Positions 1 to 64,000 of a stretch of DNA of 64,000 nt are shown here, in pieces. This stretch comes from Patescibacteria group bacterium (lineage in GTDB: Bacteria; Patescibacteriota; Microgenomatia; UBA1406): the NCBI GenBank assembly GCA_041665145.1, contig JBAYJK010000001.1, positions 421,629 to 485,628 on the forward strand, written 5' to 3'. The notes beneath the pieces are model-generated. The model saw nothing but the letters and a program-made list of their open reading frames with translations. It was not told the origin of the DNA and did no database searches. Each line of letters begins with the position of its first letter. Positions within the stretch are counted from its first letter, which is position 1. The position numbers were made by a program, and so were the translations under genes.

Positions 1-1073
1 TTGACGGTTCTGTTCGGCTCCTTACCGAAGAACTTCTTAACGTCTTCGATTACTTTCGGCATTCGTGTCATTCCACCGACCATGACTATTTCATCTATAT
101 CTTTTGTGGTAAGTTTCGCATCTTTCAAACACGATTCAACGGGTTTGAATGTTTTCCCGATCAATTCGGCAACCAGCGACTCAAGTTTTGCACGGGTCAG
201 TTTGGTTACAAAATGCATCGGTTGTCCGTCTCGTACCGTGATGAACGGAAGGTTTATTTCGGCTTCCATTGTTGTGGACAGCTCGATCTTCGCCTTTTCT
301 GCAGCATCACGCAGGCGTTGTAATGCCTGAGGATCCTTGGTCAAATCGATGCCGTTTTCCTTTTTGAATTCACTGGCTAAGAAGTCGAGAATGACTTTAT
401 CAAAATCATCTCCACCAAGGTGTGTATCGCCATTTGTTGCCTTTACCTGGAAAACTCCCTCACCGAGTTCAAGAGTTGTCACGTCAAAGGTACCTCCACC
501 AAGGTCGTAAACGACGATGTTGTGGGCTTGTTTTTTATCCAAGCCGTATGCCAGGGAAGCGGCTGTCGGTTCGTTAATGATGCGGATTACTTCCAGGCCT
601 GCAATTTCGCCTGCCTGTTTGGTTGCCTGTCGTTGTGCATCATCAAAGTACGCCGGCACGGTAATGACCGCTTTGTCCACTGTTTCACCAAGATACGTCT
701 CAGCATCTTTTTTGATTTTTGAGAGGATCATGGCCGAGATTTCCTGTGGCGTGAATGTCTTGCCGTCAACTTCAACATCTGCCATATTGTCGCGGCCTTT
801 TTTAATGGTATACGGAAGCCATTCCATATCGTGTTTTACCGACTGGTCCGTATATTTTTTACCCATTAACCGTTTAATGGAGAAAATTGTTTTTCTCGGA
901 TTAATAACGAGTTGCCGTTTTGCAACGTCTCCAACGACGCGCTTAATCGGGTCTACAACTGAAGGAATAACATTCCGCCCTTCAACGGATGGTATTACTT
1001 TGGGTTTACCACCCTCCATAATTGCGACACACGAATTGGTTGTGCCGAGATCGATGCCTATTGTTTTGGCCAT
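1..1073 (-). CDS. dnaK: Chaperone DnaK/Hsp70, N-terminal ~357 aa (3' end runs off the window)
   Basis: Not in the ORF track because it has no stop in the window. The reverse complement from the ATG (cat at 1071-1073) reads [27 protein letters not shown]..., and near position 1 reads [28 protein letters not shown]. These are canonical Hsp70 ATPase-domain motifs. It starts 13 nt after the grpE stop. Confidence 0.95.
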
Positions 1074-1086
1074 AGTATTTTTATAT

Positions 1087-1674
1087 TTATTCAGCCTGTG
1101 GCTGAGAAACTTGTAATTTACTCACAGTAACCCGCGCCGGCCGCAGTAGTTTACCGTGTAGGATATATCCTTTTTCATGAACATTAGTTACCACATTGTC
1201 TTTTTCGCCCGCTTCGACGTTAATGCACTCCATCGTATCAGGGCTGAACTCTTTACCTAGAACATCAAGCTCTGTTACACTGAACTTTTTAAAAAGAGTC
1301 GTCATTTTTTGGATAACCAGAGCAAGTCCCGGGTTTTTATCAAACACCTCAGCCTTGTCCATGTCTTCTTTCATGCCGACAAGTTCGCGTAACAGGTGCA
1401 TATTTGCTTGTTCTACAACCGTTTGTCGTTCCGCATGCATCCGTCGTTCCAGATTTTGATAATCCGCGAGCGCACGCAATGCCTGGCTCTTATACTGATC
1501 AACCTGTGTTTTTAACTCCTCAATTTCTTTAAGCAGACTATCTAAGCTAGTTCTAGATTGCTTCGTCGTTTCTTCTTCGCGCTCTCGCTTGTCGTCGTCA
1601 CTCCTCGCAATCACGTCTGGATTTGTTGTCTGTTGTTCGTTGTTTGTTGTTTGTGTGTTATTTTGCTTTTTCAT
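1087..1674 (-). CDS. grpE: Nucleotide exchange factor GrpE
   Basis: 195 aa. A charged N-terminus is followed by [19 protein letters not shown] and a C-terminal beta domain typical of GrpE. It lies between hrcA and dnaK. Confidence 0.9.
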
Positions 1675-2413
1675 TTTGTTTTGTTAAAACTTCTTGGATA
1701 ACGTTTGCCGTATAGTTCACCAGTGGCAGTGCAGTAGAGTATTCGAGACGACAGGGTCCGATAATGCCGATAGCACCCGTAGTTAATGGACTGTTGAATT
1801 GTGCGAAAACCGCTCCTAAGTTAAACAATGGTTTATAAAGGTAATCGTCACCGATGAGTACCTGGAAATCTACATGGTGCGTGAGAAGATCGTTGAGCGC
1901 TTTTGACCAGAACGCCACGTCATCCATATAGTTAAAAACCTGTCGTGAAAATTCAAAGTCAAGAAATTCACGTATTGCAAGGAGGTTATTAACTCCCGTG
2001 TAATAGCGGAAACCGTTGTCTAGAAAAACAAGTGACAATAGACCACTCTTTTTGGCAAGCACTCGCGCTGATTCTTCTAAAAATCGGATTGTATTATCCT
2101 GATAATCCCATACCTCGTTTTTTAGTGATGCCTCTTCCGCGGTTGAAAGTTGCTTCTTGGGAAGAAGAGTTTGCAAGTAAAAACGGAATGCTTTCGGTGT
2201 GGGAATCCGACCGGAAGAGAAATGAGCCTTCTCAATGTAACCCAATTTTCCCAAAACAACCATATCATTTCTGATTGTTGCCGGTGAAAAGCCCAACTTG
2301 AACTTTTTTTCCAAAAACTCGGAACCAACGGCGTTTCCGTTGTTTATGTACTCATCAATAATGGCCTTGAGAATTTTTATCTGACGCTCGGTCAGTTCAT
2401 TTACGTTTTCCAT
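1658..2413 (-). CDS. hrcA: Heat-inducible transcription repressor HrcA (short form, 251 aa)
   Basis: The N-terminal winged helix LTERQIKILKAIIDEY...SPATIRNDMVVLGKLGYIEKAHFSSGRIPT is HrcA-like. It overlaps grpE by 17 nt, and a CIRCE-like operator lies directly upstream. Confidence 0.85.
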   Translation of the reverse strand: MENVNELTERQIKILKAIIDEYINNGNAVGSEFLEKKFKLGFSPATIRNDMVVLGKLGYIEKAHFSSGRIPTPKAFRFYLQTLLPKKQLSTAEEASLKNEVWDYQDNTIRFLEESARVLAKKSGLLSLVFLDNGFRYYTGVNNLLAIREFLDFEFSRQVFNYMDDVAFWSKALNDLLTHHVDFQVLIGDDYLYKPLFNLGAVFAQFNSPLTTGAIGIIGPCRLEYSTALPLVNYTANVIQEVLTKQNEKAK

Positions 2414-2414
2414 A

Positions 2415-2441
2415 TTAGCAGTATTGTAAACAGCCTGCTAA
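2415..2441 (-). promoter_or_regulatory. CIRCE-like inverted repeat (HrcA operator variant)
   Basis: TTAGCAG-N13-CTGCTAA is a perfect 7-bp inverted repeat. Its 27-bp total length and outer TTAGCA/TGCTAA halves match canonical CIRCE (TTAGCACTC-N9-GAGTGCTAA). It ends 1 nt from the hrcA ATG. Confidence 0.6.
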
Positions 2442-2451
2442 TATTTGTCAA
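2423..2451 (-). promoter_or_regulatory. Sigma70-type promoter of hrcA-grpE-dnaK (TTGACA-17-TACAAT), 9 nt from the ATG
   Basis: On the minus strand: TTGACA (2451-2446), 17-nt spacer, TACAAT (2428-2423), then ACTGCTAAT and the ATG. No Shine-Dalgarno sequence is present. Confidence 0.55.
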
Positions 2452-2499
2452 GAGGATTTTATCAGGAAATCACTGAGTGTGCCAGTAAGGTTTATAAGA

Positions 2500-3117
2500 T
2501 CACCTGAACCATGAAGCAACACCGAGGGATGAGGGTATTCGGCCTACTTTATAACGCAAATCTTTTAGTGGCCGTTCTCCGATTTGTTTTGCAGGCACTC
2601 CTCCCATTATGGCAAAGGGCGGGACGTCTTTTGTAACCACGGCTCCGGCACCAATTATGGAACCTTTTCCGATTGTTACTCCGGGGAGAATTATTACACG
2701 GGGACCGATAAAAACATAGTCTTCAACGGTAACAGGCTCGGTGATAGGGTGGAAATCGTCTGCTTGTATATCGTGTTGTGACGTGTAGATCATGACGTCG
2801 GATGCGATATCGACATGTGAACCAATGGTAATTTTTCCCCGACCGTCGAGCGTGGCGTTTTCACCGATGAGCGTATCGTTTCCGACGGAAATACCGCCGA
2901 TCGTATAAAGCCGTAAACCCATGTAGATAGCCGAACCTTTCCCCAAACTGATTCCACTCAGCGAATATGCACATCGGCGGACAAAATGGGAAGGAAAATG
3001 ACCGATAAGATGTAACTTAAATACCCACAATTCGAAAAAAATAGCTTTTACACGATTGAATACTTTATAGGTAATTTCGTTCGGTGACAGCTCTTTTCCG
3101 TTTTTATCGTGAACCAT
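2500..3117 (-). CDS. Hexapeptide-repeat (left-handed beta-helix) acetyltransferase, WcaF/MAT-like
   Basis: 205 aa with repeated [LIV]G-x4 hexapeptide pattern ([28 protein letters not shown]...[25 protein letters not shown]). Confidence 0.75.
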
Positions 3118-3123
3118 GTAGTA

Positions 3124-3129
3124 ATTATA
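3124..3129 (-). promoter_or_regulatory. -10 box (TATAAT on minus strand) 6 nt before the acetyltransferase ATG
   Basis: Minus strand reads GGCATATAAT-TACTAC-ATG. No SD sequence is present. Confidence 0.45.
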
Positions 3130-3140
3130 TGCCTTTAAAA

Positions 3141-3149
3141 TGGTAAAAT
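3141..3149 (+). promoter_or_regulatory. Extended -10 (TGGTAAAAT) 6 nt before the uvrB ATG
   Basis: TGGTAAAAT-CTACCT-ATG(3156). No SD sequence is present. It is divergent from the acetyltransferase promoter. Confidence 0.45.
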
Positions 3150-3155
3150 CTACCT

Positions 3156-5165
3156 ATGCAATTCAAACTACATTCCCGTTTCAAACCGACAGGGGACCAA
3201 CCTCAGGCAATAGATAAGCTTGTTGAGGGTATTAAAAAAGATTATAAAGACCAGACGCTCATCGGTGTCACCGGGTCCGGAAAAACGTTCACCATAGCAA
3301 ATATGGTGGAGCGGCTGAATAAGCCGACGCTTATTATTTCGCATAATAAAACACTGGCTGCTCAGTTATACCAGGAATTCAGGGAATTCTTTCCGGAAAA
3401 CGCCGTCTCATATTTTGTCTCATATTATGATTTTTATCAACCGGAAGCATTTATCCCTTCGTCAAACACATATATTGAAAAGGAGGCGGATATTAACGAG
3501 CTTATCGATAAACTGCGTTTGCAGGCAACCACCAATCTTCTTTCTCGAAAAGATGTCTTGGTTGTTGCCTCAGTGTCATGTATCTATAACATTGGAAAAC
3601 CCGATAACTACGAACACTATACGAAAAGTATTAAAGTCGGGGATGACGTGGATCGAAAATCGTTTTATGCTCAGCTCGTACTTATGCAATATTCGCAAAG
3701 TCAGTTTGATTTTAAGCGTGGGACTTTTCGTGACCGGGGAGAGAATATCGACATCTACCCGTCATCGGAAGATATAGGGGTCCGTATCGAACTTATCGGC
3801 AATCGTATTTCGTCCCTGCGACTCATTGACCCGTTAACGGGCAAGACGGTGAAAGCATTGAATGAATACACCCTGTATCCTGCGCGACTTTATATGGCAG
3901 GTGGACAGGCGATGCAGTCAATACTTGACCAGATTCGGGAAGATGCACGGGTCGAATCAAAAGCATTAACCGATCAAGGAAAACTTGTGGAAGGCGACAG
4001 ATTATGGAAACGGGTAACTCACGATTTGGAACTTATTAAAGAAGTGGGATATGTTAACGGCATCGAGAACTATTCCCGCTACTTCGACGGCAGACAACCG
4101 GGCGAAGCTCCGTATAGTTTGTTGGAATATTTCCGACACAGCTATGAGGACGATTGGTTGCTATTTATTGACGAGTCGCACATGACTATTCCCCAGATCG
4201 GCGGGATGTATAACGGAGATTTCAGTCGTAAAGGAAACTTAATTAATTACGGTTTCAGATTGAAAGCAGCGTATGACAATCGTCCATTAAAATTTGAAGA
4301 ATTTCTGCCACGAGTAGGAAAAACCGTTTACGTTTCAGCAACACCCGCCGATTGGGAATTGAACAGGTCTCAGCAAGTGGTTGAACAACTTGTACGTCCG
4401 ACGGGAATTCCCGATCCGCAAATCAGTATTCGACCGGTAAAAAACCAGATAGATGATCTGATTAAAGAAATCGAGATTCGTGCCAAGAAAAAAGAGCGGG
4501 TGCTGGTTACGACTTTAACAAAAAGAATTGCGGAAGATTTATCGATGTTTCTGCAGGATAAAGGTGTGAAAGCGCAATATCTTCATTCGGACATTAAAAC
4601 ACTTGAGCGATCTGATGTTTTAGAAAAATTACGCAAAGGTGAATTTGATGTGCTTATTGGCATCAATCTTTTGCGTGAAGGACTTGATTTGCCCGAAGTC
4701 ACGCTTGTTGCGATATTGGACGCGGATAAGGAAGGGTTTTTGAGAAGCAAAACGGCGCTTGTCCAGACCATGGGCCGTGCGGCGCGCAACGTAGGCGGAG
4801 AAGTAATTCTCTATACCGATAAAATGACAAAGTCTATTACTGGAGCTGTGGAGGAAGTCAACCGCCGTAGAATATATCAAGAGAAATATAATAAAGAGCA
4901 CAACATTGACCCGAAAACTATTTTCAAACCTATCCGCGAAAAGGTGGTTATATCAGACGAGTCGGATCTCCAATTTTTCTTCTCAGACAAGAAATCGAAA
5001 TACGGCATGACGTCACTCAAAGACGTTACAACCGACAGCTTAACAGGTTATGACCGGAAGAAAATTATTGTTCGTCTTCGGCGACAGATGAAAAAAGAAG
5101 CGGATAACTTAAATTTCGAACTTGCCGCGCAGATAAGAGATAAAATAAAAGAATTAGAAAAATAG
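3156..5165 (+). CDS. uvrB: Excinuclease ABC subunit B
   Basis: 669 aa with a Walker A motif (GVTGSGKTFT), helicase motifs, and a C-terminal UVR motif (NFELAAQIRDKIKELE). Confidence 0.97.
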   Translation: MQFKLHSRFKPTGDQPQAIDKLVEGIKKDYKDQTLIGVTGSGKTFTIANMVERLNKPTLIISHNKTLAAQLYQEFREFFPENAVSYFVSYYDFYQPEAFIPSSNTYIEKEADINELIDKLRLQATTNLLSRKDVLVVASVSCIYNIGKPDNYEHYTKSIKVGDDVDRKSFYAQLVLMQYSQSQFDFKRGTFRDRGENIDIYPSSEDIGVRIELIGNRISSLRLIDPLTGKTVKALNEYTLYPARLYMAGGQAMQSILDQIREDARVESKALTDQGKLVEGDRLWKRVTHDLELIKEVGYVNGIENYSRYFDGRQPGEAPYSLLEYFRHSYEDDWLLFIDESHMTIPQIGGMYNGDFSRKGNLINYGFRLKAAYDNRPLKFEEFLPRVGKTVYVSATPADWELNRSQQVVEQLVRPTGIPDPQISIRPVKNQIDDLIKEIEIRAKKKERVLVTTLTKRIAEDLSMFLQDKGVKAQYLHSDIKTLERSDVLEKLRKGEFDVLIGINLLREGLDLPEVTLVAILDADKEGFLRSKTALVQTMGRAARNVGGEVILYTDKMTKSITGAVEEVNRRRIYQEKYNKEHNIDPKTIFKPIREKVVISDESDLQFFFSDKKSKYGMTSLKDVTTDSLTGYDRKKIIVRLRRQMKKEADNLNFELAAQIRDKIKELEK

Positions 5166-5168
5166 CAC

Positions 5169-5711
5169 ATGGCTGAAAAACTATTGGCAGTACTGGTTGT
5201 GATCTTGACCATCTTATTCACCGGTAACGCTGTTGTTGCTCCGGAACGGCAGAAAATTTCCCCTTCACCGAAACCTCATATTACTGCAAGTGTGTCGGCA
5301 TATCTTGCAGTAACTAAAGTTGTTGATGGGGATACGATCCATGTTTTGATCGATGGGACAAAACAGACGGTTCGCCTTATTGGAGTTGATACGCCCGAAG
5401 TTGTTGATCCCCGCAAACCCGTGCAATGTTTTGGGAAAGAAGCGTCTGCGCGTGCAAAAGAGCTGCTTACCGGAAAATCTGTGAAACTCGAAAATGACCC
5501 GACGCAAGGGGATAAAGATAAATACGGTCGGTTACTGCGTTATGTGTTTATGGAAGATGGCACCAATTTTAATAAAAAAATGATTGAAGACGGGTATGCA
5601 CATGAATACACGTACAATCTGCCGTATAAATATCGGGATGAATTTAAGCAGGCAGAACGCGACGCACGATTACACAAGCGTGGCCTGTGGGCCGATGGTG
5701 TGTGTTTATGA
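5169..5711 (+). CDS. Membrane-anchored thermonuclease (staphylococcal nuclease/SNase family)
   Basis: 180 aa. An N-terminal hydrophobic helix is followed by VVDGDTIHV...VRLIGVDTPE...GKEASARAKELL...DKYGRLLRYV...YAHEYTY...RGLWA, a typical SNase-fold pattern. Confidence 0.8.
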   Translation: MAEKLLAVLVVILTILFTGNAVVAPERQKISPSPKPHITASVSAYLAVTKVVDGDTIHVLIDGTKQTVRLIGVDTPEVVDPRKPVQCFGKEASARAKELLTGKSVKLENDPTQGDKDKYGRLLRYVFMEDGTNFNKKMIEDGYAHEYTYNLPYKYRDEFKQAERDARLHKRGLWADGVCL

Positions 5712-5736
5712 GAATATTTTCGTATCAGATTCGGTT

Positions 5737-6957
5737 TTACATAAACGAACTATAGCGAGGGTCAATATCTGCAAGTTTCGGAGCAGCACGCACTCCATCA
5801 ATAAATTCTTCCGCACCCAAATTCGCGTTTGCATGTCGGCATAAATCTATCGGGCAAGTGCTGTCTCTTTCTGTTCTATTCATCTGTTCAATAACTTCTC
5901 TGTGCTTAGAGCTCGACCATATATGGGACCAGGAATTAGTTCTAATATTACCGATAGACAAATTTTTCATGTCGATTTCCGGATTTCCCAAATACACTTC
6001 GCCGTCAGGGTCAATTGCTGCGAAATGGCTGTGAACTGCGTTATAGCAAGCACGCGTTCTCTGTACCGGTTTAGTTTGTTGCATTAATGTAGTAGCAAAT
6101 CTTGTTAGCAATGGATGGCTTGAGTAATCGGTAGATAACATATGAAAGAGCTCAGCTTTTTCCTGAAATTGAAGTTCCACAGATTGCTGGCCCTTACCAT
6201 CGCCATAGTTATAATCTTGGACAAGTCGTAAACCGACAGTATCTACTCCCAGGCTTTCAAAAAATTTAACCATCCGCGGGGTGAACATATAATTTTTCCG
6301 GTTAACCAACAGTTTTACGTTAATAACGAGATCAGGATTATATTGTTCACGAAGGGCAATAATATTTCTTATGTTTTCTACAACTCGATCAAATTTGTCC
6401 ACTTGTTCTGTGTCGTGAAATAGTTCCCGGGTATCTCCCGAACAGCTGATGGACAGTAGATTCACCGACTGTAGGTTTCTGGGGTCTTTTGTGAGTTTAT
6501 CTAGTCGAATTCCGTTTGTCTGAACAAAGTTTTGCGCAAACGTTGAAGCGAACCCAAGTGCCTCTACTATATGTGGCCACACCATCGGTTCTCCTCCACC
6601 GGCCCAATATGTTCCCCGCGTCATTCCGCCGCTTTTTAAGTCCTCTAAAAGTTTAAAGACCGTGTCACGAGGTAAATCAACCAGAGAAAGCAGGTTTCCG
6701 GGAGATATTGTACGAGCGCGCTCAATAGCAGCTTTGTTTGCATACCTATAGGAACAGTGAGTGCAATTTGCGTTACAACGCCAAGTTGGCATGATTTCTA
6801 CTGTCCATGGACCTCCTGGTGTTGGCTCATTGTCAGCTAAACGCAATTGACTTCGCACGTGTGCAATATATGCAGCCCGCTCAGCAAAGTTATATGTATT
6901 ACGACCGGAAGTATCGACTGCAACTGAAAGCGTGCCGTCGTTTGTATCAACACTCAT
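5737..6957 (-). CDS. Radical SAM enzyme of unknown specificity
   Basis: 406 aa. It has a CxxxCxxC cluster (WRCNANCTHCSY), a GGEP motif (WAGGGEPMVW), and a C-terminal region with three Cys (RACYNA...STCPIDLC) resembling a partial SPASM/twitch extension. Confidence 0.8.
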   Translation of the reverse strand: MSVDTNDGTLSVAVDTSGRNTYNFAERAAYIAHVRSQLRLADNEPTPGGPWTVEIMPTWRCNANCTHCSYRYANKAAIERARTISPGNLLSLVDLPRDTVFKLLEDLKSGGMTRGTYWAGGGEPMVWPHIVEALGFASTFAQNFVQTNGIRLDKLTKDPRNLQSVNLLSISCSGDTRELFHDTEQVDKFDRVVENIRNIIALREQYNPDLVINVKLLVNRKNYMFTPRMVKFFESLGVDTVGLRLVQDYNYGDGKGQQSVELQFQEKAELFHMLSTDYSSHPLLTRFATTLMQQTKPVQRTRACYNAVHSHFAAIDPDGEVYLGNPEIDMKNLSIGNIRTNSWSHIWSSSKHREVIEQMNRTERDSTCPIDLCRHANANLGAEEFIDGVRAAPKLADIDPRYSSFM

Positions 6958-6965
6958 ATCGTCGT

Positions 6966-6974
6966 ATTATACCA
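6966..6974 (-). promoter_or_regulatory. Extended -10 (TGGTATAAT on minus strand) 8 nt before the radical SAM ATG
   Basis: Minus strand reads TGGTATAAT-ACGACGAT-ATG(6957). No SD sequence is present. Confidence 0.45.
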
Positions 6975-7041
6975 CTTCTATCCTATAGAAGTATATAATA
7001 GTCGGATCATAAAAGTGGTTCTGTTAATATCATCACTAATT

Positions 7042-7050
7042 TGGTATACT
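7042..7050 (+). promoter_or_regulatory. Extended -10 (TGGTATACT) 10 nt before the uvrA ATG
   Basis: TGGTATACT-TTTACCCTTT-ATG(7061). No SD sequence is present. Confidence 0.4.
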
Positions 7051-7060
7051 TTTACCCTTT

Positions 7061-10015
7061 ATGGATGTCATCAAAATTCGCGGTGCCCGGGTTCATAACT
7101 TGAAGAATGTGGACCTTGATATTCCCAAGAACAAATTGGTTGTGTTTACCGGCGTATCGGGTTCGGGGAAGAGTTCGTTGGCGTTTGATACGATCTATGC
7201 CGAAGGACAACGTCGGTATGTCGAGTCCTTGTCGTCATATGCACGACAATTTTTAGGTGTAATGGAAAAACCGGATGTTGATCTTATCGAAGGGCTGTCT
7301 CCGGCAATTTCAATCGATCAGAAAACTGCCTCGCATAATCCACGTTCAACTGTCGGAACAGTCACCGAAATTTATGACTATCTTCGCCTGTTGTATGCCC
7401 GAGCCGGTCACCCGCATTGTTATAACTGCGGCAGGGAAGTAAAGAAGTTATCACCTCAAGAAATCGTTGATTTGGTAATGAACCGTTTTGTGGAAATCGT
7501 GAAAAATGGAAAAGGGAAACCAGGCAGATTCCTGATTATGTCCCCAGTTGTGAAAGACAGAAAAGGTGAATTTAAAGAGCTTTTTGATAATGTCCGATAT
7601 AAGGGATATTCCCGTGTCAGAATCGATGGTTACTACTATAATCTGAACGATGACGACTTGTTTATTCTCAAGAACAACAAGCATACCATAGACATTATTA
7701 TTGACCGACTCACTATCGATCAAGCGACCATGAAAGATGAAAAGCGTGTTGCCGATCTTCGTTCCCGGGTTTTTAAAGCCGTCGAAAACGCACTTATACT
7801 GGCAGAAGGATTAGTGGTTCTTGCACATGTGAAGGATGCGGGATTTGACCTTCCCGATAGCCCGAAAGATTTACATGAAGAGCTCTATTCGGAACGTTTC
7901 TCATGTCCAGTTTGTAATATTTCTTTTGCAGAGCTTGAGCCCCGACTTTTCTCTTTCAACTCACCGGTCGGAGCATGCCCGCATTGCAAGGGATTGGGAA
8001 TAATTCTTAAGGTGAATCAGGATCTGGTTGCAAATCACGAACTTTCTATTGCTGAAGGAGCGATATTTCCGTTTCAAAAAATATTGTTTTACGACACGTG
8101 GACAAGCAGATTATTCAAAGTGTTTATTGATAAATACGCGATAAACCCGAACCGACCTTTGAAAGAATTAACTACTGCTCAACAGACCGCCCTGATGTTC
8201 GGATCACCGGATGTATTTACGGTAAAAGGTAAGAATAAGGAAGGGATTATGACGTCGATACACGAGAAGTGGGCAGGAGTTGTGGGTGAGCTTGAGAAAA
8301 AATATTACAGTACTGAAGTTGACTATTCTCGAGATGATATCGAAAAATATATGAAAGAGGAAGTGTGTCCGACGTGCAAGGGGCAAAAACTTAAACCAGA
8401 AGCACTGGGGGTTACAGTCGGAGACAAAAATATTGCTGATCTATGCGATTTGTCAATTCTCGAAGAAATCAAATTTTTTGCTGATATTACACCGCTCCTG
8501 ACACTTACCGAACAACAAATTGCCAAACCGATTGCAAAAGAGATCAGCACACGATTACATTTTTTAGGAAATGTCGGTCTTGGGTATCTCACGCTATCCC
8601 GGCGTGCGAAAACTCTTTCCGGTGGTGAGGCTCAACGCATACGTCTTGCTTCCCAAATAGGAACAGGGCTTACGGGAATAACCTATGTACTTGACGAGCC
8701 GTCAATCGGTTTGCACTCGCGTGATGTGCACCGTCTTTTGGAGGCGCTTACAAAATTACGTGATTTACAAAATAGCGTTGTCGTTGTCGAACACGATGAA
8801 GATACGATTCGTGCAGCGGATTGGCTGGTTGATTTTGGACCATTTGCCGGAAAAAACGGGGGCGAGATAGTGTTTAGCGGATTACCCACAGACATTACCA
8901 AAGAAAAAAAGTCGATAACCGGGGCGTTTCTTTCGGGCAAACGGTTGATAGCATCCCGGACAAATTCGCGAAAACCGGAGTTAACCATGACGTTTAACGG
9001 AGCGACAGCGCATAACCTGAAAAATGTTTCTGTCACGTTTCCGCTTAACAGAATGGTAGGAATTACCGGTGTTTCAGGTTCGGGGAAGTCGTCACTACTG
9101 TTGGAAACTATTTATCCGGCACTTGAAAAATATCTGAACCCTTATTACAAAGGAGAGAATCCACTTATAAAAAGCGTATCGGGTTTGGAAAACGTGCAAC
9201 GTGCCGTTTTGGTTGATCAATCTCCGATCGGAAGAACGCCACGTTCCAATCCCGCGACATACACCGGCGTGTTTACTTATATTCGAGATCTTTTCGCGTC
9301 TACGTTGGACGCCAAAGCTCGCGGCTACAGTCCCGGCAGATTCTCGTTTAACGTGAAAGGCGGAAGGTGTGAAAACTGTCAGGGAGCCGGAGTGATTAAG
9401 GTTGAAATGCAGTTTTTGGCTGATGTGTATATCACCTGTGACGTATGTAACGGCCGCCGATATAACAGCGAGACATTGGATGTTTTGTTCAAAGGCAAAT
9501 CCATCGACCAGGTAATCGGGATGAGTGTTGATGACGCCTTTACGTTTTTTGAGAATCACCACAAGATCCAAAAAATACTGCGGGTTATGCAGGATGTGGG
9601 ACTTGGGTACATCGAACTCGGGCAACCGGCGCCCACCTTATCAGGAGGAGAAGCACAGAGGGTGAAACTTGCGAAGGAATTGTATACGAATATTCATGTG
9701 CATAGCGTATATATTCTTGATGAGCCGACAACAGGGCTCCATATGTACGATGTTGATAAACTGATCGGTGTTTTGAGAAATCTTGTCGAGCAAGGAAATA
9801 CGGTTTTGGTAATTGAACACAACCTGGATGTCATTCGTAACTGTGATTATATTGTCGATCTCGGTCCGGACGGGGGTGACGCCGGAGGAAAGCTGTTGTT
9901 TCAGGGAACGGTTTCCGAGCTTATGAAAGACACACGTTCCTACACGGCGGAATATGTGAGAAAATATGGACATGGCGAAAAAAAAGAAGTCGAAAGTCGA
10001 AAGTCTAAAGTCTAA
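7061..10015 (+). CDS. uvrA: Excinuclease ABC subunit A
   Basis: 984 aa with two ABC ATPase modules (GVSGSGKSSLAFDT; GVSGSGKSSLLLET; two LSGGE signatures) and zinc-finger Cys pairs. The last 9 codons are encoded by a heptamer repeat array. Confidence 0.97.
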   Translation: MDVIKIRGARVHNLKNVDLDIPKNKLVVFTGVSGSGKSSLAFDTIYAEGQRRYVESLSSYARQFLGVMEKPDVDLIEGLSPAISIDQKTASHNPRSTVGTVTEIYDYLRLLYARAGHPHCYNCGREVKKLSPQEIVDLVMNRFVEIVKNGKGKPGRFLIMSPVVKDRKGEFKELFDNVRYKGYSRVRIDGYYYNLNDDDLFILKNNKHTIDIIIDRLTIDQATMKDEKRVADLRSRVFKAVENALILAEGLVVLAHVKDAGFDLPDSPKDLHEELYSERFSCPVCNISFAELEPRLFSFNSPVGACPHCKGLGIILKVNQDLVANHELSIAEGAIFPFQKILFYDTWTSRLFKVFIDKYAINPNRPLKELTTAQQTALMFGSPDVFTVKGKNKEGIMTSIHEKWAGVVGELEKKYYSTEVDYSRDDIEKYMKEEVCPTCKGQKLKPEALGVTVGDKNIADLCDLSILEEIKFFADITPLLTLTEQQIAKPIAKEISTRLHFLGNVGLGYLTLSRRAKTLSGGEAQRIRLASQIGTGLTGITYVLDEPSIGLHSRDVHRLLEALTKLRDLQNSVVVVEHDEDTIRAADWLVDFGPFAGKNGGEIVFSGLPTDITKEKKSITGAFLSGKRLIASRTNSRKPELTMTFNGATAHNLKNVSVTFPLNRMVGITGVSGSGKSSLLLETIYPALEKYLNPYYKGENPLIKSVSGLENVQRAVLVDQSPIGRTPRSNPATYTGVFTYIRDLFASTLDAKARGYSPGRFSFNVKGGRCENCQGAGVIKVEMQFLADVYITCDVCNGRRYNSETLDVLFKGKSIDQVIGMSVDDAFTFFENHHKIQKILRVMQDVGLGYIELGQPAPTLSGGEAQRVKLAKELYTNIHVHSVYILDEPTTGLHMYDVDKLIGVLRNLVEQGNTVLVIEHNLDVIRNCDYIVDLGPDGGDAGGKLLFQGTVSELMKDTRSYTAEYVRKYGHGEKKEVESRKSKV

Positions 10016-11930
10016 AGTATCAGTCGTCATTGCGAAGCTCGACGGTGGTCGACTGAAGCAATCTCTTACGAATTCAAGATCGCCTCGTCGCATAGCTTCT
10101 CGCAATGGCATTCTCTATGTTTTTTTGCTTACCATATTTTTGCTTTTTCCTCGCTTTGTTGATGCGGCAACAATAGAAACATCATATGTCGACACCTACA
10201 CTATCAATGACACCCGTGATGTGTTGGCAAAGCGTGAGATTACGCTCACGAATACCACGGCGACCCTGTATGTCAGCGAATACTCTTTTTCCTTCAATAA
10301 CCCCGGAATTATCGGTAATCTGTCAATCACGGAAGATACTGTGCCGGCTGATTTTACCCAATCATTGTCAGATGGAGTGCTTCGGGTAACCGTTACGTTT
10401 AAAAATCCGGCAATCGGCAAGGGAACAAAGAAAAATATACTTATTTCTTACTCATTATCGGGATTTCTTTCGGACCAGGGTGCGTATCGTGAGATGTATA
10501 TACCCGTGAGTTCGCACTCGGAAGCGGAGCAGCTTAAAAATTACCGGGTTGAAGTTGATACGCCTGCAGATTTTCCGGAAGTCTCAATTGCAAAACCAAA
10601 ACTCAGTAGTTTCGCAAATCATCGATATGTGTGGGATGATGTGCAATCACTCGCCCATAGAAACATTTTTATTGCGTTTTCCAAGAAGGCATTCTATAAA
10701 GTAGAATTGAGATATGCTCTCCAGAACAATTCCCCGTATGCGCAAAAAATTTCCATACCTTTTGTTCCCGAAGGCCCGTACCAGAAGGTATATGTCGAGA
10801 GTATTGAACCGCCTCCGTCGGAAACCTCAATCGATGCCGATGATAACTATCTCGGTACATATATTATGCCTGCACACGAAATTATTCATGTGGTATACAG
10901 AGGAACGATCGAACTCACTATTGATTCCCGTCAGGACGTTCGGGAATACTTTCAAAAGCAATTTAACAAAGTAGGACTTGGCCGGTATCTGACAGACGAA
11001 AAATATTGGAACATTCCTGATGTTCTGATTGAAAAAAATAAGTTGGATAATTTGCACAATGCTTCCGACATTTACTCGTTTGTCACGAAAACGCTATCAT
11101 ATGATACCGGCAGGATTAACAATGATCTTGCCCGCATGGGGGCTTCATGGGCGCTCGAAAATCCAAGTCGTGCGGTCTGTATGGAATATTCCGATCTGTT
11201 TATCGCAATCGCGCGTGAAAAAGGAATTCCGGCGCGCGAAGTTGTCGGTTATGCAGTTACTAATGACAGTTCGCTGCTTCCGTCATCATTTTTCGGTGAT
11301 GTGCTGCATGCATGGCCGGAATATTATGATCAGACACGACAACAATGGCAGCACATCGATCCCACGTGGGGAAATACCGCTTTGGTGGACTACTTTACGG
11401 TAACGGATCTCGACCACATCGCTTTTGTATACCACGGGAAAGACACGACATACCCGCTTCCCCCTGGTGTCTATAAAATACGCGAAAATACGAAAGATGT
11501 ATATGTATTGCCCGTTCATGAGGCGCCGCGTGAGGAACGAAGCGTGGAGGTGATCATGCCGTCAACCGTTGAATTTTCTCTCGGTTCAACAAACAAAATG
11601 GCAGTGCTGATTAAGTCTAAAAGCAATGTGTTTCTCTATGATATTCCTTTTGTGCTTCGAGATGTCGTGACTAAAAAAAATCTCGGAAGCGGCACAATTG
11701 ATCGGCTGGAACCATACGGATCACGTACATATAAAATTGCAGTAGACAGCAAAATTACGACAACAGGCGATGGGGGAACATTTGAAATCGTGATAAACGG
11801 TGAATCTGTCGGGACACGTGAATATACCGTCCGCAGCTCGCTTTTGCTGCTTATCAACCAATATAGAGGGGTCCTGATAGGGTTGGGGATTGGTATAATG
11901 GTCCTTATTATCATTTATCTATTCCGGTAA
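9966..11930 (+). CDS. Transglutaminase-like domain membrane protein
   Basis: 654 aa with N- and C-terminal hydrophobic helices. The transglutaminase core pattern is VCMEYSDLFIAIAREKGIPAREVVGY ... HAWPEYY ... DPTW (Cys/His/Asp). The start is uncertain: the annotated ATG overlaps uvrA by 50 nt inside the repeat array. Confidence 0.7.
   Translation: MDMAKKKKSKVESLKSKVSVVIAKLDGGRLKQSLTNSRSPRRIASRNGILYVFLLTIFLLFPRFVDAATIETSYVDTYTINDTRDVLAKREITLTNTTATLYVSEYSFSFNNPGIIGNLSITEDTVPADFTQSLSDGVLRVTVTFKNPAIGKGTKKNILISYSLSGFLSDQGAYREMYIPVSSHSEAEQLKNYRVEVDTPADFPEVSIAKPKLSSFANHRYVWDDVQSLAHRNIFIAFSKKAFYKVELRYALQNNSPYAQKISIPFVPEGPYQKVYVESIEPPPSETSIDADDNYLGTYIMPAHEIIHVVYRGTIELTIDSRQDVREYFQKQFNKVGLGRYLTDEKYWNIPDVLIEKNKLDNLHNASDIYSFVTKTLSYDTGRINNDLARMGASWALENPSRAVCMEYSDLFIAIAREKGIPAREVVGYAVTNDSSLLPSSFFGDVLHAWPEYYDQTRQQWQHIDPTWGNTALVDYFTVTDLDHIAFVYHGKDTTYPLPPGVYKIRENTKDVYVLPVHEAPREERSVEVIMPSTVEFSLGSTNKMAVLIKSKSNVFLYDIPFVLRDVVTKKNLGSGTIDRLEPYGSRTYKIAVDSKITTTGDGGTFEIVINGESVGTREYTVRSSLLLLINQYRGVLIGLGIGIMVLIIIYLFR
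9987..10021 (+). repeat. 7-bp tandem array (AAGTCGA x2, AAGTCTA x2, AAGTATC)
   Basis: Read directly from the sequence. It spans the uvrA stop codon and the 5' part of the 9966 ORF. Its 20-mer 9999-10018 recurs with 19/20 identity in gatB (59576-59595, opposite strand). Confidence 0.85.
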
Positions 11931-13285
11931 TGTTGAAATTTATTCAACAGCCTAACGCTTTATTCTGGAAACAGGTACCCGAAAAAACGGGTGTCTACTA
12001 TTTTTTGAATTCCGAGAAGCAGCCTATCTACATTGGTAAAGCACTTAATATTCGGGATCGTTTGAAACAACACGTGTCAAATACCGATGACCCGAAAGAG
12101 CGTGCAATCGTTGGACACACAGCATATCTCCAGTGGCAGGAAACGCTCTCGGAATTTGAAGCTCTGGTTCTTGAAGCAAATCTTGTCTGGTCTATTCAGC
12201 CGATGTATAACTCGGAACTGAAGGATGATAAAAGTCCGATTTATCTTGTTATCACTGACGAAAAGTTCGGAAAGGTGCGCCTGGCACGAAAAAGCAACCT
12301 GACGGGAAAAGAAAGATTGGTGTTCGGACCTTTGACAAGTGCTAAGGTTGCGCGTCAGATACTTCGTATGCTCCGGCACATTTATCCATTTTGTACAGAA
12401 CTAAAAATAACCAGAAAACCGTGTTTTTACCAACACCTTGGTTTGTGTGATCCATGTCCGAATCAGATTATGTCACTGGTCACTGGTCGCGAGTCAGGGG
12501 TCATGAGTCACGAGTCAGAAGTTGAAGTAAAAAAGTTAACGATTAAGTATCAGACTAATATCAGAAACCTCATGAAGATATTACAAGGTGATGGCAGGAA
12601 ATTACTGAAGGAAATTACCAAAGAAATGCAAAGTGAATCCGATGCGGAGAATTTTGAGGAGGCACGACTTCTGCGTGACAGAATATACTATCTCGAAAGG
12701 CTTTTCAGAGGAGAAATGTATACGCAGGAAGAGCTCATCGACCCCGCGTTTATGCAGGATGAGCGTAAGAAAGAAACAGAAGAACTTGAATGTGTTCTGG
12801 GAATAAATACTATCCATCGCGTTGAATGTTATGACATCAGCAATCTCAATTTTGATGCGGCAACAGCATCTATGGTGGTTTTTCATGACGGTGATCCGGA
12901 TAAAAAAGAGTATCGCCGTTTCAAAATAAAAGGTAAACGGCGGTTTGATCCGGAAATGCTATTGGAAGTTTTACGGCGGCGTTTTAAACATACGGAGTGG
13001 AAAATGCCAGATCTTTTAGTACTTGACGGCGGAACCCCTCAAGTATTGTCAGTATACCCGGCCTTGAAAGCAGAATATCCCCAGATGCCCCCGCTTATCG
13101 GTATTGCAAAAGGTCCCGATAGGCTGCTTGTGGCAAAGAGTCTGACATATCTGAACCTGCCGTACGATTCGCATGCACTCCATTATATTCAGCGGTTGCG
13201 GGATGAAGCGCACCGTTTTGCCAAAAAATATCATCTGTTGTTGCGTGGGCGTAATTACGGATTTCCCAGCGGGGTTAAAAAGTAG
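11930..13285 (+). CDS. uvrC: Excinuclease ABC subunit C, short form lacking the C-terminal (HhH)2 domain
   Basis: 451 aa. It has a GIY-YIG domain (GVYYF...PIYIGKALNIRDRLKQH), a UVR motif (FEEARLLRDRIYYLERL) and an endonuclease domain (VECYDISN...). The protein ends right after RDEAHRFAKKYH. Confidence 0.9.
   Translation: MLKFIQQPNALFWKQVPEKTGVYYFLNSEKQPIYIGKALNIRDRLKQHVSNTDDPKERAIVGHTAYLQWQETLSEFEALVLEANLVWSIQPMYNSELKDDKSPIYLVITDEKFGKVRLARKSNLTGKERLVFGPLTSAKVARQILRMLRHIYPFCTELKITRKPCFYQHLGLCDPCPNQIMSLVTGRESGVMSHESEVEVKKLTIKYQTNIRNLMKILQGDGRKLLKEITKEMQSESDAENFEEARLLRDRIYYLERLFRGEMYTQEELIDPAFMQDERKKETEELECVLGINTIHRVECYDISNLNFDAATASMVVFHDGDPDKKEYRRFKIKGKRRFDPEMLLEVLRRRFKHTEWKMPDLLVLDGGTPQVLSVYPALKAEYPQMPPLIGIAKGPDRLLVAKSLTYLNLPYDSHALHYIQRLRDEAHRFAKKYHLLLRGRNYGFPSGVKK
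12472..12527 (+). repeat. 7-bp tandem array (GTCACTG x2, GTCGCGA, GTCAGGG, GTCATGA, GTCACGA, GTCAGAA, GTTGAAG) inside uvrC
   Basis: Read directly from the sequence. It is translated in frame as SLVTGRESGVMSHESEVE. Confidence 0.85.
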
Positions 13286-13291
13286 TACAAT
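13286..13291 (+). promoter_or_regulatory. -10 box (TACAAT) 6 nt before ATG 13298
   Basis: TACAAT-AGCCTC-ATG. It lies immediately after the uvrC stop, and no SD sequence is present. Confidence 0.35.
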
Positions 13292-13297
13292 AGCCTC

Positions 13298-13699
13298 ATG
13301 AAACGTTTTATACGGAGCGTTGTCTTTTATGCCGTTGCGATCTATCTTGTCGGGCTTGTTATTCCGGGTTTCAAGGTGGTTACGGATGTCCGCGGACTTA
13401 TCTTAAGCGGATTAACATTGTCGATACTGTTCACATTCGTCAAACCGATACTGCATTTTCTGTTACTTCCAATAAATGTTCTGACGCTCGGTTTGTTTTC
13501 ATTTCTTTCTTCGATACTGACGTTTTATCTTTTTCTGTATTTGTTTCCGTCATTTGTTAAAATCGAACCGTGGGTGTTTCAGGGAATCGTGCTTGCGGGA
13601 CTTAAAATCGGGACAATTGCCATTGGTCGTTTTGTAACCGTAGTTATGTCGACAGCTCTTATAAGTTTTATTGTTGGTACAATATCTTTCTTTCTATGA
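13298..13699 (+). CDS. Four-TM membrane protein, YvlD / holin-superfamily-IV-like
   Basis: 133 aa, four hydrophobic segments. The pattern VKPILHFLLLPINVLTLGLFSFL resembles the PF04020 family. Confidence 0.55.
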   Translation: MKRFIRSVVFYAVAIYLVGLVIPGFKVVTDVRGLILSGLTLSILFTFVKPILHFLLLPINVLTLGLFSFLSSILTFYLFLYLFPSFVKIEPWVFQGIVLAGLKIGTIAIGRFVTVVMSTALISFIVGTISFFL

Positions 13700-13917
13700 T
13701 GTTTCAAACATTTTTTCTCATTTTTTATCTGGTAGTGGCCGCTTCGGTAATCGGGCTTATTCTTATGCAGGGAAGAGGTGCCGGTTTAGGGAGTGCATGG
13801 GGTGGTTCTGGTGAAACGTTCTCGACGAGACGAGGAGTTGAGAAGGTAACGTTCTACATTACCATCAGCATCATAGGTTTGTTTTTCATTCTCTCGGTCG
13901 TCAATCTATTTATATGA
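13696..13917 (+). CDS. secG: Preprotein translocase subunit SecG
   Basis: 73 aa, two TM helices, with the central motif LMQGRGAGLGSAWGGSGETFSTRRG typical of SecG. Confidence 0.8.
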   Translation: MMFQTFFLIFYLVVAASVIGLILMQGRGAGLGSAWGGSGETFSTRRGVEKVTFYITISIIGLFFILSVVNLFI

Positions 13918-15278
13918 AACGTCTGACAAGAAGCTTACGCTATTCGTGGTGGCTTGTGAGTGGGTTTATACGGAAGAACCTTCCCATTATTCTTATTGTT
14001 TTTGTCATCGCTTTTTTCGGACTTTTTTTCTCCCGTGCGTTTGCAAACAATCTCACCTATTACTTTAATTTCAATAAGCAGAAAGTCGGTATATTGGCAC
14101 AGGGCGATGCAAGCCGTATGCCGCTTGCGGTGTTGAAGAAAGTTTCTTCGGCACTAGTTGGTTACGACGAAAAAGGTCAGCTGAAACCGCAATTACTTAA
14201 GAAATGGGAAGTGTTGGATCAGGGAAAAAAATTTGTCTGTACATTCCCAAAAAATCTAATATGGGCCGACGGGACAGCGTTTAGTGTAAAAGATATTGAT
14301 GCATCCGTCATAACATTTCCTAATGTAAAAACAACTATGCCCGATGATTTGACCATCAGTTTTGAGCTGCATGACCCGTTGGTTAACTTTCCGTCACTCC
14401 TGACGACTCCCGTTATAAAAAGCAATTTTGTCGGTATCGGTGGCGCATATAAAATTGCACATATTAAGTATGAATTCGGGCAGATAAAGTCGGTAAATCT
14501 TCAACCGTTGGAGCGGGGACTACCGTATCTGGTATACAAACTGTACAATACTCAGGACGAGGAGGTGCTTGCATACAAAATGGGGGAAATAGACATGCTT
14601 GTTACTGATGATAAGACAGTGCATGATGTGTTTGTGTCGTGGAAAAATACAACAATATTTGAATCCACAGATTACGAGAAAATGGCGGTTATTTTCGTGA
14701 ATACGGCAAAAGCTCCGCTCGACAACAAAAATCTTCGGCAAGCGATTGCGCAACTCATCGATTATTCAAAGTTTGAAGCGTACGGCGTTCGTGCGTATTC
14801 GCCGATTTTTCCTTACTCGTTTGCTTACAACGCTGACGTTAAAACATATAATTATGAGCCGGAGATTGCCCAAAGCTTGGTAGAAAAAAATAATGCCGGA
14901 GGTCATAAGCTTCGATTATATGCTCCTTACGAGCTTAACCAGGCAGCGGAAGTCGTGAGCAAAGATTTGAAAGCTGCCGGGTTTGCACCCGAGCTGCGGT
15001 ATGCAAACTACATTCCTACAGACTACGACTTGTTTCTTACCTTGTGGGAACCTCCTGTTGATCCGGACCAATATGTTTTTTGGCACCAAACACAAAAGGC
15101 TTCCAATTTGTCCAATTTTAAGAACGTAAAAGCCGACAAGTTTCTGGAGGACGGAAGAAGTGAATTGTCGCAGACAAAGCGAAAACAAATATACATTAAA
15201 TTCCAAGACTTGCTTGCCGAAGAAGAACCTGCCGTGTATCTCTACTTTCCCAAGCAATACACAATAACACGACAGTAA
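13914..15278 (+). CDS. Membrane-anchored solute-binding protein, family 5 (peptide/nickel type), orphan
   Basis: 454 aa with an N-terminal TM helix. LKKWEVLDQGKKFVCTFPKNLIWADGTAFSVKDI resembles the SBP_bac_5 signature region. No permease or ATPase genes are adjacent. Confidence 0.6.
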   Translation: MKRLTRSLRYSWWLVSGFIRKNLPIILIVFVIAFFGLFFSRAFANNLTYYFNFNKQKVGILAQGDASRMPLAVLKKVSSALVGYDEKGQLKPQLLKKWEVLDQGKKFVCTFPKNLIWADGTAFSVKDIDASVITFPNVKTTMPDDLTISFELHDPLVNFPSLLTTPVIKSNFVGIGGAYKIAHIKYEFGQIKSVNLQPLERGLPYLVYKLYNTQDEEVLAYKMGEIDMLVTDDKTVHDVFVSWKNTTIFESTDYEKMAVIFVNTAKAPLDNKNLRQAIAQLIDYSKFEAYGVRAYSPIFPYSFAYNADVKTYNYEPEIAQSLVEKNNAGGHKLRLYAPYELNQAAEVVSKDLKAAGFAPELRYANYIPTDYDLFLTLWEPPVDPDQYVFWHQTQKASNLSNFKNVKADKFLEDGRSELSQTKRKQIYIKFQDLLAEEEPAVYLYFPKQYTITRQ

Positions 15279-15306
15279 ACAGTATGGAAATCTGCATTGT
15301 TCGAGT

Positions 15307-15312
15307 TATACT
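15307..15312 (+). promoter_or_regulatory. -10 box (TATACT) 6 nt before ATG 15319
   Basis: TATACT-GTTTGT-ATG. No SD sequence is present. Confidence 0.4.
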
Positions 15313-15318
15313 GTTTGT

Positions 15319-16254
15319 ATGTCCCAGATTGTCGTCACATTTACGCTTGGCGTCATCATCCTTCTTCTTTCGACGCAGTGGTTTTTGAAGGCTGCGGAGC
15401 GCATGTCTTTAGTGCTCCGGGTATCTCCGCTCATCATCGGATTGACTGTTGTTTCAATCGGCACGTCACTGCCGGAACTTGCGGTTTCGGCTATCGCAGT
15501 CTTTAACGGCGATTCGGGATTGGCTACGGGCAATATTATTGGCTCCAACATTATCAATGTGTTTTTGGTGTTTGGTATCGGCATCCTGTTGGGGAAGCTT
15601 CGAGTGGGAACACAGAAAACACAGAAAAACATCTACATGATGTGTGGAATTACCGCAGTATTTCTGTTGTTGTATTTTTTGCATGTTCCGAATGTTTTGT
15701 CCGGCATCATCCTACTTCTTGCCGCTCTGGTCGTGTCCATACAGGAGTATGTATGGGGAATCAAAGGACGGAAATTCGAAGATGCAGTATTGTACCTGAA
15801 AAACAAGCGAAAACGCGGCATTCCCTTAGATATCATAATGATCGGATTTTCGGTTGTGGGAATTATAGCGGGTGGAATGTTGACGGTCTCGTCGGTAGAA
15901 CGGTTGTCGGCGTTATTGGATATATCAACCACCATACTCGGATTGTCCGTGACAGCGATAGCCACATCGCTTCCCGAGCTTCTGACGACATTATTCAGCG
16001 AAAAGGATCACGAAGAGAAAATTACGATCGGCAACCTGATGGGCAGCAACATCTACAATCTGGCTTTGATCGGCGGTCTGATTCTGCTGTTTTCCCCTTG
16101 GAAATCCGTCACTTCGTACGAATCCGTAATGCTCATACTTGCGACTTTTGCTTTTACAATTACCGTGGCGATATATAAGGGTAAAGTAATTCCGAAAGGG
16201 GTCGGCCTCATCTTTTTGGGTATGTGCGTGGGCTACCTTTTTTTCCTTCAGTGA
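15319..16254 (+). CDS. Ca2+/Na+ antiporter (CaCA family, YrbG-like)
   Basis: 311 aa polytopic protein with two alpha-repeat motifs (GTSLPELAVS...GNIIGSNIINV and ATSLPELLTT...GNLMGSNIYN). Confidence 0.8.
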   Translation: MSQIVVTFTLGVIILLLSTQWFLKAAERMSLVLRVSPLIIGLTVVSIGTSLPELAVSAIAVFNGDSGLATGNIIGSNIINVFLVFGIGILLGKLRVGTQKTQKNIYMMCGITAVFLLLYFLHVPNVLSGIILLLAALVVSIQEYVWGIKGRKFEDAVLYLKNKRKRGIPLDIIMIGFSVVGIIAGGMLTVSSVERLSALLDISTTILGLSVTAIATSLPELLTTLFSEKDHEEKITIGNLMGSNIYNLALIGGLILLFSPWKSVTSYESVMLILATFAFTITVAIYKGKVIPKGVGLIFLGMCVGYLFFLQ

Positions 16255-16305
16255 GGAGAAGACGGGCAAAAATTGCCAAGCTCAAGTGTTTATTGAACAT
16301 TTCTG

Positions 16306-16324
16306 GTGCCGGGAAGAGGACTTG
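16306..16324 (-). repeat. Displaced copy of the tRNA-Leu 3' end (19 nt) with encoded CCA
   Basis: GTGCCGGGAAGAGGACTTG is identical to 16416-16434. On the minus strand this copy reads ...CAAGTCCTCTTCCCGGCACCA, whereas the intact tRNA copy has no encoded CCA. Confidence 0.75.
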
Positions 16325-16416
16325 TTCAACTGTCCGTTGACGAGCTTCTGGGGAGTCTTACGGACAGTTAATCCCGATGAGCATGTGCGAATCGGGAAAC
16401 CTCTATAAATAATCTG

Positions 16417-16498
16417 TGCCGGGAAGAGGACTTGAACCTCCACGCCTTACGGCATACGCACCTCAAGCGTACGTGTATACCAATTTCACCATCCCGGC
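16417..16498 (-). tRNA. tRNA-Leu (anticodon GAG), class II with long variable arm
   Basis: Hand-folded as acceptor GCCGGGA/TCCCGGC, anticodon stem TACGC/GCGTA, loop TTGAGGT, variable arm TGCCGTAAGGCGT, and T-arm GGAGG-TTCAAGT-CCTCT. Length is 82 nt. Confidence 0.85.
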
Positions 16499-16504
16499 GA
16501 AAAT

Positions 16505-16595
16505 AAGCTTAAAGCTTAAATATTTAATATAAATAAAGCCTAAAGCTTAAATATTCAAGCTTTATTAAATCTTAAGCCTTTAAGCTTTATGCTTA
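16505..16595. repeat. Degenerate 7-bp tandem array (AAGCTTA family, ~13 units)
   Basis: AAGCTTA AAGCTTA AATATTT AATATAA ATAAAGC CTAAAGC TTAAATA TTCAAGC TTTATTA AATCTTA AGCCTTT AAGCTTT ATGCTTA. It runs from the tRNA-Leu 5' flank into the last codons of yqeY. Confidence 0.8.
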
Positions 16596-17014
16596 TTTAC
16601 CAACCCTGCTATTCTACTAGACTCAGCCACACCTTTCAACTCGCGAACAACCAAACCGATTTTTTGACCCATATTGGTTACTTCAGGATGAGCCTCAATT
16701 ACTGTTTTTATTCTGCTTAGAAGTTCATCTTCTGGCATCTCTGCAGGTACGTATGAGGAAAGCACTTTCATTTCATACTCATTTTCCTCCACTAGGTCTG
16801 TTCTTCCACCTTTTTCAAACATAAGCTTGGCGTCGTTAATGGACTTCAGTTGCTTTCGGATAACTGCGACAACCTCCTCGTCTGTAAGCTCTCTATGTTT
16901 ATCTATTTCGGCATTTTTGATTTGAGAAATCAGACTGCGCAAAATTGTCACCTTTTTGCTTTCTTTCGCTTTCAATGCAGTAATCATGTCCTGTTGAAGT
17001 TGTTGTTTTATCAT
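16580..17014 (-). CDS. yqeY: GatB/YqeY domain protein
   Basis: 144 aa. MIKQQLQQDMITALKAKESKKVTILRSLISQIKNAEIDK... is typical of the YqeY family. Confidence 0.85.
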   Translation of the reverse strand: MIKQQLQQDMITALKAKESKKVTILRSLISQIKNAEIDKHRELTDEEVVAVIRKQLKSINDAKLMFEKGGRTDLVEENEYEMKVLSSYVPAEMPEDELLSRIKTVIEAHPEVTNMGQKIGLVVRELKGVAESSRIAGLVNKHKA

Positions 17015-17021
17015 AGATGTT

Positions 17022-17030
17022 AGTATAACA
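17022..17030 (-). promoter_or_regulatory. Extended -10 (TGTTATACT on minus strand) 7 nt before the yqeY ATG
   Basis: Minus strand reads TGTTATACT-AACATCT-ATG(17014). No SD sequence is present. Confidence 0.45.
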
Positions 17031-17046
17031 TGAACATTCTCGACTG

Positions 17047-17081
17047 TTTAATCTTTATTCTTTAAGCTTTAAGCTTACCTT
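17047..17081. repeat. 7-bp tandem array (TTTAATC TTTATTC TTTAAGC TTTAAGC TTACCTT)
   Basis: Read directly from the sequence. It uses the same AAGCTT word family as 16505-16595, on the other side of yqeY. Confidence 0.75.
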
Positions 17082-17285
17082 TCTATCCTATAGTTGCCTT
17101 TTCACGGCAAAAGTGTTAAAATTATCACATATTCTTATGGGTGGTGTATTTGGTGGTATAACAAATATACATATCAAATACATACAAAGATTTTGGGCAC
17201 ATTGCAGCCTCAAATTTCACCCACAGTTCTTTAAAAAGAGAATCTACAACAATAAACACGCTCAGTTGGCGCGTTGAGGAAATAA

Positions 17286-17333
17286 GTCTTAAGGTCTAAG
17301 TGTCTGAATGTCTGAGAGTCTAAATGTCTCAAG
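17286..17333. repeat. 8-bp tandem array (GTCTTAAG GTCTAAGT GTCTGAAT GTCTGAGA GTCTAAAT GTCTCAAG)
   Basis: Read directly from the sequence. It lies at the left edge of the GC-rich island. Confidence 0.8.
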
Positions 17334-17425
17334 ATCAAGACAAGACTTGCTTTTTCGGCGCGCTGACTGAGTGCGGGCAGGTACGAGGGAGGCGACACTT
17401 AACAATAGGAAAGAAGGAATAGACA

Positions 17426-19036
17426 ATGAAAAAGAAGCGTTTGTTGACGGGCCTCACGGCCCTCGTAATCTGTGCCCTGCTGCTGGGCACAGTCGGCGGC
17501 GCATTTGCGCCGACCGTGAAAGCAGCCTCGAATGTTGTCGTCATTAAGCCAGCTCTGGCTACCAAGGGAATGATGCTTGCAGCGGATAGCCCGTTGCGGG
17601 CGCACACGACCGAGTTCGTGGCCTACGGGCCACCGACGGGGCCGGTGAAGCCGAATTGGACCTGCGACGGAGTTTTAAAGTCGCAGAATTCCAACGGTTC
17701 ATGGCGGGTTGAGCTAGTTGCCGCGGGGCTGTTTTTCCGGATTGTAGTAAACAATACCGAGAGCAGCCCTCAGGGCGGGGGCACACAAGAGTCGTTCATC
17801 TTCGACAGCGTGTGGTTGTCCGGGGGCCTGGTGTACCAGGGCCAGGCCTCGGATGACAGTATAAGCTGGACCGACACGGACGCCTGCGTGTTCCATGTGG
17901 GGTCGCTCACACAGACTCCCACGAGCACGTCGACGTCTACGCGGACGTCCACACCTACACGCACCCCGACCGTGACGCGCACGCCGACGGCGACGAAGAC
18001 GCCGGTCAACACGGCCACGCCGACGCCGTCTGAAACACCGACGGCGACACGGACGAATACCCCAACTCGGACGAATACTCCGACGCCGACCAACACGGTC
18101 ACGCCCAGCGTGACCCCGACACCCACGAGCACGAATACGCCGGTCAGTACAATCACGCCCAGCGTGACGCCGACCGTGACGCCAACTCGGACTCCGAGTC
18201 CTAGTCCGACAAACACACCGCCGTCTTCGACAAGTACGCCGGTCACGCCCAGTGCGACGCCGACCCGGACGAATACTCCGGTGTCGAGCGTAACGCCGAC
18301 ACTCACCTCGACGCCGAAGTCGAGCGTGACGCCAACCGATACGCCGCCGCCTTCGACGGGGACGCCGGTTGACACGGCCACGCCGACGGCGACGGGAACG
18401 AAGAACCCGCCTGTCGATCAGGTGGTTATCTTTGGTTCGTTCTGCGTGGCAAACCGCAAGGTTTTGACGTGGTCAGACCTTCTGCCTGCAGACAAGGGCG
18501 GATCGCCCCTTGGAAATATGTCGATCACTGGACTCTTCACGTTGAATGCCGGCGGCACCGAAGTTAAGGGCGCGCCTACGGCTAACAATGGATGGAGTGG
18601 CCCGATCTGGGCCAAAGCCGGAACCTGGAGGTCGGTTGGCACCCCCTTTACGTGGAAGCAAAACGAAGGGCGCGCTGAGTTTCCGATCATCGGCGCCTTC
18701 ACGGTGCCGAATGATTCGAGCGTTGCAATCAGTCAGATTGCGACGTGGACGGGCAAAGAGTGGACCCCGGCGACGGTGCTGTTGGACAGTCGGAGTTACC
18801 AGAAGATTGTTCTGGGGTTCGACTGCGGTGAGCCGACGGCGACGGAAACGCCGGTTCCGGGGGAGACCCCGGAAGCCGCCCCTGAAACGGGCGGGGCGGG
18901 GATGCCCCCGGTTCATCGGGGGGGGAACGACGGGCCGGTTGAAATCCCGCTGCTTCTGATTCTGGCAGCTGCCCTCGTCGTTCTGGCACCGGCATCGTTC
19001 GTGGTCTGGCGCTCGCGGCGCCCGATCAGGGACTAG
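17426..19036 (+). CDS. GC-rich secreted/surface protein with ~190-aa Thr/Pro/Ser linker and C-terminal PETG + TM + basic tail
   Basis: 536 aa with an N-terminal signal-like helix and an SD sequence (GGAAAGAAGGAA). The linker is [30 protein letters not shown]... The C-terminus is APETGGAG...[28 protein letters not shown]. Codons are ACG/CCG/GAC-rich, unlike the rest of the window. Confidence 0.7.
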
Positions 19037-19151
19037 TGGTTGGGTTCCCCCTGCCTGGGGAGCCTGACCAAGTGTTGTAGTTTCTCGGGCTGTATAGTTT
19101 AGCGCGTAGCGATTTTCTGCTACGAAAGCCGAACTATACAGCTAGGTAGTA

Positions 19152-19184
19152 GGAGGGGGGCGGAACACCGGTTCCGCCCTCTTC
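19152..19184 (+). terminator. GC-rich hairpin (GGCGGAAC-ACCG-GTTCCGCC, extendable) after the surface-protein gene
   Basis: An 8-bp perfect stem with flanking GAGG/CCTC, followed by an A/T-rich tract. It is preceded by a second long hairpin at 19089-19142 (11-bp outer stem GCTGTATAGTT/AACTATACAGC). Confidence 0.4.
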
Positions 19185-19234
19185 AACAAAATAAAACGGA
19201 TATAAAACAGTAAATAAATATTACTTTTTGTTTT

Positions 19235-20248
19235 ATGTCTGAACTAAAAAGAGAGGCATTTGATGCTCAGGCCCTTAATGACTTTACGTTAAGGCTGAAA
19301 GCAGAAGAAGCTTTTATAGCGGAAGAAAAAAGATTGGCTGCAGAAGCGGCCAGGCGTCGTATGGCTATAAAATGCTATTCTTTAGTTGCCGCAGCAACAC
19401 TTGGTTTGCTTGTTGCCTGGAGCTCTCTGTCTAGCTCGAACGGTTCTCATCCGTTTAGCGGAGCTCTCCCAGTACCAAGCAGATTGCCTATTTCCACAAT
19501 TGTTCCTACAAGTACTCCAACTGTTGAACCAACTATACGCGCTACTCCTGTCCGCACGCCAGCAAGAGTATCTCCCACAACTACCCTCGAGCCGACTGTA
19601 ACTCCAGTGGACACAAAACCGAATTATACGGTCGGTAGTATAGATTTTTCGCAAGAACTTCCAATTAGTATGTCTATTAAACTAACGGATGGTACTGAAT
19701 TCATGATTAACGAACAACTTGTTTTATATCATGATGGGATGACCGATTCCGAAAAAGCGGCTTTTAGTCAGAAAACTGCTGCGGGCACGGGTAAGGCAGT
19801 AATAAATTATACACATGAAGGCGGTGTGCTTATGTTTGGCCACTCAGGATGGATGCACGAAAAACCCCTGGAGTTTGAAGCGTTGCGTCACTATCTTGAA
19901 GGAGGGGATATAACACATCTCGATTCGATGTTATCTGAGAAAGAGCGTGCACAACGTATGAAAAATTTAGAAGGCGCAGCGGTGACAATAAATGGGAAAC
20001 TGTTTGTTATTGCAAACGTGACATATATACCATATGACCAGGTAGAGCCTGTTACCGCGAATATGCATGCAATGGTCAGTAACGTAGCGCGCGTGACCGG
20101 GGGGAAGAGTTCTCCATTTGCCGAATATTTGCAACAAGGCACACAAGTTTTGATTCCAATTTTCTGCGGAATCGGTCCTGGTAAGTCCCTTGACGAGATC
20201 GCAACGTATTCACGGTATGTTATAGCAGTTGAACCTCTTCAGCAATGA
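19235..20248 (+). CDS. Membrane-anchored sortase-like transpeptidase (tentative)
   Basis: 337 aa. A cytoplasmic N-terminus, one TM helix and a P/T linker are followed by a domain with sortase-like motifs in order: VLMFGHSGW (His), FEALRHYLEGG, VLIPIFCGIGP (Cys), YSRYVIAVEP (Arg). This is motif-level evidence only. Confidence 0.4.
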   Translation: MSELKREAFDAQALNDFTLRLKAEEAFIAEEKRLAAEAARRRMAIKCYSLVAAATLGLLVAWSSLSSSNGSHPFSGALPVPSRLPISTIVPTSTPTVEPTIRATPVRTPARVSPTTTLEPTVTPVDTKPNYTVGSIDFSQELPISMSIKLTDGTEFMINEQLVLYHDGMTDSEKAAFSQKTAAGTGKAVINYTHEGGVLMFGHSGWMHEKPLEFEALRHYLEGGDITHLDSMLSEKERAQRMKNLEGAAVTINGKLFVIANVTYIPYDQVEPVTANMHAMVSNVARVTGGKSSPFAEYLQQGTQVLIPIFCGIGPGKSLDEIATYSRYVIAVEPLQQ

Positions 20249-20823
20249 CGACAGAAAACAGTGTCGGTTCTACGGATATAGGTGCAAAGACTAGGGAAAA
20301 TCATGCGGCATGGCATGCTTTTGTGGCCGAACAAATGAAACCCCATTCAATGGCTATAAATATGCTGTGTGCGAAAGGACTTAGTGTGGGGGAAGCGGAG
20401 GACTTATTAATGCAAGTCGTTCTCGAATTGCAAACGCTTTATATTGCCCGCGGCGAGCTCATTATTCAACCGGTGCATTTACTGAGACATGTATTGAGAT
20501 TACGGTTTATCGACAAATATTATGCCCGTTCAAGTGATGATACACGAACTGTTTTATTGGATAAGACCTTGTTTAGAACGAGAGGTTATATAGATCGTTA
20601 TGTCGAAGATGCTGCCGAAGCGGCTTTCGAGCGCGATTTGTTATACAAATCAGTGAAAATGCTGCCAACTAATGAGCAGAGCGTGTTGCAACTGAATCTA
20701 AGTGGCTATAGTATTGCGGAAATTGCCGAATATATGAACATGACCGAGGGTAACGTGAGGGTTGTGTTGCATAGAGGTCGTAACCGCGTAAAGGCGTTAC
20801 TTATGGATAATAGATCTGTTTAA
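20245..20823 (+). CDS. ECF-type sigma-70 family factor
   Basis: 192 aa. It has a region 2-like segment (AEDLLMQVVLELQ...RFIDKYY) and a region 4 HTH (LPTNEQSVLQLNLSGYSIAEIAEYMNMTEGNVRVVLHRGRNRVK). Its start overlaps the preceding stop (ATGA). Confidence 0.7.
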   Translation: MTTENSVGSTDIGAKTRENHAAWHAFVAEQMKPHSMAINMLCAKGLSVGEAEDLLMQVVLELQTLYIARGELIIQPVHLLRHVLRLRFIDKYYARSSDDTRTVLLDKTLFRTRGYIDRYVEDAAEAAFERDLLYKSVKMLPTNEQSVLQLNLSGYSIAEIAEYMNMTEGNVRVVLHRGRNRVKALLMDNRSV

Positions 20824-20826
20824 TTT

Positions 20827-22356
20827 TTACTCACCTACCCGGTACTGCAGCGCTTCGGCCATATGAGAGAGTTCTATCACATCTTTATTATCAAGGTCGG
20901 CTATTGTTTGAGATAATTTAATTAATTTAAAATAGACTCGGACAGATAAATTAAGCGTGTCTATTGCTTTTTTGACTATTTCCTCTGCTTCAGGAGTTAA
21001 TTTGCAGTATGTTTTTATTTCCTTTGTTCCCATTTCCCCGTTCGTGAATACGCGTTCGTTTTTCAGTCGGTTTTTTTGACGTTCACGGGCTTTGAACACT
21101 CTGTTCCGCACTTCGAAACTACTCGTTCCAGATACTGCAGTTGCCGAAAGCGTTAATTTGTTGGAGTCAATTGCCGGAACAAATATATGCATGTCGATGC
21201 GGTCAAGGAGCGGGCCGGACAACCGTTTCTTATATTGTACGATCTGATTCGGAGAACACGAGCACCCTTTTTTGGTGTCACCCAAGTGTCCGCACGGGCA
21301 GGGGTTTGTTGCAGCAACCAGTATAAACCGCGTGGGGAATGTCGCATTTCCATGAGCTCGGGAAATAGTGACCACACCGTCTTCCAACGGCTGACGCAAC
21401 GCTTCTATAACGGAACGGGGGAATTCGGCCATCTCATCCATAAACAGAACGCCCCGATGGGCAAGTGAGATCTCTCCCGGAGTCGGTTTTGAACCACCAC
21501 CGATAAGCCCGATTCTTGACGTTGTATGGTGTGGGCTGCGAAACGGGGGATGCAATACAAGCGGTTCCTGTTCGTTCAACAATCCGTGTATCGAGTAAAT
21601 TCTGCTGGCCTCCATTACTTCCTCTTCCGTAAGAGACGGAAGAATTGACGGCATTGAGCGGGCTAGCAAAGTTTTCCCGGTTCCGGGCGGGCCGTTTAAT
21701 AGAATGTTATGAAATCCTGCGGCAGAAATTTCCATGGCGCGTTTTGCCTGGTATTGCTCAATAATATCCTTAAAGTCGTAGTCGTACACTGTTTCGGAAA
21801 AGAAGTGCGAGAGAGAAATCGGGGAGAGAGGGGTGAGAAGGGAAACATGGGTGAGGTGCAAAACCAGATCCCCGAGAGTTTTTACCGCGTAAATGGTAAC
21901 TCCCGAAATCATGCTGACCTCCTTGGCATTATTGTAAGGAATAAACACTTCCTGCTTTTCCTGCGTTTTCGCCAAAAGCACCAGAGGCATTACTCCCCTT
22001 ATTTTCGTTAAACTGCCGTCGAGTGAAAGTTCGCCGGCAAAGAATTTGTTTTGCAGATCATCTTTGTTTACTGAACCGTTTGCTGCCAATATCCCGATTG
22101 CAATCGGAACATCATACAATGAGCCTTCTTTGGGAATATCTGCCGGAGAAAGATTGATGACGGTCCGGTGTTCAGGGAGAGGAAGATCTGTATTGGAAAG
22201 CGCTGCAAGTACCCGTTCTTTGGCTTCGGCAACGGCCTTGTCAGGCAATCCGACGATTTGCACACCGGGAAGTCCGAGATTATATACATCAGTCTCTATG
22301 ATAATCGGGACTGCCTCAAGTCCATACAATGCTCCGGAGTGAATTTTTGAAAACAT
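20827..22356 (-). CDS. comM: Mg-chelatase-like AAA+ ATPase ComM/YifB
   Basis: 509 aa with an N-terminal Lon-protease-like domain, Walker A (LLNGPPGTGKTLLA), Walker B (VLFMDEMAEF) and a C-terminal ComM domain. Confidence 0.9.
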   Translation of the reverse strand: MFSKIHSGALYGLEAVPIIIETDVYNLGLPGVQIVGLPDKAVAEAKERVLAALSNTDLPLPEHRTVINLSPADIPKEGSLYDVPIAIGILAANGSVNKDDLQNKFFAGELSLDGSLTKIRGVMPLVLLAKTQEKQEVFIPYNNAKEVSMISGVTIYAVKTLGDLVLHLTHVSLLTPLSPISLSHFFSETVYDYDFKDIIEQYQAKRAMEISAAGFHNILLNGPPGTGKTLLARSMPSILPSLTEEEVMEASRIYSIHGLLNEQEPLVLHPPFRSPHHTTSRIGLIGGGSKPTPGEISLAHRGVLFMDEMAEFPRSVIEALRQPLEDGVVTISRAHGNATFPTRFILVAATNPCPCGHLGDTKKGCSCSPNQIVQYKKRLSGPLLDRIDMHIFVPAIDSNKLTLSATAVSGTSSFEVRNRVFKARERQKNRLKNERVFTNGEMGTKEIKTYCKLTPEAEEIVKKAIDTLNLSVRVYFKLIKLSQTIADLDNKDVIELSHMAEALQYRVGE

Positions 22357-22409
22357 TACACTAACTGTACGTGTTGAAAAGCTAGAATACCACCGCTTAT
22401 ATGCCTCTT

Positions 22410-23714
22410 TTATTTGCTTCCGGAGACGAGTGGCACGGTTATCGAGGCTCCTGAATCAGATTTTATAGTTGCTGCGGATACTTTACTGAAAATCCAGAAG
22501 CGGTTGTAGTAATCATTGGTCTTGCTGCGGTATTTCAAGTTTCCGTAGCCGGCGACACTCAGTTTACTGGCCCCTCTCCGATTACTCCGGACTCGAATTG
22601 TCATACGACTGATGAACCACCATTGCCGTGAAACATCAGCTTGCAAAACCGTTAATACTTCATCAACCGTCGGGGGAAGTGCCGGTGCTGTGGTAGCTGT
22701 TGGTGCTTGAGTCGTAATTGCCGTCGGCTGAGGTATCTCGGTTGGAATTGGAGTGTTTGACGGGACTGGAGTATTGGTTGGTATCGGTGTGTTCGTTGGT
22801 ATTGGAGTGTTAGTTGGTATTGGGGTTGGAGTTTTGGTAGGGGTCGGAGTCTTCGTTGGTGTTGGTGTCGGAGTTCTTGTTGGAGTGGGAGTATTTGTCA
22901 GGGTAGGTGTCGGAGTTTTTGTTGCGGTTGGAATAGGAGAGTTTGCTGGTCGCGGTGCAGTTGTTGCAGAAGGAGCAGGTGTACCGGAAGCTATCGGTAT
23001 CGGTGTGCTTGTTGGTGTGAGACTTAGCACAACAGGAGTTGTGAAGTTAAAAGACAAATTCTGTACTGCTCCTAAAACATTGTTCGGCATACGTGTTGTC
23101 GGGGTCGGTCCGCTCGCAACCGTAGGGACAATCATGGATTCGACCAAAACACTATTACCGGTTCCGTTTGTTGCGAAATCAAACGTCAAAGATCCTGCTC
23201 CTGTTTTTAGGGGGTGCAGTATTAATGTTGCAATTGTTTCTTTCGAATTGGTGAGTAAGGGATAATACAAACCCTGCGGATCCTGGAGATTCCGAGCTGT
23301 TACGGATATATCTACATATGACTTTCCTTGGGCATCCGTTGCAAAAATCGGATTGACAACCTTGTACTTCAAAAGACTGAGTGTGGCAGGATTTACATCT
23401 GTTGTATACAACGTGATGGGTGACGTGATTGTTATGAGCGTCGGGTCATAGAAAAAAACTGCCTCAGCTGTCTCAATTTTGTGTGCAAAGGAATTGACCA
23501 CGACGTCAACCCGAACATCCTGCCCTGCCGTAAAATTCCACACACCGCTCGCGTCGGCAGATCCAGTTGTAGGAACGAATGATAATGATGCATTTCCCGA
23601 TGCTTTTGTATTTGTTTTGAAATTAGATCCGAGAAAAAGAAGGCTTGCAATTATGCCAAGAGTAACCAGAACGGGGACAAGCACAGATCCGCTGCGGAGT
23701 TTCAGTATGTTCAT
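22410..23714 (-). CDS. Secreted/anchored protein: cohesin-like N-terminal domain + TP-rich linker + ~100-aa C-terminal domain
   Basis: 434 aa with an N-terminal TM/signal. Residues ~42-200 show a cohesin-like pattern ([33 protein letters not shown] ... [22 protein letters not shown]). The linker is [47 protein letters not shown]. Confidence 0.45.
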
Positions 23715-23753
23715 GTTAATGATAATTGTAATATATATTTACTATTTCGTAAT

Positions 23754-26678
23754 TTATTTTCCGTAATTTCCCAGCAACATTGTTAAATCTATCACATTAA
23801 CCTTTCCTGTGTCGTCTAAATTTGCAGTCACCTCCGTCGTTCCTAATTTAGAAAGCAGATATGAAAGATCCAATGCGCTGACCTTACCGGTACAATCGAT
23901 GTTTCCAAGAGGTTGGCAATGGACAGGAGCGGTAGTTACGGTTACTGGCCATGGAGTGTTGGTGGCCTGAGGAGCTATCCCACTTGTGGGTGCTTCAATT
24001 ACCGTGACCAAATTCTGAATATAATACAAGTCGCCGCGAGGAACGCTTGGAACATCGAGATATTGGTATAACTCTTCCCGATTAAGGTTGAAAATTTGCC
24101 GTTCAGTTTGGAATAGCGACCAGTAATCATACGGCGATTGCATCAGGCTTTCGCCGAACGTTTCTTCAAACCGCGAGACAAACCAGTAAGGGATGTTCTC
24201 TATATAATTTTTTCTGGCAGCTTCAATTTTCGTCAGGGCATTCTGCCGGAGATAACTTCCCAGTTCCGGAGTCATGTATATGAAGTTTCGTGACGAAGCA
24301 ATGCTGCGACCGGCATCATGCGAGTCTCCTCCCCAGGGCTGATCCTTTAAAAAAGCGCTGGCACGCAAGGCAAGTAATCTATTCAATTCATTACGATGTG
24401 TCGTGTTCTCTGTCTGAGTGGGATAGGCGATTTTTTGCAATCCGAGCAGTCCATAGTAACCCGCAATCCATGCATTATGAACCGGTGGGTTCTCGGCAAG
24501 ATACGCATTATTCGGAGCAGAACCGACATGCCCGCCGTTTATGAGTCCATCATAAATCTCTTTTGCTCCACCGAATGTTTGTGCATATTTCCATAGCTCA
24601 TAAAAAGTAAAGGGTGGGCGGTTTTCGTCACTGCTTTCACCATTTCCCCAGCCCTCAAAGTTGTAATTACGATAATTATTCGGTAAAGAAGTCATATATT
24701 GCACAACATCTGTTTGGGGTAAGATGAAATCTTCACGGGGCGCACCCTGTTTCCAACCATTGTGGTCGTATGTTAGTGGGGAATAGTTTTGCAGCTCAAG
24801 CGCAAGATACGACTTTACCTTTGTTTGCATGGTGGTGTCAAGATGAGGATAGGCAAGCGTCAGTGCATACAACGTATCAGCAGTGCTGTGCCAGTAGTCG
24901 GCCATCTTGTCGCCGCGCACCTGACCGAGCGCATACCCATTCAGTCCCATTTGGCCATATCCTGGACGCAAATGTGGTCCCGCATCAAGCATTTTCTGTA
25001 TTTCAGCGGTAAGCTTTGTTTTTAAAGCATTTACATCTACAGAAGATTGTGGGGTAGTGGCTTCAATCGACCCGATTCGCGTAAGCAGTTTTCTTCCGCC
25101 ACTTGCCGAAAAAGCTAAGATCGCGTTACTGCGATGAAAATAGAGTCTGCCAGAGTAGGGAACTGGAGCATTCTGATCACCATGATATCCGTACTCTCCA
25201 TTAACGTCTCCGAAAACTTTTACGGCGTTAGATTCGTGTGTACCGGTGCTGTGTGCATCATACCCGGGAGCAACTGTCGCAAGCTCCTGACCCTCGTTGT
25301 AATAGTTTATAGCGCTTTCTCCATTTCCCAATCTGTCGAAACTTCCTGCCTTACGATCACAGCATTTATTGAAATAAACTCGGTTGCCACCAATCGAATA
25401 ACTTTGCGGCTCGTCGATTGCGTCCACGCTGCTTGTCGGTATGGTGAGGTAGTTTGTTCCCAGCTTCCAACCGGCAATTTGGGACCACTCAAGCTGATAA
25501 TTATTAAACGTGTAAATTGTTCCATCGGGAGCAACGGCAGCAGGAGATCTGTTTCCCGAAGTTGTCCCGGTATTCATGAGCGGAGCGTATTCTGGTTTCC
25601 CGTTGCCATTGAAGTCATATGTCACTTCTTTTCCATCAGTCAAATTTATAAGGTGATAAGAACGCCGCGAGGGGTTACTTTCCAGGTAATTAAACGCCCG
25701 GCTGGCATTCATATTTCGACCAGTCATTGTGCCAAGCGGAGTCCCTAACGCGGTACCCTCTGGCCATAGACCGTGGTCACCCTTGTAAAAGTCTTCTCCC
25801 GTTGAGCCGGGGGGTCCGGGCATTTGGAGTGTTCGAATTCCTCTGCTGCTGGGGAAAATAATAACATTCCCGCTTATCGCACCCCACCAAGAATGAAAAC
25901 CGTCTGCTGCGGGAAGTTTTTCCGATTTCCACACAAGCGCTCCCGAATCTGCCCGCAATGCATACGCATACGCGTCGTTTGCAGCAAAGTACACGGTATT
26001 ATTCTTATATGTGGCGGAAAAATGAATCGGTCCTCCTGTTTTAAACTGCCATGCTAGTTTTCCACGCAATGCCTGGTCAGCATAATCATGTGCATAGAGT
26101 GCATACATCGTACCGTCGCGATTTCCGGCATACACGCGTTGATTAATGACCAATGGATTAGTGTCGAATCCTGCCCCTCCTTCAAATGTCCAAAAAAGCT
26201 TCGTATTCACTTTTACCTGATTACCCCGAGTGTCAGTGGCAGTAGGCAGTGTTGCGGTATCGGGGTTTGCATCTATTGCGTATAGCTTGCGGTCAAAAGC
26301 ACCAAAGTATGCAACCCCGTTAACAACTGTCGGAGAATTACCCAAGGGTAATTTTGTCGGGAAAATCCATTTAAGAGCGCCGGTTGTGGAGTCGAATGCA
26401 TACAAACCTTTGGCCGTTGGAACATAAATTATTCCTTGTACGGCAATTATTTGTGCTTTGTTGGGAATATGCGGGTCGATAATTCTGTACCACTCCGGAC
26501 TAAGCTGTCCGTCTATTTGCTCCGGCGTGTATGATGTCCGTTCTGGATTTGCTGCTGACATGTACCAATCAGTTTTGGTCTGCGCATGAGCATATGGGCC
26601 GAACCGGTAAAGCAGATAACCGGTAACGGCAACCATAAAACTCACTACAACAATAATAGATTTTTGTTTATTTCCCAT
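23754..26678 (-). CDS. Large extracellular protein: PQQ-like beta-propeller + helical C-terminal region + dockerin-like tail
   Basis: 974 aa with an N-terminal TM. It has repeated propeller blades (GIIYVPTAKGLYAFDSTTGALKWIF, VNGVAYFGAFDRKLYAIDAN, QRVYAGNRDGTMYAL...). The tail is CQPLGNIDCTGKVSALDLSYLLSKLGTTEVTANLDDTGKVNVIDLTMLLGNYGK. Confidence 0.6.
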   Translation of the reverse strand: MGNKQKSIIVVVSFMVAVTGYLLYRFGPYAHAQTKTDWYMSAANPERTSYTPEQIDGQLSPEWYRIIDPHIPNKAQIIAVQGIIYVPTAKGLYAFDSTTGALKWIFPTKLPLGNSPTVVNGVAYFGAFDRKLYAIDANPDTATLPTATDTRGNQVKVNTKLFWTFEGGAGFDTNPLVINQRVYAGNRDGTMYALYAHDYADQALRGKLAWQFKTGGPIHFSATYKNNTVYFAANDAYAYALRADSGALVWKSEKLPAADGFHSWWGAISGNVIIFPSSRGIRTLQMPGPPGSTGEDFYKGDHGLWPEGTALGTPLGTMTGRNMNASRAFNYLESNPSRRSYHLINLTDGKEVTYDFNGNGKPEYAPLMNTGTTSGNRSPAAVAPDGTIYTFNNYQLEWSQIAGWKLGTNYLTIPTSSVDAIDEPQSYSIGGNRVYFNKCCDRKAGSFDRLGNGESAINYYNEGQELATVAPGYDAHSTGTHESNAVKVFGDVNGEYGYHGDQNAPVPYSGRLYFHRSNAILAFSASGGRKLLTRIGSIEATTPQSSVDVNALKTKLTAEIQKMLDAGPHLRPGYGQMGLNGYALGQVRGDKMADYWHSTADTLYALTLAYPHLDTTMQTKVKSYLALELQNYSPLTYDHNGWKQGAPREDFILPQTDVVQYMTSLPNNYRNYNFEGWGNGESSDENRPPFTFYELWKYAQTFGGAKEIYDGLINGGHVGSAPNNAYLAENPPVHNAWIAGYYGLLGLQKIAYPTQTENTTHRNELNRLLALRASAFLKDQPWGGDSHDAGRSIASSRNFIYMTPELGSYLRQNALTKIEAARKNYIENIPYWFVSRFEETFGESLMQSPYDYWSLFQTERQIFNLNREELYQYLDVPSVPRGDLYYIQNLVTVIEAPTSGIAPQATNTPWPVTVTTAPVHCQPLGNIDCTGKVSALDLSYLLSKLGTTEVTANLDDTGKVNVIDLTMLLGNYGK

Positions 26679-29274
26679 AATTTCCCAACAATATAGTCAA
26701 ATCTAACGAATTTACCGTTCCCATATCATTAAGATTTGCTGCGTGGTCGTTTGATCCATACTTTGACACGAGATACGTTAAATCTAACGCACTTACTTTG
26801 CCGAGACAATCAATGTTTCCAAGGGGAGAGCAGTGCGATGGCGTTACGGTAGTGACCGGAATTGGGGTTGATGATGGCGTTGTGGTTGTTCTGTCAGGAT
26901 CATAGAACTTGTACGCAATGTCTTTTGCTGTGGAAACAGGGAAAATTAATTGTCCGTTTGTCACGGCAAATTTGGTCGGGCTTGTGGAATGGGTTCCTGA
27001 CCGTGTATCCCAAACTTCCTGAGTATAATTGCCGTTGGGTACCGAAATCGTGAGCGATCCTGCTGCTGCGGTATTATAATTCGGATTTTTCCATGTATTG
27101 TTTTTGTTATCCACCCATACAAGAACCCTTCCGGTTTTTGAGTCTCTTGCTCCAAACGCCCGAAGATTGGCATTGGAAGTTTGAATTATTCCAATTCCAT
27201 TTGTTGAATTGCCATCCGTACCTATATCGACATAGTTCCCGTTTGAGAGGTGTTCTCCGGCAATATACGATTCATAATTTTTGGAGTACTTAAAAACGCT
27301 ATTTGTAGATGTGGGAAAGTACTTGTTGTATTTTGTGTCGTTCGGGTCGAGTTGATCTGAGAATGTTTCCCATAACCTAGGGTACCATTCGCCGTCACAC
27401 GAAAATCCGAGTACTCCAATTTGCGCCCATATCTTTTTCAGGTAATATGTGCCGGTAGTCTCTTGAGGTATACCGTTTGTGACACCGTCTTTATCACCGA
27501 GTTGCGGTCCGGTACCTTCTTTGGCAACTCCGGTTTCACCTCTTATGACAGGTTTCGTAACACCGATATCCTGCGCATATTCCTTGAAGCGGGTATAACA
27601 TTGTCTCACATTTAGTACGGTGTCCTGCCATGTTGCGGATACTACGTCACAGGCTGCTGGGTTCGCCGCGCAATCAATTGTTCTCGTGTCAGCGTACCAA
27701 TGTTTGTCCGCATAATCCATATCGGGATCTGCCCAATAAGACATGGACAAACCGTTCCAATGCCAAAAGGAATTACTCATTAAAACGCGTCTCGGAGATA
27801 GTGTGTGAATGTAGTTTGCAAGATCAAGGGACATATCAAACCCATTTTGGCTTCCGACGTCGTTTTCGTTGGCAAGTTCTAGGGAATGCAGGGAAGTTGA
27901 ATACGCCCAGCGGGCAACAAAGTATCGTACATATGCCTTTTTAAGCCAGTAGGAAGCGGAATTTAACGGCGAATAGAAATTACTTAAATTCCATTTTCCC
28001 GTTGTGCCATCGGGTAAAATCTGATCGAAGATCATGTCGTTTTTGTGAAAGAGGGTCAGTTTGTTGTATATACCTTTTTCTTCCGATTTTCGCAGTACTT
28101 CATCCAGTTTGGCGGCAGCTATTTGATCTACGGTTTCAAACGTATTCGGATCACCCCGCTCGATAAGATTCGGTCCCCAAACTCCCGGAGAAATCTGCTG
28201 TCGGAGTTCAATCGATCCGAGAGAAATAGTTCCGCTTGTGTTGTTTCCGTCATCCTCACTAATACCGTCATGAAGATAAACAGTGAGTGCTGAATTATTC
28301 GACGTGTTGGTAATCGTCAGTGAGTAACTTTGCCACCCTCCATTGGCAGATATTGTCTGACTCACCTTATTCTGGTTGGAAAAATAAAGTTCAGGAATAA
28401 ATCGTTTTTGACCGTCTATTTTTGCCCGTACCTCCAGTTTGTATGTGGCGCCATCTTTTGCAGGTATGTTTTGACCGGTATAGTAATAAGGTTCGAAACT
28501 AAACAGTTTCCCTTTTGCCGTATCCGGATTTTCAACTGTCGCCCAGGTCGGTCCATAACCCCACGACATGCCAAGTTCATCACCAAACGGGACAATCACC
28601 CCATCTTCGCCTGTTGGAAACCAACGGATAAAACGGATACCGTTATTTCCCAAAGCATCTGCACGGGACCTGATCGTGTTTAAACTGGAACCGAAATTTG
28701 TTGTAATAAGCGGATATGCAAATGTTGTGCCGTCGGAGAATTCAAAAAAACGCGGGTCGGTTTTACTAACGGTAATAAACCCGTGCCCTGTGGGAGAAGT
28801 AGCGGTAAACGTAGATTGGTTGCTTTCGATTGAGCCCGAGCTATCTTGAACTCTCACTCTGTATGCCCACGTGCCTGTCTGATCTGGAGCAAATCTACAT
28901 CTCCACTCGGGAGAGCCAGTAGGGAGTAGTTTAGCGACATCCGATCCTTTGCGGACCTCTTCAACAGGTTGATAGTAGAAACAGGGAACGGTCTTGGGTG
29001 AGGCAGAAAGGGAAGTTCCGGGAGAGAGCATCATATCGACACTTACACCAGTTCCTCTACCACGAGAACTGGGTGCGTTTGTGTCATAAGGGAAAAATTT
29101 ATTTTGAGCGGTTGTTGATATATCAAATGATGCTTCGAATTTTCCGTATTTCGGAACAGTTGCAGATCCCACGCTCGTCGGTTGTCTTACAAAACTTGGA
29201 GCGGCATAAACATGATTTACCGGGAACAACGCTAAAAATACAAAAACCACCAAAGCGGCAAATTTTTTTATCAT
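26668..29274 (-). CDS. Putative glycoside hydrolase (clan GH-A-like TIM barrel, tentative) with dockerin-like tail
   Basis: 868 aa with a signal peptide and an N-terminal Ig-like region. It has an HSLELANEND (NE acid/base-like) motif. The tail is CSPLGNIDCLGKVSALDLTYLVSKYGSNDHAANLNDMGTVNSLDLTILLGNYGK. It overlaps the next gene by 11 nt. Confidence 0.5.
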   Translation of the reverse strand: MIKKFAALVVFVFLALFPVNHVYAAPSFVRQPTSVGSATVPKYGKFEASFDISTTAQNKFFPYDTNAPSSRGRGTGVSVDMMLSPGTSLSASPKTVPCFYYQPVEEVRKGSDVAKLLPTGSPEWRCRFAPDQTGTWAYRVRVQDSSGSIESNQSTFTATSPTGHGFITVSKTDPRFFEFSDGTTFAYPLITTNFGSSLNTIRSRADALGNNGIRFIRWFPTGEDGVIVPFGDELGMSWGYGPTWATVENPDTAKGKLFSFEPYYYTGQNIPAKDGATYKLEVRAKIDGQKRFIPELYFSNQNKVSQTISANGGWQSYSLTITNTSNNSALTVYLHDGISEDDGNNTSGTISLGSIELRQQISPGVWGPNLIERGDPNTFETVDQIAAAKLDEVLRKSEEKGIYNKLTLFHKNDMIFDQILPDGTTGKWNLSNFYSPLNSASYWLKKAYVRYFVARWAYSTSLHSLELANENDVGSQNGFDMSLDLANYIHTLSPRRVLMSNSFWHWNGLSMSYWADPDMDYADKHWYADTRTIDCAANPAACDVVSATWQDTVLNVRQCYTRFKEYAQDIGVTKPVIRGETGVAKEGTGPQLGDKDGVTNGIPQETTGTYYLKKIWAQIGVLGFSCDGEWYPRLWETFSDQLDPNDTKYNKYFPTSTNSVFKYSKNYESYIAGEHLSNGNYVDIGTDGNSTNGIGIIQTSNANLRAFGARDSKTGRVLVWVDNKNNTWKNPNYNTAAAGSLTISVPNGNYTQEVWDTRSGTHSTSPTKFAVTNGQLIFPVSTAKDIAYKFYDPDRTTTTPSSTPIPVTTVTPSHCSPLGNIDCLGKVSALDLTYLVSKYGSNDHAANLNDMGTVNSLDLTILLGNYGK

Positions 29275-29329
29275 GTTGTGATGTGTGTAACAGTATCATA
29301 CCGATTTTCAATTCTGAATCAAGAAGAAA

Positions 29330-29839
29330 TTAGGGTGTTTGTCCCTGCCGGGCATTCATCACATTTTGTGGGGCTAGATATGCAAACTCTTGCTGCATTC
29401 CCGGTGGCAGAAGACGATATGTCTCGTATGCGAGTTGCTGTTTCTGCATTAGTAATGCATCATCACTATTGTCTGAAATAAGACGGGCGATCTCAACTGC
29501 TAGATTACGAAGCTCGTCGCGAAGAATTGAACTGTATTTTGCTCCTCCAAAATCGGGTTGGTCAGTTAAAGTTATAACCCATCCACTCTCCACTGGTATT
29601 GCAACAAAGAAAGCCTTGTTTGAACGGGCGAGCGTTCGCACGTTTGGAGGAATGCGAAACATCTGAGCAAACTGGGCATCAGTAGCAATAAGTCGCACGT
29701 GTTGGGGAAGAAGGGAAAATTGTTCTCTGGTGGCAAGTAGCTGACGTATCCATTCTCGTCGAAGCGTCCATATATCTATCGTCTGTTCTGTACGACGCTC
29801 AGCGGTCTTGACCATTGGATGTATTGTAACAGAAATCAC
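29330..29839 (-). CDS. Hypothetical protein (169 aa from GTG 29839; more likely 161 aa from ATG 29815)
   Basis: The ORF shows no motif I recognise. ATG 29815 is preceded by an extended -10 at the leaderless spacing seen elsewhere in the window. Confidence 0.5.
   Translation of the reverse strand: MISVTIHPMVKTAERRTEQTIDIWTLRREWIRQLLATREQFSLLPQHVRLIATDAQFAQMFRIPPNVRTLARSNKAFFVAIPVESGWVITLTDQPDFGGAKYSSILRDELRNLAVEIARLISDNSDDALLMQKQQLAYETYRLLPPGMQQEFAYLAPQNVMNARQGQTP
29823..29831 (-). promoter_or_regulatory. Extended -10 (TGTTACAAT on minus strand) 7 nt before ATG 29815
   Basis: Minus strand reads TGTTACAAT-ACATCCA-ATG. No SD sequence is present. Confidence 0.4.
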
Positions 29840-29865
29840 AAAATGTGGGAAGGGGAAGTGTGGAT

Positions 29866-29899
29866 GGCCAGACCGCGTATCTCAATACGCGGTCTGGCC
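29866..29899. other. Perfect 15-bp-stem hairpin (GGCCAGACCGCGTAT-CTCA-ATACGCGGTCTGGCC)
   Basis: Read directly from the sequence. It is the longest perfect palindrome noticed in the window. It could be a terminator for minus-strand transcription or the terminal helix of the structured element. Confidence 0.7.
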
Positions 29900-30535
29900 T
29901 GAGAGACTAAGGGCTCTCACATCCCTGTCATGGTTGGCCCTTTCTTAAGGGGCCCGTCGGTAAAGGTCAATCGCCGCAAGACGTGAAGGAATTGGTCGTG
30001 AAACCAAAACTTAACACGGAGCTCACCTCCTTTCAACCTGTGCCGATCATGACATCTTGGGGGCATTTCAGCCCCCACGTTATTTGGCGGCACGTGGCCG
30101 CCACATCCAAAAAACAATGCAAAGAGTCAACGAGGGGACTCTTGTTCCCTTTGGCGTCCCTAAAGGACACGCCCGTTCACCCAGGTCTTACATGGCTATG
30201 AACTATTGAACATAGTTCCTCCTTTCTGTGGGTCCCGCAGATGCGGGACAGGCCATCCATTTCGCGCGGTTGGTACTCGCGTCACATTGAGGAACCGCGC
30301 GTTCCTCAACTCCATCCCGCCAATCGGCAGGAAGGTTAAGCCACCTCGCGGCAGCCAAGATACCGGGTGTTTGCGCACAAGAGTGCGTTTACTTCCTCTC
30401 CGCGAGCATGAGGAAGAACCCGACTCTGCGTTATGTGAGGGCACAGGCATTAGTGCCCGCACACCGCCAGAGTATGCGCATTGTAATACCGGTAGACTGT
30501 CAAATCAAGCGAAGTTACGCAGGGAGTAAGTAGCG
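29866..30535. ncRNA. Candidate large structured noncoding element, class unknown, strand unresolved
   Basis: ~700 bp with no credible ORF. At least nine stems of 6-15 perfect bp occur: 29866-29899, 29900-29919, 30059-30076, 30086-30102, 30200-30218, 30232-30249, 30264-30300 or 30289-30307, 30392-30416, 30435-30462. Hand-counted G+C is 32/60 (29941-30000) and 37/60 (30241-30300), versus 27/60 and 29/60 in flanking coding lines. Confidence 0.35.
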
Positions 30536-30543
30536 AGTATGTA

Positions 30544-31563
30544 TTATGCGTTCGATTTTTCGCGATACCGGAGTATTTCCTGGAAGAAAATTGTTGCAGC
30601 TGCGACGAACGGAATAGCCAAAAGTACTCCTGAAAATCCGGCAAGTTTTCCTCCAACAATCAGAGAGATGAGAACAGCAAGGGGCGGGATACCGACTGCC
30701 TGCTTCATAACAAAGGGGACGATGAGATTGTTCTCTAGCTGTTGAATAATGGTCTGCATGACGATTGTCATGAGAGCTAAGGGAAGCGAAACGGAAATTG
30801 CCACGAAGAACACAGGTATGAGGGAGAGTATAGGCCCGATTATGGGGAATACCTCAAAAATTCCTGCAATGAATGCCAGTGGAAGCGCGTAGGGAACCTG
30901 TAAAATTAGCAATCCGATATAGGTCATCGCGCCGATCGTTATCATAAGTACTAATTCGCCGCGAACCCAAGAACCGAGTTTCTTTTCAAGCTGTGCTAGC
31001 GTATCTTTAGCGCTTATCGCCTGTTGTTTACTCAGAAACCGATCAAAAAACAACGGAACCTGTTTTATCCCTGTCAGGAAATACAACGTAAAGAAAAATA
31101 CCGTTACTACATTTACTGTATTCAAGAGCACCGAAAAAACGGCTTGTGTGATTGTTGTCGTAACATTCGGTATGTATTGTGTCAAAGACTGTAGGGGGAT
31201 CAATTCCTGTAAATGCAATTGGGTGTTGAATTGTTGCAGTAAGCGCGGACCCTCCTGTGCTATGTATATGATGAAACCGGTCATCTCACGAACGAGAGGC
31301 GGAATGGTGTACGTTAAGATGCCGACCAGCACACTGATGGTGATCACAATAACCAGAAGCGCGGCTATTACCCGGGGAAGTTTCAACCGTTCCAATAAGT
31401 CTACCGACGGCTTTAGGGCAGACATGAAAATAAAGGACAAAAAGAGGTTTATGAAAAGCTCTTGCAATTGGAAAAGCAGGTACAACAGTATGACAAATCC
31501 GATGGTGAAAACTATGGTTTTTGCACTGATTTCAACGTGTACGCGCGGTGATTGGTCTTTCAT
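30544..31563 (-). CDS. AI-2E family transporter (PerM/YhhT, UPF0118)
   Basis: 339 aa polytopic protein. The C-terminal pattern GIFEVFPIIGPILSLIPV...IIQQLENNLIVPFVMKQAVGIPPLAVLISLIVGGKLAGFSGVLLAIP is typical of the family. Confidence 0.85.
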   Translation of the reverse strand: MKDQSPRVHVEISAKTIVFTIGFVILLYLLFQLQELFINLFLSFIFMSALKPSVDLLERLKLPRVIAALLVIVITISVLVGILTYTIPPLVREMTGFIIYIAQEGPRLLQQFNTQLHLQELIPLQSLTQYIPNVTTTITQAVFSVLLNTVNVVTVFFFTLYFLTGIKQVPLFFDRFLSKQQAISAKDTLAQLEKKLGSWVRGELVLMITIGAMTYIGLLILQVPYALPLAFIAGIFEVFPIIGPILSLIPVFFVAISVSLPLALMTIVMQTIIQQLENNLIVPFVMKQAVGIPPLAVLISLIVGGKLAGFSGVLLAIPFVAAATIFFQEILRYREKSNA

Positions 31564-31570
31564 TGAAATA

Positions 31571-31579
31571 AGTATATCA
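31571..31579 (-). promoter_or_regulatory. Extended -10 (TGATATACT on minus strand) 7 nt before ATG 31563
   Basis: Minus strand reads TGATATACT-TATTTCA-ATG. No SD sequence is present. Confidence 0.45.
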
Positions 31580-31729
31580 AATTATGAGAAATGCTCGCTT
31601 CGTTGTTTCTTGGCCTCCGTGAAGATTCATGATCGATCATGTTCTAGTAGAATCTCCAAGTCGGCAGAAACAAGTAGCTCGCATTTCTCAGTTTTGCATC
31701 ACGCCTTGATCTTTTGACTCATATTTCAT

Positions 31730-34700
31730 ATGATGTCACCAATGAATGACTTCGTTCACCTTCATGTGCACTCCGAATTTTCCCTGCTTGACGGGTTGCC
31801 GAAACTTGACAAACTTGCCGCAAAGGTAAAAGAGCTGGGAATGGATGCTGTTGCCTTAACCGACCACGGGGCGATGTACGGATCATTTAAATTTTTTTTG
31901 AAGGCAAAAGATTATGGAATCAAGCCGATTATCGGTTGTGAGGTGTATATGGCCGAGAAATCCCGTTTTGATAAACAAAAGAAAATGGGTGCGGACCAGT
32001 ATCATTTGGTTTTGTTGGCAGAAAATATGACAGGGTACAAAAACCTTATGAAATTGGTGAGTTACGCAAATCTGGAAGGGTTTCACTACAAGCCGCGCAT
32101 TGATGTTGAGTTGTTGGAGAAATATCACGAAGGAATTATCTGTCTTTCGGGTTGTATGGGGAGTCTGCTTTCCCAAAGCATCATGAACAACGAACCGGAA
32201 AAGGCAGAACACTGGATTAAAACCTTTTCAGGAATTTTTGGGGAAGGCAATTTTTTTATTGAAATTCAACGGCACCCCGGAATAAAAGGACTTCCCGAAC
32301 TGAACGAGGAGCTTATTAAGTATTCGCGAAAATTTGGCTTGCCACTTGTTGCCACAAACGACTCGCACTATTTGGATAAAGACGATGCATATGCGCAAGA
32401 AATTTTGCTCTGCATACAGACTCGTACATCTATAGAAGAAAAAAACCGGCCGCTTTCCATGTATGATGTTCCCGATTTTTATCTGAAATCGGCAGATGAA
32501 ATGAAACAGGCGTTTCTCGATATTCCGGAGGCCATCGAGAATACCGTGAAAATCGCCGCCCGCTGTAATGTGGAAATCCCGTTCGGCAAATGGATTCTTC
32601 CCTACTATGAAGTGCCCGAAGGTGAAACCGTCGAAACATGGTTACGCAAAATGACGGCAGAGAAAATGTCGCTTCGCCTTCCCGCCATCACGGAAGAAAT
32701 AAAGAAACGGATCGATTATGAATTAGATATCATCATTAAGAAAGGTTACGCCGCCTATTTTCTGATCGTTCAGGACTTTGTAAATTGGGCAAAGGGACAC
32801 GGTGTAGCCGTCGGTCCCGGTCGTGGTTCTGCGGCAGGGTCACTGGTAGCTTACATAATAAGTATTACGGAAGTTAACCCTTTGACGCACAATCTCCCGT
32901 TTGAACGTTTTCTGAATCCTGATCGTCCGACGCCGCCGGACATTGACATTGATTTTGCAGATGTGCGTCGAGATGATGTGGTGCGGTATGTTTCTCGCCA
33001 TTACGGAGAAGACAAAGTCGGACAGATCATTACCTTCGGGTCCATGGAGGCGCGTATGGTTGTCCGTGATGTTTCCCGTGCGCTCGGTTGGTCGTATTCT
33101 CAGGGAGACCGCATTGCAAAACTTATTCCGCAACCGAAACAGGGGTTTCCCGTTACGATAGATATTGCTCTCAAGGAATCAAGCGAGCTTGCTCACCTAT
33201 ATGAGACTGACACCGATATTAAGAATATGATCGATGTTTCCAAAAAACTTGAAGGCTTGGTGCGGCATTCTTCCGTCCATGCAGCCGGAGTTGTGGTTGC
33301 CGACAAACCCTTGAGTGATTATGTGCCTATTCAACGTGAAGAGCGGGGAGGTAAGATTATTACTCAATACGATATGTATTGTCTCGATTTAAATGCTGTT
33401 TCTGACGGACGTGCGGTCGGATTACTTAAATTCGACTTTTTGGGATTACGGAATCTTTCAATCCTGGAAAAAGCGCTTCTGTATGTGCAGCAAAATCGCA
33501 ATGAAACCATCGAGTTGAATAAGGTGTCTCTTGAGGATGAGTCAACGTACCATCTGATTGCAAGTGGAGAAACCGTCGGGGTTTTTCAACTTGAGTCCCG
33601 GGGAATGCGGCATTTGGCAAAGGAACTGAAACCGACGAGATTCTCGGATATCTCCGCTATGGTTGCGTTATTCAGACCGGGACCAATGGCGCTTATTCCG
33701 ATATTTGTTGAAGGCAAAAAAAATCCCAAGAAAATCAAGTATCTTCATCCTGATTTGAAGCCGATTTTGTCTGAGACATATGGAATTCTCGTATATCAGG
33801 AACAGGTTACCGAAATTGCCCATAAGCTTGCAAAATTCACCATGAGTGAAGCGGACACTCTCCGTATGGCAATGGGTAAGAAGAAAAAAGAATTGATGCG
33901 AAAGGGTAAACAGAAATTTTTGGAGGGGTGCCAGGAAATGGGTTACCCGCTTAAAATGGCTGAACAGCTCTTTGAGTTTATCGAGAAATTTGCTGCATAC
34001 GGTTTCAACAAAGCGCACTCGGCAAGTTACGCGATGATCGCCTATTGGACGGCTTACGTAAAAGCACACTACCCGGTGGAATTTATGACAGCCTTACTGA
34101 CCGCAGAAATCGAACACGCAACGGGCGCGGATCGGGAACAGAAGGTGAATCAGATTCTTGAGGAATGCCGACGGATGGAAATACCGGTATTGCCGCCTGA
34201 TATCAATAAGTCCGTTGCTGCTTTCTCTATTGAGGATACAAAGTCCATCCGTTTTGGACTCGGGGCGATACGCAACGTTGGAACAGCTGCGGTAGAAGCA
34301 ATTGTACAATCCCGGTCGGAAAAACCATTCGGTTCCATGAGAGATTTTTTGACCCGTGTAGATTTGAGGAAAGTAAATAAGAAAACGGTGGAAAGTATGG
34401 TAAAAGCAGGTGCATTTGACGCATTCGGCAAACGTTCACAGCTTGTGGCCTTTTATACCTCTATAGTTAAGGACATTCAGTCTGTAAAGGCCAAAAGTGA
34501 TGACGGACAGTTTGGTTTGTTTGCTGATACGGGATTCAATGAACAGAAAAACGAGGCGACGGTCGACAATTTGCCGGATATGGCAGAATACAGTGAAGAT
34601 GAGTTGTTGGAGTTTGAACGGGAAACAATCGGATTTAATCTTTCAAAAAATCCTCTTGAAAAATATCAGGGAATTTTCAGGCAAAAAAGAGTCGTGGCCA

Positions 34701-34984
34701 TCGACACATTGACACGCACATCGGGGGACGTTATACTCGGCGGGCTTGTTAAGGCAGTAAAAAAAATAGTAACAAAGAAGAGTAATCAGGAAATGCTGTT
34801 CGTAACAATTACGGATTATACATCAGAAATTGAGTTGGTCGTTTTCCCCAAAACATACACAAAAACAAAAAATGTTTGGCAGCGAAATCAGGTGCTTTTG
34901 GTGAAAACAACCATTCAGGAAAAAGACGAATCGCTTGTAGGAATAGTCAATGACGCAGTTATGTTGCGCATGTATGATCACTGA
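31730..34984 (+). CDS. dnaE: DNA polymerase III alpha subunit
   Basis: 1084 aa with a PHP domain (FVHLHVHSEFSLLDG), palm/fingers (GPGRGSAAGSLVAY, PDIDIDF) and a C-terminal OB fold. Confidence 0.97.
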   Translation: MMSPMNDFVHLHVHSEFSLLDGLPKLDKLAAKVKELGMDAVALTDHGAMYGSFKFFLKAKDYGIKPIIGCEVYMAEKSRFDKQKKMGADQYHLVLLAENMTGYKNLMKLVSYANLEGFHYKPRIDVELLEKYHEGIICLSGCMGSLLSQSIMNNEPEKAEHWIKTFSGIFGEGNFFIEIQRHPGIKGLPELNEELIKYSRKFGLPLVATNDSHYLDKDDAYAQEILLCIQTRTSIEEKNRPLSMYDVPDFYLKSADEMKQAFLDIPEAIENTVKIAARCNVEIPFGKWILPYYEVPEGETVETWLRKMTAEKMSLRLPAITEEIKKRIDYELDIIIKKGYAAYFLIVQDFVNWAKGHGVAVGPGRGSAAGSLVAYIISITEVNPLTHNLPFERFLNPDRPTPPDIDIDFADVRRDDVVRYVSRHYGEDKVGQIITFGSMEARMVVRDVSRALGWSYSQGDRIAKLIPQPKQGFPVTIDIALKESSELAHLYETDTDIKNMIDVSKKLEGLVRHSSVHAAGVVVADKPLSDYVPIQREERGGKIITQYDMYCLDLNAVSDGRAVGLLKFDFLGLRNLSILEKALLYVQQNRNETIELNKVSLEDESTYHLIASGETVGVFQLESRGMRHLAKELKPTRFSDISAMVALFRPGPMALIPIFVEGKKNPKKIKYLHPDLKPILSETYGILVYQEQVTEIAHKLAKFTMSEADTLRMAMGKKKKELMRKGKQKFLEGCQEMGYPLKMAEQLFEFIEKFAAYGFNKAHSASYAMIAYWTAYVKAHYPVEFMTALLTAEIEHATGADREQKVNQILEECRRMEIPVLPPDINKSVAAFSIEDTKSIRFGLGAIRNVGTAAVEAIVQSRSEKPFGSMRDFLTRVDLRKVNKKTVESMVKAGAFDAFGKRSQLVAFYTSIVKDIQSVKAKSDDGQFGLFADTGFNEQKNEATVDNLPDMAEYSEDELLEFERETIGFNLSKNPLEKYQGIFRQKRVVAIDTLTRTSGDVILGGLVKAVKKIVTKKSNQEMLFVTITDYTSEIELVVFPKTYTKTKNVWQRNQVLLVKTTIQEKDESLVGIVNDAVMLRMYDH

Positions 34985-35255
34985 TACTCAACAACAACCC
35001 GATCACTTTTTTCACCCTGTGGAGCGAAAAAAGAAAAATTATGAGATTCCGATTATGGCGTTTAAGTACTCGTCAGTCGGTATATATATGGCGATTCCCC
35101 TTTTTTTGGGGTTGACAAGCGGAATCTTCCTTGATAATCTTTTCCGTGTGAGACCGATGTTTACATTGGTCTTATTGTTTTTTGGAACTGTCGGCAGTTT
35201 TTACAATATTTACCGGATAATTAAAGAGAATGACGGAAATCGTCCCTCAAAATAA
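34950..35255 (+). CDS. AtpZ/AtpI-like small membrane protein of the ATP synthase operon
   Basis: It has two TM helices (VGIYMAIPLFLGLTSGIFLD; MFTLVLLFFGTVGSFYNIY) after a short basic segment. It overlaps the dnaE stop, and the true start may be ATG 34974 or 35055. Confidence 0.6.
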   Translation: MTQLCCACMITDTQQQPDHFFHPVERKKKNYEIPIMAFKYSSVGIYMAIPLFLGLTSGIFLDNLFRVRPMFTLVLLFFGTVGSFYNIYRIIKENDGNRPSK

Positions 35256-36036
35256 CGCTCCAGCTGAGAGTATTGAAACGCACTCTACGGAGGCAGTTGT
35301 TAAAACAGAAACAAAAGAATCCAGTACCCCGCATATCAGCATAAAAGCTGAAGAAGTCTTCCGTATCGGAAATTTTCCCGTCACAAATTCACTTATTGCA
35401 ACTTGGATCGTCATGGTTTTTCTGCTCGTACTCGTTCTGTTTTATAACAAAAAGAGCGGAAAAGTTTATATCCTTCTGAATATGGTCATGAAAGGTGTCT
35501 ACGGATTACTTGCTCCCATATTCGGGGATAAAGCACGGGTCTTTTTTCCTCTCTCAATGACTATCTTTCTGTTTGTATTGATGCTTAACTGGTTCGGATT
35601 GCTGCCAGGCGTTAACACGATCGGGATTGAAGGCGCTCACGGGTTTCTTCCTGTTCTCCGTGGAGGGACAGCTGACTTGAATATGACCTTTGCACTGGCA
35701 CTCTTCGGTATGTTTATGGTGCAGTTTTACGCGGTGAAGTATCTGGGTGTCAAGGGTTATATTAAAAAATTCATAAACTTAACGAATCCGATTTATGCAT
35801 TTGTGGGTATTCTGGATATACTTTCCGAGTTTTCCAAAGTGCTCTCGTTTGCGTTCCGTTTATTTGGTAATATCTTCGCAGGGGAAGTTCTTCTTACCGT
35901 TATAGCGTTTCTCGTACCGGTTCTTGCGTCATTACCGTTTTTGCTTTTCGAATTCTTTGTCGGTTTTATGCAGGCTTTGGTTTTTGCAATGTTGCTGTCA
36001 ATTTTCTTAACAGTTTCGTCGAGTCACGGTCATTAA
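35230..36036 (+). CDS. atpB: F0 ATP synthase subunit a
   Basis: 268 aa polytopic protein with the conserved Arg motif region LSFAFRLFGNIFAGEVL. Confidence 0.9.
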   Translation: MTEIVPQNNAPAESIETHSTEAVVKTETKESSTPHISIKAEEVFRIGNFPVTNSLIATWIVMVFLLVLVLFYNKKSGKVYILLNMVMKGVYGLLAPIFGDKARVFFPLSMTIFLFVLMLNWFGLLPGVNTIGIEGAHGFLPVLRGGTADLNMTFALALFGMFMVQFYAVKYLGVKGYIKKFINLTNPIYAFVGILDILSEFSKVLSFAFRLFGNIFAGEVLLTVIAFLVPVLASLPFLLFEFFVGFMQALVFAMLLSIFLTVSSSHGH

Positions 36037-36059
36037 AACAAACCTTTGAGAGGAGGTGA

Positions 36060-36296
<237 letters not shown>

Positions 36297-36309
36297 TTAT
36301 TAAAGATTT

Positions 36310-36822
36310 ATGGAAAAGTTAGGGATAGAGCCCAAAATTTTGTTAGCACAAGTCATTAATTTTGTCATATTGCTGGTGCTTTTCAAAAAGTTTTTGTTCA
36401 AACCGTTTTTCACTAAACTGGACGAAGAGGAAAAGCGGGCGAAAGATGAGGAAAACAAATTGAAAAGTTATGAGAAGAAGGAAAAGGAACTTCTTGAAAA
36501 ACGGTCGGCGCTTGAGTCGGAATATGAAAAGAAACTCAAGGCAACGTATGCCAAAATGAAGAAAGAGACCGATGAGGCCAAGCATCAGATACTGAAAGAA
36601 GCTCAGAGTGAAGCGGAGGAGTTGCGGAAGCACTCTATGGCTCTCCTCGAAGCTGAAAAACAGAAAAGCGCTACGGAAATGAAACGCGAAGCGTATCAAG
36701 TAGCGGTGAGTTTGGTTGAACGGGTGCTCGGGGAGTCACTTTCGAAAGAGCTCCAGAAGAAAATAACTAGCGAAGTGATGACAAAGTTACCGAAAATACA
36801 GAATGGCAAACTCGCAAATTAA
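36310..36822 (+). CDS. atpF: F0 ATP synthase subunit b
   Basis: 170 aa with an N-terminal TM helix followed by a long charged coiled coil. It is in the expected operon position. Confidence 0.8.
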   Translation: MEKLGIEPKILLAQVINFVILLVLFKKFLFKPFFTKLDEEEKRAKDEENKLKSYEKKEKELLEKRSALESEYEKKLKATYAKMKKETDEAKHQILKEAQSEAEELRKHSMALLEAEKQKSATEMKREAYQVAVSLVERVLGESLSKELQKKITSEVMTKLPKIQNGKLAN

Positions 36823-37099
36823 TCTGACTGCTCTCAGTTCCTTGGACATAGCAGCACTCCAGGAGCTTGTGCGGACAAATATAGAAAAGGTTACGATCGT
36901 TTCTACGTATTCCCTCAGCAGTGAGGAGAAAGACGGTATTGTGTCACACCTCGGTCTTACGAGTGTAAAAGATATGCTGGTCGAAAACATAGTGGATCAA
37001 AGTATTCTTGGCGGCATAGTTATACAGATGAGACGGTATTATCTCGACTATTCACTAAAGGGAACGTTACAAGCAATTTCAGAAAGTTTACATTTATAA
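36803..37099 (+). CDS. atpH: F1 ATP synthase delta subunit, truncated (98 aa, C-terminal half only)
   Basis: VTIVSTYSLSSEEKDGIVSHL...VDQSILGGIVIQMRRYYLDYSLKGTLQAI matches the C-terminal part of OSCP/delta. No ORF for the N-terminal domain was found. Confidence 0.65.
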   Translation: MANSQINLTALSSLDIAALQELVRTNIEKVTIVSTYSLSSEEKDGIVSHLGLTSVKDMLVENIVDQSILGGIVIQMRRYYLDYSLKGTLQAISESLHL

Positions 37100-37105
37100 A
37101 AACAT

Positions 37106-38620
37106 ATGACCCTCGCACACACTATAACAAACGATCTTATTTCTGAGATCAAGAACAAGAAACTTGTTACGAAGGAAATGGCAAGTGGTGAAGTTGTCCA
37201 GCTTTACGACGGAGTTGCGGTTGTGCAGGGACTACCGGATGCGCGAAACGGAGATATTGTTGCGTTTCGTAGCGGTGAAGAAGGTATGGTTATAGATTTG
37301 CGCGAGCGTGATATTTCGATTCTTCTGTTTGACGACTACACAAAGCTTTCGGTGGGAGATAGGGTTACTCTTACGGGAAAAATTCTGAGTATTCCGGTAT
37401 CGAGCAAACTGCTCGGAAGAGTGGTTAATCCGCTTGGCCGTCTTATTGATGGTCGGGGTACCGTAAAGCCTGAGGGTTACGAAGAAGTAGAAAAAATCGC
37501 TCCCGGTATCGTGTACAGAAAGTCAGTTACTGTGCCGCTGCAGACTGGAATCAAAGCTATCGACAGTATGATCCCCATTGGTAGAGGTCAGAGAGAGCTT
37601 ATCATTGGAGATCGTGCGACGGGGAAAACTACGATTGCAATCGACACCATCATAAATCAGAAGAATCAGGATGTTGTTTGTGTATATGTTGCGATAGGTC
37701 AGAAACAATCCAAAATTGCTCAAGTGGTTAATCTTTTGATGGAAAAAGGGGCAATGGAGTACACGGTAGTCGTTGCCTCCGGGTCTTCGGACAGTGCATC
37801 ATTGCAATACATAGCTCCTTATGCCGGCTCAGCAGTGGCGGAGTTTTTTATGAAACAAGGCAAGGATGTGCTCATTGTTTATGATGATCTTACAAAGCAT
37901 GCATGGGCGTACCGTCAGATTTCGCTTATTCTTAAGCGCCCGGCCGGTCGTGAAGCGTACCCCGGTGATGTATTCTATTTGCATTCGAGACTTTTAGAAC
38001 GTGCGTGTCGTATCGATTCAAAATACGGCGGTGGATCAATAACTGCGTTGCCTATCATCGAGACTCAGGAAGGTGATATCTCCGCATACATTCCCACAAA
38101 TGTAATTTCCATTACCGACGGACAGATATTTTTGGAGAAAGAATTGTTTAATGCCGGTATGCGTCCCGCAATTAATGTCGGCGCATCTGTGTCCCGTGTA
38201 GGTTCAAGCGCACAGATCAAAGCCGTTAAGCAGGTGGCTGGAAAACTGAAATTTGAACTTGCTCAGTACCGCGATCTTGCAGCTTTTTCACAGTTTGCAT
38301 CTGATCTTGATGCGGATACTAAAAAGACACTCAATCGCGGCGCCCGTTTATATGAGTTGTTAAAACAGGGGAAGAACAATCCTTTGTCGGTTGAAAAACA
38401 AGTCGTGGTTATGTGGCTCGGAACGGCAGGGTATACGGAAGATCTTGCTCTTTCGGATGTTTCAAGATTCGAAGAAGAAGCGCTGATTCATTTTGAAGCT
38501 CAGAAACCAAAACTGTTAAAAAGGATTGCCGAAGAAAAACTTGTTGCTCCTGAAGTAGAAAAGGAACTACATGCGTTTGCTAAAGACTTTTTACTAATAT
38601 TTTCTAAACAAGAAAAATGA
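37106..38620 (+). CDS. atpA: F1 ATP synthase alpha subunit
   Basis: 504 aa with Walker A (GDRATGKT) and typical alpha motifs. Confidence 0.97.
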   Translation: MTLAHTITNDLISEIKNKKLVTKEMASGEVVQLYDGVAVVQGLPDARNGDIVAFRSGEEGMVIDLRERDISILLFDDYTKLSVGDRVTLTGKILSIPVSSKLLGRVVNPLGRLIDGRGTVKPEGYEEVEKIAPGIVYRKSVTVPLQTGIKAIDSMIPIGRGQRELIIGDRATGKTTIAIDTIINQKNQDVVCVYVAIGQKQSKIAQVVNLLMEKGAMEYTVVVASGSSDSASLQYIAPYAGSAVAEFFMKQGKDVLIVYDDLTKHAWAYRQISLILKRPAGREAYPGDVFYLHSRLLERACRIDSKYGGGSITALPIIETQEGDISAYIPTNVISITDGQIFLEKELFNAGMRPAINVGASVSRVGSSAQIKAVKQVAGKLKFELAQYRDLAAFSQFASDLDADTKKTLNRGARLYELLKQGKNNPLSVEKQVVVMWLGTAGYTEDLALSDVSRFEEEALIHFEAQKPKLLKRIAEEKLVAPEVEKELHAFAKDFLLIFSKQEK

Positions 38621-39504
38621 ATCTCCGTCAGCTAAAAAGTAAAATTAAATCAGTCGGCAACGTCGGCAAGATTACCAAGGCAATGCAATTGGTTTCTGCG
38701 GTTAAAATGAAGAAAGCGCAATTAAGAGCTTCACAAGGTAAACCTTACCGTGATGCGCTTGATGAGACTATCTATCAAATCGGCGGAAAAAATGTTGCAT
38801 TTGAACACCCGTTTATGAAAGAAAACGGAAAGGCAACACGCAAACTGGCGATTGTCATTTCTTCGAACAAAGGATTGTGCGGGGTGTTTAATTTTAATTT
38901 ATTTAAGTTTCTACTCGTTCAGATTCCCGATTTTGCCCGCTATGATTTTGTGGTCATGGGATCAAAAGCCCAGCAGTTTTTATTTCATGTCGGAGGCTCG
39001 ATTATCGCCGATTTTTCAAGTCAGATGCCTTTTGAAGCAAATACAACCGCAGTATTCAGTTTAGTACGGGATAAATTTTTAGGCGGTTCATACTCAAGTA
39101 TTGAACTGTTTTATAATCAGTTTGTCTCGAGTCTCAGTTGCAAACCGACCAAAAAAATGTTGTTGCCGATACACTTCGAAGAAGAAGAATCACGGATCAC
39201 GAATCACGGATCAAAAATGAAAGACGAAACACAAGGAATTAAAAAAGAATATATTGTTGAGCCGGATCAGAAAACAGTACTTGAAGGGTTGTTCAATTTT
39301 TATTTGGAAAGCGATATTCGCGGAGCAATCCATGAAAGCGAAGCCTCCGAGCATTCAGCACGAATGATTGCGATGAAAAACGCGACAGACAATTCTACTG
39401 ACCTTGTATCCAGGCTGACGTTGTTAAGAAACGGATTGCGCCAGGAGAAAATTACGAATGAATTATTGGATATGAATACCGCAAAGTTAGCAGTTGCAGC
39501 ATAA
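38617..39504 (+). CDS. atpG: F1 ATP synthase gamma subunit
   Basis: 295 aa. The N-terminus is MNLRQLKSKIKSVGNVGKITKAMQLVSAVKM and the C-terminus is ITNELLDMNTA. It contains an in-frame heptamer array. Confidence 0.9.
   Translation: MNLRQLKSKIKSVGNVGKITKAMQLVSAVKMKKAQLRASQGKPYRDALDETIYQIGGKNVAFEHPFMKENGKATRKLAIVISSNKGLCGVFNFNLFKFLLVQIPDFARYDFVVMGSKAQQFLFHVGGSIIADFSSQMPFEANTTAVFSLVRDKFLGGSYSSIELFYNQFVSSLSCKPTKKMLLPIHFEEEESRITNHGSKMKDETQGIKKEYIVEPDQKTVLEGLFNFYLESDIRGAIHESEASEHSARMIAMKNATDNSTDLVSRLTLLRNGLRQEKITNELLDMNTAKLAVAA
39187..39214 (+). repeat. 7-bp tandem array (GAATCAC GGATCAC GAATCAC GGATCAA) inside atpG
   Basis: Read directly from the sequence. It is translated in frame as ESRITNHGSK. 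Confidence 0.85.
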
Positions 39505-40884
<1,380 letters not shown>

Positions 40885-40897
40885 TCGAATTAACCGT

Positions 40898-41302
40898 ATG
40901 TTACATGTTAAAATCATTACACCGGAGAAGGCAGTGTTTGAGGATGATGTGGAGAGTTTAACATGCCAAACGGTCGATGGTGACGTAACGATACTGCCTC
41001 AGCACATACCCCTGTTGACATTACTCAAGGACGGTGTTATAACGATCAGAAGAAAAACGGGTGAAGAATATTTTTCAGCGGGCAGCGGGTACATAGAAAC
41101 GAATGGAAAAATCGTCCGGATACTCATATCACATGCGGTAGGGCAAGACGAACTTGACGAGAAGAAAATCAAAGAGGTCGAAGAATCGGCACAGAAACTG
41201 CTTTCCGAGAAACACGAAAAAGCCGATCGCGAAAAGGCTTTTGGGATGCTGAGACGCGCTACGTTCGATTTAAAAATTATTAACAAGAGACGTAAACGAT
41301 GA
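40898..41302 (+). CDS. atpC: F1 ATP synthase epsilon subunit
   Basis: 134 aa with an N-terminal beta sandwich (LHVKIITPEKAVFEDDVESL) and a C-terminal helical hairpin. It is the last gene of the operon. Confidence 0.85.
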   Translation: MLHVKIITPEKAVFEDDVESLTCQTVDGDVTILPQHIPLLTLLKDGVITIRRKTGEEYFSAGSGYIETNGKIVRILISHAVGQDELDEKKIKEVEESAQKLLSEKHEKADREKAFGMLRRATFDLKIINKRRKR

Positions 41303-41757
41303 AAACCGTAAAAAATATCATGCGGCGACATGTCTTGAGCGTAACGCCTGATACCGATATTGTTTCGATCTGGAACTTAATATTCGTTAAAGGAATCCAT
41401 GCTATCCCGGTGATAGATGCTGGCAACAGGCTGGTCGGAATAATTTCTGAGGAAGATCTTTTGCAGAAAATGTTTCCTGATTATTCCGAGTTTCTTGAGC
41501 ACATCGATACGGACAAAGAAGAGCTGCTGACAGAGCAGGTATTGAAAATAAAGAAGGCCCGCGCTAAGGATCTCATGAATAAGGTCGTTTTCAGCACTTC
41601 TCCCGATGCACATCTTCTCAAAACTCTTGCCCGCATGCTTGTTCTGCAGGTACGGCAACTTCCGGTAGTTAATGAAAAAATGGAAGTGATCGGCATAGTT
41701 TCAAAAGGTGACATTTTTAACGAAATATTCGAAGCATATCTGAATACTAAAAAATAA
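41299..41757 (+). CDS. CBS-domain pair protein
   Basis: 152 aa with two CBS motifs (IHAIPVIDAGNRLVGIISEEDLL; RQLPVVNEKMEVIGIVSKGDIF). Confidence 0.8.
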   Translation: MKTVKNIMRRHVLSVTPDTDIVSIWNLIFVKGIHAIPVIDAGNRLVGIISEEDLLQKMFPDYSEFLEHIDTDKEELLTEQVLKIKKARAKDLMNKVVFSTSPDAHLLKTLARMLVLQVRQLPVVNEKMEVIGIVSKGDIFNEIFEAYLNTKK

Positions 41758-43418
41758 TGGCAAATTTCATTTTTGTTACGGGTGGTGTTATTTCAGGGTT
41801 GGGAAAAGGAATTACCACCTCCTCCGTTTCGTTACTTCTCGAACAATCGGGCTACACGGTAACAGCTCTTAAAGCGGATCCATACCTGAATATGGATGCG
41901 GGAACCATGAATCCGATCATACACGGAGAGACGTTTGTCACCGAGGACGGACTTGAAACCGATCAGGACTTGGGACATTACGAGCGTTTTCTCAACAAGA
42001 ATCTTTCGAAACTTAACTATATGACATCAGGAATGGTATTTCAGTCAGTAATAGACAACGAAAGAAAGATGGCATACCAGGGCGAATGTGTGGAAATGAT
42101 CCGCCATGTCCCTGAAGAAATCAGTAGGCGATTGATACTTCTTGCGAATACTTCGAAGGCAGATGTGGTAGTTGCCGAAATCGGAGGAACGGTAGGCGAT
42201 ATCCAAAACATACTATTTTTAGAGGCGGCTCGCCAGTTGCGGTTGATGAGTACCCACACGGTTTTGGTAATCCACGTTGCATACTTGCCATTTCCGAAAA
42301 ATTTGGGTGAACTGAAAACCAAACCGGCACAGCAGTCGGTTTCCCATCTTTTGGCTGCGGGTATTCAGCCGGACTTTATTGTTACGCGATCCGAGCGTGA
42401 AATAGATTCCTTGCGGAAAGAAAAAATAGCCATATTTTGCAATGTGCATAAAGAAGATATATTTACCAATCCCGATTTGCCGAGTGTATATCAGGTTCCG
42501 GCATATCTCAAAAAGCAGGGAATAGTTGAACGGATCATTGAGAAAATGCATCTTCCCCGGAAAACAGCCGACAAGACAAAGGAAAAAAACTGGGATACGT
42601 TTGTCGAGAAAACAAAATCAAAGACGAAGGGACCGTTGATTGGTATAGTCGGAAAATATATCAAAAGCGGCGATTATTCCCTGGAGGATTCCTATATTTG
42701 TGTTTTGGAATCGCTGAAACAGGCATTCTATTACCACGATCTGCTGCCGAGAGTTGAATGGGTAGCAAGCGATGAAATCGAACAAGATGGTACGGAAGTT
42801 CTCAAAAAATATGACGGGCTTATTGTCCCACAGGGATGGGGAAGTAGGGGAACGGAAGGAAAAATAGCAGCAATTCAGTTTGCCCGGGAGAATAATGTGC
42901 CATATTTGGGCCTTTGTTTCGGTATGCAAATGGCAGTTATCGAGTTTGCACGTCATGTGCTTGGGATGAAAGACGCCAATTCAACCGAAGTCACCGAAAG
43001 TACGCCATTCCCGGTAATTCACATAATGCCTGGTCAGGCAGAATATCTCAGAAAAAAACAGTACGGGGGGACAATCAGACTCGGCGCATGGCCGGCTGTT
43101 TTGCAAAAGGGAACGAAGCTGCTGGAAATCTACAAAAAGTATTCCAATGTCAATTACCCCATTAATGATCGTGATTCTGATCCTGTCGTTCAGGAACGTC
43201 ACAGACATCGTTATGAATTCAATGAAGCATATCTCGACAAATTTCGAGAACATGGGCTTACCGCGTCAGCGCTATCACCGGACGGAAAGTTGGTTGAAGC
43301 CATTGAATTGGCAGACCATCCATTCTTTATCGGAGTACAATACCATCCTGAGTTAAAGTCGCGACCCCTTGCACCGCATCCAATATTTTTAGCCTTTCTC
43401 GAAGCTACGATTAAATAG
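41757..43418 (+). CDS. pyrG: CTP synthase
   Basis: 553 aa. It starts FIFVTGGVISGLGKG, has the glutaminase catalytic motif GLCFGMQ, and ends with HPEL. Confidence 0.97.
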   Translation: MANFIFVTGGVISGLGKGITTSSVSLLLEQSGYTVTALKADPYLNMDAGTMNPIIHGETFVTEDGLETDQDLGHYERFLNKNLSKLNYMTSGMVFQSVIDNERKMAYQGECVEMIRHVPEEISRRLILLANTSKADVVVAEIGGTVGDIQNILFLEAARQLRLMSTHTVLVIHVAYLPFPKNLGELKTKPAQQSVSHLLAAGIQPDFIVTRSEREIDSLRKEKIAIFCNVHKEDIFTNPDLPSVYQVPAYLKKQGIVERIIEKMHLPRKTADKTKEKNWDTFVEKTKSKTKGPLIGIVGKYIKSGDYSLEDSYICVLESLKQAFYYHDLLPRVEWVASDEIEQDGTEVLKKYDGLIVPQGWGSRGTEGKIAAIQFARENNVPYLGLCFGMQMAVIEFARHVLGMKDANSTEVTESTPFPVIHIMPGQAEYLRKKQYGGTIRLGAWPAVLQKGTKLLEIYKKYSNVNYPINDRDSDPVVQERHRHRYEFNEAYLDKFREHGLTASALSPDGKLVEAIELADHPFFIGVQYHPELKSRPLAPHPIFLAFLEATIK

Positions 43419-43469
43419 GTCAGTATTTCCTATCAGCTATTTCTGATTGATTTTCTGCAGCTTTCCCGT

Positions 43470-43475
43470 TATAAT
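43470..43475 (+). promoter_or_regulatory. -10 box (TATAAT) 8 nt before ATG 43484 of rplS
   Basis: TATAAT-CCTTGCAT-ATG. No SD sequence is present. Confidence 0.45.
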
Positions 43476-43483
43476 CCTTGCAT

Positions 43484-43798
43484 ATGGCACTATACACAAC
43501 TATAAAGGGAGTAGATGTAAAAATCGGTGACGAGGTTGAACTGGTAACCAATTATGTGGACGGCGACAAACAAAAGAAGCAGAAATTCGAAGGAATCATT
43601 ATTGCCATAAAAAACAGCGGTGAAGGTAAATCGTTTACCGTGCGAAAGGTTACTAAAGACGGTTTTGGCATAGAAAGAGTCTTTCCTGTTTTGTGGCCAA
43701 GTCTCGACAGTATCAGAGTGATATCAGGAAACGAAGTCCGTCGTGCGAAACTTTACTATATGCGAGGCAAGATCGGTAAGCAAGCAAACGAAACGTAA
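43484..43798 (+). CDS. rplS: Ribosomal protein L19
   Basis: GDEVELVTNYVDGDKQKKQKFEGIIIAIKNSGEGKSFTVRKV..GIERVFPVLWPSLDSIRV..RRAKLYYMR is typical of L19. The ORF track starts at TTG 43478, but ATG 43484 fits the promoter spacing. Confidence 0.9.
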   Translation: MALYTTIKGVDVKIGDEVELVTNYVDGDKQKKQKFEGIIIAIKNSGEGKSFTVRKVTKDGFGIERVFPVLWPSLDSIRVISGNEVRRAKLYYMRGKIGKQANET

Positions 43799-43811
43799 AC
43801 TTCAAGCAAAT

Positions 43812-43880
43812 TCGAAGTTCGAATATCGAAATCCGAAACAATCCAGTAGCAGATTGCTAAATTGCTATATTGTTGTGTAT
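43812..43880. repeat. Degenerate 7-bp tandem array (TCGAAGT TCGAATA TCGAAAT CCGAAAC ... TTGCTAA ATTGCTA TATTGTT)
   Basis: Read directly from the sequence. The segment 43854-43876 matches 45257-45279 at 21/23 positions. Confidence 0.8.
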
Positions 43881-43903
43881 AAGCCGTGGCTTAATATGTT
43901 TTT

Positions 43904-44278
43904 GTGATATATCCTTGTTTCGTGAAACAATTCAATAGCTCAATCGGACGACAAGGTGAGGACATCGCAACTTCCTATTTAATTGACAAGGGATATGTCA
44001 TCATAGAACGAAATTTCAAAGTAAATCTCGGAGAGATAGATATTATCGCAAAGCACCGGGGCTTTCTTGTTTTTGTCGAGGTTAAGTATCGTACATCATT
44101 GTATTATGGGGAGCCGTACGAAGCAGTAAATATTCGTAAGTTATCTAAGCTCCGAAGACTTGTGGATTATTACTATCTTCTCAACAAACCAACGTCGTCA
44201 CCAAAAATAGAAATACTGTCAATTCTTAAGACAGATGAGAAATATTGTATTCGCCATATACAAACGATCATATTTTAG
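43904..44278 (+). CDS. yraN: YraN family (UPF0102) endonuclease-like protein
   Basis: GEDIATSYLIDKGYVIIERNFKVNLGEIDIIAKHRGFLVFVEVKYR is the family signature. It uses a non-ATG start, and the exact start is uncertain. Confidence 0.8.
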   Translation: MIYPCFVKQFNSSIGRQGEDIATSYLIDKGYVIIERNFKVNLGEIDIIAKHRGFLVFVEVKYRTSLYYGEPYEAVNIRKLSKLRRLVDYYYLLNKPTSSPKIEILSILKTDEKYCIRHIQTIIF

Positions 44279-44312
44279 TTAATATACTGTATTACCAATT
44301 TATTATAATCAT

Positions 44313-44546
44313 ATGGATACACAAGCCACACCTCCCGCCGAAGAAAAAATTTTGGCAACTGTTCAAAAATCTGAAACCGATGTAATCAAGATCAGGGAAA
44401 CTGAATTCAAAGGAAAAGTCTATGTCGATATTCGAATTTATACGAAGACTGCAGACGGTACCGAGATTCCAACAAAAAAAGGAGTTATGGTAACCAAAGA
44501 AATTATGAAGCAGGTGCGTGACGAACTTGACAAAGTGGAACTCTAA
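44313..44546 (+). CDS. PC4/YdbC-like single-stranded DNA-binding protein (tentative)
   Basis: 77 aa. IKIRETEFKGKVYVDIRIYTKTADGTEIPTKKGVMVTKEIMKQV fits the pattern of the bacterial PC4-like family. Confidence 0.55.
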   Translation: MDTQATPPAEEKILATVQKSETDVIKIRETEFKGKVYVDIRIYTKTADGTEIPTKKGVMVTKEIMKQVRDELDKVEL

Positions 44547-44587
44547 AGTCAATAGGTATAAAATAATTTCAGAAAGGGGATGAAACA

Positions 44588-45238
44588 ATGAATATTGTAA
44601 TCGATGTATTTAGAGCTTTTTATATGAGCCTTATGAACTACTTACCGAGTTTTTTTTATGGCTTCCTCATTCTGGTGGTAGGATTTTTGCTCGCAGGTCT
44701 TGTTAAGGAAGTTTTTATCGGGTTAGTAAAATTCTTTAAGGTAAGTTTTTTCTTTAAGGCAACAAATATTGCGAAAGAAAAGGAAGTAACCATCTGGGCC
44801 GACGTGTTGGGTGAACTGTTAAAGTGGGTTGTTGTTATTCTGTTTCTCGTTCCCACCATGCAGCTCTGGGGACTTTCGGGAATGACGGTGATTTTGAACA
44901 GTCTCTTACTGTACCTCCCGAATGTAATTGTTTCCGTTGTTATCGCCCTTGTGGGTTACGTGGTTTCTAATCTAACCCACGATATTGTATTACAGAGCGT
45001 AAAGACCGTACAGAAGCGTGTTTCAGCTACGATGGCAACGCTTTCGAAGTACGTAATTCTTGTTTTTACTGGACTCGTTGTGTTGAATCAGCTTGGTGTA
45101 GCTCAAGACCTTATACGAATTTTGTTTACCGGTATTGTTTTTATGATTGCGATAGCCGGAGGACTTGCGTTTGGACTTGGCGGTCAAACCGTAGCTAAGG
45201 AAATGCTGGAGGATCTTAAGAAGAAGTTTAAGGAATAG
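44588..45238 (+). CDS. Polytopic membrane protein (conserved TM-helix repeat type)
   Basis: 216 aa with four to five hydrophobic helices. An SD-like AAAGGGGA lies upstream. No specific family was recognised. Confidence 0.5.
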   Translation: MNIVIDVFRAFYMSLMNYLPSFFYGFLILVVGFLLAGLVKEVFIGLVKFFKVSFFFKATNIAKEKEVTIWADVLGELLKWVVVILFLVPTMQLWGLSGMTVILNSLLLYLPNVIVSVVIALVGYVVSNLTHDIVLQSVKTVQKRVSATMATLSKYVILVFTGLVVLNQLGVAQDLIRILFTGIVFMIAIAGGLAFGLGGQTVAKEMLEDLKKKFKE

Positions 45239-45246
45239 GGCAGAGA

Positions 45247-45311
45247 AATTGTTAATTTGCTAAATTGCTGGATTGTTGTACTGTTGTATTGCTGGGTATG
45301 TGTTTTGTGTG
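45247..45311. repeat. Degenerate 7-bp tandem array (ATTGCT/ATTGTT word family)
   Basis: AATTGTT AATTTGC TAAATTG CTGGATT GTTGTAC TGTTGTA TTGCTGG GTATGTG TTTTGTG. It shares TTGCTAAATTGCT..ATTGTTGT with 43854-43876. Confidence 0.8.
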
Positions 45312-45327
45312 ATAAAATACCACTATA

Positions 45328-45362
45328 TTAAGTCTTTAATATTTAGTCTTAAGACTTAATCT
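45328..45362. repeat. 7-bp tandem array (TTAAGTC TTTAATA TTTAGTC TTAAGAC TTAATCT) abutting tRNA-Glu
   Basis: Read directly from the sequence. It ends 1-2 nt before the tRNA 5' end. Confidence 0.75.
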
Positions 45363-45363
45363 T

Positions 45364-45437
45364 GCTGTCATCGTCTAGAGGCCTAGGACACCGCCCTTTC
45401 AAGGCGGATATCGTGGGTTCGAATCCCACTGGCAGCA
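45364..45437 (+). tRNA. tRNA-Glu (anticodon TTC)
   Basis: Hand-folded as acceptor GCTGTCA/TGGCAGC (one G-T pair), anticodon stem CCGCC/GGCGG, loop CTTTCAA, and T-arm GTGGG-TTCGAAT-CCCAC. No CCA is encoded. Confidence 0.9.
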
Positions 45438-45517
45438 CACCGTAAGAAATTGCATAGCAATTTCAACGTTGTAGAAACGCTTAACCATAGGTTTATTGCG
45501 TTTCACGCATTCGCATA

Positions 45518-46213
45518 ATGAGCACTGATGTTTTTTTCGGAGAAGACCTTGTCCGTATGGATCGGGATTTGTTGATATTGAAGAAAAACTACTCTACTAT
45601 TCGGTCATTTGACGAACTTCCCGAACTCGGTCAACTCAAAAACGAATTGCTTACCAGCAATCTTTTTGCAGAAAAGAAACTGCATGTTTTCAAAAACATT
45701 TTCTTGTTTCAGGTAACCAGAGGGAAGTTGAGTACAAAAATTGAAGAAGTTATGAAATTTCTAGCATCCGCCCAGAACTCGGTTTCGATGGCGTTTGTGG
45801 AAGAAGATAGCAATAAGGCAAAGTACTACAAGCTCTTTTTCCCGAAAGCAACCTATCACGATTATAAACTGCCGGGTTATCTTTTTTCGTATCTCGACAA
45901 CCTGAAACCCGGCAATATGAAAAGGTGTTTCGAGTATTTCCAGAAGTCGTTGGAATCTTCTCCGGTCGAGATACTTTTTTTTATGACGAAGCGTCGGGTC
46001 AAAGAGCTTTTGCAACTGACTGCTGGCGAATTGAAGGGGAATTACCAGCCGTGGATGTTGGGAAAACTGAAAATGCAGGCGAAGGAATGGAATGGGGATA
46101 AATTGCTGCAGTTTTACTCCAGCCTGTTCAATAGTGAGAAGCTTATTAAGACAGGGAAGACGCCATACACGACACGACAATCATTGGAAGTTATTCTCAG
46201 TCTGTATCTGTAG
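45518..46213 (+). CDS. holA: DNA polymerase III delta subunit-like (HolA), short form
   Basis: 231 aa. The overall pattern (FFGEDLVRM..., LFAEKKLHVFKN, SPVEILFFMTKRRVKELL, LKMQAKEWNGDKLLQFYSSLFNSEKLIKTG) resembles HolA. This is motif-level evidence only. Confidence 0.45.
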   Translation: MSTDVFFGEDLVRMDRDLLILKKNYSTIRSFDELPELGQLKNELLTSNLFAEKKLHVFKNIFLFQVTRGKLSTKIEEVMKFLASAQNSVSMAFVEEDSNKAKYYKLFFPKATYHDYKLPGYLFSYLDNLKPGNMKRCFEYFQKSLESSPVEILFFMTKRRVKELLQLTAGELKGNYQPWMLGKLKMQAKEWNGDKLLQFYSSLFNSEKLIKTGKTPYTTRQSLEVILSLYL

Positions 46214-46291
46214 TCACTGAAATTTGACAAATAGAACTTTTTGTATATCATAGGTTTTACCTTAAAAATAATTATTATTAGTTAACTACTA

Positions 46292-47716
46292 ATGAACATG
46301 ATGCCGGAATCAATTTTTAAAAGCTACGATATTCGGGGAGTTTATCCGACTGAGATTAATGAAAAGAACATCGGTGCTATCGTTAAGGCGATTTATCGAG
46401 TTTTCTATGAACAGATTGTAGGAAAAGGCGAGAAACGACAACTTACTATCTTGGTCGGCCGTGATATGAGGCTTTCGGGTCCCAGTTTATACCCGATTTT
46501 GAAAGACACTCTTGTTGAATGCGGGGCAAAAATTGTTGATATTGATCTTGCCTCTACTCCCACTATGTACTTCGGAGCATTCAACTATGGCTACGATGCG
46601 GGATTACAACTCTCGGCTTCACATAATCCATCCCAATACGCAGGGTTGAAAATGGTTATCCGAGATTCAAAAGGTCTGAAAAAAATAGGCAAGGGTACCG
46701 GTATGGAACAAATTAAAGCAGCGGCACTTGACCAAGATGGTACCGACGCTTTTATCAAAGCGCTTAATTTACCCCAGGGATCTGTTGAGCAAAAGAGTAT
46801 TCTTGCAGATGAATTGCACAATGCCGAAAAGATAGAAAGCTTCAAACGCATCGGGAAATTAAAGGTAGTAGCAGATGGGGCCAACGCGATGGGAAGTCAA
46901 TATATTGAATTGCTGTTCAATAGCTTGCCGTGCACGTTGGTTAAAATGAATTTTGAATTAGACGGATCATTTCCAAGTCATCAGCCCAACCCGCTTATTA
47001 AAGAAAATGTTGCTGACCTGCAAAAGCGTGTGTTGCTTGAGAAAGCTGATGTGGGTTTGGCTCCGGACGGTGACGGTGACCGTTTGTTTTTTGTGGACGA
47101 GGAAGGCCAAATTGTCCCCGCATCGATTATTACGGCACTTATCGCGAGGGAACTGCTGAAAAAATCGCCGGGAGGAACAATACTTTACGATGTCCGCTAT
47201 ACTATGACACCCAAGAAAATAATCGCTGAATTCGGAGGTGTGTCGGATATAACAAAAGTGGGCCATGCGTTCATTACGGCTAAAATGCGTGAGACAAGCG
47301 CGATCTTTGGAGGAGAATCTTCCGGTCATTACTTTTTCAAAGCCACCGGGAATGCTGAGTCACAACTGCCGGTAATTGCGATCGTGCTTTCGGTACTCTC
47401 ACAAGAGCAAAAACCATTGTCACAGATTGCCCGTGAAATTGCCCGAAGCTTCGAATCGGGTGAAATCAACTTCAAGAGTTCTGTTTCGGGAGTAATATTG
47501 GAAGATTTAAAGAAAACATATTCTGACGGCAACATATCGTTGCTTGATGGAGTCTCCATAGAGTATCCAACATGGCGTTTTGGTGTTCGCACTTCCAATA
47601 CTGAACCGTTGCTGCGTCTGAACGTAGAGGCACTCACCGAGAAAGAGATGGAACAGAAACGAGACGAACTGATGGGCTTTATTGAAAAACACGGTGCAAC
47701 ACCGGTTTCTGAATAA
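46292..47716 (+). CDS. Phosphomannomutase/phosphoglucomutase
   Basis: 474 aa with the active-site SASHNP motif (QLSASHNPSQYAGLK), the metal loop (APDGDGDRLFFVD) and the GGESSGHYFF motif. Confidence 0.9.
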   Translation: MNMMPESIFKSYDIRGVYPTEINEKNIGAIVKAIYRVFYEQIVGKGEKRQLTILVGRDMRLSGPSLYPILKDTLVECGAKIVDIDLASTPTMYFGAFNYGYDAGLQLSASHNPSQYAGLKMVIRDSKGLKKIGKGTGMEQIKAAALDQDGTDAFIKALNLPQGSVEQKSILADELHNAEKIESFKRIGKLKVVADGANAMGSQYIELLFNSLPCTLVKMNFELDGSFPSHQPNPLIKENVADLQKRVLLEKADVGLAPDGDGDRLFFVDEEGQIVPASIITALIARELLKKSPGGTILYDVRYTMTPKKIIAEFGGVSDITKVGHAFITAKMRETSAIFGGESSGHYFFKATGNAESQLPVIAIVLSVLSQEQKPLSQIAREIARSFESGEINFKSSVSGVILEDLKKTYSDGNISLLDGVSIEYPTWRFGVRTSNTEPLLRLNVEALTEKEMEQKRDELMGFIEKHGATPVSE

Positions 47717-47736
47717 GCAGCTTTTGCTATTGCCAT

Positions 47737-48531
47737 ATGGACAAAATACAAAAAATACGTGAGGTGTTGGATCAAACAGCTCTCAAGGCAGGGTCGTATC
47801 TTGTGGAGAATAGAAAACACGTGTCGGTTGTGCAACATAAAATTCGAGAAGATATTGTTACCAATATTGATCTTGAATCTGAAAAAATCATTATTGACAG
47901 CCTTTCTGCTGCATATCCTGACTGGAACATCTTCTCTGAGGAAGTAGGTAGGATAGATAAAAAATCGGAATATACATTCATCATTGATCCCGTTGATGGC
48001 ACAAAAGAGTATATCCGGGGACTTCCGTTATTTAACGTATCTATTGCCTTGAAACATAAAGAAGAAATCATTGCTGCGGTGGTATATCGGCCGGCGGAGA
48101 CTGTATTGTACTCAGGAGTCATGGGGCTTGGCGCATTTCACAACGGAGCTAGAATGACTCCCTCCAAGGTACTCACTTTAGATAAATCATTTGTATATAC
48201 GTATCTCCCTTCTTTTGCACGTCATCCTGATACATTTGAAAAAAGTTGGCTAGCGCTTGGGAAGATTGACAGGTCAGTCTATCGATTGCGTTCGCTTGCG
48301 GATGAAAATACCATGTGTTGTTGGGTAGCACAAGGCGGTTGTGAGGCGTATGTAAATATTAGCGATGCTCCAAAGTATTGGGACATTGCTCCCGGCATAT
48401 GCGTCGCACAGGCGGCAAGTTGTATGGTTACGGACAGGTTCGGTAAACCCCTAGACCAATTACATATCGATTCAGTGGTTATTTCGAACGGGTTGATTCA
48501 TGACGAACTTTTAGACATAATTAACACATAG
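47737..48531 (+). CDS. Inositol monophosphatase family protein (SuhB-like)
   Basis: 264 aa with the motifs FSEE and IIDPVDGTKEYIRG. Confidence 0.85.
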   Translation: MDKIQKIREVLDQTALKAGSYLVENRKHVSVVQHKIREDIVTNIDLESEKIIIDSLSAAYPDWNIFSEEVGRIDKKSEYTFIIDPVDGTKEYIRGLPLFNVSIALKHKEEIIAAVVYRPAETVLYSGVMGLGAFHNGARMTPSKVLTLDKSFVYTYLPSFARHPDTFEKSWLALGKIDRSVYRLRSLADENTMCCWVAQGGCEAYVNISDAPKYWDIAPGICVAQAASCMVTDRFGKPLDQLHIDSVVISNGLIHDELLDIINT

Positions 48532-48553
48532 TTATTAGTTCAGTATATTTGAT

Positions 48554-48994
48554 ATGGGATCAAAATTTGATGTTTCTCAGTTTTCTTCAATTCCGTTTTC
48601 TGAGCGTGTGGAAAAGCCATGGGGTTACGAAATCCACTGGGCTCCCGCAAATCTTCCGTATATGGGAAAAATTCTTCATATTAATGCCGGAAAACGTTTG
48701 TCGTTGCAACGGCACGATATGAAACGAGAAACATGGTACATGATGAGCGGTAAAGCCAAGGTAGTTTGGGACAATGAGAAAGAAGAGCTTATTGAAACGG
48801 AATTGGAGTATGGCAAAGGATACACATGTGCGATTGGTCAACGTCACCGATTGGTAGGTATAACCGACTGTGACATTATTGAGGTTTCAACTCCTGAAAT
48901 CGGGACGACAGAACGGTTGGAAGATGATTATCATCGTCCTAATGAAACAGAAGAAGTGCGAAAGCAAAAAAACAGAGGTTGGAGTAATAAATAA
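48554..48994 (+). CDS. Cupin-domain protein, mannose-6-phosphate isomerase type II-like
   Basis: 146 aa. EKPWGYEIHWA...GKRLSLQRHDMKRETWYMMSGKAKV is typical of the ManC C-terminal cupin. Confidence 0.6.
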   Translation: MGSKFDVSQFSSIPFSERVEKPWGYEIHWAPANLPYMGKILHINAGKRLSLQRHDMKRETWYMMSGKAKVVWDNEKEELIETELEYGKGYTCAIGQRHRLVGITDCDIIEVSTPEIGTTERLEDDYHRPNETEEVRKQKNRGWSNK

Positions 48995-49020
48995 TTATTA
49001 AAAGTTCGTAGGGGCGAAAC

Positions 49021-49653
49021 ATGTTTCGCCCGCCACAAAATAATATGAACATTGATTTCACGTTTGTTCCCAAGCATTATGCGTCCCGTTCTCACGAAAA
49101 AATGTCTGAAGTGCTTATGGATCCGAAAGGCAAGGGACCGGCAATTCACTATTACATGATTCGCGGCGGTGTTGACCAAAAGAATATTACCGTTTGGGAA
49201 CCGGGAACAGTAAGTGGGGAGTATATTAAAACCTATGGACATTATCATGTCGGTGACTTGGAAGAAACCTACTGGGTATTGTTCGGCCAGGGCGTCGTGC
49301 TTTTGGAAAAGCTTGCTGTAGACAAAGAGGGAAACATGATCCACGATGTTGTAGAAGAATTCAAAGCGATACCGGTCAAAGCGGGTGATTCAGTTCACAT
49401 TAATTCCGGATATGGACACTTGGTTGCAAATGTCGGTTCTACCTATTTTGTGACTGCCGACGACAGTCCAGTAAACTTTGATGAGGCGAACCCCGTTTCA
49501 ATGCCGGGGCACGCTGATTACGAGTCAGTTCGGGCGACAAAGGGATTTGCATACTATGTGGTTGAACACGAAGGAAAACCTGCCCTTAAGAAGAATCCGA
49601 ACTACAAAGAAATAAAAAAACAAGATCTTGGAGGGCTTGCAGTAATTTCGTAA
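49021..49653 (+). CDS. Cupin-type (archaeal-type) glucose-6-phosphate isomerase
   Basis: 210 aa. TYGHYHVGDLEETYWVLFGQGVVLL and GYGHLVANVG match the His/His/Glu...His metal-site pattern of cupin PGI. Confidence 0.65.
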   Translation: MFRPPQNNMNIDFTFVPKHYASRSHEKMSEVLMDPKGKGPAIHYYMIRGGVDQKNITVWEPGTVSGEYIKTYGHYHVGDLEETYWVLFGQGVVLLEKLAVDKEGNMIHDVVEEFKAIPVKAGDSVHINSGYGHLVANVGSTYFVTADDSPVNFDEANPVSMPGHADYESVRATKGFAYYVVEHEGKPALKKNPNYKEIKKQDLGGLAVIS

Positions 49654-49655
49654 TT

Positions 49656-49664
49656 TGTTATAGT
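49656..49664 (+). promoter_or_regulatory. Extended -10 (TGTTATAGT) 7 nt before the gap ATG
   Basis: TGTTATAGT-TTAAACG-ATG(49672). No SD sequence is present. Confidence 0.4.
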
Positions 49665-49671
49665 TTAAACG

Positions 49672-50685
49672 ATGAAGCGAATAAGAGTCGGACTTAACGG
49701 ATTTGGCCGTATAGGTCGTGCATTTACGCGTATTGCGTCTCGTCGCGACACCTTTGATATTGTTGCGGTGAATACCCGAAAAACCCCTCCCGAGACTCTG
49801 GCATATTTATTGCAATACGATTCTGTCTACCGTCGATTCGAGAAAACAGTCACCCATGATGAAAAAAGCATCTCAATAGACGGAAAGAATATTGCAGTTC
49901 TCATGGCTCCTACCATAGAAGAAACTCCCTGGGATCATTTCGGGGTAGATGTGGTAATCGACGCAACTGGTGCGTTTACCAATAAAGTCGATCTTGCAAA
50001 ACATATTAAAGGGTCGGTTAAAAAGGTGATTCTAACTGCACCATCTAAAGACGACGAGACTCCACATATTGTTTTGGGAGTGAATAGTGATTCGTTTAAT
50101 TTTGCCGGTGAAACAGTTATTTCAAATGCATCGTGCACGACCAACTGTTCTTCACCGCTTTTCAAAGTGTTGAATGACAACTTTAAAGTGAATCACGGGT
50201 TTCTGACCACCGTTCATGCCTATACTCAAACTCAGAGTTTGCTGGATGATTCCGGGAAGTCATTTGACCGAGCCCGTGCCGCCGCATTGAATATCGTTCC
50301 CTCGACAACGGGGGCTGCAAAGGCTGTTGTAAAAACCATTCCCGAATTGAAAGGAAAAGTCGATGGAATGTCCATTCGTGTGCCGGTACCTACCGGTTCT
50401 TTCACGGATGTAACGGCAATAGTGGATAAGCCAACGACAGTTGAAGAGGTTAATCGGTTGTTTAAAGAGGCATCAGAAACGTCAATGAAGGGAATTCTCG
50501 GTTACGAGGATGTTTTGCTCGTTTCCTCTGATTATATCGGATCTCCATACTCCTGCATATTTGATGCCAATTATACGAAGGTGATTGAAAACACGTTCGT
50601 AAAGGTCTTCGGGTGGTATGATAATGAATGGGGTTATTCAACCAGATTGGTAGATCTTGTTGAGAAAACATCCGACTTTATCTGA
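49672..50685 (+). CDS. gap: Glyceraldehyde-3-phosphate dehydrogenase
   Basis: 337 aa with NGFGRIGR and the active site SNASCTTNC. Confidence 0.95.
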   Translation: MKRIRVGLNGFGRIGRAFTRIASRRDTFDIVAVNTRKTPPETLAYLLQYDSVYRRFEKTVTHDEKSISIDGKNIAVLMAPTIEETPWDHFGVDVVIDATGAFTNKVDLAKHIKGSVKKVILTAPSKDDETPHIVLGVNSDSFNFAGETVISNASCTTNCSSPLFKVLNDNFKVNHGFLTTVHAYTQTQSLLDDSGKSFDRARAAALNIVPSTTGAAKAVVKTIPELKGKVDGMSIRVPVPTGSFTDVTAIVDKPTTVEEVNRLFKEASETSMKGILGYEDVLLVSSDYIGSPYSCIFDANYTKVIENTFVKVFGWYDNEWGYSTRLVDLVEKTSDFI

Positions 50686-51875
50686 TGTCAAAAAAAATAC
50701 ACTACATAGACGAGGCAGTCTTAAAAAATAAACGGGTTATTCTTCGTGTCGATTTCAATACCACACTTAATGAGTCATTTCGCATAGCAGACGACGCGCG
50801 CATTCGTGCAGAACTTCCCTCACTTAATTTTCTTCTGAAAGGTAATAACAGGCTTATTCTTATTTCGCACCTCGGGCGTCCGAAGGGTCACGATGAGAGA
50901 TACTCTCTTCGAGTTGTTGCCCGTAGGTTACAGGAATTAATGCCCGGTTATACGGTAAAACTTGTAAAAGACTTCAGAGGTGAATCAGAAAAGAAAGTTA
51001 TTGAAAAGCAAACATCAAAAGAGATACTTATACTCGAGAACATTCGTTTTTACCAAGAAGAAAAAGAAAACAGTCTTGTCTTTGCAAAAGAGTTGGCTTC
51101 ACTGGGTGATGTGTATGTTAATGATGCGTTCGGTGTTTCTCACCGGACTGATGCGTCGCTTGTCGGTATTACGCGCTACTTGCCGACTTTCGGAGGGTTG
51201 TTGATGAAGAAAGAGGTTAAATCCATTGAGCATGCAATGAAAAGCCCTGCAAAACCGGTAGTCGCAATTCTTGGAGGTGCCAAAATTTCTACAAAAATAG
51301 AGTTTCTTACAAAGCTCTTGAAAGTTGCAGATGTAATACTGATTGGCGGAGGGTTGGCAAATACATTTCTGTATGCGACCGGAAAAGAAATAGGAAAGAG
51401 CTTGTGCGAATATGATGAAGTTGAACGTGCAAAAAGAATATTAAGTAACGCTGAGCGCACCGGGACCCATATCGTCCTCCCGACAGATGTCATCTGCGGT
51501 CGCATGGAGGACAGCGAAGATGCGGGGCAAGTGCGTGATGTTGACGAGATCCCGGTTAATAAACACATACTTGATATAGGTCCAAAAACACAGGCCAGTT
51601 TCGGCAACCACATAGCAAGTGCACGGACTATTATCTGGACAGGTCCGGTGGGATATATCGAAAACCCGTCGTTTGCCCGCGGCACGGATTTTATTTACTA
51701 TTCGATTACTCACAATTTCAAAACATATTCCATCGTTGGTGGAGGCGATACGATTGCGGCAATTATGAAAAAAGAATACTTGGAAGAGATTGACCACATC
51801 TCAACAGGAGGTGGCGCGATGCTTGAGTTCATTGAAAAAGGAACTCTTCCTGCAATTGAAGCCCTCAAGAGATAG
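50685..51875 (+). CDS. pgk: Phosphoglycerate kinase
   Basis: 396 aa with RVDFN, SHLGRPKG, and GGGDT...STGGGA. Confidence 0.95.
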   Translation: MSKKIHYIDEAVLKNKRVILRVDFNTTLNESFRIADDARIRAELPSLNFLLKGNNRLILISHLGRPKGHDERYSLRVVARRLQELMPGYTVKLVKDFRGESEKKVIEKQTSKEILILENIRFYQEEKENSLVFAKELASLGDVYVNDAFGVSHRTDASLVGITRYLPTFGGLLMKKEVKSIEHAMKSPAKPVVAILGGAKISTKIEFLTKLLKVADVILIGGGLANTFLYATGKEIGKSLCEYDEVERAKRILSNAERTGTHIVLPTDVICGRMEDSEDAGQVRDVDEIPVNKHILDIGPKTQASFGNHIASARTIIWTGPVGYIENPSFARGTDFIYYSITHNFKTYSIVGGGDTIAAIMKKEYLEEIDHISTGGGAMLEFIEKGTLPAIEALKR

Positions 51876-51959
51876 TTTATGGTTAATGGTTGATAGTTTA
51901 TGGTGGCTCTTAACTCTAAACCATTAACTCTTAACTATCTACTCTAAATTATTAACCAA
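51876..51959. repeat. 12-unit 7-bp tandem array with two half-arrays of opposite sense (GGTTAAT/GTTTATG then TTAACTC/TAAACCA)
   Basis: TTTATGG TTAATGG TTGATAG TTTATGG TGGCTCT TAACTCT AAACCAT TAACTCT TAACTAT CTACTCT AAATTAT TAACCAA. It starts right after the pgk stop. The halves are partly complementary (GGTTAATGGTT vs AACCATTAAC), so a long imperfect hairpin or terminator is possible. Confidence 0.8.
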
Positions 51960-51972
51960 AAGCCAGAAATCC

Positions 51973-52000
51973 TTGCATCTTTTTTTCCTTTCTCTATACT
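51973..52000 (+). promoter_or_regulatory. Promoter TTGCAT-16 nt-TATACT, 6 nt before the ppsA ATG
   Basis: TTGCAT (51973-51978), TATACT (51995-52000), then GATAGT and ATG (52007). No SD sequence is present. Confidence 0.5.
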
Positions 52001-52006
52001 GATAGT

Positions 52007-54301
52007 ATGAAACAAAAATATATAGTTTGGTTTGAGGAGGTTAACAAACATGATATCCCGTTGGTAGGAGGCAAAGGTGCAAATTTGGGCGAGATGACCA
52101 GTGCTGGTTTGCCAATCCCTTATGGATTTATCCTGACCTCGCATGCCTACTTTTACTTTATCGAACATCAAGGAATTAAGTCGCACATTGATCGTGTACT
52201 GAAAACGCTTAACCACCAGGACCCCGCAAATCTGGCTCATGTTTCCAAGGAGATAAAAAAGATAATTATCGGAACCGCTATACCGTCAGAGCTGACCCAA
52301 CCTATAGCTTCATATTACGAGCAGATATATGAAAAAGAAGAGAAAACCAAGCATTTAGTCAAAAAGCTTTCGAAACGACTATATGCTGCCTATGATCCGG
52401 CGCTGGTGGCAGTGAGAAGTAGTGCTACAGCCGAGGATCTTCCCGGCGCTTCATTTGCTGGTCAACAGGAAACATATCTGAACGTGAAAGGCGAGGTTAA
52501 TCTTTTGCATAAGATTCGTGAATGTTGGGCATCGCTCTTTACGGAACGAGCCATATTCTATCGTGCAGAGAAAGGGTTTGATCACTTTAAAGTAGGACTT
52601 GCTGCTGTTGTGCAACGCATGGTCCAGTCAGATAAGTCTGGTATCATGTTTACGGTTGATCCGGTCAACAATGACAAGAAGACAATCATCATCGAATCAA
52701 TATTCGGGTTGGGTGAATATATTGTTCAGGGTAAAGTTACACCGGATCAGTATTTAATAAGCAAATATAGTTTGGATATCAAAGAAAAGAAAGTAGGTTT
52801 TCAGGATGTTAAATACATAAAAAAAGGCACCAAGAATATTGAGGTGAAGTTAACCAAATCCTTGGGGAGCCGACAAAAAATTTCCGACAAGGAAATCGTG
52901 GAGGTAGCACGTCTCGGTAAGAAAATCGAAAATCATTACTATTTTCCACAGGACATCGAGTGGGCTATTGAAGGGGACAAGGTGTTTATTACACAATCTC
53001 GTCCGATCACGACGCTTGATAACAAACAAATTTCCAATGACCAGCAGATCGCCGTCACTCAGGAAGTTTTTCTTACCGGCGACCCGGCATCCCCCGGAAT
53101 AACGACCGGGACTGTTGTTCTACTTAAGTCACCGAAAGAAATAAGCAGAGTGAAACAGGGTGATATATTGTTGGCTTCTCAAACAAATCCTGACTATGTG
53201 CCTGCTATGAAACGTGCCTGTGCCATAATTACGGAGCATGGAGGAAGAACATCTCATGCGGCAATTGTTTCCCGCGAGTTAGGAATTCCCTGTGTCGTAG
53301 GTGTTGCAGACGCGATGTCAAAGATCAAAGAAGGTGATGTGTTAACGGTTAATGGCGCAAATGGACAAATTTATAAGGGCAAAGTGGAAATACACATGAA
53401 AGCAGAAGTTCATAAAGCATATAAGACAAAAACCAAAATGTACATCAATCTCGCGGAACCTGAAAAAGCCGAAGAAATGGCGAAGCTTCCGGTGCAGGGT
53501 GTCGGTTTACTTCGAGCCGAGTTTATGATTGCAAATATCGGCGAACACCCGAAAAGTCTAATGCAGAAAGGCAAGGGTTATGTGTTTACGAACAGATTAA
53601 AGCGAGATCTTACAACAATTTGCCAGGCATTTTATCCGCGCAAAGTCGTCTATCGTGCGACTGATTTTAAGACGAACGAGTACAGGTTCCTTAAAGGAGG
53701 AAAGGATTTCGAGCCAGAAGAGGCGAATCCAATGTTGGGATACAGGGGCACGTATCGTTATATTTCGGACCCTGAGGAATTCGGACTTGAAATCGATGCA
53801 ATCAGGAAGGTTCGGGAGGAAGGACTGACTAATTTGCATCTCATGCTGCCGTTTGTGAGGAGTCCGATGCATTTGCGTCAAGCAAAGGAATTTGTGCAAA
53901 ATAGGGGATTGACGTTTAATGAACGTTTTAAGCTTTGGATGATGGTGGAGTTGCCGGTAAACGTTATTCTTATCGAGGATTTTCTTAAAGAGGGAATTCA
54001 AGGTGTCTCGATCGGAAGTAATGATCTTACCATGCTTCTTCTGGGTACGGACAGGGATAATGAAACTGTTGCCCCGCTTTTCGATGAGCGTAACGAAGCG
54101 GTGTATTGGGCATTAAAGAAAACGATTCATGCATGCAACAATTACGGAGTGACTTCATCAATTTGCGGCCAGTCCGTCTCCGATTATTCTGAGATACTCA
54201 ATGTGGTGGTTAAAAGCGGCATCACGAGCGTTTCAATAAATCCGGACGCCGTGTGGCATGTCAGCGAATCAATTAACCAGCTAGAAGAGCATGGATCTTA
54301 A
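52007..54301 (+). CDS. ppsA: Phosphoenolpyruvate synthase (pyruvate, water dikinase)
   Basis: 764 aa with an N-terminal ATP-grasp (GGKGANLGEM), a phospho-His domain (GGRTSHAAIVSRELGIPCVVG) and a C-terminal PEP-utilising TIM barrel. Confidence 0.9.
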   Translation: MKQKYIVWFEEVNKHDIPLVGGKGANLGEMTSAGLPIPYGFILTSHAYFYFIEHQGIKSHIDRVLKTLNHQDPANLAHVSKEIKKIIIGTAIPSELTQPIASYYEQIYEKEEKTKHLVKKLSKRLYAAYDPALVAVRSSATAEDLPGASFAGQQETYLNVKGEVNLLHKIRECWASLFTERAIFYRAEKGFDHFKVGLAAVVQRMVQSDKSGIMFTVDPVNNDKKTIIIESIFGLGEYIVQGKVTPDQYLISKYSLDIKEKKVGFQDVKYIKKGTKNIEVKLTKSLGSRQKISDKEIVEVARLGKKIENHYYFPQDIEWAIEGDKVFITQSRPITTLDNKQISNDQQIAVTQEVFLTGDPASPGITTGTVVLLKSPKEISRVKQGDILLASQTNPDYVPAMKRACAIITEHGGRTSHAAIVSRELGIPCVVGVADAMSKIKEGDVLTVNGANGQIYKGKVEIHMKAEVHKAYKTKTKMYINLAEPEKAEEMAKLPVQGVGLLRAEFMIANIGEHPKSLMQKGKGYVFTNRLKRDLTTICQAFYPRKVVYRATDFKTNEYRFLKGGKDFEPEEANPMLGYRGTYRYISDPEEFGLEIDAIRKVREEGLTNLHLMLPFVRSPMHLRQAKEFVQNRGLTFNERFKLWMMVELPVNVILIEDFLKEGIQGVSIGSNDLTMLLLGTDRDNETVAPLFDERNEAVYWALKKTIHACNNYGVTSSICGQSVSDYSEILNVVVKSGITSVSINPDAVWHVSESINQLEEHGS

Positions 54302-55553
54302 GATACAAAAAGTACAGGCTTATCAAATCTTAAACGGCAAAGGTTTTCCGACAGTTGAGGGTGTTTTGACTTTAAGTGATGGCAGGTCGGTGCATACGGC
54401 AGTTGACCTTGATGGGCATATCGGAAAGTATGCAGCTGAGTACCTGTATGACCAGGACCCTTTGTATTCCGGCAAAGGAGTCCAACGGTCCCTCAAGTAT
54501 CTTAATGAGCTGGTTTTTCCAAAACTATTGAACGTTGATCCGCTCAGGTATTCGGATGTTGATAACTGGCTGTTGAAAGCAGACCCGACAGAAAATAAAG
54601 AGGTTCTTGGGGCAAACACTACGCTTCTTGTTTCCCAACTTGTCTATAGGGCAGCTGCCATGGTGCTTGGAATCCCACTTTACAAACTCATTGCTCAAGC
54701 GTACTCCACATATGGACAAAAGATTGAGGTGAAACGCATTCCCCCACCGATTTTCACGCTGATCAGTGGCGGCAAGCACGGCGTTGAAACCTTGAACTTT
54801 CAAGAGTTTGCCATCATTCCATCGACAGGGCTCACGTATTCAAAAGCATTACAGATGGCGGTGGAGCTGTATCACGAACTCGAGAAGGTGTTTGCATATC
54901 GCAACATAACTGCGGGCATCGGTGATGACGGAGGGTACATACCAAATCTATCGTCGAACATTGATGCTTTCGAAATAATTAAGGAGGCTATCCTAAAAAG
55001 CGGGCTACGGACCGGAATGGACATTTTTTTTGCAGTGGATATGGCAGCAGAAAATTTTTACAAGATGGGGAAATACTACATTGCCGATTCTATAAATCCG
55101 TATTCAACTGACCAAATGGTCGAATATGTTACGAAATTGTTTAAAGAATACCGTCTGCTTGTTATTGAAGATGCTTTCAGCAACGAAGACGTAAGCGGTT
55201 GGAGCCAGTTGGTCAAAAAATTTAATGATAAAGCATATGTCTTCGGTGACGACTTGCTCAGTTCAAATAAAAAACGGCTTGAACGTGCTATTAAGGAAGG
55301 ACTATGTACTATGGCAAATGTTAAGCTTTCGCAACGCGGAACACTGAAAGAGGCATTGGAATTTGTTGCGCTTGCAAAAAAGAACGATATGAAAATTGCA
55401 GTGTCCAAAACCAGTATTGGCACGAACGATGATTTCATCGCTGATTTTGCCGTAGGTATTCAGGCGGATTTCATTAAGTTCGGTGCGCCAGCGCGCGGTG
55501 AGCGTGTTTCGAAATACAACAGATTATCCATTATAGAAAAAGAAATTGCATGA
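54291..55553 (+). CDS. eno: Enolase-family protein, divergent at several catalytic positions
   Basis: 420 aa, collinear with enolase. Metal ligands are kept (AVDMAAE, VIEDAF, VFGDDL), and Lys is kept in NVKLSQRG and IKFGA. However, SGASTG is absent, GGEHA is replaced by GGKHG, GDEGG by GDDGG, and SHRSGETED by SKTSIGTNDD. Confidence 0.75.
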   Translation: MDLKIQKVQAYQILNGKGFPTVEGVLTLSDGRSVHTAVDLDGHIGKYAAEYLYDQDPLYSGKGVQRSLKYLNELVFPKLLNVDPLRYSDVDNWLLKADPTENKEVLGANTTLLVSQLVYRAAAMVLGIPLYKLIAQAYSTYGQKIEVKRIPPPIFTLISGGKHGVETLNFQEFAIIPSTGLTYSKALQMAVELYHELEKVFAYRNITAGIGDDGGYIPNLSSNIDAFEIIKEAILKSGLRTGMDIFFAVDMAAENFYKMGKYYIADSINPYSTDQMVEYVTKLFKEYRLLVIEDAFSNEDVSGWSQLVKKFNDKAYVFGDDLLSSNKKRLERAIKEGLCTMANVKLSQRGTLKEALEFVALAKKNDMKIAVSKTSIGTNDDFIADFAVGIQADFIKFGAPARGERVSKYNRLSIIEKEIA

Positions 55554-56494
55554 TAGATTTTATCAGTATCGGAAGTCTAACTTTAGATCTGTTTTTTCAG
55601 GATGAGTCACTGACGATTCAAAAGGACAGGTTTTACCTTGCTATCGGAGGCAAGTATGTGGTTGAAAAATTTGTTGAAGGAGTAGGGGGTGGAGGTGGAA
55701 ACATTGCTGTCGGTGTGTCGCGGGCAGGAAAAAAAGCAGCCGTTTGGGGACAGCTCGGTCAAGGCGGAGTTTCGAAACTGATCAAGGAGAGATTGCTTGC
55801 AGAAAAAGTCGACTGCACTCTCTTGGAGGGCCATGATGCGTTTACGAACATTTCAACAGTTCTGCTTTCGCCTAAAGGTGAACGTACAATCGTGAACCAT
55901 CGGTCACATGCGGTTAATTTGACACTTTCAGCTGAACGCAAAGCGGCAATTGCGAGTGCAAGACTTCTTTATTTGGGCAATATGCCGGAATTAAGTCTTG
56001 AATTTCGTGCGGAAATATTACATCACGCCCACGGCAACAATGTGAAAACTGCTTTAAATCTGGGAGTAAAAGATTGTCGCCAGGGTAAAAAAGCGTTGTC
56101 AATTCTATTTGAGGATTCAGACTTTATAATTATTAATCGGCACGAGCTCGCAGATATTCTTTCTGTTCCTGCGAACGAGCTCTTACTGGCGGAAGTTAAC
56201 TATCATGAAGAGCTGGGAGTGACAGAAGACGCTGTTGTTGTGATCACGGATGGTGAATACGGAAGTTTTGCCTATACGAAGCAGGGGATCATGAAACAGG
56301 ATATAGTTCCTGTTACTCAGGTAATTGACACGACGGGAGCAGGGGACGCCTTTACCAGCGGTTTTTTGGTTTCTCAACTTTATAATAAATCTCTGCAGGA
56401 ATCATTACTCGCCGGCGCCAGAAATAGCGCCTCCATCATCCAAGTAATCAATGCGCAAAGCGCACTCTTAACCGAAAAGGAGCTATTTGACTGA
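55550..56494 (+). CDS. PfkB-family carbohydrate kinase
   Basis: 314 aa with the C-terminal signature DTTGAGDAFTSGF. Confidence 0.8.
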   Translation: MIDFISIGSLTLDLFFQDESLTIQKDRFYLAIGGKYVVEKFVEGVGGGGGNIAVGVSRAGKKAAVWGQLGQGGVSKLIKERLLAEKVDCTLLEGHDAFTNISTVLLSPKGERTIVNHRSHAVNLTLSAERKAAIASARLLYLGNMPELSLEFRAEILHHAHGNNVKTALNLGVKDCRQGKKALSILFEDSDFIIINRHELADILSVPANELLLAEVNYHEELGVTEDAVVVITDGEYGSFAYTKQGIMKQDIVPVTQVIDTTGAGDAFTSGFLVSQLYNKSLQESLLAGARNSASIIQVINAQSALLTEKELFD

Positions 56495-56556
56495 GTACTT
56501 ATTTAAGCGGAAATTAAGAGGATTTAGTACAATAGTAACGAGTTAAAATTGCTTAT

Positions 56557-57582
56557 TTGGGAAAAAACAAACAACCAGTGCAGGCTACCGTATTTAAGCA
56601 AAGCAGGGTTGTAATTGTGAAACAGATCATCTTTTTTGAAGTGTTAGTAATGATTTTCTACTTTACGAGCAGGCGTTTTGTGACTGTCGATGACATCCAT
56701 CGGTTAATTCCCGCAACAAGCATGTTTGGCGAAATGATTTTGGTGTATATTCCCCTGCTGTTTCTCCACATAGGATTACTCGGGCATATCGTTGCTTCGT
56801 GGTATGTACACGGTTATCACGTTGCTCACGAGGAGTTGATTGAAATATTCGGAGTGTTTGTAAGAAAAAAAGTAATTACTCAATTAAAGAACATAGTTTC
56901 TTTGTCGTCCAGTCAGGGGATTATTGGAAAACGGTTAAACTATGGAACAATCGCACTTCACCTGTCTGGCACTGAAAAAGCCATGACGCTTCCGGACATT
57001 CCAGCGCCCGATGAAGTTCTAAATTTATTGAAGCAAAAGACTAACGCAGAAATTGTTCCTCCCCCGCCTTTTTTTTCTCTTCCTCAAATTCCCCGAAATG
57101 AGCTCAGTAGAATAATTTCACAAGGTGAGCACGAAAAAGCTGAATTCAAATCGAGTTTCCGATGGGACATTAATCTTAAGGGTGTAAACCGATCACTGGA
57201 GAAAGCAGTTATGAAAACGGTTGCGGCCTTCATGAATACGGAAGGCGGTGTATTGGTTATCGGCATTACGGACAAGAAAACGGTGAACGGCATACTGGAC
57301 GATTATGTATCGTTGCCCAAAAAGAATCGGGACGGTTTTGAGAATCATTTTAACCAAGTTTTCAGCACCGCAGTTGGTGTGGTACATCGGCCTCACGTTA
57401 CGCTCAGTTTTCACAAACACCGCGGTAAAGAGCTTTGTATAGTAACCGTTAAACCAAACGAAAAGCCGGTTTACGTTAAAACGGATGGAGCGGAGGAGTT
57501 TTTTATTCGGACTGGCAACACGACAACTTCTTTGCAGATGAGCGAAGCCTCCAGCTATATAAAATCGCATTGGTCATCATAA
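56557..57582 (+). CDS. Membrane protein fusing a bPH (YdbS/YdbT-like) domain to an AlbA_2/Schlafen-like DNA-binding domain
   Basis: 341 aa with two N-terminal TM helices. A PH-like segment follows (VITQLKNIVSLSSSQGIIGKRLNYGTIALHLSG...LPDIPAPDEV), then EHEKAEFKSSFRWD...MKTVAAFMNTEGGVLVIGITD...VTVKPNEKPVYVK...FFIRTGNTT, which is AlbA_2-like. It has a TTG start, and the start is uncertain. Confidence 0.5.
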   Translation: MGKNKQPVQATVFKQSRVVIVKQIIFFEVLVMIFYFTSRRFVTVDDIHRLIPATSMFGEMILVYIPLLFLHIGLLGHIVASWYVHGYHVAHEELIEIFGVFVRKKVITQLKNIVSLSSSQGIIGKRLNYGTIALHLSGTEKAMTLPDIPAPDEVLNLLKQKTNAEIVPPPPFFSLPQIPRNELSRIISQGEHEKAEFKSSFRWDINLKGVNRSLEKAVMKTVAAFMNTEGGVLVIGITDKKTVNGILDDYVSLPKKNRDGFENHFNQVFSTAVGVVHRPHVTLSFHKHRGKELCIVTVKPNEKPVYVKTDGAEEFFIRTGNTTTSLQMSEASSYIKSHWSS

Positions 57583-58313
57583 TGGACACGCTACATGAAT
57601 TAAAGGAAGCATTGTCCGAAAAAGCAAACCCGAAAAAAGCAGAATTTCTACCCCGATTCTTTAAAACCGGTACGGGGCAGTACGGAGAGGGAGACAAATT
57701 TCTTGGTGTTGTTGTTCCTGATATTCGGAAAATTGCTCGGCAATTTAAGAATTTGCCAGAGACTGATTTGACGGCTCTTCTCAAATCCGAATACCACGAA
57801 GAGCGGTTAGCAGCGTTACTACTACTTGTTCACAATTATGTGCATGGTGCATCAGACGATAAAAAGAAAGTGTATGATTTTTATCTGTCACATACTAAGT
57901 TTATAAATAACTGGGATTTGGTCGATTTATCGTCACATGAAATTGTTGGGGATTATCTGTTGAACCAATATCGGGCGGGAAAACCCAGCCCCTACAGCGT
58001 TCTTGTTGAATTGGCGAATTCATCAAATCTTTGGGAGCGCCGAATTGCGATTGTCTCAACATCCGCATTTATCCACGAAGGGATTTCACAACCAACATTA
58101 GATGTCGCGGAAATTCTTCTCCATGATACGCACGACTTGATTCACAAGGCTGTCGGGTGGATGCTCCGGGAAGTGGGGAAGCGGTGTTCGCAGGAAGTCG
58201 AAGAGGATTTTCTGAAAAAGCATTATAAAACAATGCCGCGCACGATGCTTCGCTATGCGATAGAAAGATTTAGCCCAGAACTGAGGGCAAAATATCTAAA
58301 AAGTCGCATATAG
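57582..58313 (+). CDS. DNA alkylation repair protein (AlkD/AlkC-like HEAT-repeat glycosylase family)
   Basis: MDTLHELKEALSEKANPKKAEFLPRFFKTGTGQYGEGDKFLGVVVPDIRKIA... is typical of the family. The ORF track starts at TTG 57570, but ATG 57582 (overlapping the upstream stop as TAATG) is more likely. Confidence 0.8.
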   Translation: MDTLHELKEALSEKANPKKAEFLPRFFKTGTGQYGEGDKFLGVVVPDIRKIARQFKNLPETDLTALLKSEYHEERLAALLLLVHNYVHGASDDKKKVYDFYLSHTKFINNWDLVDLSSHEIVGDYLLNQYRAGKPSPYSVLVELANSSNLWERRIAIVSTSAFIHEGISQPTLDVAEILLHDTHDLIHKAVGWMLREVGKRCSQEVEEDFLKKHYKTMPRTMLRYAIERFSPELRAKYLKSRI

Positions 58314-58387
58314 ACCGTTGTTTTGGATTTGCTGCAAGTATATTCTTAAATCTTAATCCAAAAGTAATAATTATTTACGTAAGTATT

Positions 58388-58424
58388 GTCATTCCCGCCA
58401 GCACAGGCGGGAATCCAGGAATAA
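58388..58424 (+). repeat. Palindromic hairpin unit A (GTCATTCCCGCC-AGCACA-GGCGGGAATCCAGGAATAA)
   Basis: Read directly from the sequence. It is in the same family as 58500-58535 and, in inverted orientation, 58817-58851. An isolated half-site TCGGGAATGAC lies at 58450-58460. Confidence 0.8.
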
Positions 58425-58499
58425 GAACAGCACCTAGATTCACACCTACTCGGGAATGACGCCAAATGGTCTCGTATGCAGGGACTGATGGTCTGTTTT

Positions 58500-58535
58500 G
58501 TCATCCCCGATCAAGTCGGGGATCCAGGAATAAAA
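58500..58535 (+). repeat. Palindromic hairpin unit B (GTCATCCCCGA-TCAAG-TCGGGGATCCAGGAATAAAA)
   Basis: Read directly from the sequence. It ends at the ATG of the GIY-YIG gene. Confidence 0.8.
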
Positions 58536-58835
58536 ATGATGTCTAAAACATATTACGTCTACATTCTTGCAAGTAGTAGGAATGGGACACTCTACATTGG
58601 AGTAACCAATAATTTGATGAGAAGAATGTTTGAACATAAACATGATTTGCTTTCTAGTTTCACCAAGAAATACGCTATTCATCAGCTTGCGTATTACGAA
58701 ACTACGAACTCAGTAGATGCTGCAATACTGAGAGAAAAGCAAATAAAGAACTGGAATAGAGTATGGAAATTACGTCTTATTGAGAAACAAAATCCTTTTT
58801 GGAAAGATCTTGCTTGTTCCTGGATTCCCGACTAG
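58536..58835 (+). CDS. GIY-YIG nuclease superfamily protein (small stand-alone URI-domain type)
   Basis: MMSKTYYVYILASSRNGTLYIGVTNNLMRRMFEHK...AILREKQIKNWNR is the GIY-YIG signature. The last codons (SWIPD*) are encoded by repeat unit C. The ORF-track start at 58476 only adds a translation of repeat unit B. Confidence 0.85.
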   Translation: MMSKTYYVYILASSRNGTLYIGVTNNLMRRMFEHKHDLLSSFTKKYAIHQLAYYETTNSVDAAILREKQIKNWNRVWKLRLIEKQNPFWKDLACSWIPD

Positions 58836-58851
58836 GAAAGTCGGGAATGAC
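58817..58851 (-). repeat. Palindromic hairpin unit C, inverted relative to A and B (TTCCTGGATTCCCGA-CTAGGAAAG-TCGGGAATGAC)
   Basis: Read directly from the sequence. Its reverse complement is GTCATTCCCGA...TCGGGAATCCAGGAA. Confidence 0.8.
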
Positions 58852-58866
58852 AACGCCGAGAAATTA

Positions 58867-60222
58867 TTATATGGCAGAAGTTGCTTTCTTCAGTTCCTCG
58901 ATAATGGTTGACGTGTCGACACTTCGCCCCAGAACTCTCATGCACTGGCCCAAAAGAAACTGAAACGAATTCTGTTTTCCAGCTTTATAGTCGGTAACCG
59001 CTTTGGGGTTTTGTGTAATCACATCTTGTACAACTTTAGTTACTTGTGCCGGATCTGCAGTCTGTTTCTCAGTTGTTACTTTAAATTGTTCAAGAACTTT
59101 GGAAGGTGTAGTCATGTCGATGTTTTTTTTCTGATTAATGATAAATGATGCCAATTTTTGTACATCGGTAACGTTTTGAAAAAGCGAGTTGAAAAGATCT
59201 CCGAGCGCTTTGTCTTCAACGAGCTCACGAGCAAGATCCTCCCTTAGTTTTAGCGTTTCTACCAGATGCTTCTCACGTTTTTCGGGAGTTTCTGTTTTTG
59301 CAAGGTCAGCTTTAATTCCGGTGATAAATTGGTCATCAAATGTCATTGGGGGAATATCGGGTTCGGGAAAATACCGGTAATCCCGCGAATCTTCTTTTGA
59401 ACGCATTGATTCGGTTGATCCTTTTGATTCAACATAACGTCGAGTTTCCTGTTTTGGTGTTTCTCCCCGTTCTAACAATATGATATGTCGATCAGTTTCA
59501 TATTGAATGGACTTTTTTACAAAATTAAATGAGTTAATATTCTTCACCTCAACCTTGTATGGAGGTAAACTTTCTACCTTAGACTTTAGACTTTCTACTT
59601 TCGCAACCGATATATTCGGTTCACATCTCATGGACCCTTTTTCCATATCGCAGTCTGATGCTCCCAGATACTGAATTGTCAATTGGAGTTTTTTCAGGTA
59701 GGCCATTGCCTCATCGCCGTTTTCTATATCCGGTTCGGTCACGATTTCCATCAGGGGGACTCCGGATCGGTTGAAATCTACATAACTTACGTCGTTCCCC
59801 TCATTCATTTGCTGGCCATGGAGAAGTTTTCCGGTATCTTCCTCAATGTGAATTCTGTTTATCCGTATTTTTTTGGTTCCAATGTCCAAGTATCCATCAT
59901 AGCAAAGGGGCTTCAAATACTGACTGATCTGATAACCTTTCGGAAGATCGGGATAAAAGTAATGTTTGCGTTCAAAATACGTATGCAAATTTATTTTGCA
60001 GTGAAGCGCGATTCCAATAAGAATGGTCAACCTGATTGCTTCATAATTGGGAACCGGTAACGCTCCGGGTAATGCGAGACATACGGGGCACACGTGTGTG
60101 TTGGGAAGTATGGAGAAGTGATTGGCATCGCACCCACAAAACATCTTCTGTTTGGTCTTAAGTTCTACATGAGTCTCGAGTCCGACAACGGTTTTATAGT
60201 TCATAGAAATTTTCAGGTACAA
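58867..60222 (-). CDS. gatB: Asp/Glu-tRNA amidotransferase subunit B
   Basis: 451 aa. It begins VGLETHVELKTKQKMFCGC and has a C-terminal GatB/YqeY domain. It contains an in-frame heptamer array (KVESLKSKVESL). Confidence 0.95.
   Translation of the reverse strand: MYLKISMNYKTVVGLETHVELKTKQKMFCGCDANHFSILPNTHVCPVCLALPGALPVPNYEAIRLTILIGIALHCKINLHTYFERKHYFYPDLPKGYQISQYLKPLCYDGYLDIGTKKIRINRIHIEEDTGKLLHGQQMNEGNDVSYVDFNRSGVPLMEIVTEPDIENGDEAMAYLKKLQLTIQYLGASDCDMEKGSMRCEPNISVAKVESLKSKVESLPPYKVEVKNINSFNFVKKSIQYETDRHIILLERGETPKQETRRYVESKGSTESMRSKEDSRDYRYFPEPDIPPMTFDDQFITGIKADLAKTETPEKREKHLVETLKLREDLARELVEDKALGDLFNSLFQNVTDVQKLASFIINQKKNIDMTTPSKVLEQFKVTTEKQTADPAQVTKVVQDVITQNPKAVTDYKAGKQNSFQFLLGQCMRVLGRSVDTSTIIEELKKATSAI
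59567..59601. repeat. 7-bp tandem array (AAACTTT CTACCTT AGACTTT AGACTTT CTACTTT) inside gatB
   Basis: Read directly from the sequence. The reverse complement of 59576-59595 is 19/20 identical to 9999-10018. Confidence 0.85.
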
Positions 60223-61582
60223 TTTTATAACTTTCTGTTATCTGCTCGAATTGATGAGCAAGATCGAGCACTCTGCTCTCTTCAAACCACGGCGCCAAAA
60301 TCTGCATTCCTACCGGCAAGCCGTCACTCAACCCGATAGGCATATTGACGGCAGGGAGTCCGGCCATAGTCGACGGCTCAATAAGAACGTCCATAACTTC
60401 TCCGAACATCGGGTTTTTAGAAGGCTCCCCGTGCTTCAGTGCAGTAACCGGTGTCGTGGGTGCACAAATACAATCGACATCAGCAAATGCTTTTTTGAAG
60501 TCATTCATAATAAGCGTTCTGACCTTCTGAGCTTTAACGTAGAATGCGTCATAATATCCCACAGACAACGTAAATGCTCCAAACATCATGCGGCGCTTTG
60601 CTTCTGTTGCAAAACTGGTGCGTGGGAACCCATAGCGTATGCCGTCAAAACGTGCAAGATTGGAAGAGACTTCTGCTCGCTGAACGATTGTATACACAGA
60701 TATCGCGTATTTCGGGGGGAAAAGTTTAATTTTTTTGATGGTGTGCCCGTTTTTTTCTAACACTTTTACAGAATCGTTAAAAAGAGTAACTATGTTCTTG
60801 TCGACACCTTCCAAGTAGTCGTCTGATATGCCAATGGTCATCTTTTTACCTTCTTTCATATCGGATACGTAATTTGAAAGAGGTTTTGTACTGGTTGTGG
60901 CGTCGTATGTATCTTTACCTGCTATTACTGAAAGCAGAGTAGCTGCATCCTCCACCGTCTTAGCCATAGGTCCCGGACAGTCGAGGGAAGATCCCATTGC
61001 AATAACACCATAGCGCGATACGCGACCGTATGTTGGTTTCAATCCGACAATTCCGCACCAGGCGGCCGGCTGGCGAATAGATCCCGCAGTTTCGGAACCG
61101 ATGGCAAAGGGAGTAATTCCGGAAGCAACTGCCGCCGCAGACCCCCCCGAGGATCCGCCGGGAAGGCGTGATGTATCGTAAGGGTTATTTGTCGCACCAT
61201 AATCAGATGTTTCGGTGGAAGAACCATGCGCCCATGCATCCATATTTGTCTTTCCGAGAATTATCGCTCCGGCATCTTTGAGTTTTTTAATAACCGTTGC
61301 GTCATAAGGTGGAATGAAATTGTCCAGTAATTTGGCAGATGCTGTTGTTCGTAACCCGTCCGTACAAAAATTATCTTTTATAGCTATGGGAATTCCGGAT
61401 AATGGTTTATCAAACGTGGTTGTCTTTTTAGCAAGTTCCAAAGTGTGTTTATCATTAAACGTAACATATGCGTTCAATTCTTTGTTCCGTTTCTTGCTTT
61501 CTTCCAAATAAGCGGTAACCACTTCAAATGGCGTCTTTTGTTTCGTTTTATAGCTATTTAACAATTTAGCAATAGTTTCCAT
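60194..61582 (-). CDS. gatA: Glutamyl-tRNA(Gln) amidotransferase subunit A
   Basis: 462 aa with the amidase signature GGSSGGSAAAVASG and a Ser-cisSer-Lys pattern. Confidence 0.95.
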   Translation of the reverse strand: METIAKLLNSYKTKQKTPFEVVTAYLEESKKRNKELNAYVTFNDKHTLELAKKTTTFDKPLSGIPIAIKDNFCTDGLRTTASAKLLDNFIPPYDATVIKKLKDAGAIILGKTNMDAWAHGSSTETSDYGATNNPYDTSRLPGGSSGGSAAAVASGITPFAIGSETAGSIRQPAAWCGIVGLKPTYGRVSRYGVIAMGSSLDCPGPMAKTVEDAATLLSVIAGKDTYDATTSTKPLSNYVSDMKEGKKMTIGISDDYLEGVDKNIVTLFNDSVKVLEKNGHTIKKIKLFPPKYAISVYTIVQRAEVSSNLARFDGIRYGFPRTSFATEAKRRMMFGAFTLSVGYYDAFYVKAQKVRTLIMNDFKKAFADVDCICAPTTPVTALKHGEPSKNPMFGEVMDVLIEPSTMAGLPAVNMPIGLSDGLPVGMQILAPWFEESRVLDLAHQFEQITESYKIVPENFYEL

Positions 61583-61586
61583 AGTG

Positions 61587-61904
61587 TTATTTACCGTAAT
61601 TCATACCTTGTATTTTAAACAGTGTTTCTTTCTTATGAGGAGCGTTCTGTAAAGCTTTTTCCGTAGGCATGGTCCGTTCTCCGATTTTCTCCTCGTTGTA
61701 CCGGTTAACCAAACCCGTCGTCTGATAGGTGGGGTCTATTTTTGAGGTATCGAGCTCGTTGAGATTTTCGATATGTTTGAGAGTATCGGTAAGTTCCTGT
61801 GCAAATTTCTGTTTTTCTTCCTCAGTCAGCTGCAACTTTACCAAATCTGCAATATGACTAACGTCACTGATTGAAAGGGTTATATGGGCGGTTTTGCTTT
61901 TCAT
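61587..61904 (-). CDS. gatC: Asp/Glu-tRNA amidotransferase subunit C
   Basis: 105 aa. VSHIADLVKLQLTEEEKQKFAQELTDTLKHIENLNELDT is typical of GatC. It lies immediately upstream of gatA. Confidence 0.85.
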   Translation of the reverse strand: MKSKTAHITLSISDVSHIADLVKLQLTEEEKQKFAQELTDTLKHIENLNELDTSKIDPTYQTTGLVNRYNEEKIGERTMPTEKALQNAPHKKETLFKIQGMNYGK

Positions 61905-61951
61905 AAAACAGCCCCATTATATAGAATTTACGTCTTCTGGGCAAGGCGCGA

Positions 61952-62626
61952 TTATTTACTTCCCGCTAGAAAAGCACTAATCCGCGGATTAAACATGTGC
62001 CAAATCTTGTGGGGAGGTGCCTGGATCTGCAGTATGGGAATTGCAAAGAGATCATGAAGTTGTCCGTTTCGAGGGTCTTGATGATGTAATACAAGCGCCA
62101 CAGGGTTTTGAGGATGACCAACAAGCCTTCTTCCAAGCTGCATCCGTGTAAACGTATCAAATTCAAGTTGCTGAAGAAATAGAGTCACATCATGCAATTC
62201 GTACGTGTCAATGAGTTCGCTAAAATATTGTCGGAGAACTTCAAGAGCATGAGTGGCATGTATAATTTGGTTTTTTTGCGAAAAGCCGGAAGCGATTCCC
62301 ACTGGATCACGCTCACTAACTTCCCGAACACGGGTCACACCCGGATTAATAAGAATAGAATCATCATAACGATCGATAACTAAACACGGATTTCCCGCCT
62401 GCTGAATAGGGAGTAATTGATAGATAGACCGAGATCGGTCGAAAGGTACAATTGTCCGCTGAACGAATCCGTGTGAAGTGCCGATGGTGAATGGTTTTGC
62501 TGTGACAGCATATCCGAAAAAATCAACTAAGGGATCGGCTGACATATTTTCATACTCGGGACTGTTTACCGAGACACATTCTCTGCACATTCGCGCTAAT
62601 TCGTGCGGCATGACAATTTGAGACAT
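61952..62626 (-). CDS. Hypothetical protein, paralog of the adjacent 228-aa ORF
   Basis: 224 aa. The N-terminus (IVMPHELARM) and C-terminus (FNPRISAFLAG) align with the neighbour (ILPPKELVEL; FNPRVSGVVLG). No known motif was recognised. Confidence 0.55.
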   Translation of the reverse strand: MSQIVMPHELARMCRECVSVNSPEYENMSADPLVDFFGYAVTAKPFTIGTSHGFVQRTIVPFDRSRSIYQLLPIQQAGNPCLVIDRYDDSILINPGVTRVREVSERDPVGIASGFSQKNQIIHATHALEVLRQYFSELIDTYELHDVTLFLQQLEFDTFTRMQLGRRLVGHPQNPVALVLHHQDPRNGQLHDLFAIPILQIQAPPHKIWHMFNPRISAFLAGSK

Positions 62627-62627
62627 G

Positions 62628-63314
62628 TTATTCAGAAGAGCGTATTCCTAACACAACACCACTTACTCTCGGATTGAATGTAGGAGTTGAGTTTCTATCG
62701 CAGGCCTTTTTAATGCTCAGAAGCAATAGAAGACCATCAATTTGATGTGCCGCCGGCGTAGATTGTTCACGGGTGCGGATACTGACACATCGAACATCGT
62801 GCGCTTCAGGATAACCGGCAAGTAAATCGGCGAGCATAGCTTGCATTGAGGATGGGGGATTGAAACGTGCTTGCTCAACAATTGGTCGTCTACTTCCATT
62901 TCTCATATAGTATTTAGTGAGTAGGTTTACCAAAAAATGCAGATTGCGTCTGATTTGTTGAGTAAGATTACGCTCTAAATATTCAGCAGGAAGTGCCTGC
63001 ATAGGACCATTTATTTCACTATTTCGTGCTTGAGCTACAAAACCGAGATGTGTGGCAAAATCTAATATGCTTAAACCCGCTACATATTGTTGCAGATGAT
63101 CTGCCTTTGGTACGGCTACCTCCAGAGTCACCGTCGGAACTGACATAGGAGTTCCTCTGACCTCTGTTGGTGTGGTTGAGATAACTGGATGTCTGCCAAA
63201 AAAAGGCTCAAAAGCTTTCGGATATAGTCGTCCTTCTCCTTCGAACTCGACTCCCTGTCCAGTCCCTTCAAACAGTTCAACGAGTTCTTTTGGAGGTAGA
63301 ATTGTACACTTCAT
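62628..63314 (-). CDS. Hypothetical protein, paralog of the adjacent 224-aa ORF
   Basis: 228 aa. Its stop lies 1 nt before the next gene's ATG, and it has its own leaderless-type promoter. No known motif was recognised. Confidence 0.55.
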   Translation of the reverse strand: MKCTILPPKELVELFEGTGQGVEFEGEGRLYPKAFEPFFGRHPVISTTPTEVRGTPMSVPTVTLEVAVPKADHLQQYVAGLSILDFATHLGFVAQARNSEINGPMQALPAEYLERNLTQQIRRNLHFLVNLLTKYYMRNGSRRPIVEQARFNPPSSMQAMLADLLAGYPEAHDVRCVSIRTREQSTPAAHQIDGLLLLLSIKKACDRNSTPTFNPRVSGVVLGIRSSE

Positions 63315-63322
63315 AGAAGGCG

Positions 63323-63331
63323 ATTATAGCA
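63323..63331 (-). promoter_or_regulatory. Extended -10 (TGCTATAAT on minus strand) 8 nt before ATG 63314
   Basis: Minus strand reads TGCTATAAT-CGCCTTCT-ATG. No SD sequence is present. Confidence 0.45.
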
Positions 63332-63352
63332 CCAGAGCGACCAAGAAGGCAA

Positions 63353-64000
63353 CTAGATTCCGAATTTATCGAGTAGGTATGAGCGGTTTTTTTCTTCAAG
63401 CAAATCATCTATTGGCTTGATCTGAAAGTCTTTTTTATACTTAACTTCGAGAGCTTTTGAAATAAGAAAATCTGCTATAAATGGGTTTCTGGGAAGTATG
63501 GGGCCATGGCAATATGTGCCGATCGTATTCTTGTAGACAAGTCCTTCGGTTTGATCTTCGCGATTATTCCCGTTTCCTTTCAGAACAGAACCGATTGCCA
63601 TCTCTTTATTATCTAAATACGTTCTTCCACCATGATTTTCGAAACCGATCAAATACTTATTTGTTGGGGCGAAACTTGTTTCGCCCATGTACTCAGGCGA
63701 TTTAAAAATCGCCCCTACTAATTTTGAATTGGTAATTTCAACAACCAAATCACCGATAAGACGTGGTGCCTTGACATCTGATTGTTTGGTGTGAAAAGGA
63801 ATAATATTGGCACACTCGAGACGTACTCCATCGGCGGTTTCGTAATAATCGCCCAAGAATTGGTATGCCCCACACACATAAACACCAGGTATACCAAGCT
63901 CAATTTTATCTTGCAATGCTTTACGTTTATCACCGACAAGATTCCCGGCAACAATTTTTTGTTGCTTGTCTTCCGCTCCGCCCATCATAAAAAAATCACA
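63353..64000 (-). CDS. gatD: Glutamine amidotransferase GatD (lipid II isoglutaminyl synthase subunit, CobQ/CobB-type GATase); 5' end off window
   Basis: (FF)MMGGAEDKQQ..., VCGAYQFLGDYY, GFENHGGRTY and GTYCHGPILPRNP are collinear with the GatD partner of MurT as I recall it. The reading frame stays open to the window edge. Confidence 0.7.
   Translation of the reverse strand, partial: CDFFMMGGAEDKQQKIVAGNLVGDKRKALQDKIELGIPGVYVCGAYQFLGDYYETADGVRLECANIIPFHTKQSDVKAPRLIGDLVVEITNSKLVGAIFKSPEYMGETSFAPTNKYLIGFENHGGRTYLDNKEMAIGSVLKGNGNNREDQTEGLVYKNTIGTYCHGPILPRNPFIADFLISKALEVKYKKDFQIKPIDDLLEEKNRSYLLDKFGI

Follow-up and report, generated by a model that had tools for sequence, protein, structure and literature searches.

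The window, a 64,000 nucleotide stretch of a contig of at least 0.92 Mb from an uncultured, Microgenomates/Roizmanbacteria-like organism that NCBI annotates as a Patescibacteria group metagenome-assembled genome, contains fourteen genes at which a first-pass annotation had noted a TAnnnT hexamer just before the ATG and no Shine-Dalgarno (SD) sequence; the hexamers, coordinates, spacers and ATG starts that it quoted are all correct, including those of hrcA, ORF 13298, the CaCA gene and ppsA. The hexapeptide-repeat acetyltransferase and uvrB genes are a divergent pair whose 38 bp intergenic region holds two back-to-back -10 boxes, TATAAT at 3124-3129 on the reverse strand, 6 nt from the acetyltransferase ATG at 3117, and the extended -10 TGGTAAAAT at 3141-3149 on the forward strand, 6 nt from the uvrB ATG at 3156, so that there is no space for 5' UTRs. 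The hrcA promoter (2415-2451, reverse strand) matches at 11 of 12 positions in a -35/-10 scan, with TTGACA at 2446-2451, a 17 nt gap and TACAAT at 2423-2428, 9 nt from the ATG at 2413. Its -10 box is spanned by a CIRCE-like inverted repeat, TTAGCAGGC-N9-TACTGCTAA, at 2415-2441. The CIRCE/HrcA operator consensus is the inverted repeat TTAGCACTC-N9-GAGTGCTAA, which lies upstream of a heat-shock operon; the hrcA repeat is identical to it at 14 of 18 positions and is, by sequence alone, a putative operator. Its TTAGCAG/CTGCTAA arms are kept in four relatives, upstream of hrcA-grpE-dnaK-dnaJ.

The remaining sites are spread along the window. Extended -10 elements precede the radical SAM/SPASM gene (TGGTATAAT, 6966-6974, reverse strand, 8 nt to the ATG at 6957), uvrA (TGGTATACT, 7042-7050, forward, 10 nt to 7061), yqeY (TGTTATACT, 17022-17030, reverse, 7 nt to 17014), the genes for a 161-aa hypothetical protein (TGTTACAAT, 29823-29831, reverse, 7 nt to 29815) and an AI-2E/PerM transporter (TGATATACT, 31571-31579, reverse, 7 nt to 31563), gap (TGTTATAGT, 49656-49664, forward, 7 nt to 49672) and the gene for a 228-aa hypothetical protein (TGCTATAAT, 63323-63331, reverse, 8 nt to 63314). 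On the forward strand, a plain TACAAT at 13286-13291 stands 6 nt before the ATG of ORF 13298, which encodes a holin_4_2-family membrane protein, and TATACT at 15307-15312 stands 6 nt before that of the Na+/Ca2+ (CaCA) antiporter gene at 15319; rplS has TTGATT-17-TATAAT (43447-43475, forward, a 10 of 12 match) 8 nt before its ATG at 43484, and ppsA has TTGCAT-16-TATACT (51973-52000, forward) 6 nt before its ATG at 52007. Not in the earlier list are TACAAT at 23725-23730 (reverse, 10 nt to the ATG at 23714) before the gene for a 434-aa protein, TATAAT at 61916-61921 (reverse, 11 nt to the ATG at 61904) before gatC, whose mRNA is predicted to be leaderless or to have a leader of a few nt at most, and a candidate dnaE promoter, TTGATC-17-TATGAT (31706-31744, forward), 7 nt from the ATG at 31742. 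This dnaE ATG gives the 1080-aa product that is called in two assemblies, and the start of the open reading frame at 31730 gives 1084 aa. All of the listed genes had been described as first genes of transcription units, and they do carry the hexamers, but ORF 13298 and gap begin only 12-18 nt behind the preceding gene; the ORF 13298 -10 box is within the 3' end of uvrC and that of gap overlaps the end of the upstream GPI gene, and since both promoters thus lie inside the 3' end of the preceding gene they are better termed internal promoters. Two genes of the upstream extension were considered as leaderless and rejected: in two genomes a TATAAT is conserved 32-34 nt before rpsT, which suggests a leader, so that the rpsT transcript may be leadered, and the murJ orthologue is ambiguous.

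The frequency of the hexamers was analyzed in 80 kb of this one genome, with a strict hexamer defined as a TAnnnT that matches TATAAT in at least five of six positions. Transcription-unit boundaries were taken from strand changes and gaps alone, because generic promoter and terminator scans did no better than shuffles: over 60 kb, neither a sigma-70 -35/-10 scan nor an intrinsic-terminator scan gave counts above those of shuffled sequence, and canonical terminators are not evident. An Rfam search of the window and three gene-poor gaps found two tRNAs and nothing else. The strict hexamer is present with a spacer of 6-10 nt at 17 of 30 first-cistron candidates and at 2 of 43 operon-internal genes (Fisher test, 7e-7), as against 1.3% of 2457 non-start ATGs. 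Members of divergent gene pairs are necessarily first cistrons, and 9 of 12 such genes have a strict hexamer at a spacer of 6-11 nt (11 of 12 with relaxed calls). Divergent intergenic regions of 38-46 bp also speak for leaderless first cistrons. The intergenic DNA is AT-rich and TAnnnT carries little information (any TAnnnT is found at this spacing before 6.5% of non-start ATGs), so a chance origin of the pattern had to be considered; it is effectively refuted. Composition shuffles give a mean of 1.6 strict hexamers, rotating those upstream sequences circularly gives 3.5, and none of 5000 replicates reaches the 17 observed, which bears out the proposal that the hexamers are enriched before first-cistron ATGs beyond the AT-rich background. 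An annotation-free statistic, which uses the first ATG of each open reading frame, gives 4.1-fold enrichment in this genome, 4.3-fold in a Saccharibacteria locus (L011) and 0.8-fold across 473 kb from other phyla, where the peak is absent although loci of equal or lower GC are included. (An earlier start-free statistic, any ATG opening at least 100 codons, was dropped because internal ATGs made it too noisy.) Chance would also not account for the same layout at orthologous genes of relatives (see below).

Genes inside operons had been said to have clear SD sequences, with atpE as the example, and this generalization fails. An SD match of at least four nucleotides precedes 4 of 43 internal genes, compared with 17.8% of random ATGs, and the mean anti-SD duplex energy of real starts, -1.4 kcal/mol, is weaker than that of background ATGs (-2.06); the same method applied to a Clostridia locus gives -8.7. 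SD-like sequences at internal genes are at or below background in four relatives as well. The atpE sequence itself, GAGAGGAGGTGA at 36048-36059 (forward strand, 9 nt to the ATG at 36069), is real and at -13.3 kcal/mol is the strongest in the 80 kb, where three starts reach -6 kcal/mol. It is kept as GGAAGGAGGTGA, AAAAAGGAGATGA and GAAGGGAGGTGA in loci L056-L058, in which the other atp genes have no SD, and is a conserved exception rather than the rule. Twenty-six of the 43 internal cistrons overlap the upstream gene (10 of them as ATGA) and 13 more are within 15 nt of it. Their upstream sequence is G-poor and 40% A, against 28% A genome-wide.

The hexamers have the character of promoters. A TG at -15/-14 (the TGn extension) is found at 8 of 21 sites against a background of 6.3% (p = 2e-5), the -35 position is T-enriched across the sites, and hrcA, rplS and ppsA have a recognisable TTGnnn at 16-17 nt. 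The nucleotide at -1 is a pyrimidine at 17 of 21 sites and in 27 of 52 other genes, and purines make up 31% of the last four nt before the start at the sites and 54% in other genes, so that a Y-1 R+1 Y+2 pattern is centered on the A of the ATG. Spacers between the -10 and the start range from 6 to 11 nt with a peak at 6-7 nt, which places the A of the ATG at the 7th to 8th nt after the -10; this is where transcription canonically initiates, ~7 bp past the -10 element (PMC12641261). At the 7 of 21 sites with spacers of 9-11 nt, transcription may start 1-4 nt upstream of the ATG; at hrcA, for example, there is a TA step 3 nt 5' of the ATG. The start codon is ATG at 20 of the 21 sites, but this has no discriminating power because ATG also starts 50 of the 52 other genes. 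The sites lack SD sequences: their anti-SD duplex energy averages -0.95 kcal/mol, and not one of the 21 reaches -6. An SD-poor genome with A-rich starts at its other genes is typical of genomes with non-SD ribosome-binding signals, and TAnnnT might by that analogy be an AU-rich ribosome-binding or enhancer element within a normal leader whose transcription starts farther upstream. We regard this as very improbable: a ribosome-binding site should occur at internal cistrons too, yet TAnnnT is as good as confined to first cistrons in the counts above; a TG one base upstream, a -35-like TTG 16-18 nt away and a pyrimidine at -1 characterize promoters and not ribosome binding; and in the 38 bp divergent region promoters farther upstream would fall in neighboring coding sequence. 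Leaderless transcription of the first cistrons, which we infer from promoter geometry, namely the spacer between -10 and ATG, is well supported.

This reading depends on the start codons. Exact-sequence look-ups show that all fourteen listed starts are those of both NCBI PGAP and JGI, which agree independently. Gene callers do conflict at certain starts of this genome (yqeY is 135 or 144 aa, and dnaE has the two lengths given above), and it could be argued that the promoters are genuine but the annotated starts wrong, with translation from a downstream codon on mRNAs with ordinary leaders. The N-termini of the proteins make this highly unlikely. Those of UvrB, UvrA, GAPDH and L19 are consistent with their homologues; alignments of the first three to homologues begin at residues 1-4, and their conserved motifs FKL...GDQ, RGARVHNLK and NGFGRIG start 3-10 residues after the proposed methionine, while L19 is already short and has no possible upstream extension. 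In the relatives, the miscalled starts (two of them in one genome) are those that pass over the ATG beside the -10 box.

Four syntenic Roizmanbacteria-like genomes (L052-L055) were found through protein database and contig look-ups; scans of genomes and metagenomes with a UvrB pattern yielded only relatives of at most 59% identity. The layout at the acetyltransferase, uvrB, hrcA, holin and yqeY promoters is kept in L052-L055, and the hexamers, spacers and discriminators differ. In L052 through L055, respectively, the acetyltransferase orthologues have TAAAAT, TGCTAAAAT, TGCTAAAAT and TACTAT with spacers of 7, 6, 6 and 10 nt, and the uvrB orthologues have TGTTAAAAT, TGGTAGAAT, TGATAAAAT and TGGTACAAT with spacers of 9, 6, 6 and 9 nt. 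The uvrB layout is also kept in the Patescibacteria and Saccharibacteria loci L001, L002, L003, L010 and L011, and the start codon is GTG in some uvrB orthologues of relatives. At hrcA, TTGACA-17-TAnAnT-7..9-ATG is conserved in L052-L055; uvrA has TGGTATACT 9 nt before an ATG that encodes MDHIRIRGARVHNLK in L052 and TGCTATACT at 9 nt in L055; TAAAAT or TACAAT, with a spacer of 6-10 nt, precedes each of the four holin (ORF 13298) orthologues; and the yqeY orthologues have TGGTATAAT at 9 nt in L054 and TGTTATACT at 6 nt in L055. Overall, the four relatives have the signal at 20 of 34 first genes and 5 of 42 internal genes (Fisher test, 2e-5), with 12 of the 25 sites TG-extended. Crude open reading frame calls find it at 20 of 65 genes in Patescibacteria loci and 15 of 270 in loci of other phyla, and the orthologous layout is also present in two Saccharibacteria loci. 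Judged from these four relatives and both Saccharibacteria loci, the layout is a trait of the lineage and not a peculiarity of the window.

We consider it very probable, from sequence comparison, that sigma-70 -10 boxes make first cistrons leaderless in this lineage, that downstream cistrons are SD-independent, and that this is a lineage trait. Each hexamer would be the -10 element of a sigma-70-type housekeeping promoter, extended to TGnTAnnnT and joined to a weak -35 in ~40% of cases, and from each promoter RNA polymerase would start at the A of the start codon or within a few nt of it. In ~60% of transcription units the first cistron would then lie on a leaderless mRNA, with a leader of ~0-4 nt at most, and the ribosome would bind the 5'-terminal AUG directly, without SD pairing; by analogy with leaderless mRNAs of other bacteria, initiation may be 70S- or IF2-fMet-tRNA-dependent. 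Most downstream cistrons overlap or abut the upstream stop and have A-rich, G-poor upstream sequence, which suggests that they use translational coupling or re-initiation together with unstructured start regions. Pairing between SD and anti-SD can probably still occur and appears to be kept for rare cases such as atpE. The original proposal of two initiation modes thus stands for leaderless first cistrons, on position, promoter features and conservation, but not for SD-dependent downstream cistrons, whose SD sequences are at or below background.

The leaderless mechanism itself is known, and as far as our literature search goes it is the lineage that is new for it. The GeneMarkS-2 group C genomes, with frequent leaderless transcription, include Mycobacterium, Streptomyces and Corynebacterium (Actinobacteria) and Deinococcus-Thermus, and the taxa named for the group in the main text do not include Patescibacteria/CPR (Microgenomates-like) (PMC6028130). 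As described there, 25-50% of group C operons are predicted to be leaderless, 167 of 262 D. deserti genes with a mapped transcription start site are leaderless, and the first genes of operons, which have no SD, carry a Pribnow box at a distance of 6-8 nt (about -10) from the start codon, as in our genome; unlike here, where internal and leadered genes are almost entirely without SD, the other genes of group C are modelled with an SD-type ribosome-binding site (PMC6028130). We estimate that ~57-63% of first cistrons are leaderless here, a share at the high end. To our knowledge, SD sequences are not used at haloarchaeal 5' UTRs. Haloarchaea such as Haloferax volcanii and Halobacterium salinarum, described as mostly leaderless in PMC6028130, likewise pair a high leaderless fraction with general SD independence, but their promoters have TATA/BRE elements ~26 nt upstream in place of the bacterial sigma-70 -10 or extended -10 seen here, and their initiation factors are archaeal. 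The rarity of SD genome-wide, the A-rich starts and the few genes with a strong SD (here atpE) recall the Bacteroidota-type group B. In Bacteroidota rpsU is such a gene with a strong SD. Group B as presented in its main-text description has leadered mRNAs and the same non-SD motif before all genes (PMC6028130), whereas the motif here is promoter-like and confined to first cistrons. Lambda cI (from PRM) and Tn1721 tetR, in the account of PMC10491246, likewise use a 5'-terminal AUG directly; they are isolated cases in SD-using hosts, and here such use is apparently the default for first cistrons. Our literature search, of incomplete coverage, found no description of leaderless or SD-poor initiation in CPR, Patescibacteria, Saccharibacteria or Parcubacteria.

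A broader and more tentative view, which we think may well hold but would not yet favor, is that leaderless first cistrons, which Microgenomates-like and Saccharibacteria genomes show here, are the default across much of Patescibacteria/CPR, and that SD initiation is nearly abandoned there, with a functional anti-SD retained only for a handful of genes, atpE among them, whose stoichiometry is critical. CPR ribosomes are reduced, with a short bS1 and missing proteins (PMC9297842); if the pattern were CPR-wide, it would connect this reduced ribosome with an initiation regime that is simplified and perhaps ancestral-like, and standard SD-based gene callers would systematically misplace starts in CPR metagenome-assembled genomes. 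A leaderless, SD-poor regime would make the start calls of SD-centered tools in such genomes prone to error. With no 5' UTR as a platform, regulation would have to take place at the promoter, for example through the CIRCE-like repeat around the hrcA -10. For Saccharibacteria, which have newly become tractable, expression cassettes should be built as promoter-ATG fusions and not with SD leaders, and atpE versus the remaining genes offers a natural contrast for the remaining uses of SD pairing. Patescibacteria are a large part of bacterial diversity in which gene expression is almost unstudied, and with this finding the question of an ancestral origin of leaderless initiation would gain a lineage that is both deep-branching and genome-reduced.

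The genome has a GC content of about 44%, protein genes take up 94% of the sequence, and the closest source-named homologues of its UvrB and ATP synthase subunit a (55–70% identity) come from Candidatus Roizmanbacteria, Microgenomates, Gottesmanbacteria and Patescibacteria group. NCBI assigns the proteins to a Patescibacteria group MAG, metagenome contigs of several assemblies (one of them a JGI/NCBI contig of 918,908 bp) carry the identical sequence, and we accordingly place the organism in the candidate phyla radiation (CPR) as Microgenomates-like. The window was lengthened to 80,159 bp with the same-genome flanks L021 and L028, and the resulting set of 73 genes has coordinates in agreement with independent gene calls. 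First-cistron candidates were defined blind to any motif, as genes whose upstream neighbour lies on the other strand or is separated by a gap of at least 30 nt; a "strict" hexamer is TAnnnT with at least 5 of 6 positions matching TATAAT. A strict hexamer lies 6–10 nt from the start codon at 17 of 30 first-cistron candidates, versus 2 of 43 internal genes (Fisher 7e-7) and 33 of 2457 non-start ATGs (1.3%). When the 38 nt upstream of first cistrons are shuffled the expected count is 1.6, and when they are circularly rotated, which keeps the motifs and randomises their position, it is 3.5; 17 was attained in 0 of 5000 replicates of either. Spacers of 6, 7, 8, 9, 10 and 11 nt occur 6, 5, 3, 2, 3 and 2 times, respectively. 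In an annotation-free test on the first ATG of each ORF of at least 80 codons, the per-position peak at spacers 6–10 is 4.1-fold here, and it is absent (0.8-fold) from 473 kb of other-phyla loci that include ones of similar or lower GC.

The first-pass annotation had quoted such hexamers at 14 genes, and every coordinate, spacer and ATG start proved exact; the hrcA, ORF 13298, CaCA and ppsA sites, for which it gave no full coordinates, were each located. The start codons of all 14 genes are the same in NCBI PGAP and JGI calls (exact-sequence look-ups). UvrB aligns with its orthologues from residue 3 (FKL...GDQ), residue 1 of UvrA with the native Met of a solved UvrA, and residue 4 of GAPDH with residues 1–5 of solved enzymes, and an ORF that opens just two codons upstream leaves no possibility of a longer L19. 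We note that start calls can be misplaced, or in conflict among gene callers, where the ATG abuts a -10 box. In the syntenic relative L052, uvrA (L052:13473) is called at an internal GTG and an upstream ATG encoding MDHIRIRGARVHNLK follows TGGTATACT at 9 nt, while holin (L052:19549) is called at a TTG and not at the ATG 6 nt after TAAAAT; depending on the assembly, dnaE (window 31730 or 31742) has 1084 or 1080 codons' worth of amino acids and yqeY (window 17014) encodes 144 or 135.

The hexamers have the surroundings of promoters. A TG stands one base 5' of the hexamer at 8 of the 21 candidate leaderless sites; the 80 kb hold 495 strict hexamers in total, and 6.7% of these have such a TG (p = 2e-5). 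T is also enriched 22–23 nt upstream of the hexamer, where a TTGnnn element with 17-nt spacing would place it; individual examples are hrcA (a perfect TTGACA-17-TACAAT), rplS (TTGATT-17-TATAAT) and ppsA (TTGCAT-16-TATACT). A pyrimidine directly precedes the ATG at 17 of 21 sites versus 27 of 52 other genes, and purines make up 31% of the last four bases before the start versus 54%. This pyrimidine together with the A and T of the ATG forms a Y-1 R+1 Y+2 start element, which has been reported over 49 bacteria along with transcription starts that centre on the position 7 bp past the -10 (PMC12641261); a spacer of 6–7 nt thus puts the A of the ATG exactly at the reported position. Divergently transcribed genes are necessarily first cistrons, and 9 of 12 have a strict hexamer at spacer 6–11, a count that rises to 11 of 12 once dnaE, with TTGATC-17-TATGAT 7 nt from the 31742 start used by two assemblies, and mraZ, with TTGACA-17-AATAAT at 8 nt, are included. 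Between the divergent acetyltransferase and uvrB genes the 38-bp intergenic region (3118–3155) contains a back-to-back pair of -10 boxes with 14 bp between them, both placed 6 nt from the ATG that they serve, and there is no space for a 5' UTR in either direction. The -35 region of each overlaps the -10 of the other, which probably puts the two promoters in competition.

A leader precedes some of the first cistrons. At pgm (window 46224–46291) the promoter, a near-consensus TTGACA-16-TATCAT, lies 40 nt upstream and the AT-rich leader has no Shine-Dalgarno (SD) sequence, a case of leadered yet SD-independent initiation in the same genome; weak strings resembling an SD occur at ORF 17426 and ORF 44588. 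Upstream of rpsT (L021:938-983, L055:1031-1162) a TATAAT at 32–34 nt is conserved in two genomes and a weaker hexamer also lies near the ATG, so this gene may be among the few leadered ones, which would be in line with the autoregulation of S20 in other bacteria.

Four Roizmanbacteria-like relatives (L052–L055) share the gene order dnaJ-dnaK-grpE-hrcA-acetyltransferase / uvrB ... uvrA-transglutaminase-uvrC-holin-secG, with UvrB proteins 65–69% identical. The uvrB start follows TGGTAAAAT by 6 nt in the window, TGTTAAAAT by 9 in L052, TGGTAGAAT by 6 in L053, TGATAAAAT by 6 in L054 and TGGTACAAT by 9 in L055; for the acetyltransferase the elements are TATAAT at 6 nt, TAAAAT at 7 (L052), TGCTAAAAT at 6 (L053 and L054) and TACTAT at 10 (L055). 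All five genomes have TTGACA-17-TAnAnT 7–9 nt before the hrcA ATG, and the holin and yqeY orthologues have a comparable promoter layout. Because hexamer, spacer and discriminator vary by genome, it is the layout that is conserved and not the sequence. Over the four relatives the signal is present at 20 of 34 first cistrons versus 5 of 42 internal genes (p = 2e-5), and 12 of 25 sites are TG-extended. Among more distant Patescibacteria and Saccharibacteria loci, uvrB starts 7 nt after TGGTACAAT with GTG in L001 and L030, 9 nt after TGGTATACT in L002, 9 nt after TGCTAAAAT with GTG in L003, 7 nt after TGCTAAAAT in L011 and 6 nt after TAGAAT in L010; with crude ORF calls, 20 of 65 genes in these distant loci carry the signal versus 15 of 270 in other phyla (p = 1e-7). 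In Saccharibacteria loci uvrB also lies in divergent pairs, 35–48 bp apart. We note that L001 and L003 are GTDB representative MAGs titled "uncultured Gammaproteobacteria", and that both have a uvrB promoter of the Patescibacteria leaderless type. From 60 nt before uvrB to the gene's 30th nucleotide, L001 matches L030 without a difference; the label of the L030 contig, Hain-H43-01um, apparently points to Hainich groundwater. The region upstream of uvrB in L001 is also similar to that of the Patescibacteria MAG L002; judged by these sequences, the Gammaproteobacteria label is probably wrong.

The accompanying proposal that internal genes depend on SD sequences does not hold: any SD 4-mer is found between -20 and -4 at just 4 of 43, versus 17.8% of random ATGs. 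The mean duplex energy against the canonical anti-SD is -1.38 kcal/mol for non-leaderless starts, -0.95 for leaderless ones and -2.06 for background ATGs, versus -8.7 for a Clostridia locus treated identically; in the four relatives it is -1.1, and all of their internal genes fall short of -6 kcal/mol. Of the 43 internal genes, 26 begin before their upstream neighbour has ended, 10 of them with an ATGA overlap, and 13 others are no more than 15 nt away, and the 20 nt upstream are 40% A and 16% G versus 28% and 23% in the genome. We infer that these genes rely on translational coupling or re-initiation and on unstructured A-rich start regions. The SD of atpE (window 36048–36059), cited as typical of internal genes, is genuine (-13.3 kcal/mol) but is an exception. 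It is kept in three further genomes (L056:1394, L057:3336, L058:3381), in which atpB, atpF, atpH and atpA all lack an SD, so atpE is a conserved exception where almost every other gene is without one. This suggests an anti-SD that still works and that would serve genes in need of very high translation, such as the one for the c-ring subunit; the pattern at atpE has the look of an SD selectively kept for the c subunit, whose stoichiometry is high.

Several other features were noted. At hrcA (window 2415–2441, minus strand) a CIRCE-like inverted repeat, TTAGCAGGC-N9-TACTGCTAA, surrounds the -10 box and ends 1 nt from the ATG, and its arms, TTAGCAG/CTGCTAA, are kept in the window and in each of L052–L055; there being no 5' UTR to use, the putative HrcA operator appears to be part of the promoter itself. 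Just upstream of the window, the dnaK-dnaJ gap (L021:5948-6001) contains GGGGCCGGGTTTCCCGGCCC, a GC hairpin with a T-run after it, which would be terminator- or attenuator-like and is unusual, as intrinsic terminators are otherwise not enriched in the window. About 650 nt on the minus strand (29,840–30,540) have no called gene and a GC of 53–57% versus 44% for the genome. This stretch is preceded by TTGATT-17-TACAAT (30508–30480), has many GC hairpins, with a long perfect one at its end, immediately before the promoter of ORF 29815, and folds at -272.5 kcal/mol (z = -6.55 versus shuffles). It gives zero Rfam matches at E<=1, contains no tmRNA and may encode a large structured non-coding RNA with no family assigned. 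The 789 nt after rplS (window 43,799–44,587) have only short, unconvincing ORFs and no Rfam match.

Overall, the hexamers stand as first described and the generalisation of SD use to internal genes falls; that first cistrons are leaderless is, as a prediction from sequence, well supported. A -10 next to the first gene is the layout formalised as "group C" by GeneMarkS-2, which is common among Actinobacteria (90%) and Deinococcus-Thermus (97%) and in which 25–50% of operons are predicted to be leaderless (PMC6028130). The -10 placement at first genes is the same here, but in group C the remaining genes are assumed to use SD sites, whereas almost none of those in this genome do, as in haloarchaea or SD-poor Bacteroidota; nor is the genome "group B", because its internal genes lack the motif. 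One paper on CPR ribosomes reports that the anti-SD has been lost solely within some Parcubacteria and that bS1 is short, leaving leaders undiscussed (PMC9297842), and in the literature accessible to us, which was incomplete, we found no paper linking leaderless initiation to CPR/Patescibacteria. Bacteria such as Deinococcus and Mycobacterium use this mechanism as a matter of course; what is informative is the lineage in which it is predicted here, the large fraction of transcription units involved (about 57–63% of first cistrons here) and the near-absence of SD sequences elsewhere in the genome.

Follow-up and report, generated by a model that had tools for sequence, protein, structure and literature searches.

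The window analyzed here is a stretch of 64,000 nt from the MAG of an ultra-small, Microgenomates-like Patescibacteria group bacterium, whose nearest named proteins are those of Woese-, Levy-, and Roizmanbacteria. It contains a border at which the end of uvrA overlaps the start of a gene for a transglutaminase-core membrane protein (TG), with a heptamer array, recognized by sequence reading and by TRF, in the overlap. The features of this border are as follows:

7061-10015, plus strand: uvrA, 984 aa
9966-11930, plus strand: TG gene, downstream of uvrA
9978-9985, plus strand: A8 homopolymer, directly 5' of the array, within both the uvrA and TG frames
9987-10021, plus strand: heptamer array (AAGTCGA twice, AAGTCTA twice, AAGTATC)
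10026-10109, plus strand: imperfect 84-nt hairpin (RNA fold) in the N-terminal extension of TG

The preliminary description had listed five tandem units at 9987-10021, and this reading is exact; TRF reports a row at 9987-10018 (period 7, 4.6 copies, 96% matches). The double coding ascribed to the array is confirmed by both translations. The uvrA frame, terminating with ...EKKEVESRKSKV, uses the array to encode the UvrA tail (EVESRKSKV), and the second frame yields approximately residues 8-19 of TG (SKVESLKSKVS), the 9966-11930 ORF opening with MDMAKKKKSKVESLKSKV. The word AAGTCNAAAGTCNA, with at most one mismatch, matches the window six times against 0.44 expected, a count reached in none of 100 shuffles.

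The UvrA tail past the conserved ...SYTAEYVRKY motif comprises 15 aa, versus 3-8 aa in the nearest full-length relatives. Alignment of this segment with relatives, proposed earlier as a check, identifies the extra tail residues, about 10, as specific to the lineage. The TAA stop of uvrA, which would have been made by a G-to-T unit variant, now lies within the array, and the tail is thus longer by this number of residues. In TG, probably an envelope protein, residues 1 to ~46 form a lineage-specific N-terminal extension ahead of the ancestral signal/TM segment. Its start is placed by JGI at ATG 9966 and by NCBI at ATG 9972, hence start and stop calls at array-bearing junctions should be treated as fragile in annotations.

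RNA folding of 10015-10115 gives -33.4 kcal/mol (z = -3.2), better than all 200 shuffles, and the hairpin at 10026-10109 has no second copy within the window. A block of ~130 nt, comprising the array and the hairpin, is missing at the uvrA/TG border of four relatives (L126, L127, L128, and L129). In L129, the closest relative (89% in the UvrA C-terminus), where the 84-nt hairpin itself is missing, the junction carries GAGCTAT GAGCTAG GAGCTAG, and the TG start is normal; the L129 array adjoins the TG start codon and includes AGGAG. P0241, known as a protein only (76% identity in TG), has a partial extension, MGMA...VVVSSKL, that lacks the hairpin interior, which suggests stepwise growth and not a single insertion; a search of metagenome contigs for relatives of the P0241 locus found none. 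Modeled in silico, gain or loss of one or two units truncates TG at 11-27 aa, and loss of one unit fuses the uvrA frame into TG.

The 20-mer 9999-10018 was said to recur on the opposite strand within gatB, where two features are relevant:

58867-60204, minus strand: gatB, 445 aa, start ATG at 60204
59569-59603, minus strand: heptamer array in the hypervariable loop of gatB (TRF, alignment of relatives)

The recurrence is as claimed, with 19/20 identity to the reverse complement of 59576-59595, translated AKVESLKSKVESL in gatB. The inverted match is actually 29 nt long (27/29; 9991-10019 versus 59575-59603) and constitutes the longest inverted repeat of the whole window; the order of unit variants is likewise common to the two AAGTC arrays. 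On the coding strand, the gatB array reads AAAGTAG AAAGTCT AAAGTCT AAGGTAG AAAGTTT and encodes KVESLKSKVESL. The suspicion that both protein segments are lineage-specific insertions holds for the UvrA tail, which gains residues, but not for GatB, where the loop sequence is replaced with no net gain in length; the loop has 12 aa here, a length typical for CPR orthologs. Among relatives with 70-82% identity, the corresponding gatB site also holds related arrays. The loops of L123, L124, and L125 contain differing (A/G)AGTC-type units, with a duplicated derived 8-mer in L123, a pattern that may reflect homogenization within lineages and is counted here as evidence for the explanation preferred below.

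The remaining arrays detected by TRF in the window are:

1622-1659, minus strand: TTTGTTG (plus-strand reading), where hrcA and grpE meet
12472-12522, plus strand: GTCACTG and GAGTCAG/GAGTCAC/GAGTCAT arrays in the uvrC linker
16505-16594, no strand assigned: AAGCTTA-type arrays (16505-16520, 16541-16594) between tRNA-Leu and the yqeY 3' end
17047-17076, no strand assigned: TTTAATC/TTTAAGC array upstream of yqeY
17285-17334, plus strand: intergenic array of period 8/16 with GTCT as its core; ORF 17426-19036 begins about 92 nt downstream
39187-39213, plus strand: ATCACGG array within atpG (ATP synthase gamma), segment EESRITNHGS
43808-43838, plus strand: AAATTCG array just 3' of rplS (ribosomal protein L19)
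51875-51956, plus strand: adjacent GTTTATG and CTCTTAA arrays, overlaid by a period of 14, that take up the spacer between pgk and ppdK

GrpE has an N-terminal extension whose low-complexity start is encoded by the array at 1622-1659 (GrpE has 195 aa, versus 156 aa in L127), and the arrays at 12472-12522 coincide with an 8-aa insertion in UvrC relative to three relatives. The array at 17047-17076 is a direct and also an inverted repeat of the 16505-16594 arrays, and the AAATTCG unit occurs again past the window end, at L121:811-843. An array at 17286-17333 had been described as related to that of uvrA; it is present, with period 8, but shares only the GTCT core and is the same word only loosely. 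An Rfam search of the window yields two tRNAs and nothing else.

An exact-run lag statistic proved too insensitive, and the period-7 excess was assessed by TRF against shuffles. The TRF check, proposed in the preliminary description for the whole genome, bears out an excess within the window: it gives 12 period-7 rows, roughly 10-fold more than 50 dinucleotide-preserving shuffles, for which the mean is 1.16 and the maximum 3. The placement is also non-random. Eight of the 11 heptamer-array loci, uvrA/TG included, are intergenic or at most 45 nt from a gene end, and positions of this kind make up 13.4% of the window (p = 1.2e-5); the other three loci lie in variable loops of GatB, UvrC, and AtpG. 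Thus, the claim that such repeats are found at a gene end, inside a conserved enzyme, and in a spacer is correct for heptamer arrays in all three settings. Coding arrays occur only in variable protein parts, i.e., the GatB loop, UvrC linker, AtpG segment, GrpE N-terminus, UvrA tail, and TG N-terminus. At least eight different heptamers are present in 64 kb, and the spacing from arrays to start codons ranges from about 0 to 92 nt. Among 12 arrays, three pairs have identical units (0.056 expected), and nine pairs are within one mismatch (1.28 expected).

The arrays are lineage-specific: 48.6 kb from three syntenic relatives (UvrA 66-71% identity) are free of period-7 arrays. The analysis covered about 78 kb out of a genome of ~0.92 Mb, and the density is patchy, with no arrays in the 8.3 kb left of the window. 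Wherever other assemblies cover an array, they match the window at 100%, though possibly all come from one sample; the ENA assembly L130 is identical at the uvrA/TG junction. No length variants are seen in the 90%-identity UvrA and TG clusters (two NCBI MAGs plus JGI, ENA, and Logan records), and a metagenome scan for population variants at the junction, with the anchors AATATGGACATGGCG N{25,55} GTATCAGTCGTCATTGCG, gives no matches.

Elsewhere, at least 120 loci of cyanobacteria, Bacteroidota, Acidobacteriota, and eight CPR genomes contain at least 308 further period-7 arrays, versus 16 in shuffles. The 302 other arrays listed comprise at least 184 distinct units, with no common motif. An AGTC core is not universal to heptamer arrays across phyla, being present in 12% of these 302 versus 5% at random. 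Restriction sites were considered as well, the arrays being rich in AAGCTT, GAGTC, and TTCGAA; these words are neither avoided nor enriched overall.

Several explanations of the border and of the array population were weighed. The A8 run and the array, both in the first ~20 codons of TG, could form a contingency locus, that is, a slippage-driven ON/OFF switch (phase variation). The unit is not a multiple of three; the array lies in the 5' coding region, between the only usable starts (9966, 9972) and the TM segment; the modeled unit changes truncate TG or fuse it with the uvrA frame; TG is a probable envelope protein; and heptanucleotide phase variation is known in Haemophilus (PMC8262952). 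However, the array has only about four, imperfect units, neither L130 nor the protein clusters show the reversible length polymorphism of such loci, and switching would serve no purpose in the spacers and essential enzymes that hold most of the other arrays. We consider this reading quite improbable; with no differences among the available assemblies at any array that they include, phase variation of TG is hypothetical. The ~130-nt block might instead be the footprint of a mobile element, a MITE- or RPE-like palindrome inserted in frame, with the arrays as its parts or scars. In-frame palindromic insertions are known in Rickettsia and provide a precedent, and both the strength of the hairpin fold and the absence of the block from four relatives are compatible with an insertion. 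Against it, the hairpin is single-copy in the window, where dispersed copies with terminal inverted repeats are not found; the other arrays have no common flanks or terminal repeats; and the extension of P0241 lacks the hairpin interior. Such an origin seems very unlikely.

The strong enrichment of arrays at gene borders and in spacers could also point to a cis-regulatory role, the heptamers being mRNA or ssDNA sites for an OB-fold (cold-shock or S1-like) protein, one per heptamer. The L129 array, adjoining the TG start and containing AGGAG, agrees with this, as does the tuning of translation or coupling at junctions proposed for the TAACTGA repeats of Beggiatoaceae, for which candidate binders were discussed (PMC4679880). 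Yet the diversity of units leaves no common motif for a sequence-specific binder, the distances to start codons vary, several arrays are in coding loops, and orthologous sites in relatives have no arrays or another unit. Moreover, promoter- and terminator-like sites in 16200-17500, 51700-52100, and 9800-10250 are not above shuffles, and none is seen at the uvrA/TG junction. A regulatory role of this kind is therefore doubtful, at about the level of the contingency switch. Finally, low-complexity sequence is prone to mis-assembly, and arrays of the same unit automatically share long words. Chance similarity or an assembly artefact is nevertheless effectively refuted: JGI and NCBI make the same calls for the arrays, which are in frame in conserved genes, the separate assemblies examined are identical at the arrays, orthologous arrays are present in relatives from other samples, and the shuffle statistics exclude chance.

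The explanation that we prefer, and regard as probable, is that the array population consists of lineage-specific, short (roughly 2-5 units), STRR-like heptanucleotide SSRs, made by slippage and kept where they are tolerated. Arrays would be born and turned over when replication slips or 7-nt units are duplicated locally, with a few unit families at several loci, and the uvrA-junction array might derive from the older gatB array by copying or gene conversion. They would persist, nearly neutrally, only where they do little harm, i.e., in spacers, at gene borders, in disordered protein termini, and in hypervariable loops. Both gene ends at the uvrA/TG border are remodeled, and under the slippage explanation array turnover would be the cause: translation of TG would now begin at an ATG farther upstream and continue across the A8 tract, the array, and the hairpin-forming segment, giving a cytoplasmic extension of ~46 aa with the ancestral start lost. 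Turnover at orthologous sites is seen in arrays that differ between relatives. Among assemblies of this organism, the covered arrays show no difference; since no copy-number variation is seen among assemblies and clusters, slippage is not demonstrably active now. The slippage account leaves the choice of period 7 without an explanation.

Slippage acting only locally does not predict identical units at several loci or the 27/29 match, for which either a further step of copying or a strong bias in sequence would have to be assumed. A bolder and rather unlikely version is that templated copying moves heptamer arrays between distant loci, rewires gene termini, and may yield a slippage switch in TG. 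If true, it would create new stops, new starts, and N-terminal extensions, the 27/29-nt patch common to gatB and uvrA/TG being an example, and may have given rise to a slippage-controlled envelope transglutaminase-like protein in an organism dependent on surface contact with its hosts.

The likeness to the STRR repeats of heterocystous cyanobacteria suggested in the preliminary description is borne out. As in Calothrix, Nostoc, and Anabaena, there are short tandem 7-nt arrays in a handful of unit families dispersed over several loci (here in ~78 kb sampled), mostly intergenic and sometimes coding, and for neither system are the function and the spreading mechanism known. The differences are the host, a Patescibacteria MAG and not a heterocystous cyanobacterium, and the units (AAGTCNA, AAGCTTA, AAATTCG, and others; 2-5 per array). 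The cyanobacterial units, reportedly defined by Mazel et al. in 1990 as STRR1 CCCCAGT, STRR2 TTGGTCA, and STRR3 CAACAGT, are absent from the window arrays found by TRF. Heptamer repeats are not confined to heterocystous cyanobacteria, their over-representation being widespread in bacteria (Mrazek, 2007, cited through PMC4679880 and PMC4692102).

The long SSRs of Mrazek (2007) have units of 5-11 nt, heptanucleotides being the commonest class. Examples are GGGAATC in Xanthomonas and GGGGAYT in Nostoc (PMC4692102), and polymerase slippage was proposed as their origin (PMC4679880; PMC4692102). The arrays of the window, with a 1-11 nt unit and more copies than composition predicts, share with long SSRs the period-7 excess, the intergenic bias, the favored slippage origin, and positions between genes that are kept in relatives with turnover of length and sequence. 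In contrast, the units here are A/T-rich with no G-quadruplex potential, several arrays are translated, and CPR were not surveyed before. TAACTGA direct repeats are known from marine Beggiatoaceae and some Cyanobacteria and Bacteroidetes (MacGregor, 2015; PMC4679880). They too are direct repeats of a heptamer, in 2-6 copies, at numerous gene junctions across distant phyla, and in both systems the unit creates stop codons in some frames, which limits overlap with gene ends. However, a single dominant unit is placed there a few nucleotides directly 5' of starts, whereas the window has many units at variable distances and, by TRF, no TAACTGA array. The hmw1A/hmw2A promoter SSRs of Haemophilus influenzae resemble the TG array in having a slippage-prone unit that is not a multiple of three at the 5' end of an envelope-protein gene, but here no length polymorphism is observed, the units are few and imperfect, and the sister arrays are mostly elsewhere.

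The origin of bacterial heptanucleotide repeats, their preference for period 7, and the occurrence of identical units at many loci are still unexplained, and a CPR genome of ~0.9 Mb offers a compact system for repeat birth, turnover, and possible copying between loci, with repeats that the sampled family-level relatives lack and that closer relatives have in a different form. Genes are remodeled along with them: the UvrA tail is extended, the TG start is replaced, and residues are inserted in UvrC and GrpE. In agreement with the preliminary description, no paper in the library searched deals with heptanucleotide repeats together with Patescibacteria/CPR. Compared with the known systems, the heptamer arrays are thus real and apparently unreported in the CPR literature, and they belong to an already familiar kind of element.

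The array at the border of uvrA and the downstream gene of a transglutaminase-core membrane protein (TG; ORF 9966–11930, plus strand) occupies positions 9987–10021 and reads AAGTCGA AAGTCGA AAGTCTA AAGTCTA AAGTATC (Tandem Repeats Finder, TRF: period 7, 4.6 copies, 96% matches). The uvrA frame (7061–10015) crosses it as EVESRKSKV, followed by a TAA stop across the joint of the two AAGTCTA units, and the TG frame as SKVESLKSKVS; the array content and the double coding of the UvrA tail and the TG start had been correctly described before. Where two AAGTCTA units adjoin, a TAA closes all but one of the three frames; hence, the sequence itself forces the frame shared by the TG and gatB arrays, with the common peptide KVESLKSKV, which is no coincidence.

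The preliminary description matched a 20-mer of this array to 59576–59595 at 19/20, which is right, though it understates the similarity: in the whole-window repeat search, 9991–10019 and 59575–59603 match over 29 nt (27/29), and no other inverted repeat in the 64 kb is longer. The second copy lies within gatB (58867–60204, minus strand) and is translated AKVESLKSKVESL; gatB starts at TTG 60222 in the mechanical ORF and at ATG 60204 in the database protein. Both arrays have the same order of variants: CG, AAAGTxG, AAAGTCT, AAAGTCT, AAxGTA. The common word proposed for three sites holds for the uvrA end and gatB, but only loosely for the spacer array at 17285–17334, which has period 8/16.

The gatB array fills the loop between EPNISV and LPxYKVEVKNINSF. 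Among 28 CPR orthologues, both the sequence and the length of this loop are hypervariable, and its 12 aa here are typical; hence, the array is not a net insertion, and the idea of a lineage-specific insertion in GatB is not borne out. In the DNA of three relatives (82, 79, and 70% identity), this site is always taken by a period-7 or -8 array of (A/G)AGTC-type units: AAGGTCG AAAGTCTG AAGGTCTC AAGGTCTC AAAGTCT in L123, AAGTCAG AAGTCAA GAGGCAG GAGTCAG GAGTCTA in L124, and a decayed version in L125. Neighboring units within one lineage are more alike than orthologous counterparts, and in L123 the derived 8-mer is itself duplicated, a signature from which we infer continuing slippage with homogenization.

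The nearest named homologues of GatB and UvrA belong to Woese-, Levy-, and Roizmanbacteria. The order uvrB ... uvrA–TG–uvrC–holin–secG–SBP is kept in three family-level relatives (L126, L127, L128; 66–71% UvrA identity), and no period-7 arrays occur in their 48.6 kb; hence, the arrays are a recent, lineage-specific acquisition. UvrA orthologues end 3–8 residues past the conserved SYTxxYLxxY motif vs 15 residues in the window (GHGEKKEVESRKSKV), so the longer tail is indeed lineage-specific. In distant relatives, the hydrophobic segment of TG comes immediately after a short n-region, and the gene overlap with uvrA measures 8–23 nt. Alignments of TG homologues (best matches listed in a representative search) start at query residue ~49–55, hence the first ~46 residues are new. 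L129, the closest relative with DNA at this junction (89% over the UvrA C-terminus), has GAGCTAT GAGCTAG GAGCTAG at exactly the same site, with a normal TG start directly after it. P0241, an intermediate relative compared as protein (TG 76% identical), is extended by 32 aa, MGMAINEQSVVGSQDLAMVVVSSKL...; in this extension, the MxMA start and the VV(I/V)xxKL segment of the window TG recur, but the hairpin interior is absent.

To judge from these comparisons, the uvrA/TG border is a hot spot of array birth and replacement. The window lineage has lost the ancestral TG start, and TG is now probably read from ATG 9966/9972, first via an A8 run, then via the array, and finally via 84 nt able to form a hairpin. 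The start-codon calls are ambiguous; both JGI (654 aa, start 9966) and NCBI (652 aa, start 9972) annotate the long TG. The imperfect hairpin (10026–10109, within the translated extension; −33.4 kcal/mol, z = −3.2, 0/200 shuffles folding as well) is absent from L129 and has no second copy within the window. Its 5′ arm encodes SVVIAKL, a segment present in P0241 too, and its 3′ arm resembles this arm in inverted form. Shared by relatives at its site, the gatB array is old, and the uvrA-border array is young; the common unit and variant order suggest that the old array gave rise to the young one by copying or conversion.

TRF yields 12 period-7 rows in the window, whereas 50 dinucleotide-preserving shuffles average 1.16 such rows and never exceed 3. 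The rows of the window merge into 11 loci, eight of them intergenic or at most 45 nt from a gene end (binomial p = 1.2e-5; this zone takes up 13.4% of the window).

Array loci of the window (heptamer unless stated)
1622–1659, hrcA/grpE junction
9987–10018, uvrA/TG junction
12472–12522, uvrC linker
16505–16520, adjoining tRNA-Leu
16541–16594, yqeY 3′ end
17047–17076, upstream of yqeY
17285–17334, intergenic; period 8/16, GTCT core
39187–39213, atpG
43808–43838, downstream of rplS
51875–51956, pgk–ppdK spacer
59569–59603, gatB loop

Unit sequences vary, yet not at random. In a set of 12 period-7 arrays from the window and the 6 kb past its right end (L121), there are three identical-unit pairs vs 0.056 expected, and nine pairs with at most one mismatch vs 1.28 expected (P ≤ 0.0005). 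The recurring families are AAGTCGA (9987, 59569), AAGCTTA (16505, 16572, L121:1547), and AAATTCG (43808, L121:811). A second dispersed family, of period 8 rather than 7, is ATTGCTAA, found upstream of a UPF0102/YraN-like gene (43853–43872), before tRNA-Glu (45249–45287), and at the gatC/gatA junction within the gatA N-terminus (61551–61573). In L121, the junction of a Mur-ligase and a Cu-oxidase_4 gene carries a perfect (AATTTCG)x4.7 array (811–843; unit identical to that at 43808), and the next junction carries a CTTTAAG array (1547–1575; unit identical to that at 16505).

Coding arrays of UvrC, GrpE, and atpG behave like those of gatB and the uvrA border: the uvrC array coincides with an 8-aa insertion, a ~38-aa low-complexity N-terminal extension of GrpE begins in the 1622–1659 array, and the atpG array falls within the segment EESRITNHGS. 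GrpE from ATG 1674 is absent from the protein collection, hence annotators chose another start.

In the stretch 13914–16254, synteny with L126, L127, and L128 is lost past the SBP_bac_5 gene, and a Na+/Ca2+ exchanger gene (15319–16254) replaces the TP_methylase gene of all three. Further on, yqeY (16580–17014, within 16416–17080), adjoined by tRNA-Leu(GAG), is on the minus strand here and on the same strand as its neighbors in three relatives. The unit of its flanking AAGCTT-containing arrays is nearly self-complementary, so that these arrays are mutual repeats in both direct (31 nt, 84%) and inverted (30 nt, 83%) orientation; the arrays may have mediated an inversion or rearrangement here. 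ORF 17426–19036 (536 aa; in a stretch of ~55% G+C vs ~43% in the window; no Pfam match), with many degenerate 12/18-nt repeats at 17921–18400 predicted to encode a Thr/Pro/Asp-rich segment, may specify a surface protein that was acquired horizontally or evolves fast. ORF 22410–23714 (minus strand, 433 aa, no Pfam match) has 18/42/60-nt tandem repeats at 22741–22924, pointing to a linker protein of repetitive, low-complexity sequence.

The arrays are probably near-neutral repeats, kept where tolerated, given the lack of length variants and regulatory signal and the unit diversity. Phase variation, with the array as a contingency switch for TG, has the appropriate architecture, since in silico changes by one or two units in either direction truncate TG at 11–27 aa, and loss of one unit makes the uvrA frame run on into TG; however, other assemblies, possibly from non-independent samples, are 100% identical over 1–12413 and 48867–64000, arrays included, and length variants are absent from the 90%-identity clusters of UvrA, TG, UvrC, AtpG, and GatB, making such a switch improbable. 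Cis-regulation is equally doubtful, as promoter and terminator predictions in three regions with arrays stay within shuffle expectation, and the unit diversity speaks against a single sequence-specific binding protein.

An AAGTCNA x3 scan over 185,579 species genomes found at least 120 loci; the matches listed include many cyanobacteria, Bacteroidota, and Acidobacteriota, also Verrucomicrobiota, and ten CPR loci in eight genomes (Roizman-, Chisholm-, Microgenomates, Parcu-, Saccharibacteria). Around these listed matches, with seed arrays removed, there are 308 further period-7 arrays vs 16 in shuffles, period 7 stands well above periods 6, 8, and 9, and 302 arrays with a clean 7-nt consensus give 184 distinct units; at the listed CPR loci, 13/34 arrays are at gene edges or spacers vs 18.7% expected (p = 0.006). 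This distribution matches published knowledge: heptanucleotides are the commonest long-SSR class in bacteria, with polymerase slippage over a ~7-nt footprint as the proposed origin (Mrazek 2007, as summarized in PMC4679880, PMC4692102). In related Xanthomonas species, repeats between the same genes vary in length and sequence (PMC4692102), and the spread of identical units is still without explanation (PMC4679880).

Our literature search found no paper joining Patescibacteria with heptanucleotide repeats. Two leads are the most useful: a 29-nt patch of array apparently copied between loci, and a phylogenetic pattern in which arrays are cleanly on or off. With them, one can test how heptamer repeats originate, and do so in a genome of very small size. 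The analogy with the short tandemly repeated repetitive (STRR) heptamers of heterocystous cyanobacteria is apt; the kind of element is already known, and new are the host group and the units.

Follow-up and report, generated by a model that had tools for sequence, protein, structure and literature searches.

The window, a 64-kb stretch of DNA, is part of a Patescibacteria (CPR) genome of ~0.9 Mb from landfill-adjacent groundwater with a GC content of 43.5%. A segment of ~1.85 kb with 61% G+C (~17340–19185) is located in the divergent spacer between yqeY (16580–17014, minus strand) and an orphan gene of 337 amino acids that overlaps at its end with the beginning of an ECF-type sigma-factor gene (19235–20823, plus strand). 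This island holds one transcription unit, consisting of a GC-rich leader, an ORF of 536 amino acids and three 3′ hairpins. A tRNA-Leu gene (16416–16498, minus strand) lies 0.84 kb away with yqeY in between, and the island is on the 5′ side of this tRNA, which shows that it is not an insertion at a tRNA 3′ end.

The composition of the DNA changes abruptly at this segment. At 17335–19195 the GC fraction is 0.613, against 0.435 for the remainder of the 64-kb window. Other windows of 1.86 kb have a GC fraction of 0.435±0.019 and reach 0.489 at most, placing the island about 9 SD out, and no other 1-kb bin of the 64 kb exceeds 0.51. Maximum likelihood put the change points at 17445 and 19179, with a log-likelihood gain of 99.6 for two change points. 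The tetranucleotide distance of the island is 0.054 compared to a background of 0.018±0.002 (maximum 0.025), a deviation of ~16 SD. Upon normalisation for GC, the dinucleotide signature is only ~2.3 SD from the background and not the highest in the window. The original prediction, made from the letters of the DNA, had described a sharp GC-rich island carrying one surface-protein gene, and the GC break and the single real ORF bear this out. Its hand counts of G+C (43/60, 38/60, 25/60 and 29/60) were all found to be exact on recounting, and the sliding GC and tetranucleotide profiles that it had named as checks both set the island apart.

The genome has a metagenomic source, and assembly or binning could have inserted a fragment of a GC-rich organism into the Patescibacteria contig. 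The island and its junctions were found with identical sequence in the JGI assembly (contig of 918,908 bp), the ENA MEGAHIT k141 assembly (104,789 bp) and Logan (23,754 bp), with 0 contig breaks at the island edges in the three assemblies. The assemblers differ in k-mer strategy, one of them being MEGAHIT at k = 141, and agree base for base across both edges. For an artefact, sequences would moreover have to be falsely joined twice, independently and at a distance of 1.85 kb, with each join landing precisely where a complete gene unit in an intergenic spacer begins or ends. The three assemblies, 100% identical, may come from the same read set, so that their agreement tests assemblers and not biology, and the MEGAHIT and Logan contigs both stop ~0.9 kb to the left, within tRNA-Leu. 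On balance a spliced-in fragment is considered highly improbable, and the worry about a chimera appears to be answered by three concordant assemblies as far as this is possible without reads.

The sole gene of the island (17426–19036, plus strand) has a GC content of 0.53/0.62/0.73 at the first, second and third codon position. For the 45 resident ORFs, GC3 is 0.425±0.045 with a maximum of 0.564, which leaves the island gene ~7 SD higher. Hydrophobic segments are present at residues 5–32 and 501–530 only, and from these topology signals the 536-aa product is predicted to be a secreted protein, membrane-anchored at its C-terminus. The first part of the gene (17426–17908) encodes a predicted signal peptide (residues ~1–34), with MKKKR, a hydrophobic core and AFA/VKA motifs, and an N domain (residues ~35–161) containing Cys80 and Cys154. 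It is followed by a Thr/Pro/Ser linker or stalk (17909–18403, residues 162–326) with 74% T+P+S and a degenerate 12/18-nt periodicity; a Thr/Pro linker had been predicted and is present, its length being 165 aa and not ~190 aa. As the linker ends at residue 326, the C domain (18404–18829, residues 327–468) begins at ~327 instead of the ~350 proposed earlier. This domain is rich in Trp and Gly, its structure is predicted as all-beta, and it includes Cys340 and Cys467. The last part (18830–19033) encodes a Pro/Glu/Gly spacer with APETGG, a TM helix at ~506–528 with a Kyte-Doolittle peak of 2.8 at residue 509, and the basic tail RSRRPIRD; all these parts are read on the plus strand.

Contrary to the expectation that all six frames would be open here, only the coding frame is without internal stops. 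Two minus-strand frames contain open runs of 252 and 215 codons, and the other three have 14–26 stops, about as many as in a resident gene. A shadow ORF of 203 aa with Gly/Val repeats (17770–18381, minus strand) runs antisense to the linker. This ORF is not a gene, though the JGI annotation called it as one, splitting the island gene between this antisense ORF and a piece of the C-terminus. In the ENA and Logan records a single gene of 536 aa is present. The JGI split illustrates how islets of this kind can mislead gene callers that were trained on the composition of the host.

Searches with the two domains, suggested earlier as a way to find donor lineages, gave no donor or close homologue among ~15 billion proteins. 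Word-seeded searches with the N domain and with the C domain plus tail returned the protein itself only. An exhaustive phmmer search, for which the query consisted of the N and C domains with the linker omitted, gave one weak, true-looking match, P0004, which is 37% identical to the N domain over 101 aa, both Cys included (E 1e-4, library-wide). P0004 is encoded on a contig of 63% GC, amid short, overlapping and unannotated genes. Two more weak phmmer matches, P0003 and P0005, are repeat proteins sharing a ‘W-T-D’ stretch, and the Pfam content of the matches was uninformative. For the C domain no homologue but itself was found, and the N and C domains showed no relationship to each other. Pfam and NCBIfam gave no match on the full protein and PHROGs none on both domain segments, and the one significant match in the PDB (8zvk, E 9e-6) was confined to linker residues 195–265. 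As far as these sequence searches reach, neither globular domain belongs to a known family. On the question of an Ig-like or fibronectin-III beta-sandwich, the lack of a Pfam or NCBIfam match stands beside the weak ‘W-T-D’ similarity to P0003 and P0005 and the single-sequence AlphaFold2 models, which were all-beta for both domains but unusable (pLDDT 35 and 38), the C-domain query having begun at residue 361 with the first 34 domain residues absent. The 536-aa protein was absent from the collection in an exact-sequence cluster look-up. Thr/Pro codon preferences, compared with GC-rich loci fetched for this purpose, did not discriminate as to the donor, and the picking of ORFs in these loci was unreliable.

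The 5′ leader of the gene (17340–17425, plus strand) has a purine tract at its end, where an SD-like AAGGA is found at 17414–17418, 7 nt upstream of the ATG. Among the 45 resident genes, only 4 possess an SD-like motif, and nine have a TATAAT-like box 6–10 nt upstream of the ATG. The leader has a GC fraction of 0.51, compared to 0.34 for the native spacer at 17015–17339, and the untranslated 3′ hairpin region one of 0.56, compared to 0.16 for the adjoining native spacer. The first hairpin (19037–19070, plus strand) has a 14-bp stem and begins 1 nt past the stop codon. The second (19088–19143, plus strand) is long and imperfect (GCTGTATAGTT...AACTATACAGC), and the third (19153–19184, plus strand), with a GC-rich 14-bp stem, forms the right edge of the island, immediately past which GC falls to 0.16. 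Taken together the three hairpins have a z-score of −7.8. The right end had been placed at two strong hairpins; both were confirmed, and the one at 19037–19070 had been missed. The third hairpin failed the terminator scan because no T-run comes after it, and Rfam searches at the island edges yielded no match.

The self-contained unit, with a start signal of its own and strong 3′ hairpins, resembles phage morons, and the genes surrounding P0004 would also suit a mobile element. The island may on this account be the moron- or cassette-like cargo of a phage or mobile element, the remainder of which was lost or never integrated. The protein itself speaks against this, since it had no match among plasmids, phages or viral contigs and the PHROGs search was negative as well. 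An integron attC site was defined as an imperfect hairpin with the inverse core RYYYAAC on its 5′ side and the core GTTRRRY on its 3′ side. The second hairpin (19088–19143), with ATAGTT...AACTAT, reads from GTT to AAC on either strand, the reversed order of the cores, and was rejected as attC. This hairpin has no further copy in the 64-kb window and none in viral contigs. As the edges also lack a recombinase or repeat, an origin as mobile cargo is thought to be quite unlikely.

An integrase, transposase or recombinase gene was not found in the island, the sole real ORF of which has no Pfam or NCBIfam match. The best edge-to-edge alignment scored 19, against 14.5±2.2 (maximum 23) for shuffles, and no repeat family joins the edges, so target duplications or terminal repeats were not detected. 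No close relative free of the island was present among GTDB species genomes or JGI metagenomes, where the identity of the best ComM relatives does not exceed 52%. A fragment of 77% identity, L027, was considered as an empty-site relative and rejected, being 1.2 kb in length, not syntenic and with another neighbour. A GTCT array is present to the left (17286–17329), with six GTCT at an exact spacing of 8 bp, followed by AGAC copies at 17337–17346. It is unique in the window (4 overlapping pattern matches, 0.19 expected). The original prediction let the island start at this array; the array is real, and with a GC of ~0.38 it is of resident-type composition, so that the rise in GC begins ~10–25 nt past it and the array flanks the island, adjoining its left edge from the outside. 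As an ECF-sigma promoter the array was rejected, with wrong spacings and no enrichment.

Proteins with Thr/Pro linkers are common in the host genome, among them the 434-aa and 337-aa products, and the island gene could be a native, lineage-specific gene without recent gain, its high GC being kept locally by selection on codons or mRNA structure or by a mutational or repair bias. The codon contrast claimed earlier between the island and a resident linker was confirmed. In the island linker, 40 of 66 Thr codons are ACG and 24 of 35 Pro codons are CCG, and the linker encoded at 22410–23714 mostly uses ACA and ACT (ACA 15, ACT 13, ACC 8, ACG 5) and CCA (CCA 16, CCG 11, CCT 7, CCC 2). CCG is, nevertheless, also the most frequent Pro codon among the resident genes, in agreement with a native origin. 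Of the idea that the same protein is written in two codon dialects, the shared architecture holds; homology was rejected, with no similarity outside the low-complexity linker. A native gene would also agree with the failure to find a donor and with the modest deviation of the GC-corrected dinucleotide signature. The 337-aa neighbour, with a normal GC, is just as orphan, lacking relatives in GTDB or the large protein set, and orphan status by itself is thus uninformative on origin.

Several other observations argue against a native gene. Across the four gene parts GC3 amounts to 0.74, 0.76, 0.68 and 0.77, with 0.68 for the C domain, and since it is high in all of them, non-repetitive domains included, the signal is not due to the Thr/Pro linker. 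The GC-rich leader and hairpin region, next to spacers of 0.16–0.34, favour a donor mutational background over selection at the codon level. The parts outside the linker have a GARP fraction of 0.32 and a FYMINK fraction of 0.19, beyond the extremes of the 45 resident ORFs (maximum GARP 0.294, minimum FYMINK 0.211). This amino-acid make-up of the high-GC type indicates that the gene resided for long in a GC-rich genome. The start signal is unlike that of the resident genes, none of which displays a comparable GC shift, the other Thr/Pro-linker gene included. A native origin is accordingly regarded as unlikely.

The island is probably a horizontal acquisition of a single gene from a GC-rich donor, as the original prediction proposed, and a recent one, with GC3, untranslated GC, amino-acid make-up and the SD-type start all deviating in its support. 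The edges of the island coincide with those of the complete gene unit, and the location of the sole remote relative, P0004, on a contig of 63% GC may be counted in favour of transfer. As the analysis revealed neither a donor nor a mobility gene, and neither a target duplication nor a relative free of the island, the case is compositional only, and phylogenetic support is missing as proteins, plasmids, phages and viral contigs gave no donor or close homologue.

In such a transfer, a single-gene segment of ~1.85 kb would have arrived recently from an organism much richer in GC than the host and would not yet be ameliorated. From the GC3 of the island, the donor genome would have roughly 60–65% GC. 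The segment would have come as a whole transcription unit, with SD-bearing leader, ORF and three 3′ hairpins. With no recombinase, target duplication or terminal repeat present, illegitimate recombination following DNA uptake would be the default guess for its insertion. The product would be exported by means of its N-terminal signal peptide and tethered to the cell by the C-terminal TM helix and basic tail, with the C domain near the membrane and the N domain held far out on the extended Thr/Pro stalk of 165 residues. Its layout probably marks it as a stalked surface-display or adhesin-like protein, for which expression and a binding function are presumed from the sequence.

An acquisition of this sort is an ordinary kind of event, and the island is otherwise an ordinary compositional islet with an orphan gene. 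If the transfer is true, it represents a clean and very recent uptake of a complete foreign surface-protein gene by a streamlined CPR genome of ~0.9 Mb, and the gene may hint at a partner or neighbour that is rich in GC. Surface proteins are the likeliest to mediate contact with partner cells, making the island gene a candidate for the study of host attachment. A more specific version, in which the gene was captured from a GC-rich partner, the bacterium on or beside which this presumably episymbiotic Patescibacterium lives, and now serves as a long-stalked adhesin recognising the surface of that partner, is given little credence. Were a partner-derived adhesin true, the gene would be a marker of the partner lineage and the protein a new family of CPR host-recognition proteins.

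Compared to known systems, the island shares with classical genomic islands a deviating base composition and codon usage, and differs from them in its far smaller size and the lack of mobility genes, a tRNA 3′-end site and flanking direct repeats. It resembles phage morons and integron cassettes in being a single ORF, with signals of its own and strong hairpins as bounds, between resident genes, but has no phage or integron context, attC-type core sites or integrase. The protein, with its signal peptide, globular domains and long Pro/Thr-rich stalk, is similar to the sortase-anchored LPXTG surface proteins of monoderm bacteria, in which Pro/Thr-rich regions span the wall, and its C-terminus likewise looks tripartite, with the short motif APETGG ahead of a hydrophobic helix and a basic tail. 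The motif is, however, APETG, and 18 residues instead of a few separate it from the helix, and the NCBIfam models for LPXTG anchors had no match at E≤1. Pro/Thr linkers are also a feature of actinobacterial cellulases and other secreted enzymes with several domains. The extended low-complexity Thr/Pro spacer between two folded domains and the GC-rich codons of the island gene resemble these enzymes, but no catalytic or carbohydrate-binding domain was detected. Transfers into groundwater Patescibacteria, of single genes as well as islands, have been documented together with putative donor-recipient pairs (PMC12455944). The island described here differs from those islets in being without an identifiable donor or homologue, and resembles them in that a single foreign-looking gene, detected by its GC and oligonucleotide deviation, resides in a streamlined, aquifer-type CPR genome.

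The stretch from 17335 to 19195 has a G+C content of 61.3%, compared with 43.5% in the remainder of the window. Other windows of 1.86 kb average 0.435±0.019 with a maximum of 0.489, and none of the 1-kb bins outside the island exceeds 0.51 across the 64 kb. A two-change-point likelihood fit placed the edges at 17445 and 19179 (log-likelihood gain 99.6). Judged by eye in 40-nt steps, the G+C content rises at ~17340–17360, falls briefly over the purine-rich ribosome-binding region and drops to 0.15–0.2 directly past 19184. The four G+C counts made by hand in the original prediction were all exact on recount. The 8-bp array at which the island had been said to begin is real (17286–17329, six GTCT motifs at an exact 8-bp spacing, without a second copy in the window), but it is host-like in composition and therefore lies just outside the island. 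Reading this array as an ECF promoter was rejected, as the spacing is wrong and enrichment is absent. At the right end both hairpins described earlier were found (19088–19143, the long one, and 19153–19184), to which a third was added at 19037–19070, directly past the stop codon of the island gene; the joint z of the three is −7.8.

The locus is carried on a JGI contig of 918,908 bp from IMG metagenome 3300037810, which a landfill study lists under groundwater well GW1 at a Southern Ontario landfill site (10.1101/2024.05.30.596742). Two other contigs, MEGAHIT k141 (ENA, 104,789 bp) and Logan (23,754 bp), carry a base-identical sequence. A chimeric assembly would have required two false joins, each landing precisely at one end of a complete gene unit, and contigs of three assemblers agree on both junctions with no break at an island edge. 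Even though the three may have drawn on one read set, we consider an artefact excluded for practical purposes on the strength of these assemblies. The MEGAHIT contig starts at 16401, 15 nt past the 3′ end of tRNA-Leu, and the Logan contig at 16462, within the tRNA-Leu GAG gene (16416–16498, reverse strand), through which the JGI contig reads. These starts hint at a graph branch caused by shared tRNA sequence or by strain variation; such a branch is unrelated to the island because yqeY lies in between.

The sole gene in the ORF list of the island encodes a protein of 536 aa (17426–19036, forward strand), preceded by a GC-rich leader of 86 nt in which AAGGA stands 7 nt upstream of the start codon (ATG). 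The hydropathy profile has two hydrophobic segments only, at residues 5–32 and 501–530. A signal peptide (residues ~1–34, MKKKR followed by a hydrophobic core) leads into an N domain (~35–161, with Cys80 and Cys154), a Thr/Pro/Ser linker (162–326, 74% T+P+S), a Trp/Gly-rich C domain (327–468, with Cys340 and Cys467), a Pro/Glu/Gly spacer (469–505) containing APETGG, a transmembrane helix (~506–528) and the basic tail RSRRPIRD (529–536). The linker had been correctly recognized, but measures 165 aa and not ~190, and the C domain starts nearer residue 327 than ~350. Nor are all six frames open, as had been stated: the coding frame alone is open from end to end, and the long open stretches in two antisense frames measure 252 and 215 codons. 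A shadow ORF of 203 aa with Gly/Val repeats (17770–18381, reverse strand) is antisense to the linker. In the JGI annotation this ORF and a 204-aa C-terminal fragment (18422–19036, forward strand) replace the 536-aa gene, which is called whole in the ENA and Logan records; the miscall is an annotation artefact due to the atypical composition. The AlphaFold2 models, each computed from a single sequence, were all-beta and could not be used, and the second began 34 residues too late.

The product is most likely a secreted, C-terminally membrane-tethered surface protein, in which an extended Thr/Pro stalk would keep the N domain at a considerable distance from the cell, with the C domain near the membrane. 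In outline its C-terminus is similar to a sortase signal, but the defining LPXTG feature is absent. Such a stalked protein of a presumably cell-attached CPR bacterium would be a natural candidate for a role in cell–cell contact.

GC3 of the gene is 0.734, compared with 0.425±0.045 (maximum 0.564) for the 45 resident ORFs. It is high in all four parts (N part 0.74, linker 0.76, C domain 0.68, tail 0.77), so the linker does not account for it. A native gene whose G+C content is maintained locally appears unlikely: the untranslated leader (0.51) and the 3′ hairpin region (0.56) are also GC-rich compared with the adjoining native spacers (0.34 and 0.16), which points to a different mutational background rather than to selection on codons. 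In the protein without its linker, Gly+Ala+Arg+Pro make up 32% (resident maximum 29%) and Phe+Tyr+Met+Ile+Asn+Lys 19% (resident minimum 21%); an amino-acid make-up beyond the resident extremes takes a long time within a GC-rich genome to evolve. Less marked is the dinucleotide signature, which after normalisation for GC departs from background by only ~2.3 SD. The codon contrast with the linker of the resident Thr/Pro gene (22410–23714, reverse strand) is as claimed, and the 'same protein idea' in two codon dialects holds as a shared architecture, not as a shared gene, since similarity is confined to the low-complexity linker. A classical Shine-Dalgarno sequence precedes the island gene, with anything similar before only four of the 45 resident genes. 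A TATAAT-like box was seen 6–10 nt before the ATG in nine of the 45, and examples of resident starts are 5737–6957 (reverse), 15319–16254 and 52007–54301 (both forward) and 62628–63314 (reverse). Together these features suggest widespread leaderless or Shine-Dalgarno-independent initiation in this genome. With every compositional layer foreign, we consider with good confidence, on compositional grounds, that the island was recently acquired by horizontal transfer from a high-GC source, as originally proposed, with no identifiable donor.

In word-seeded searches of 5.8 billion clusters the protein matched itself only. Exhaustive phmmer searches with both domains against 1.84 billion representatives yielded a single plausible hit remotely related to the N domain, P0004 (E 1e-4 library-wide; 37% identity over 101 residues, both cysteines aligned), which begins with a signal peptide of its own and comes from a 1.8-kb contig of 63% GC. 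Such a contig fits a source lineage rich in G+C but is much too slight a basis for naming it. Two further matches were large repeat proteins with a short 'W-T-D' stretch in common. The full protein had no match in Pfam or NCBIfam, the N- and C-domain segments none in PHROGs, and the only significant PDB match (8zvk, E 9e-6) fell within the linker. The domain searches, proposed as a way to donor lineages, therefore identified no donor. The 337-aa neighbour, of normal G+C content and described at NCBI as a hypothetical protein from a 'Patescibacteria group bacterium' MAG, is equally orphan and matches itself only; orphan status thus reflects poor lineage sampling and is not evidence of transfer.

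The island occupies a divergent spacer between yqeY (reverse) and this 337-aa gene (forward), with tRNA-Leu 0.84 kb from the island, on the far side of yqeY. The 337-aa gene and an ECF-type sigma-factor gene (Sigma70_r4_2, E 4e-11) together span 19235–20823 (forward), the end of the former overlapping the start of the latter. By eye, the short N-terminal segment of the 337-aa product is accompanied by a single hydrophobic helix and a stretch of Thr/Pro, a layout that could make it a candidate anti-sigma partner. On the other side, left of the GTCT array, a putative small gene of 46 aa (17137–17277, forward; host-type composition, called by JGI and ENA) is preceded by a promoter-like site (17094–17122) and followed by a hairpin (17255–17275).

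Delivery by a since-lost mobile element or phage, itself one form of transfer, is improbable: the ORF list and the repeat and edge comparisons revealed neither a recombinase nor a target duplication or terminal inverted repeat at the island, and plasmid, phage and viral-contig searches with its protein gave no match. The long hairpin was rejected as an integron attC site because its core-site order is reversed. Entry of the acquired island would by default have occurred by illegitimate recombination after DNA uptake. An island-free relative was not found: the 337-aa neighbour has no relatives in GTDB genomes, and ComM relatives from GTDB genomes or JGI metagenomes do not exceed 52% identity. 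The closest host relative found is a metagenome fragment (Ga0209324_10242850, 1184 bp) with a 77% identical ComM C-terminus, followed by an opposite-strand 146-aa ORF where the sigma-factor gene would be, so local synteny is not conserved even at this distance.

Elsewhere in the window, three large genes at 22410–29274 (reverse) encode apparently secreted products of 434, 974 and 868 aa, judged by eye from their N-termini, with a Thr/Pro linker in the 434-aa product alone. PQQ/BamB-like beta-propeller matches were obtained for the 974-aa product, which ends in two copies of a 'D.TGKV..(I/L)DL..LL' motif reminiscent of a dockerin; Pfam reported no dockerin in this product. The ~700 nt at 29840–30543 (longest ORF ≤107 aa, GC 0.53–0.57 against a background of 0.435) may be an unclassified structured RNA, with folding z of −7.4 on the forward and −5.7 on the reverse strand, a perfect 15-bp hairpin at ~29866–29899 and nothing matching in Rfam, either at the gathering score or at E≤1.

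Horizontal transfer into groundwater Patescibacteria has been documented for islands and single genes, amounting to up to 13% of genome length and mostly between Patescibacteria (PMC12455944). The island locus is of a similar kind: small, sharp and apparently very recent, with orphan cargo and no identifiable donor.
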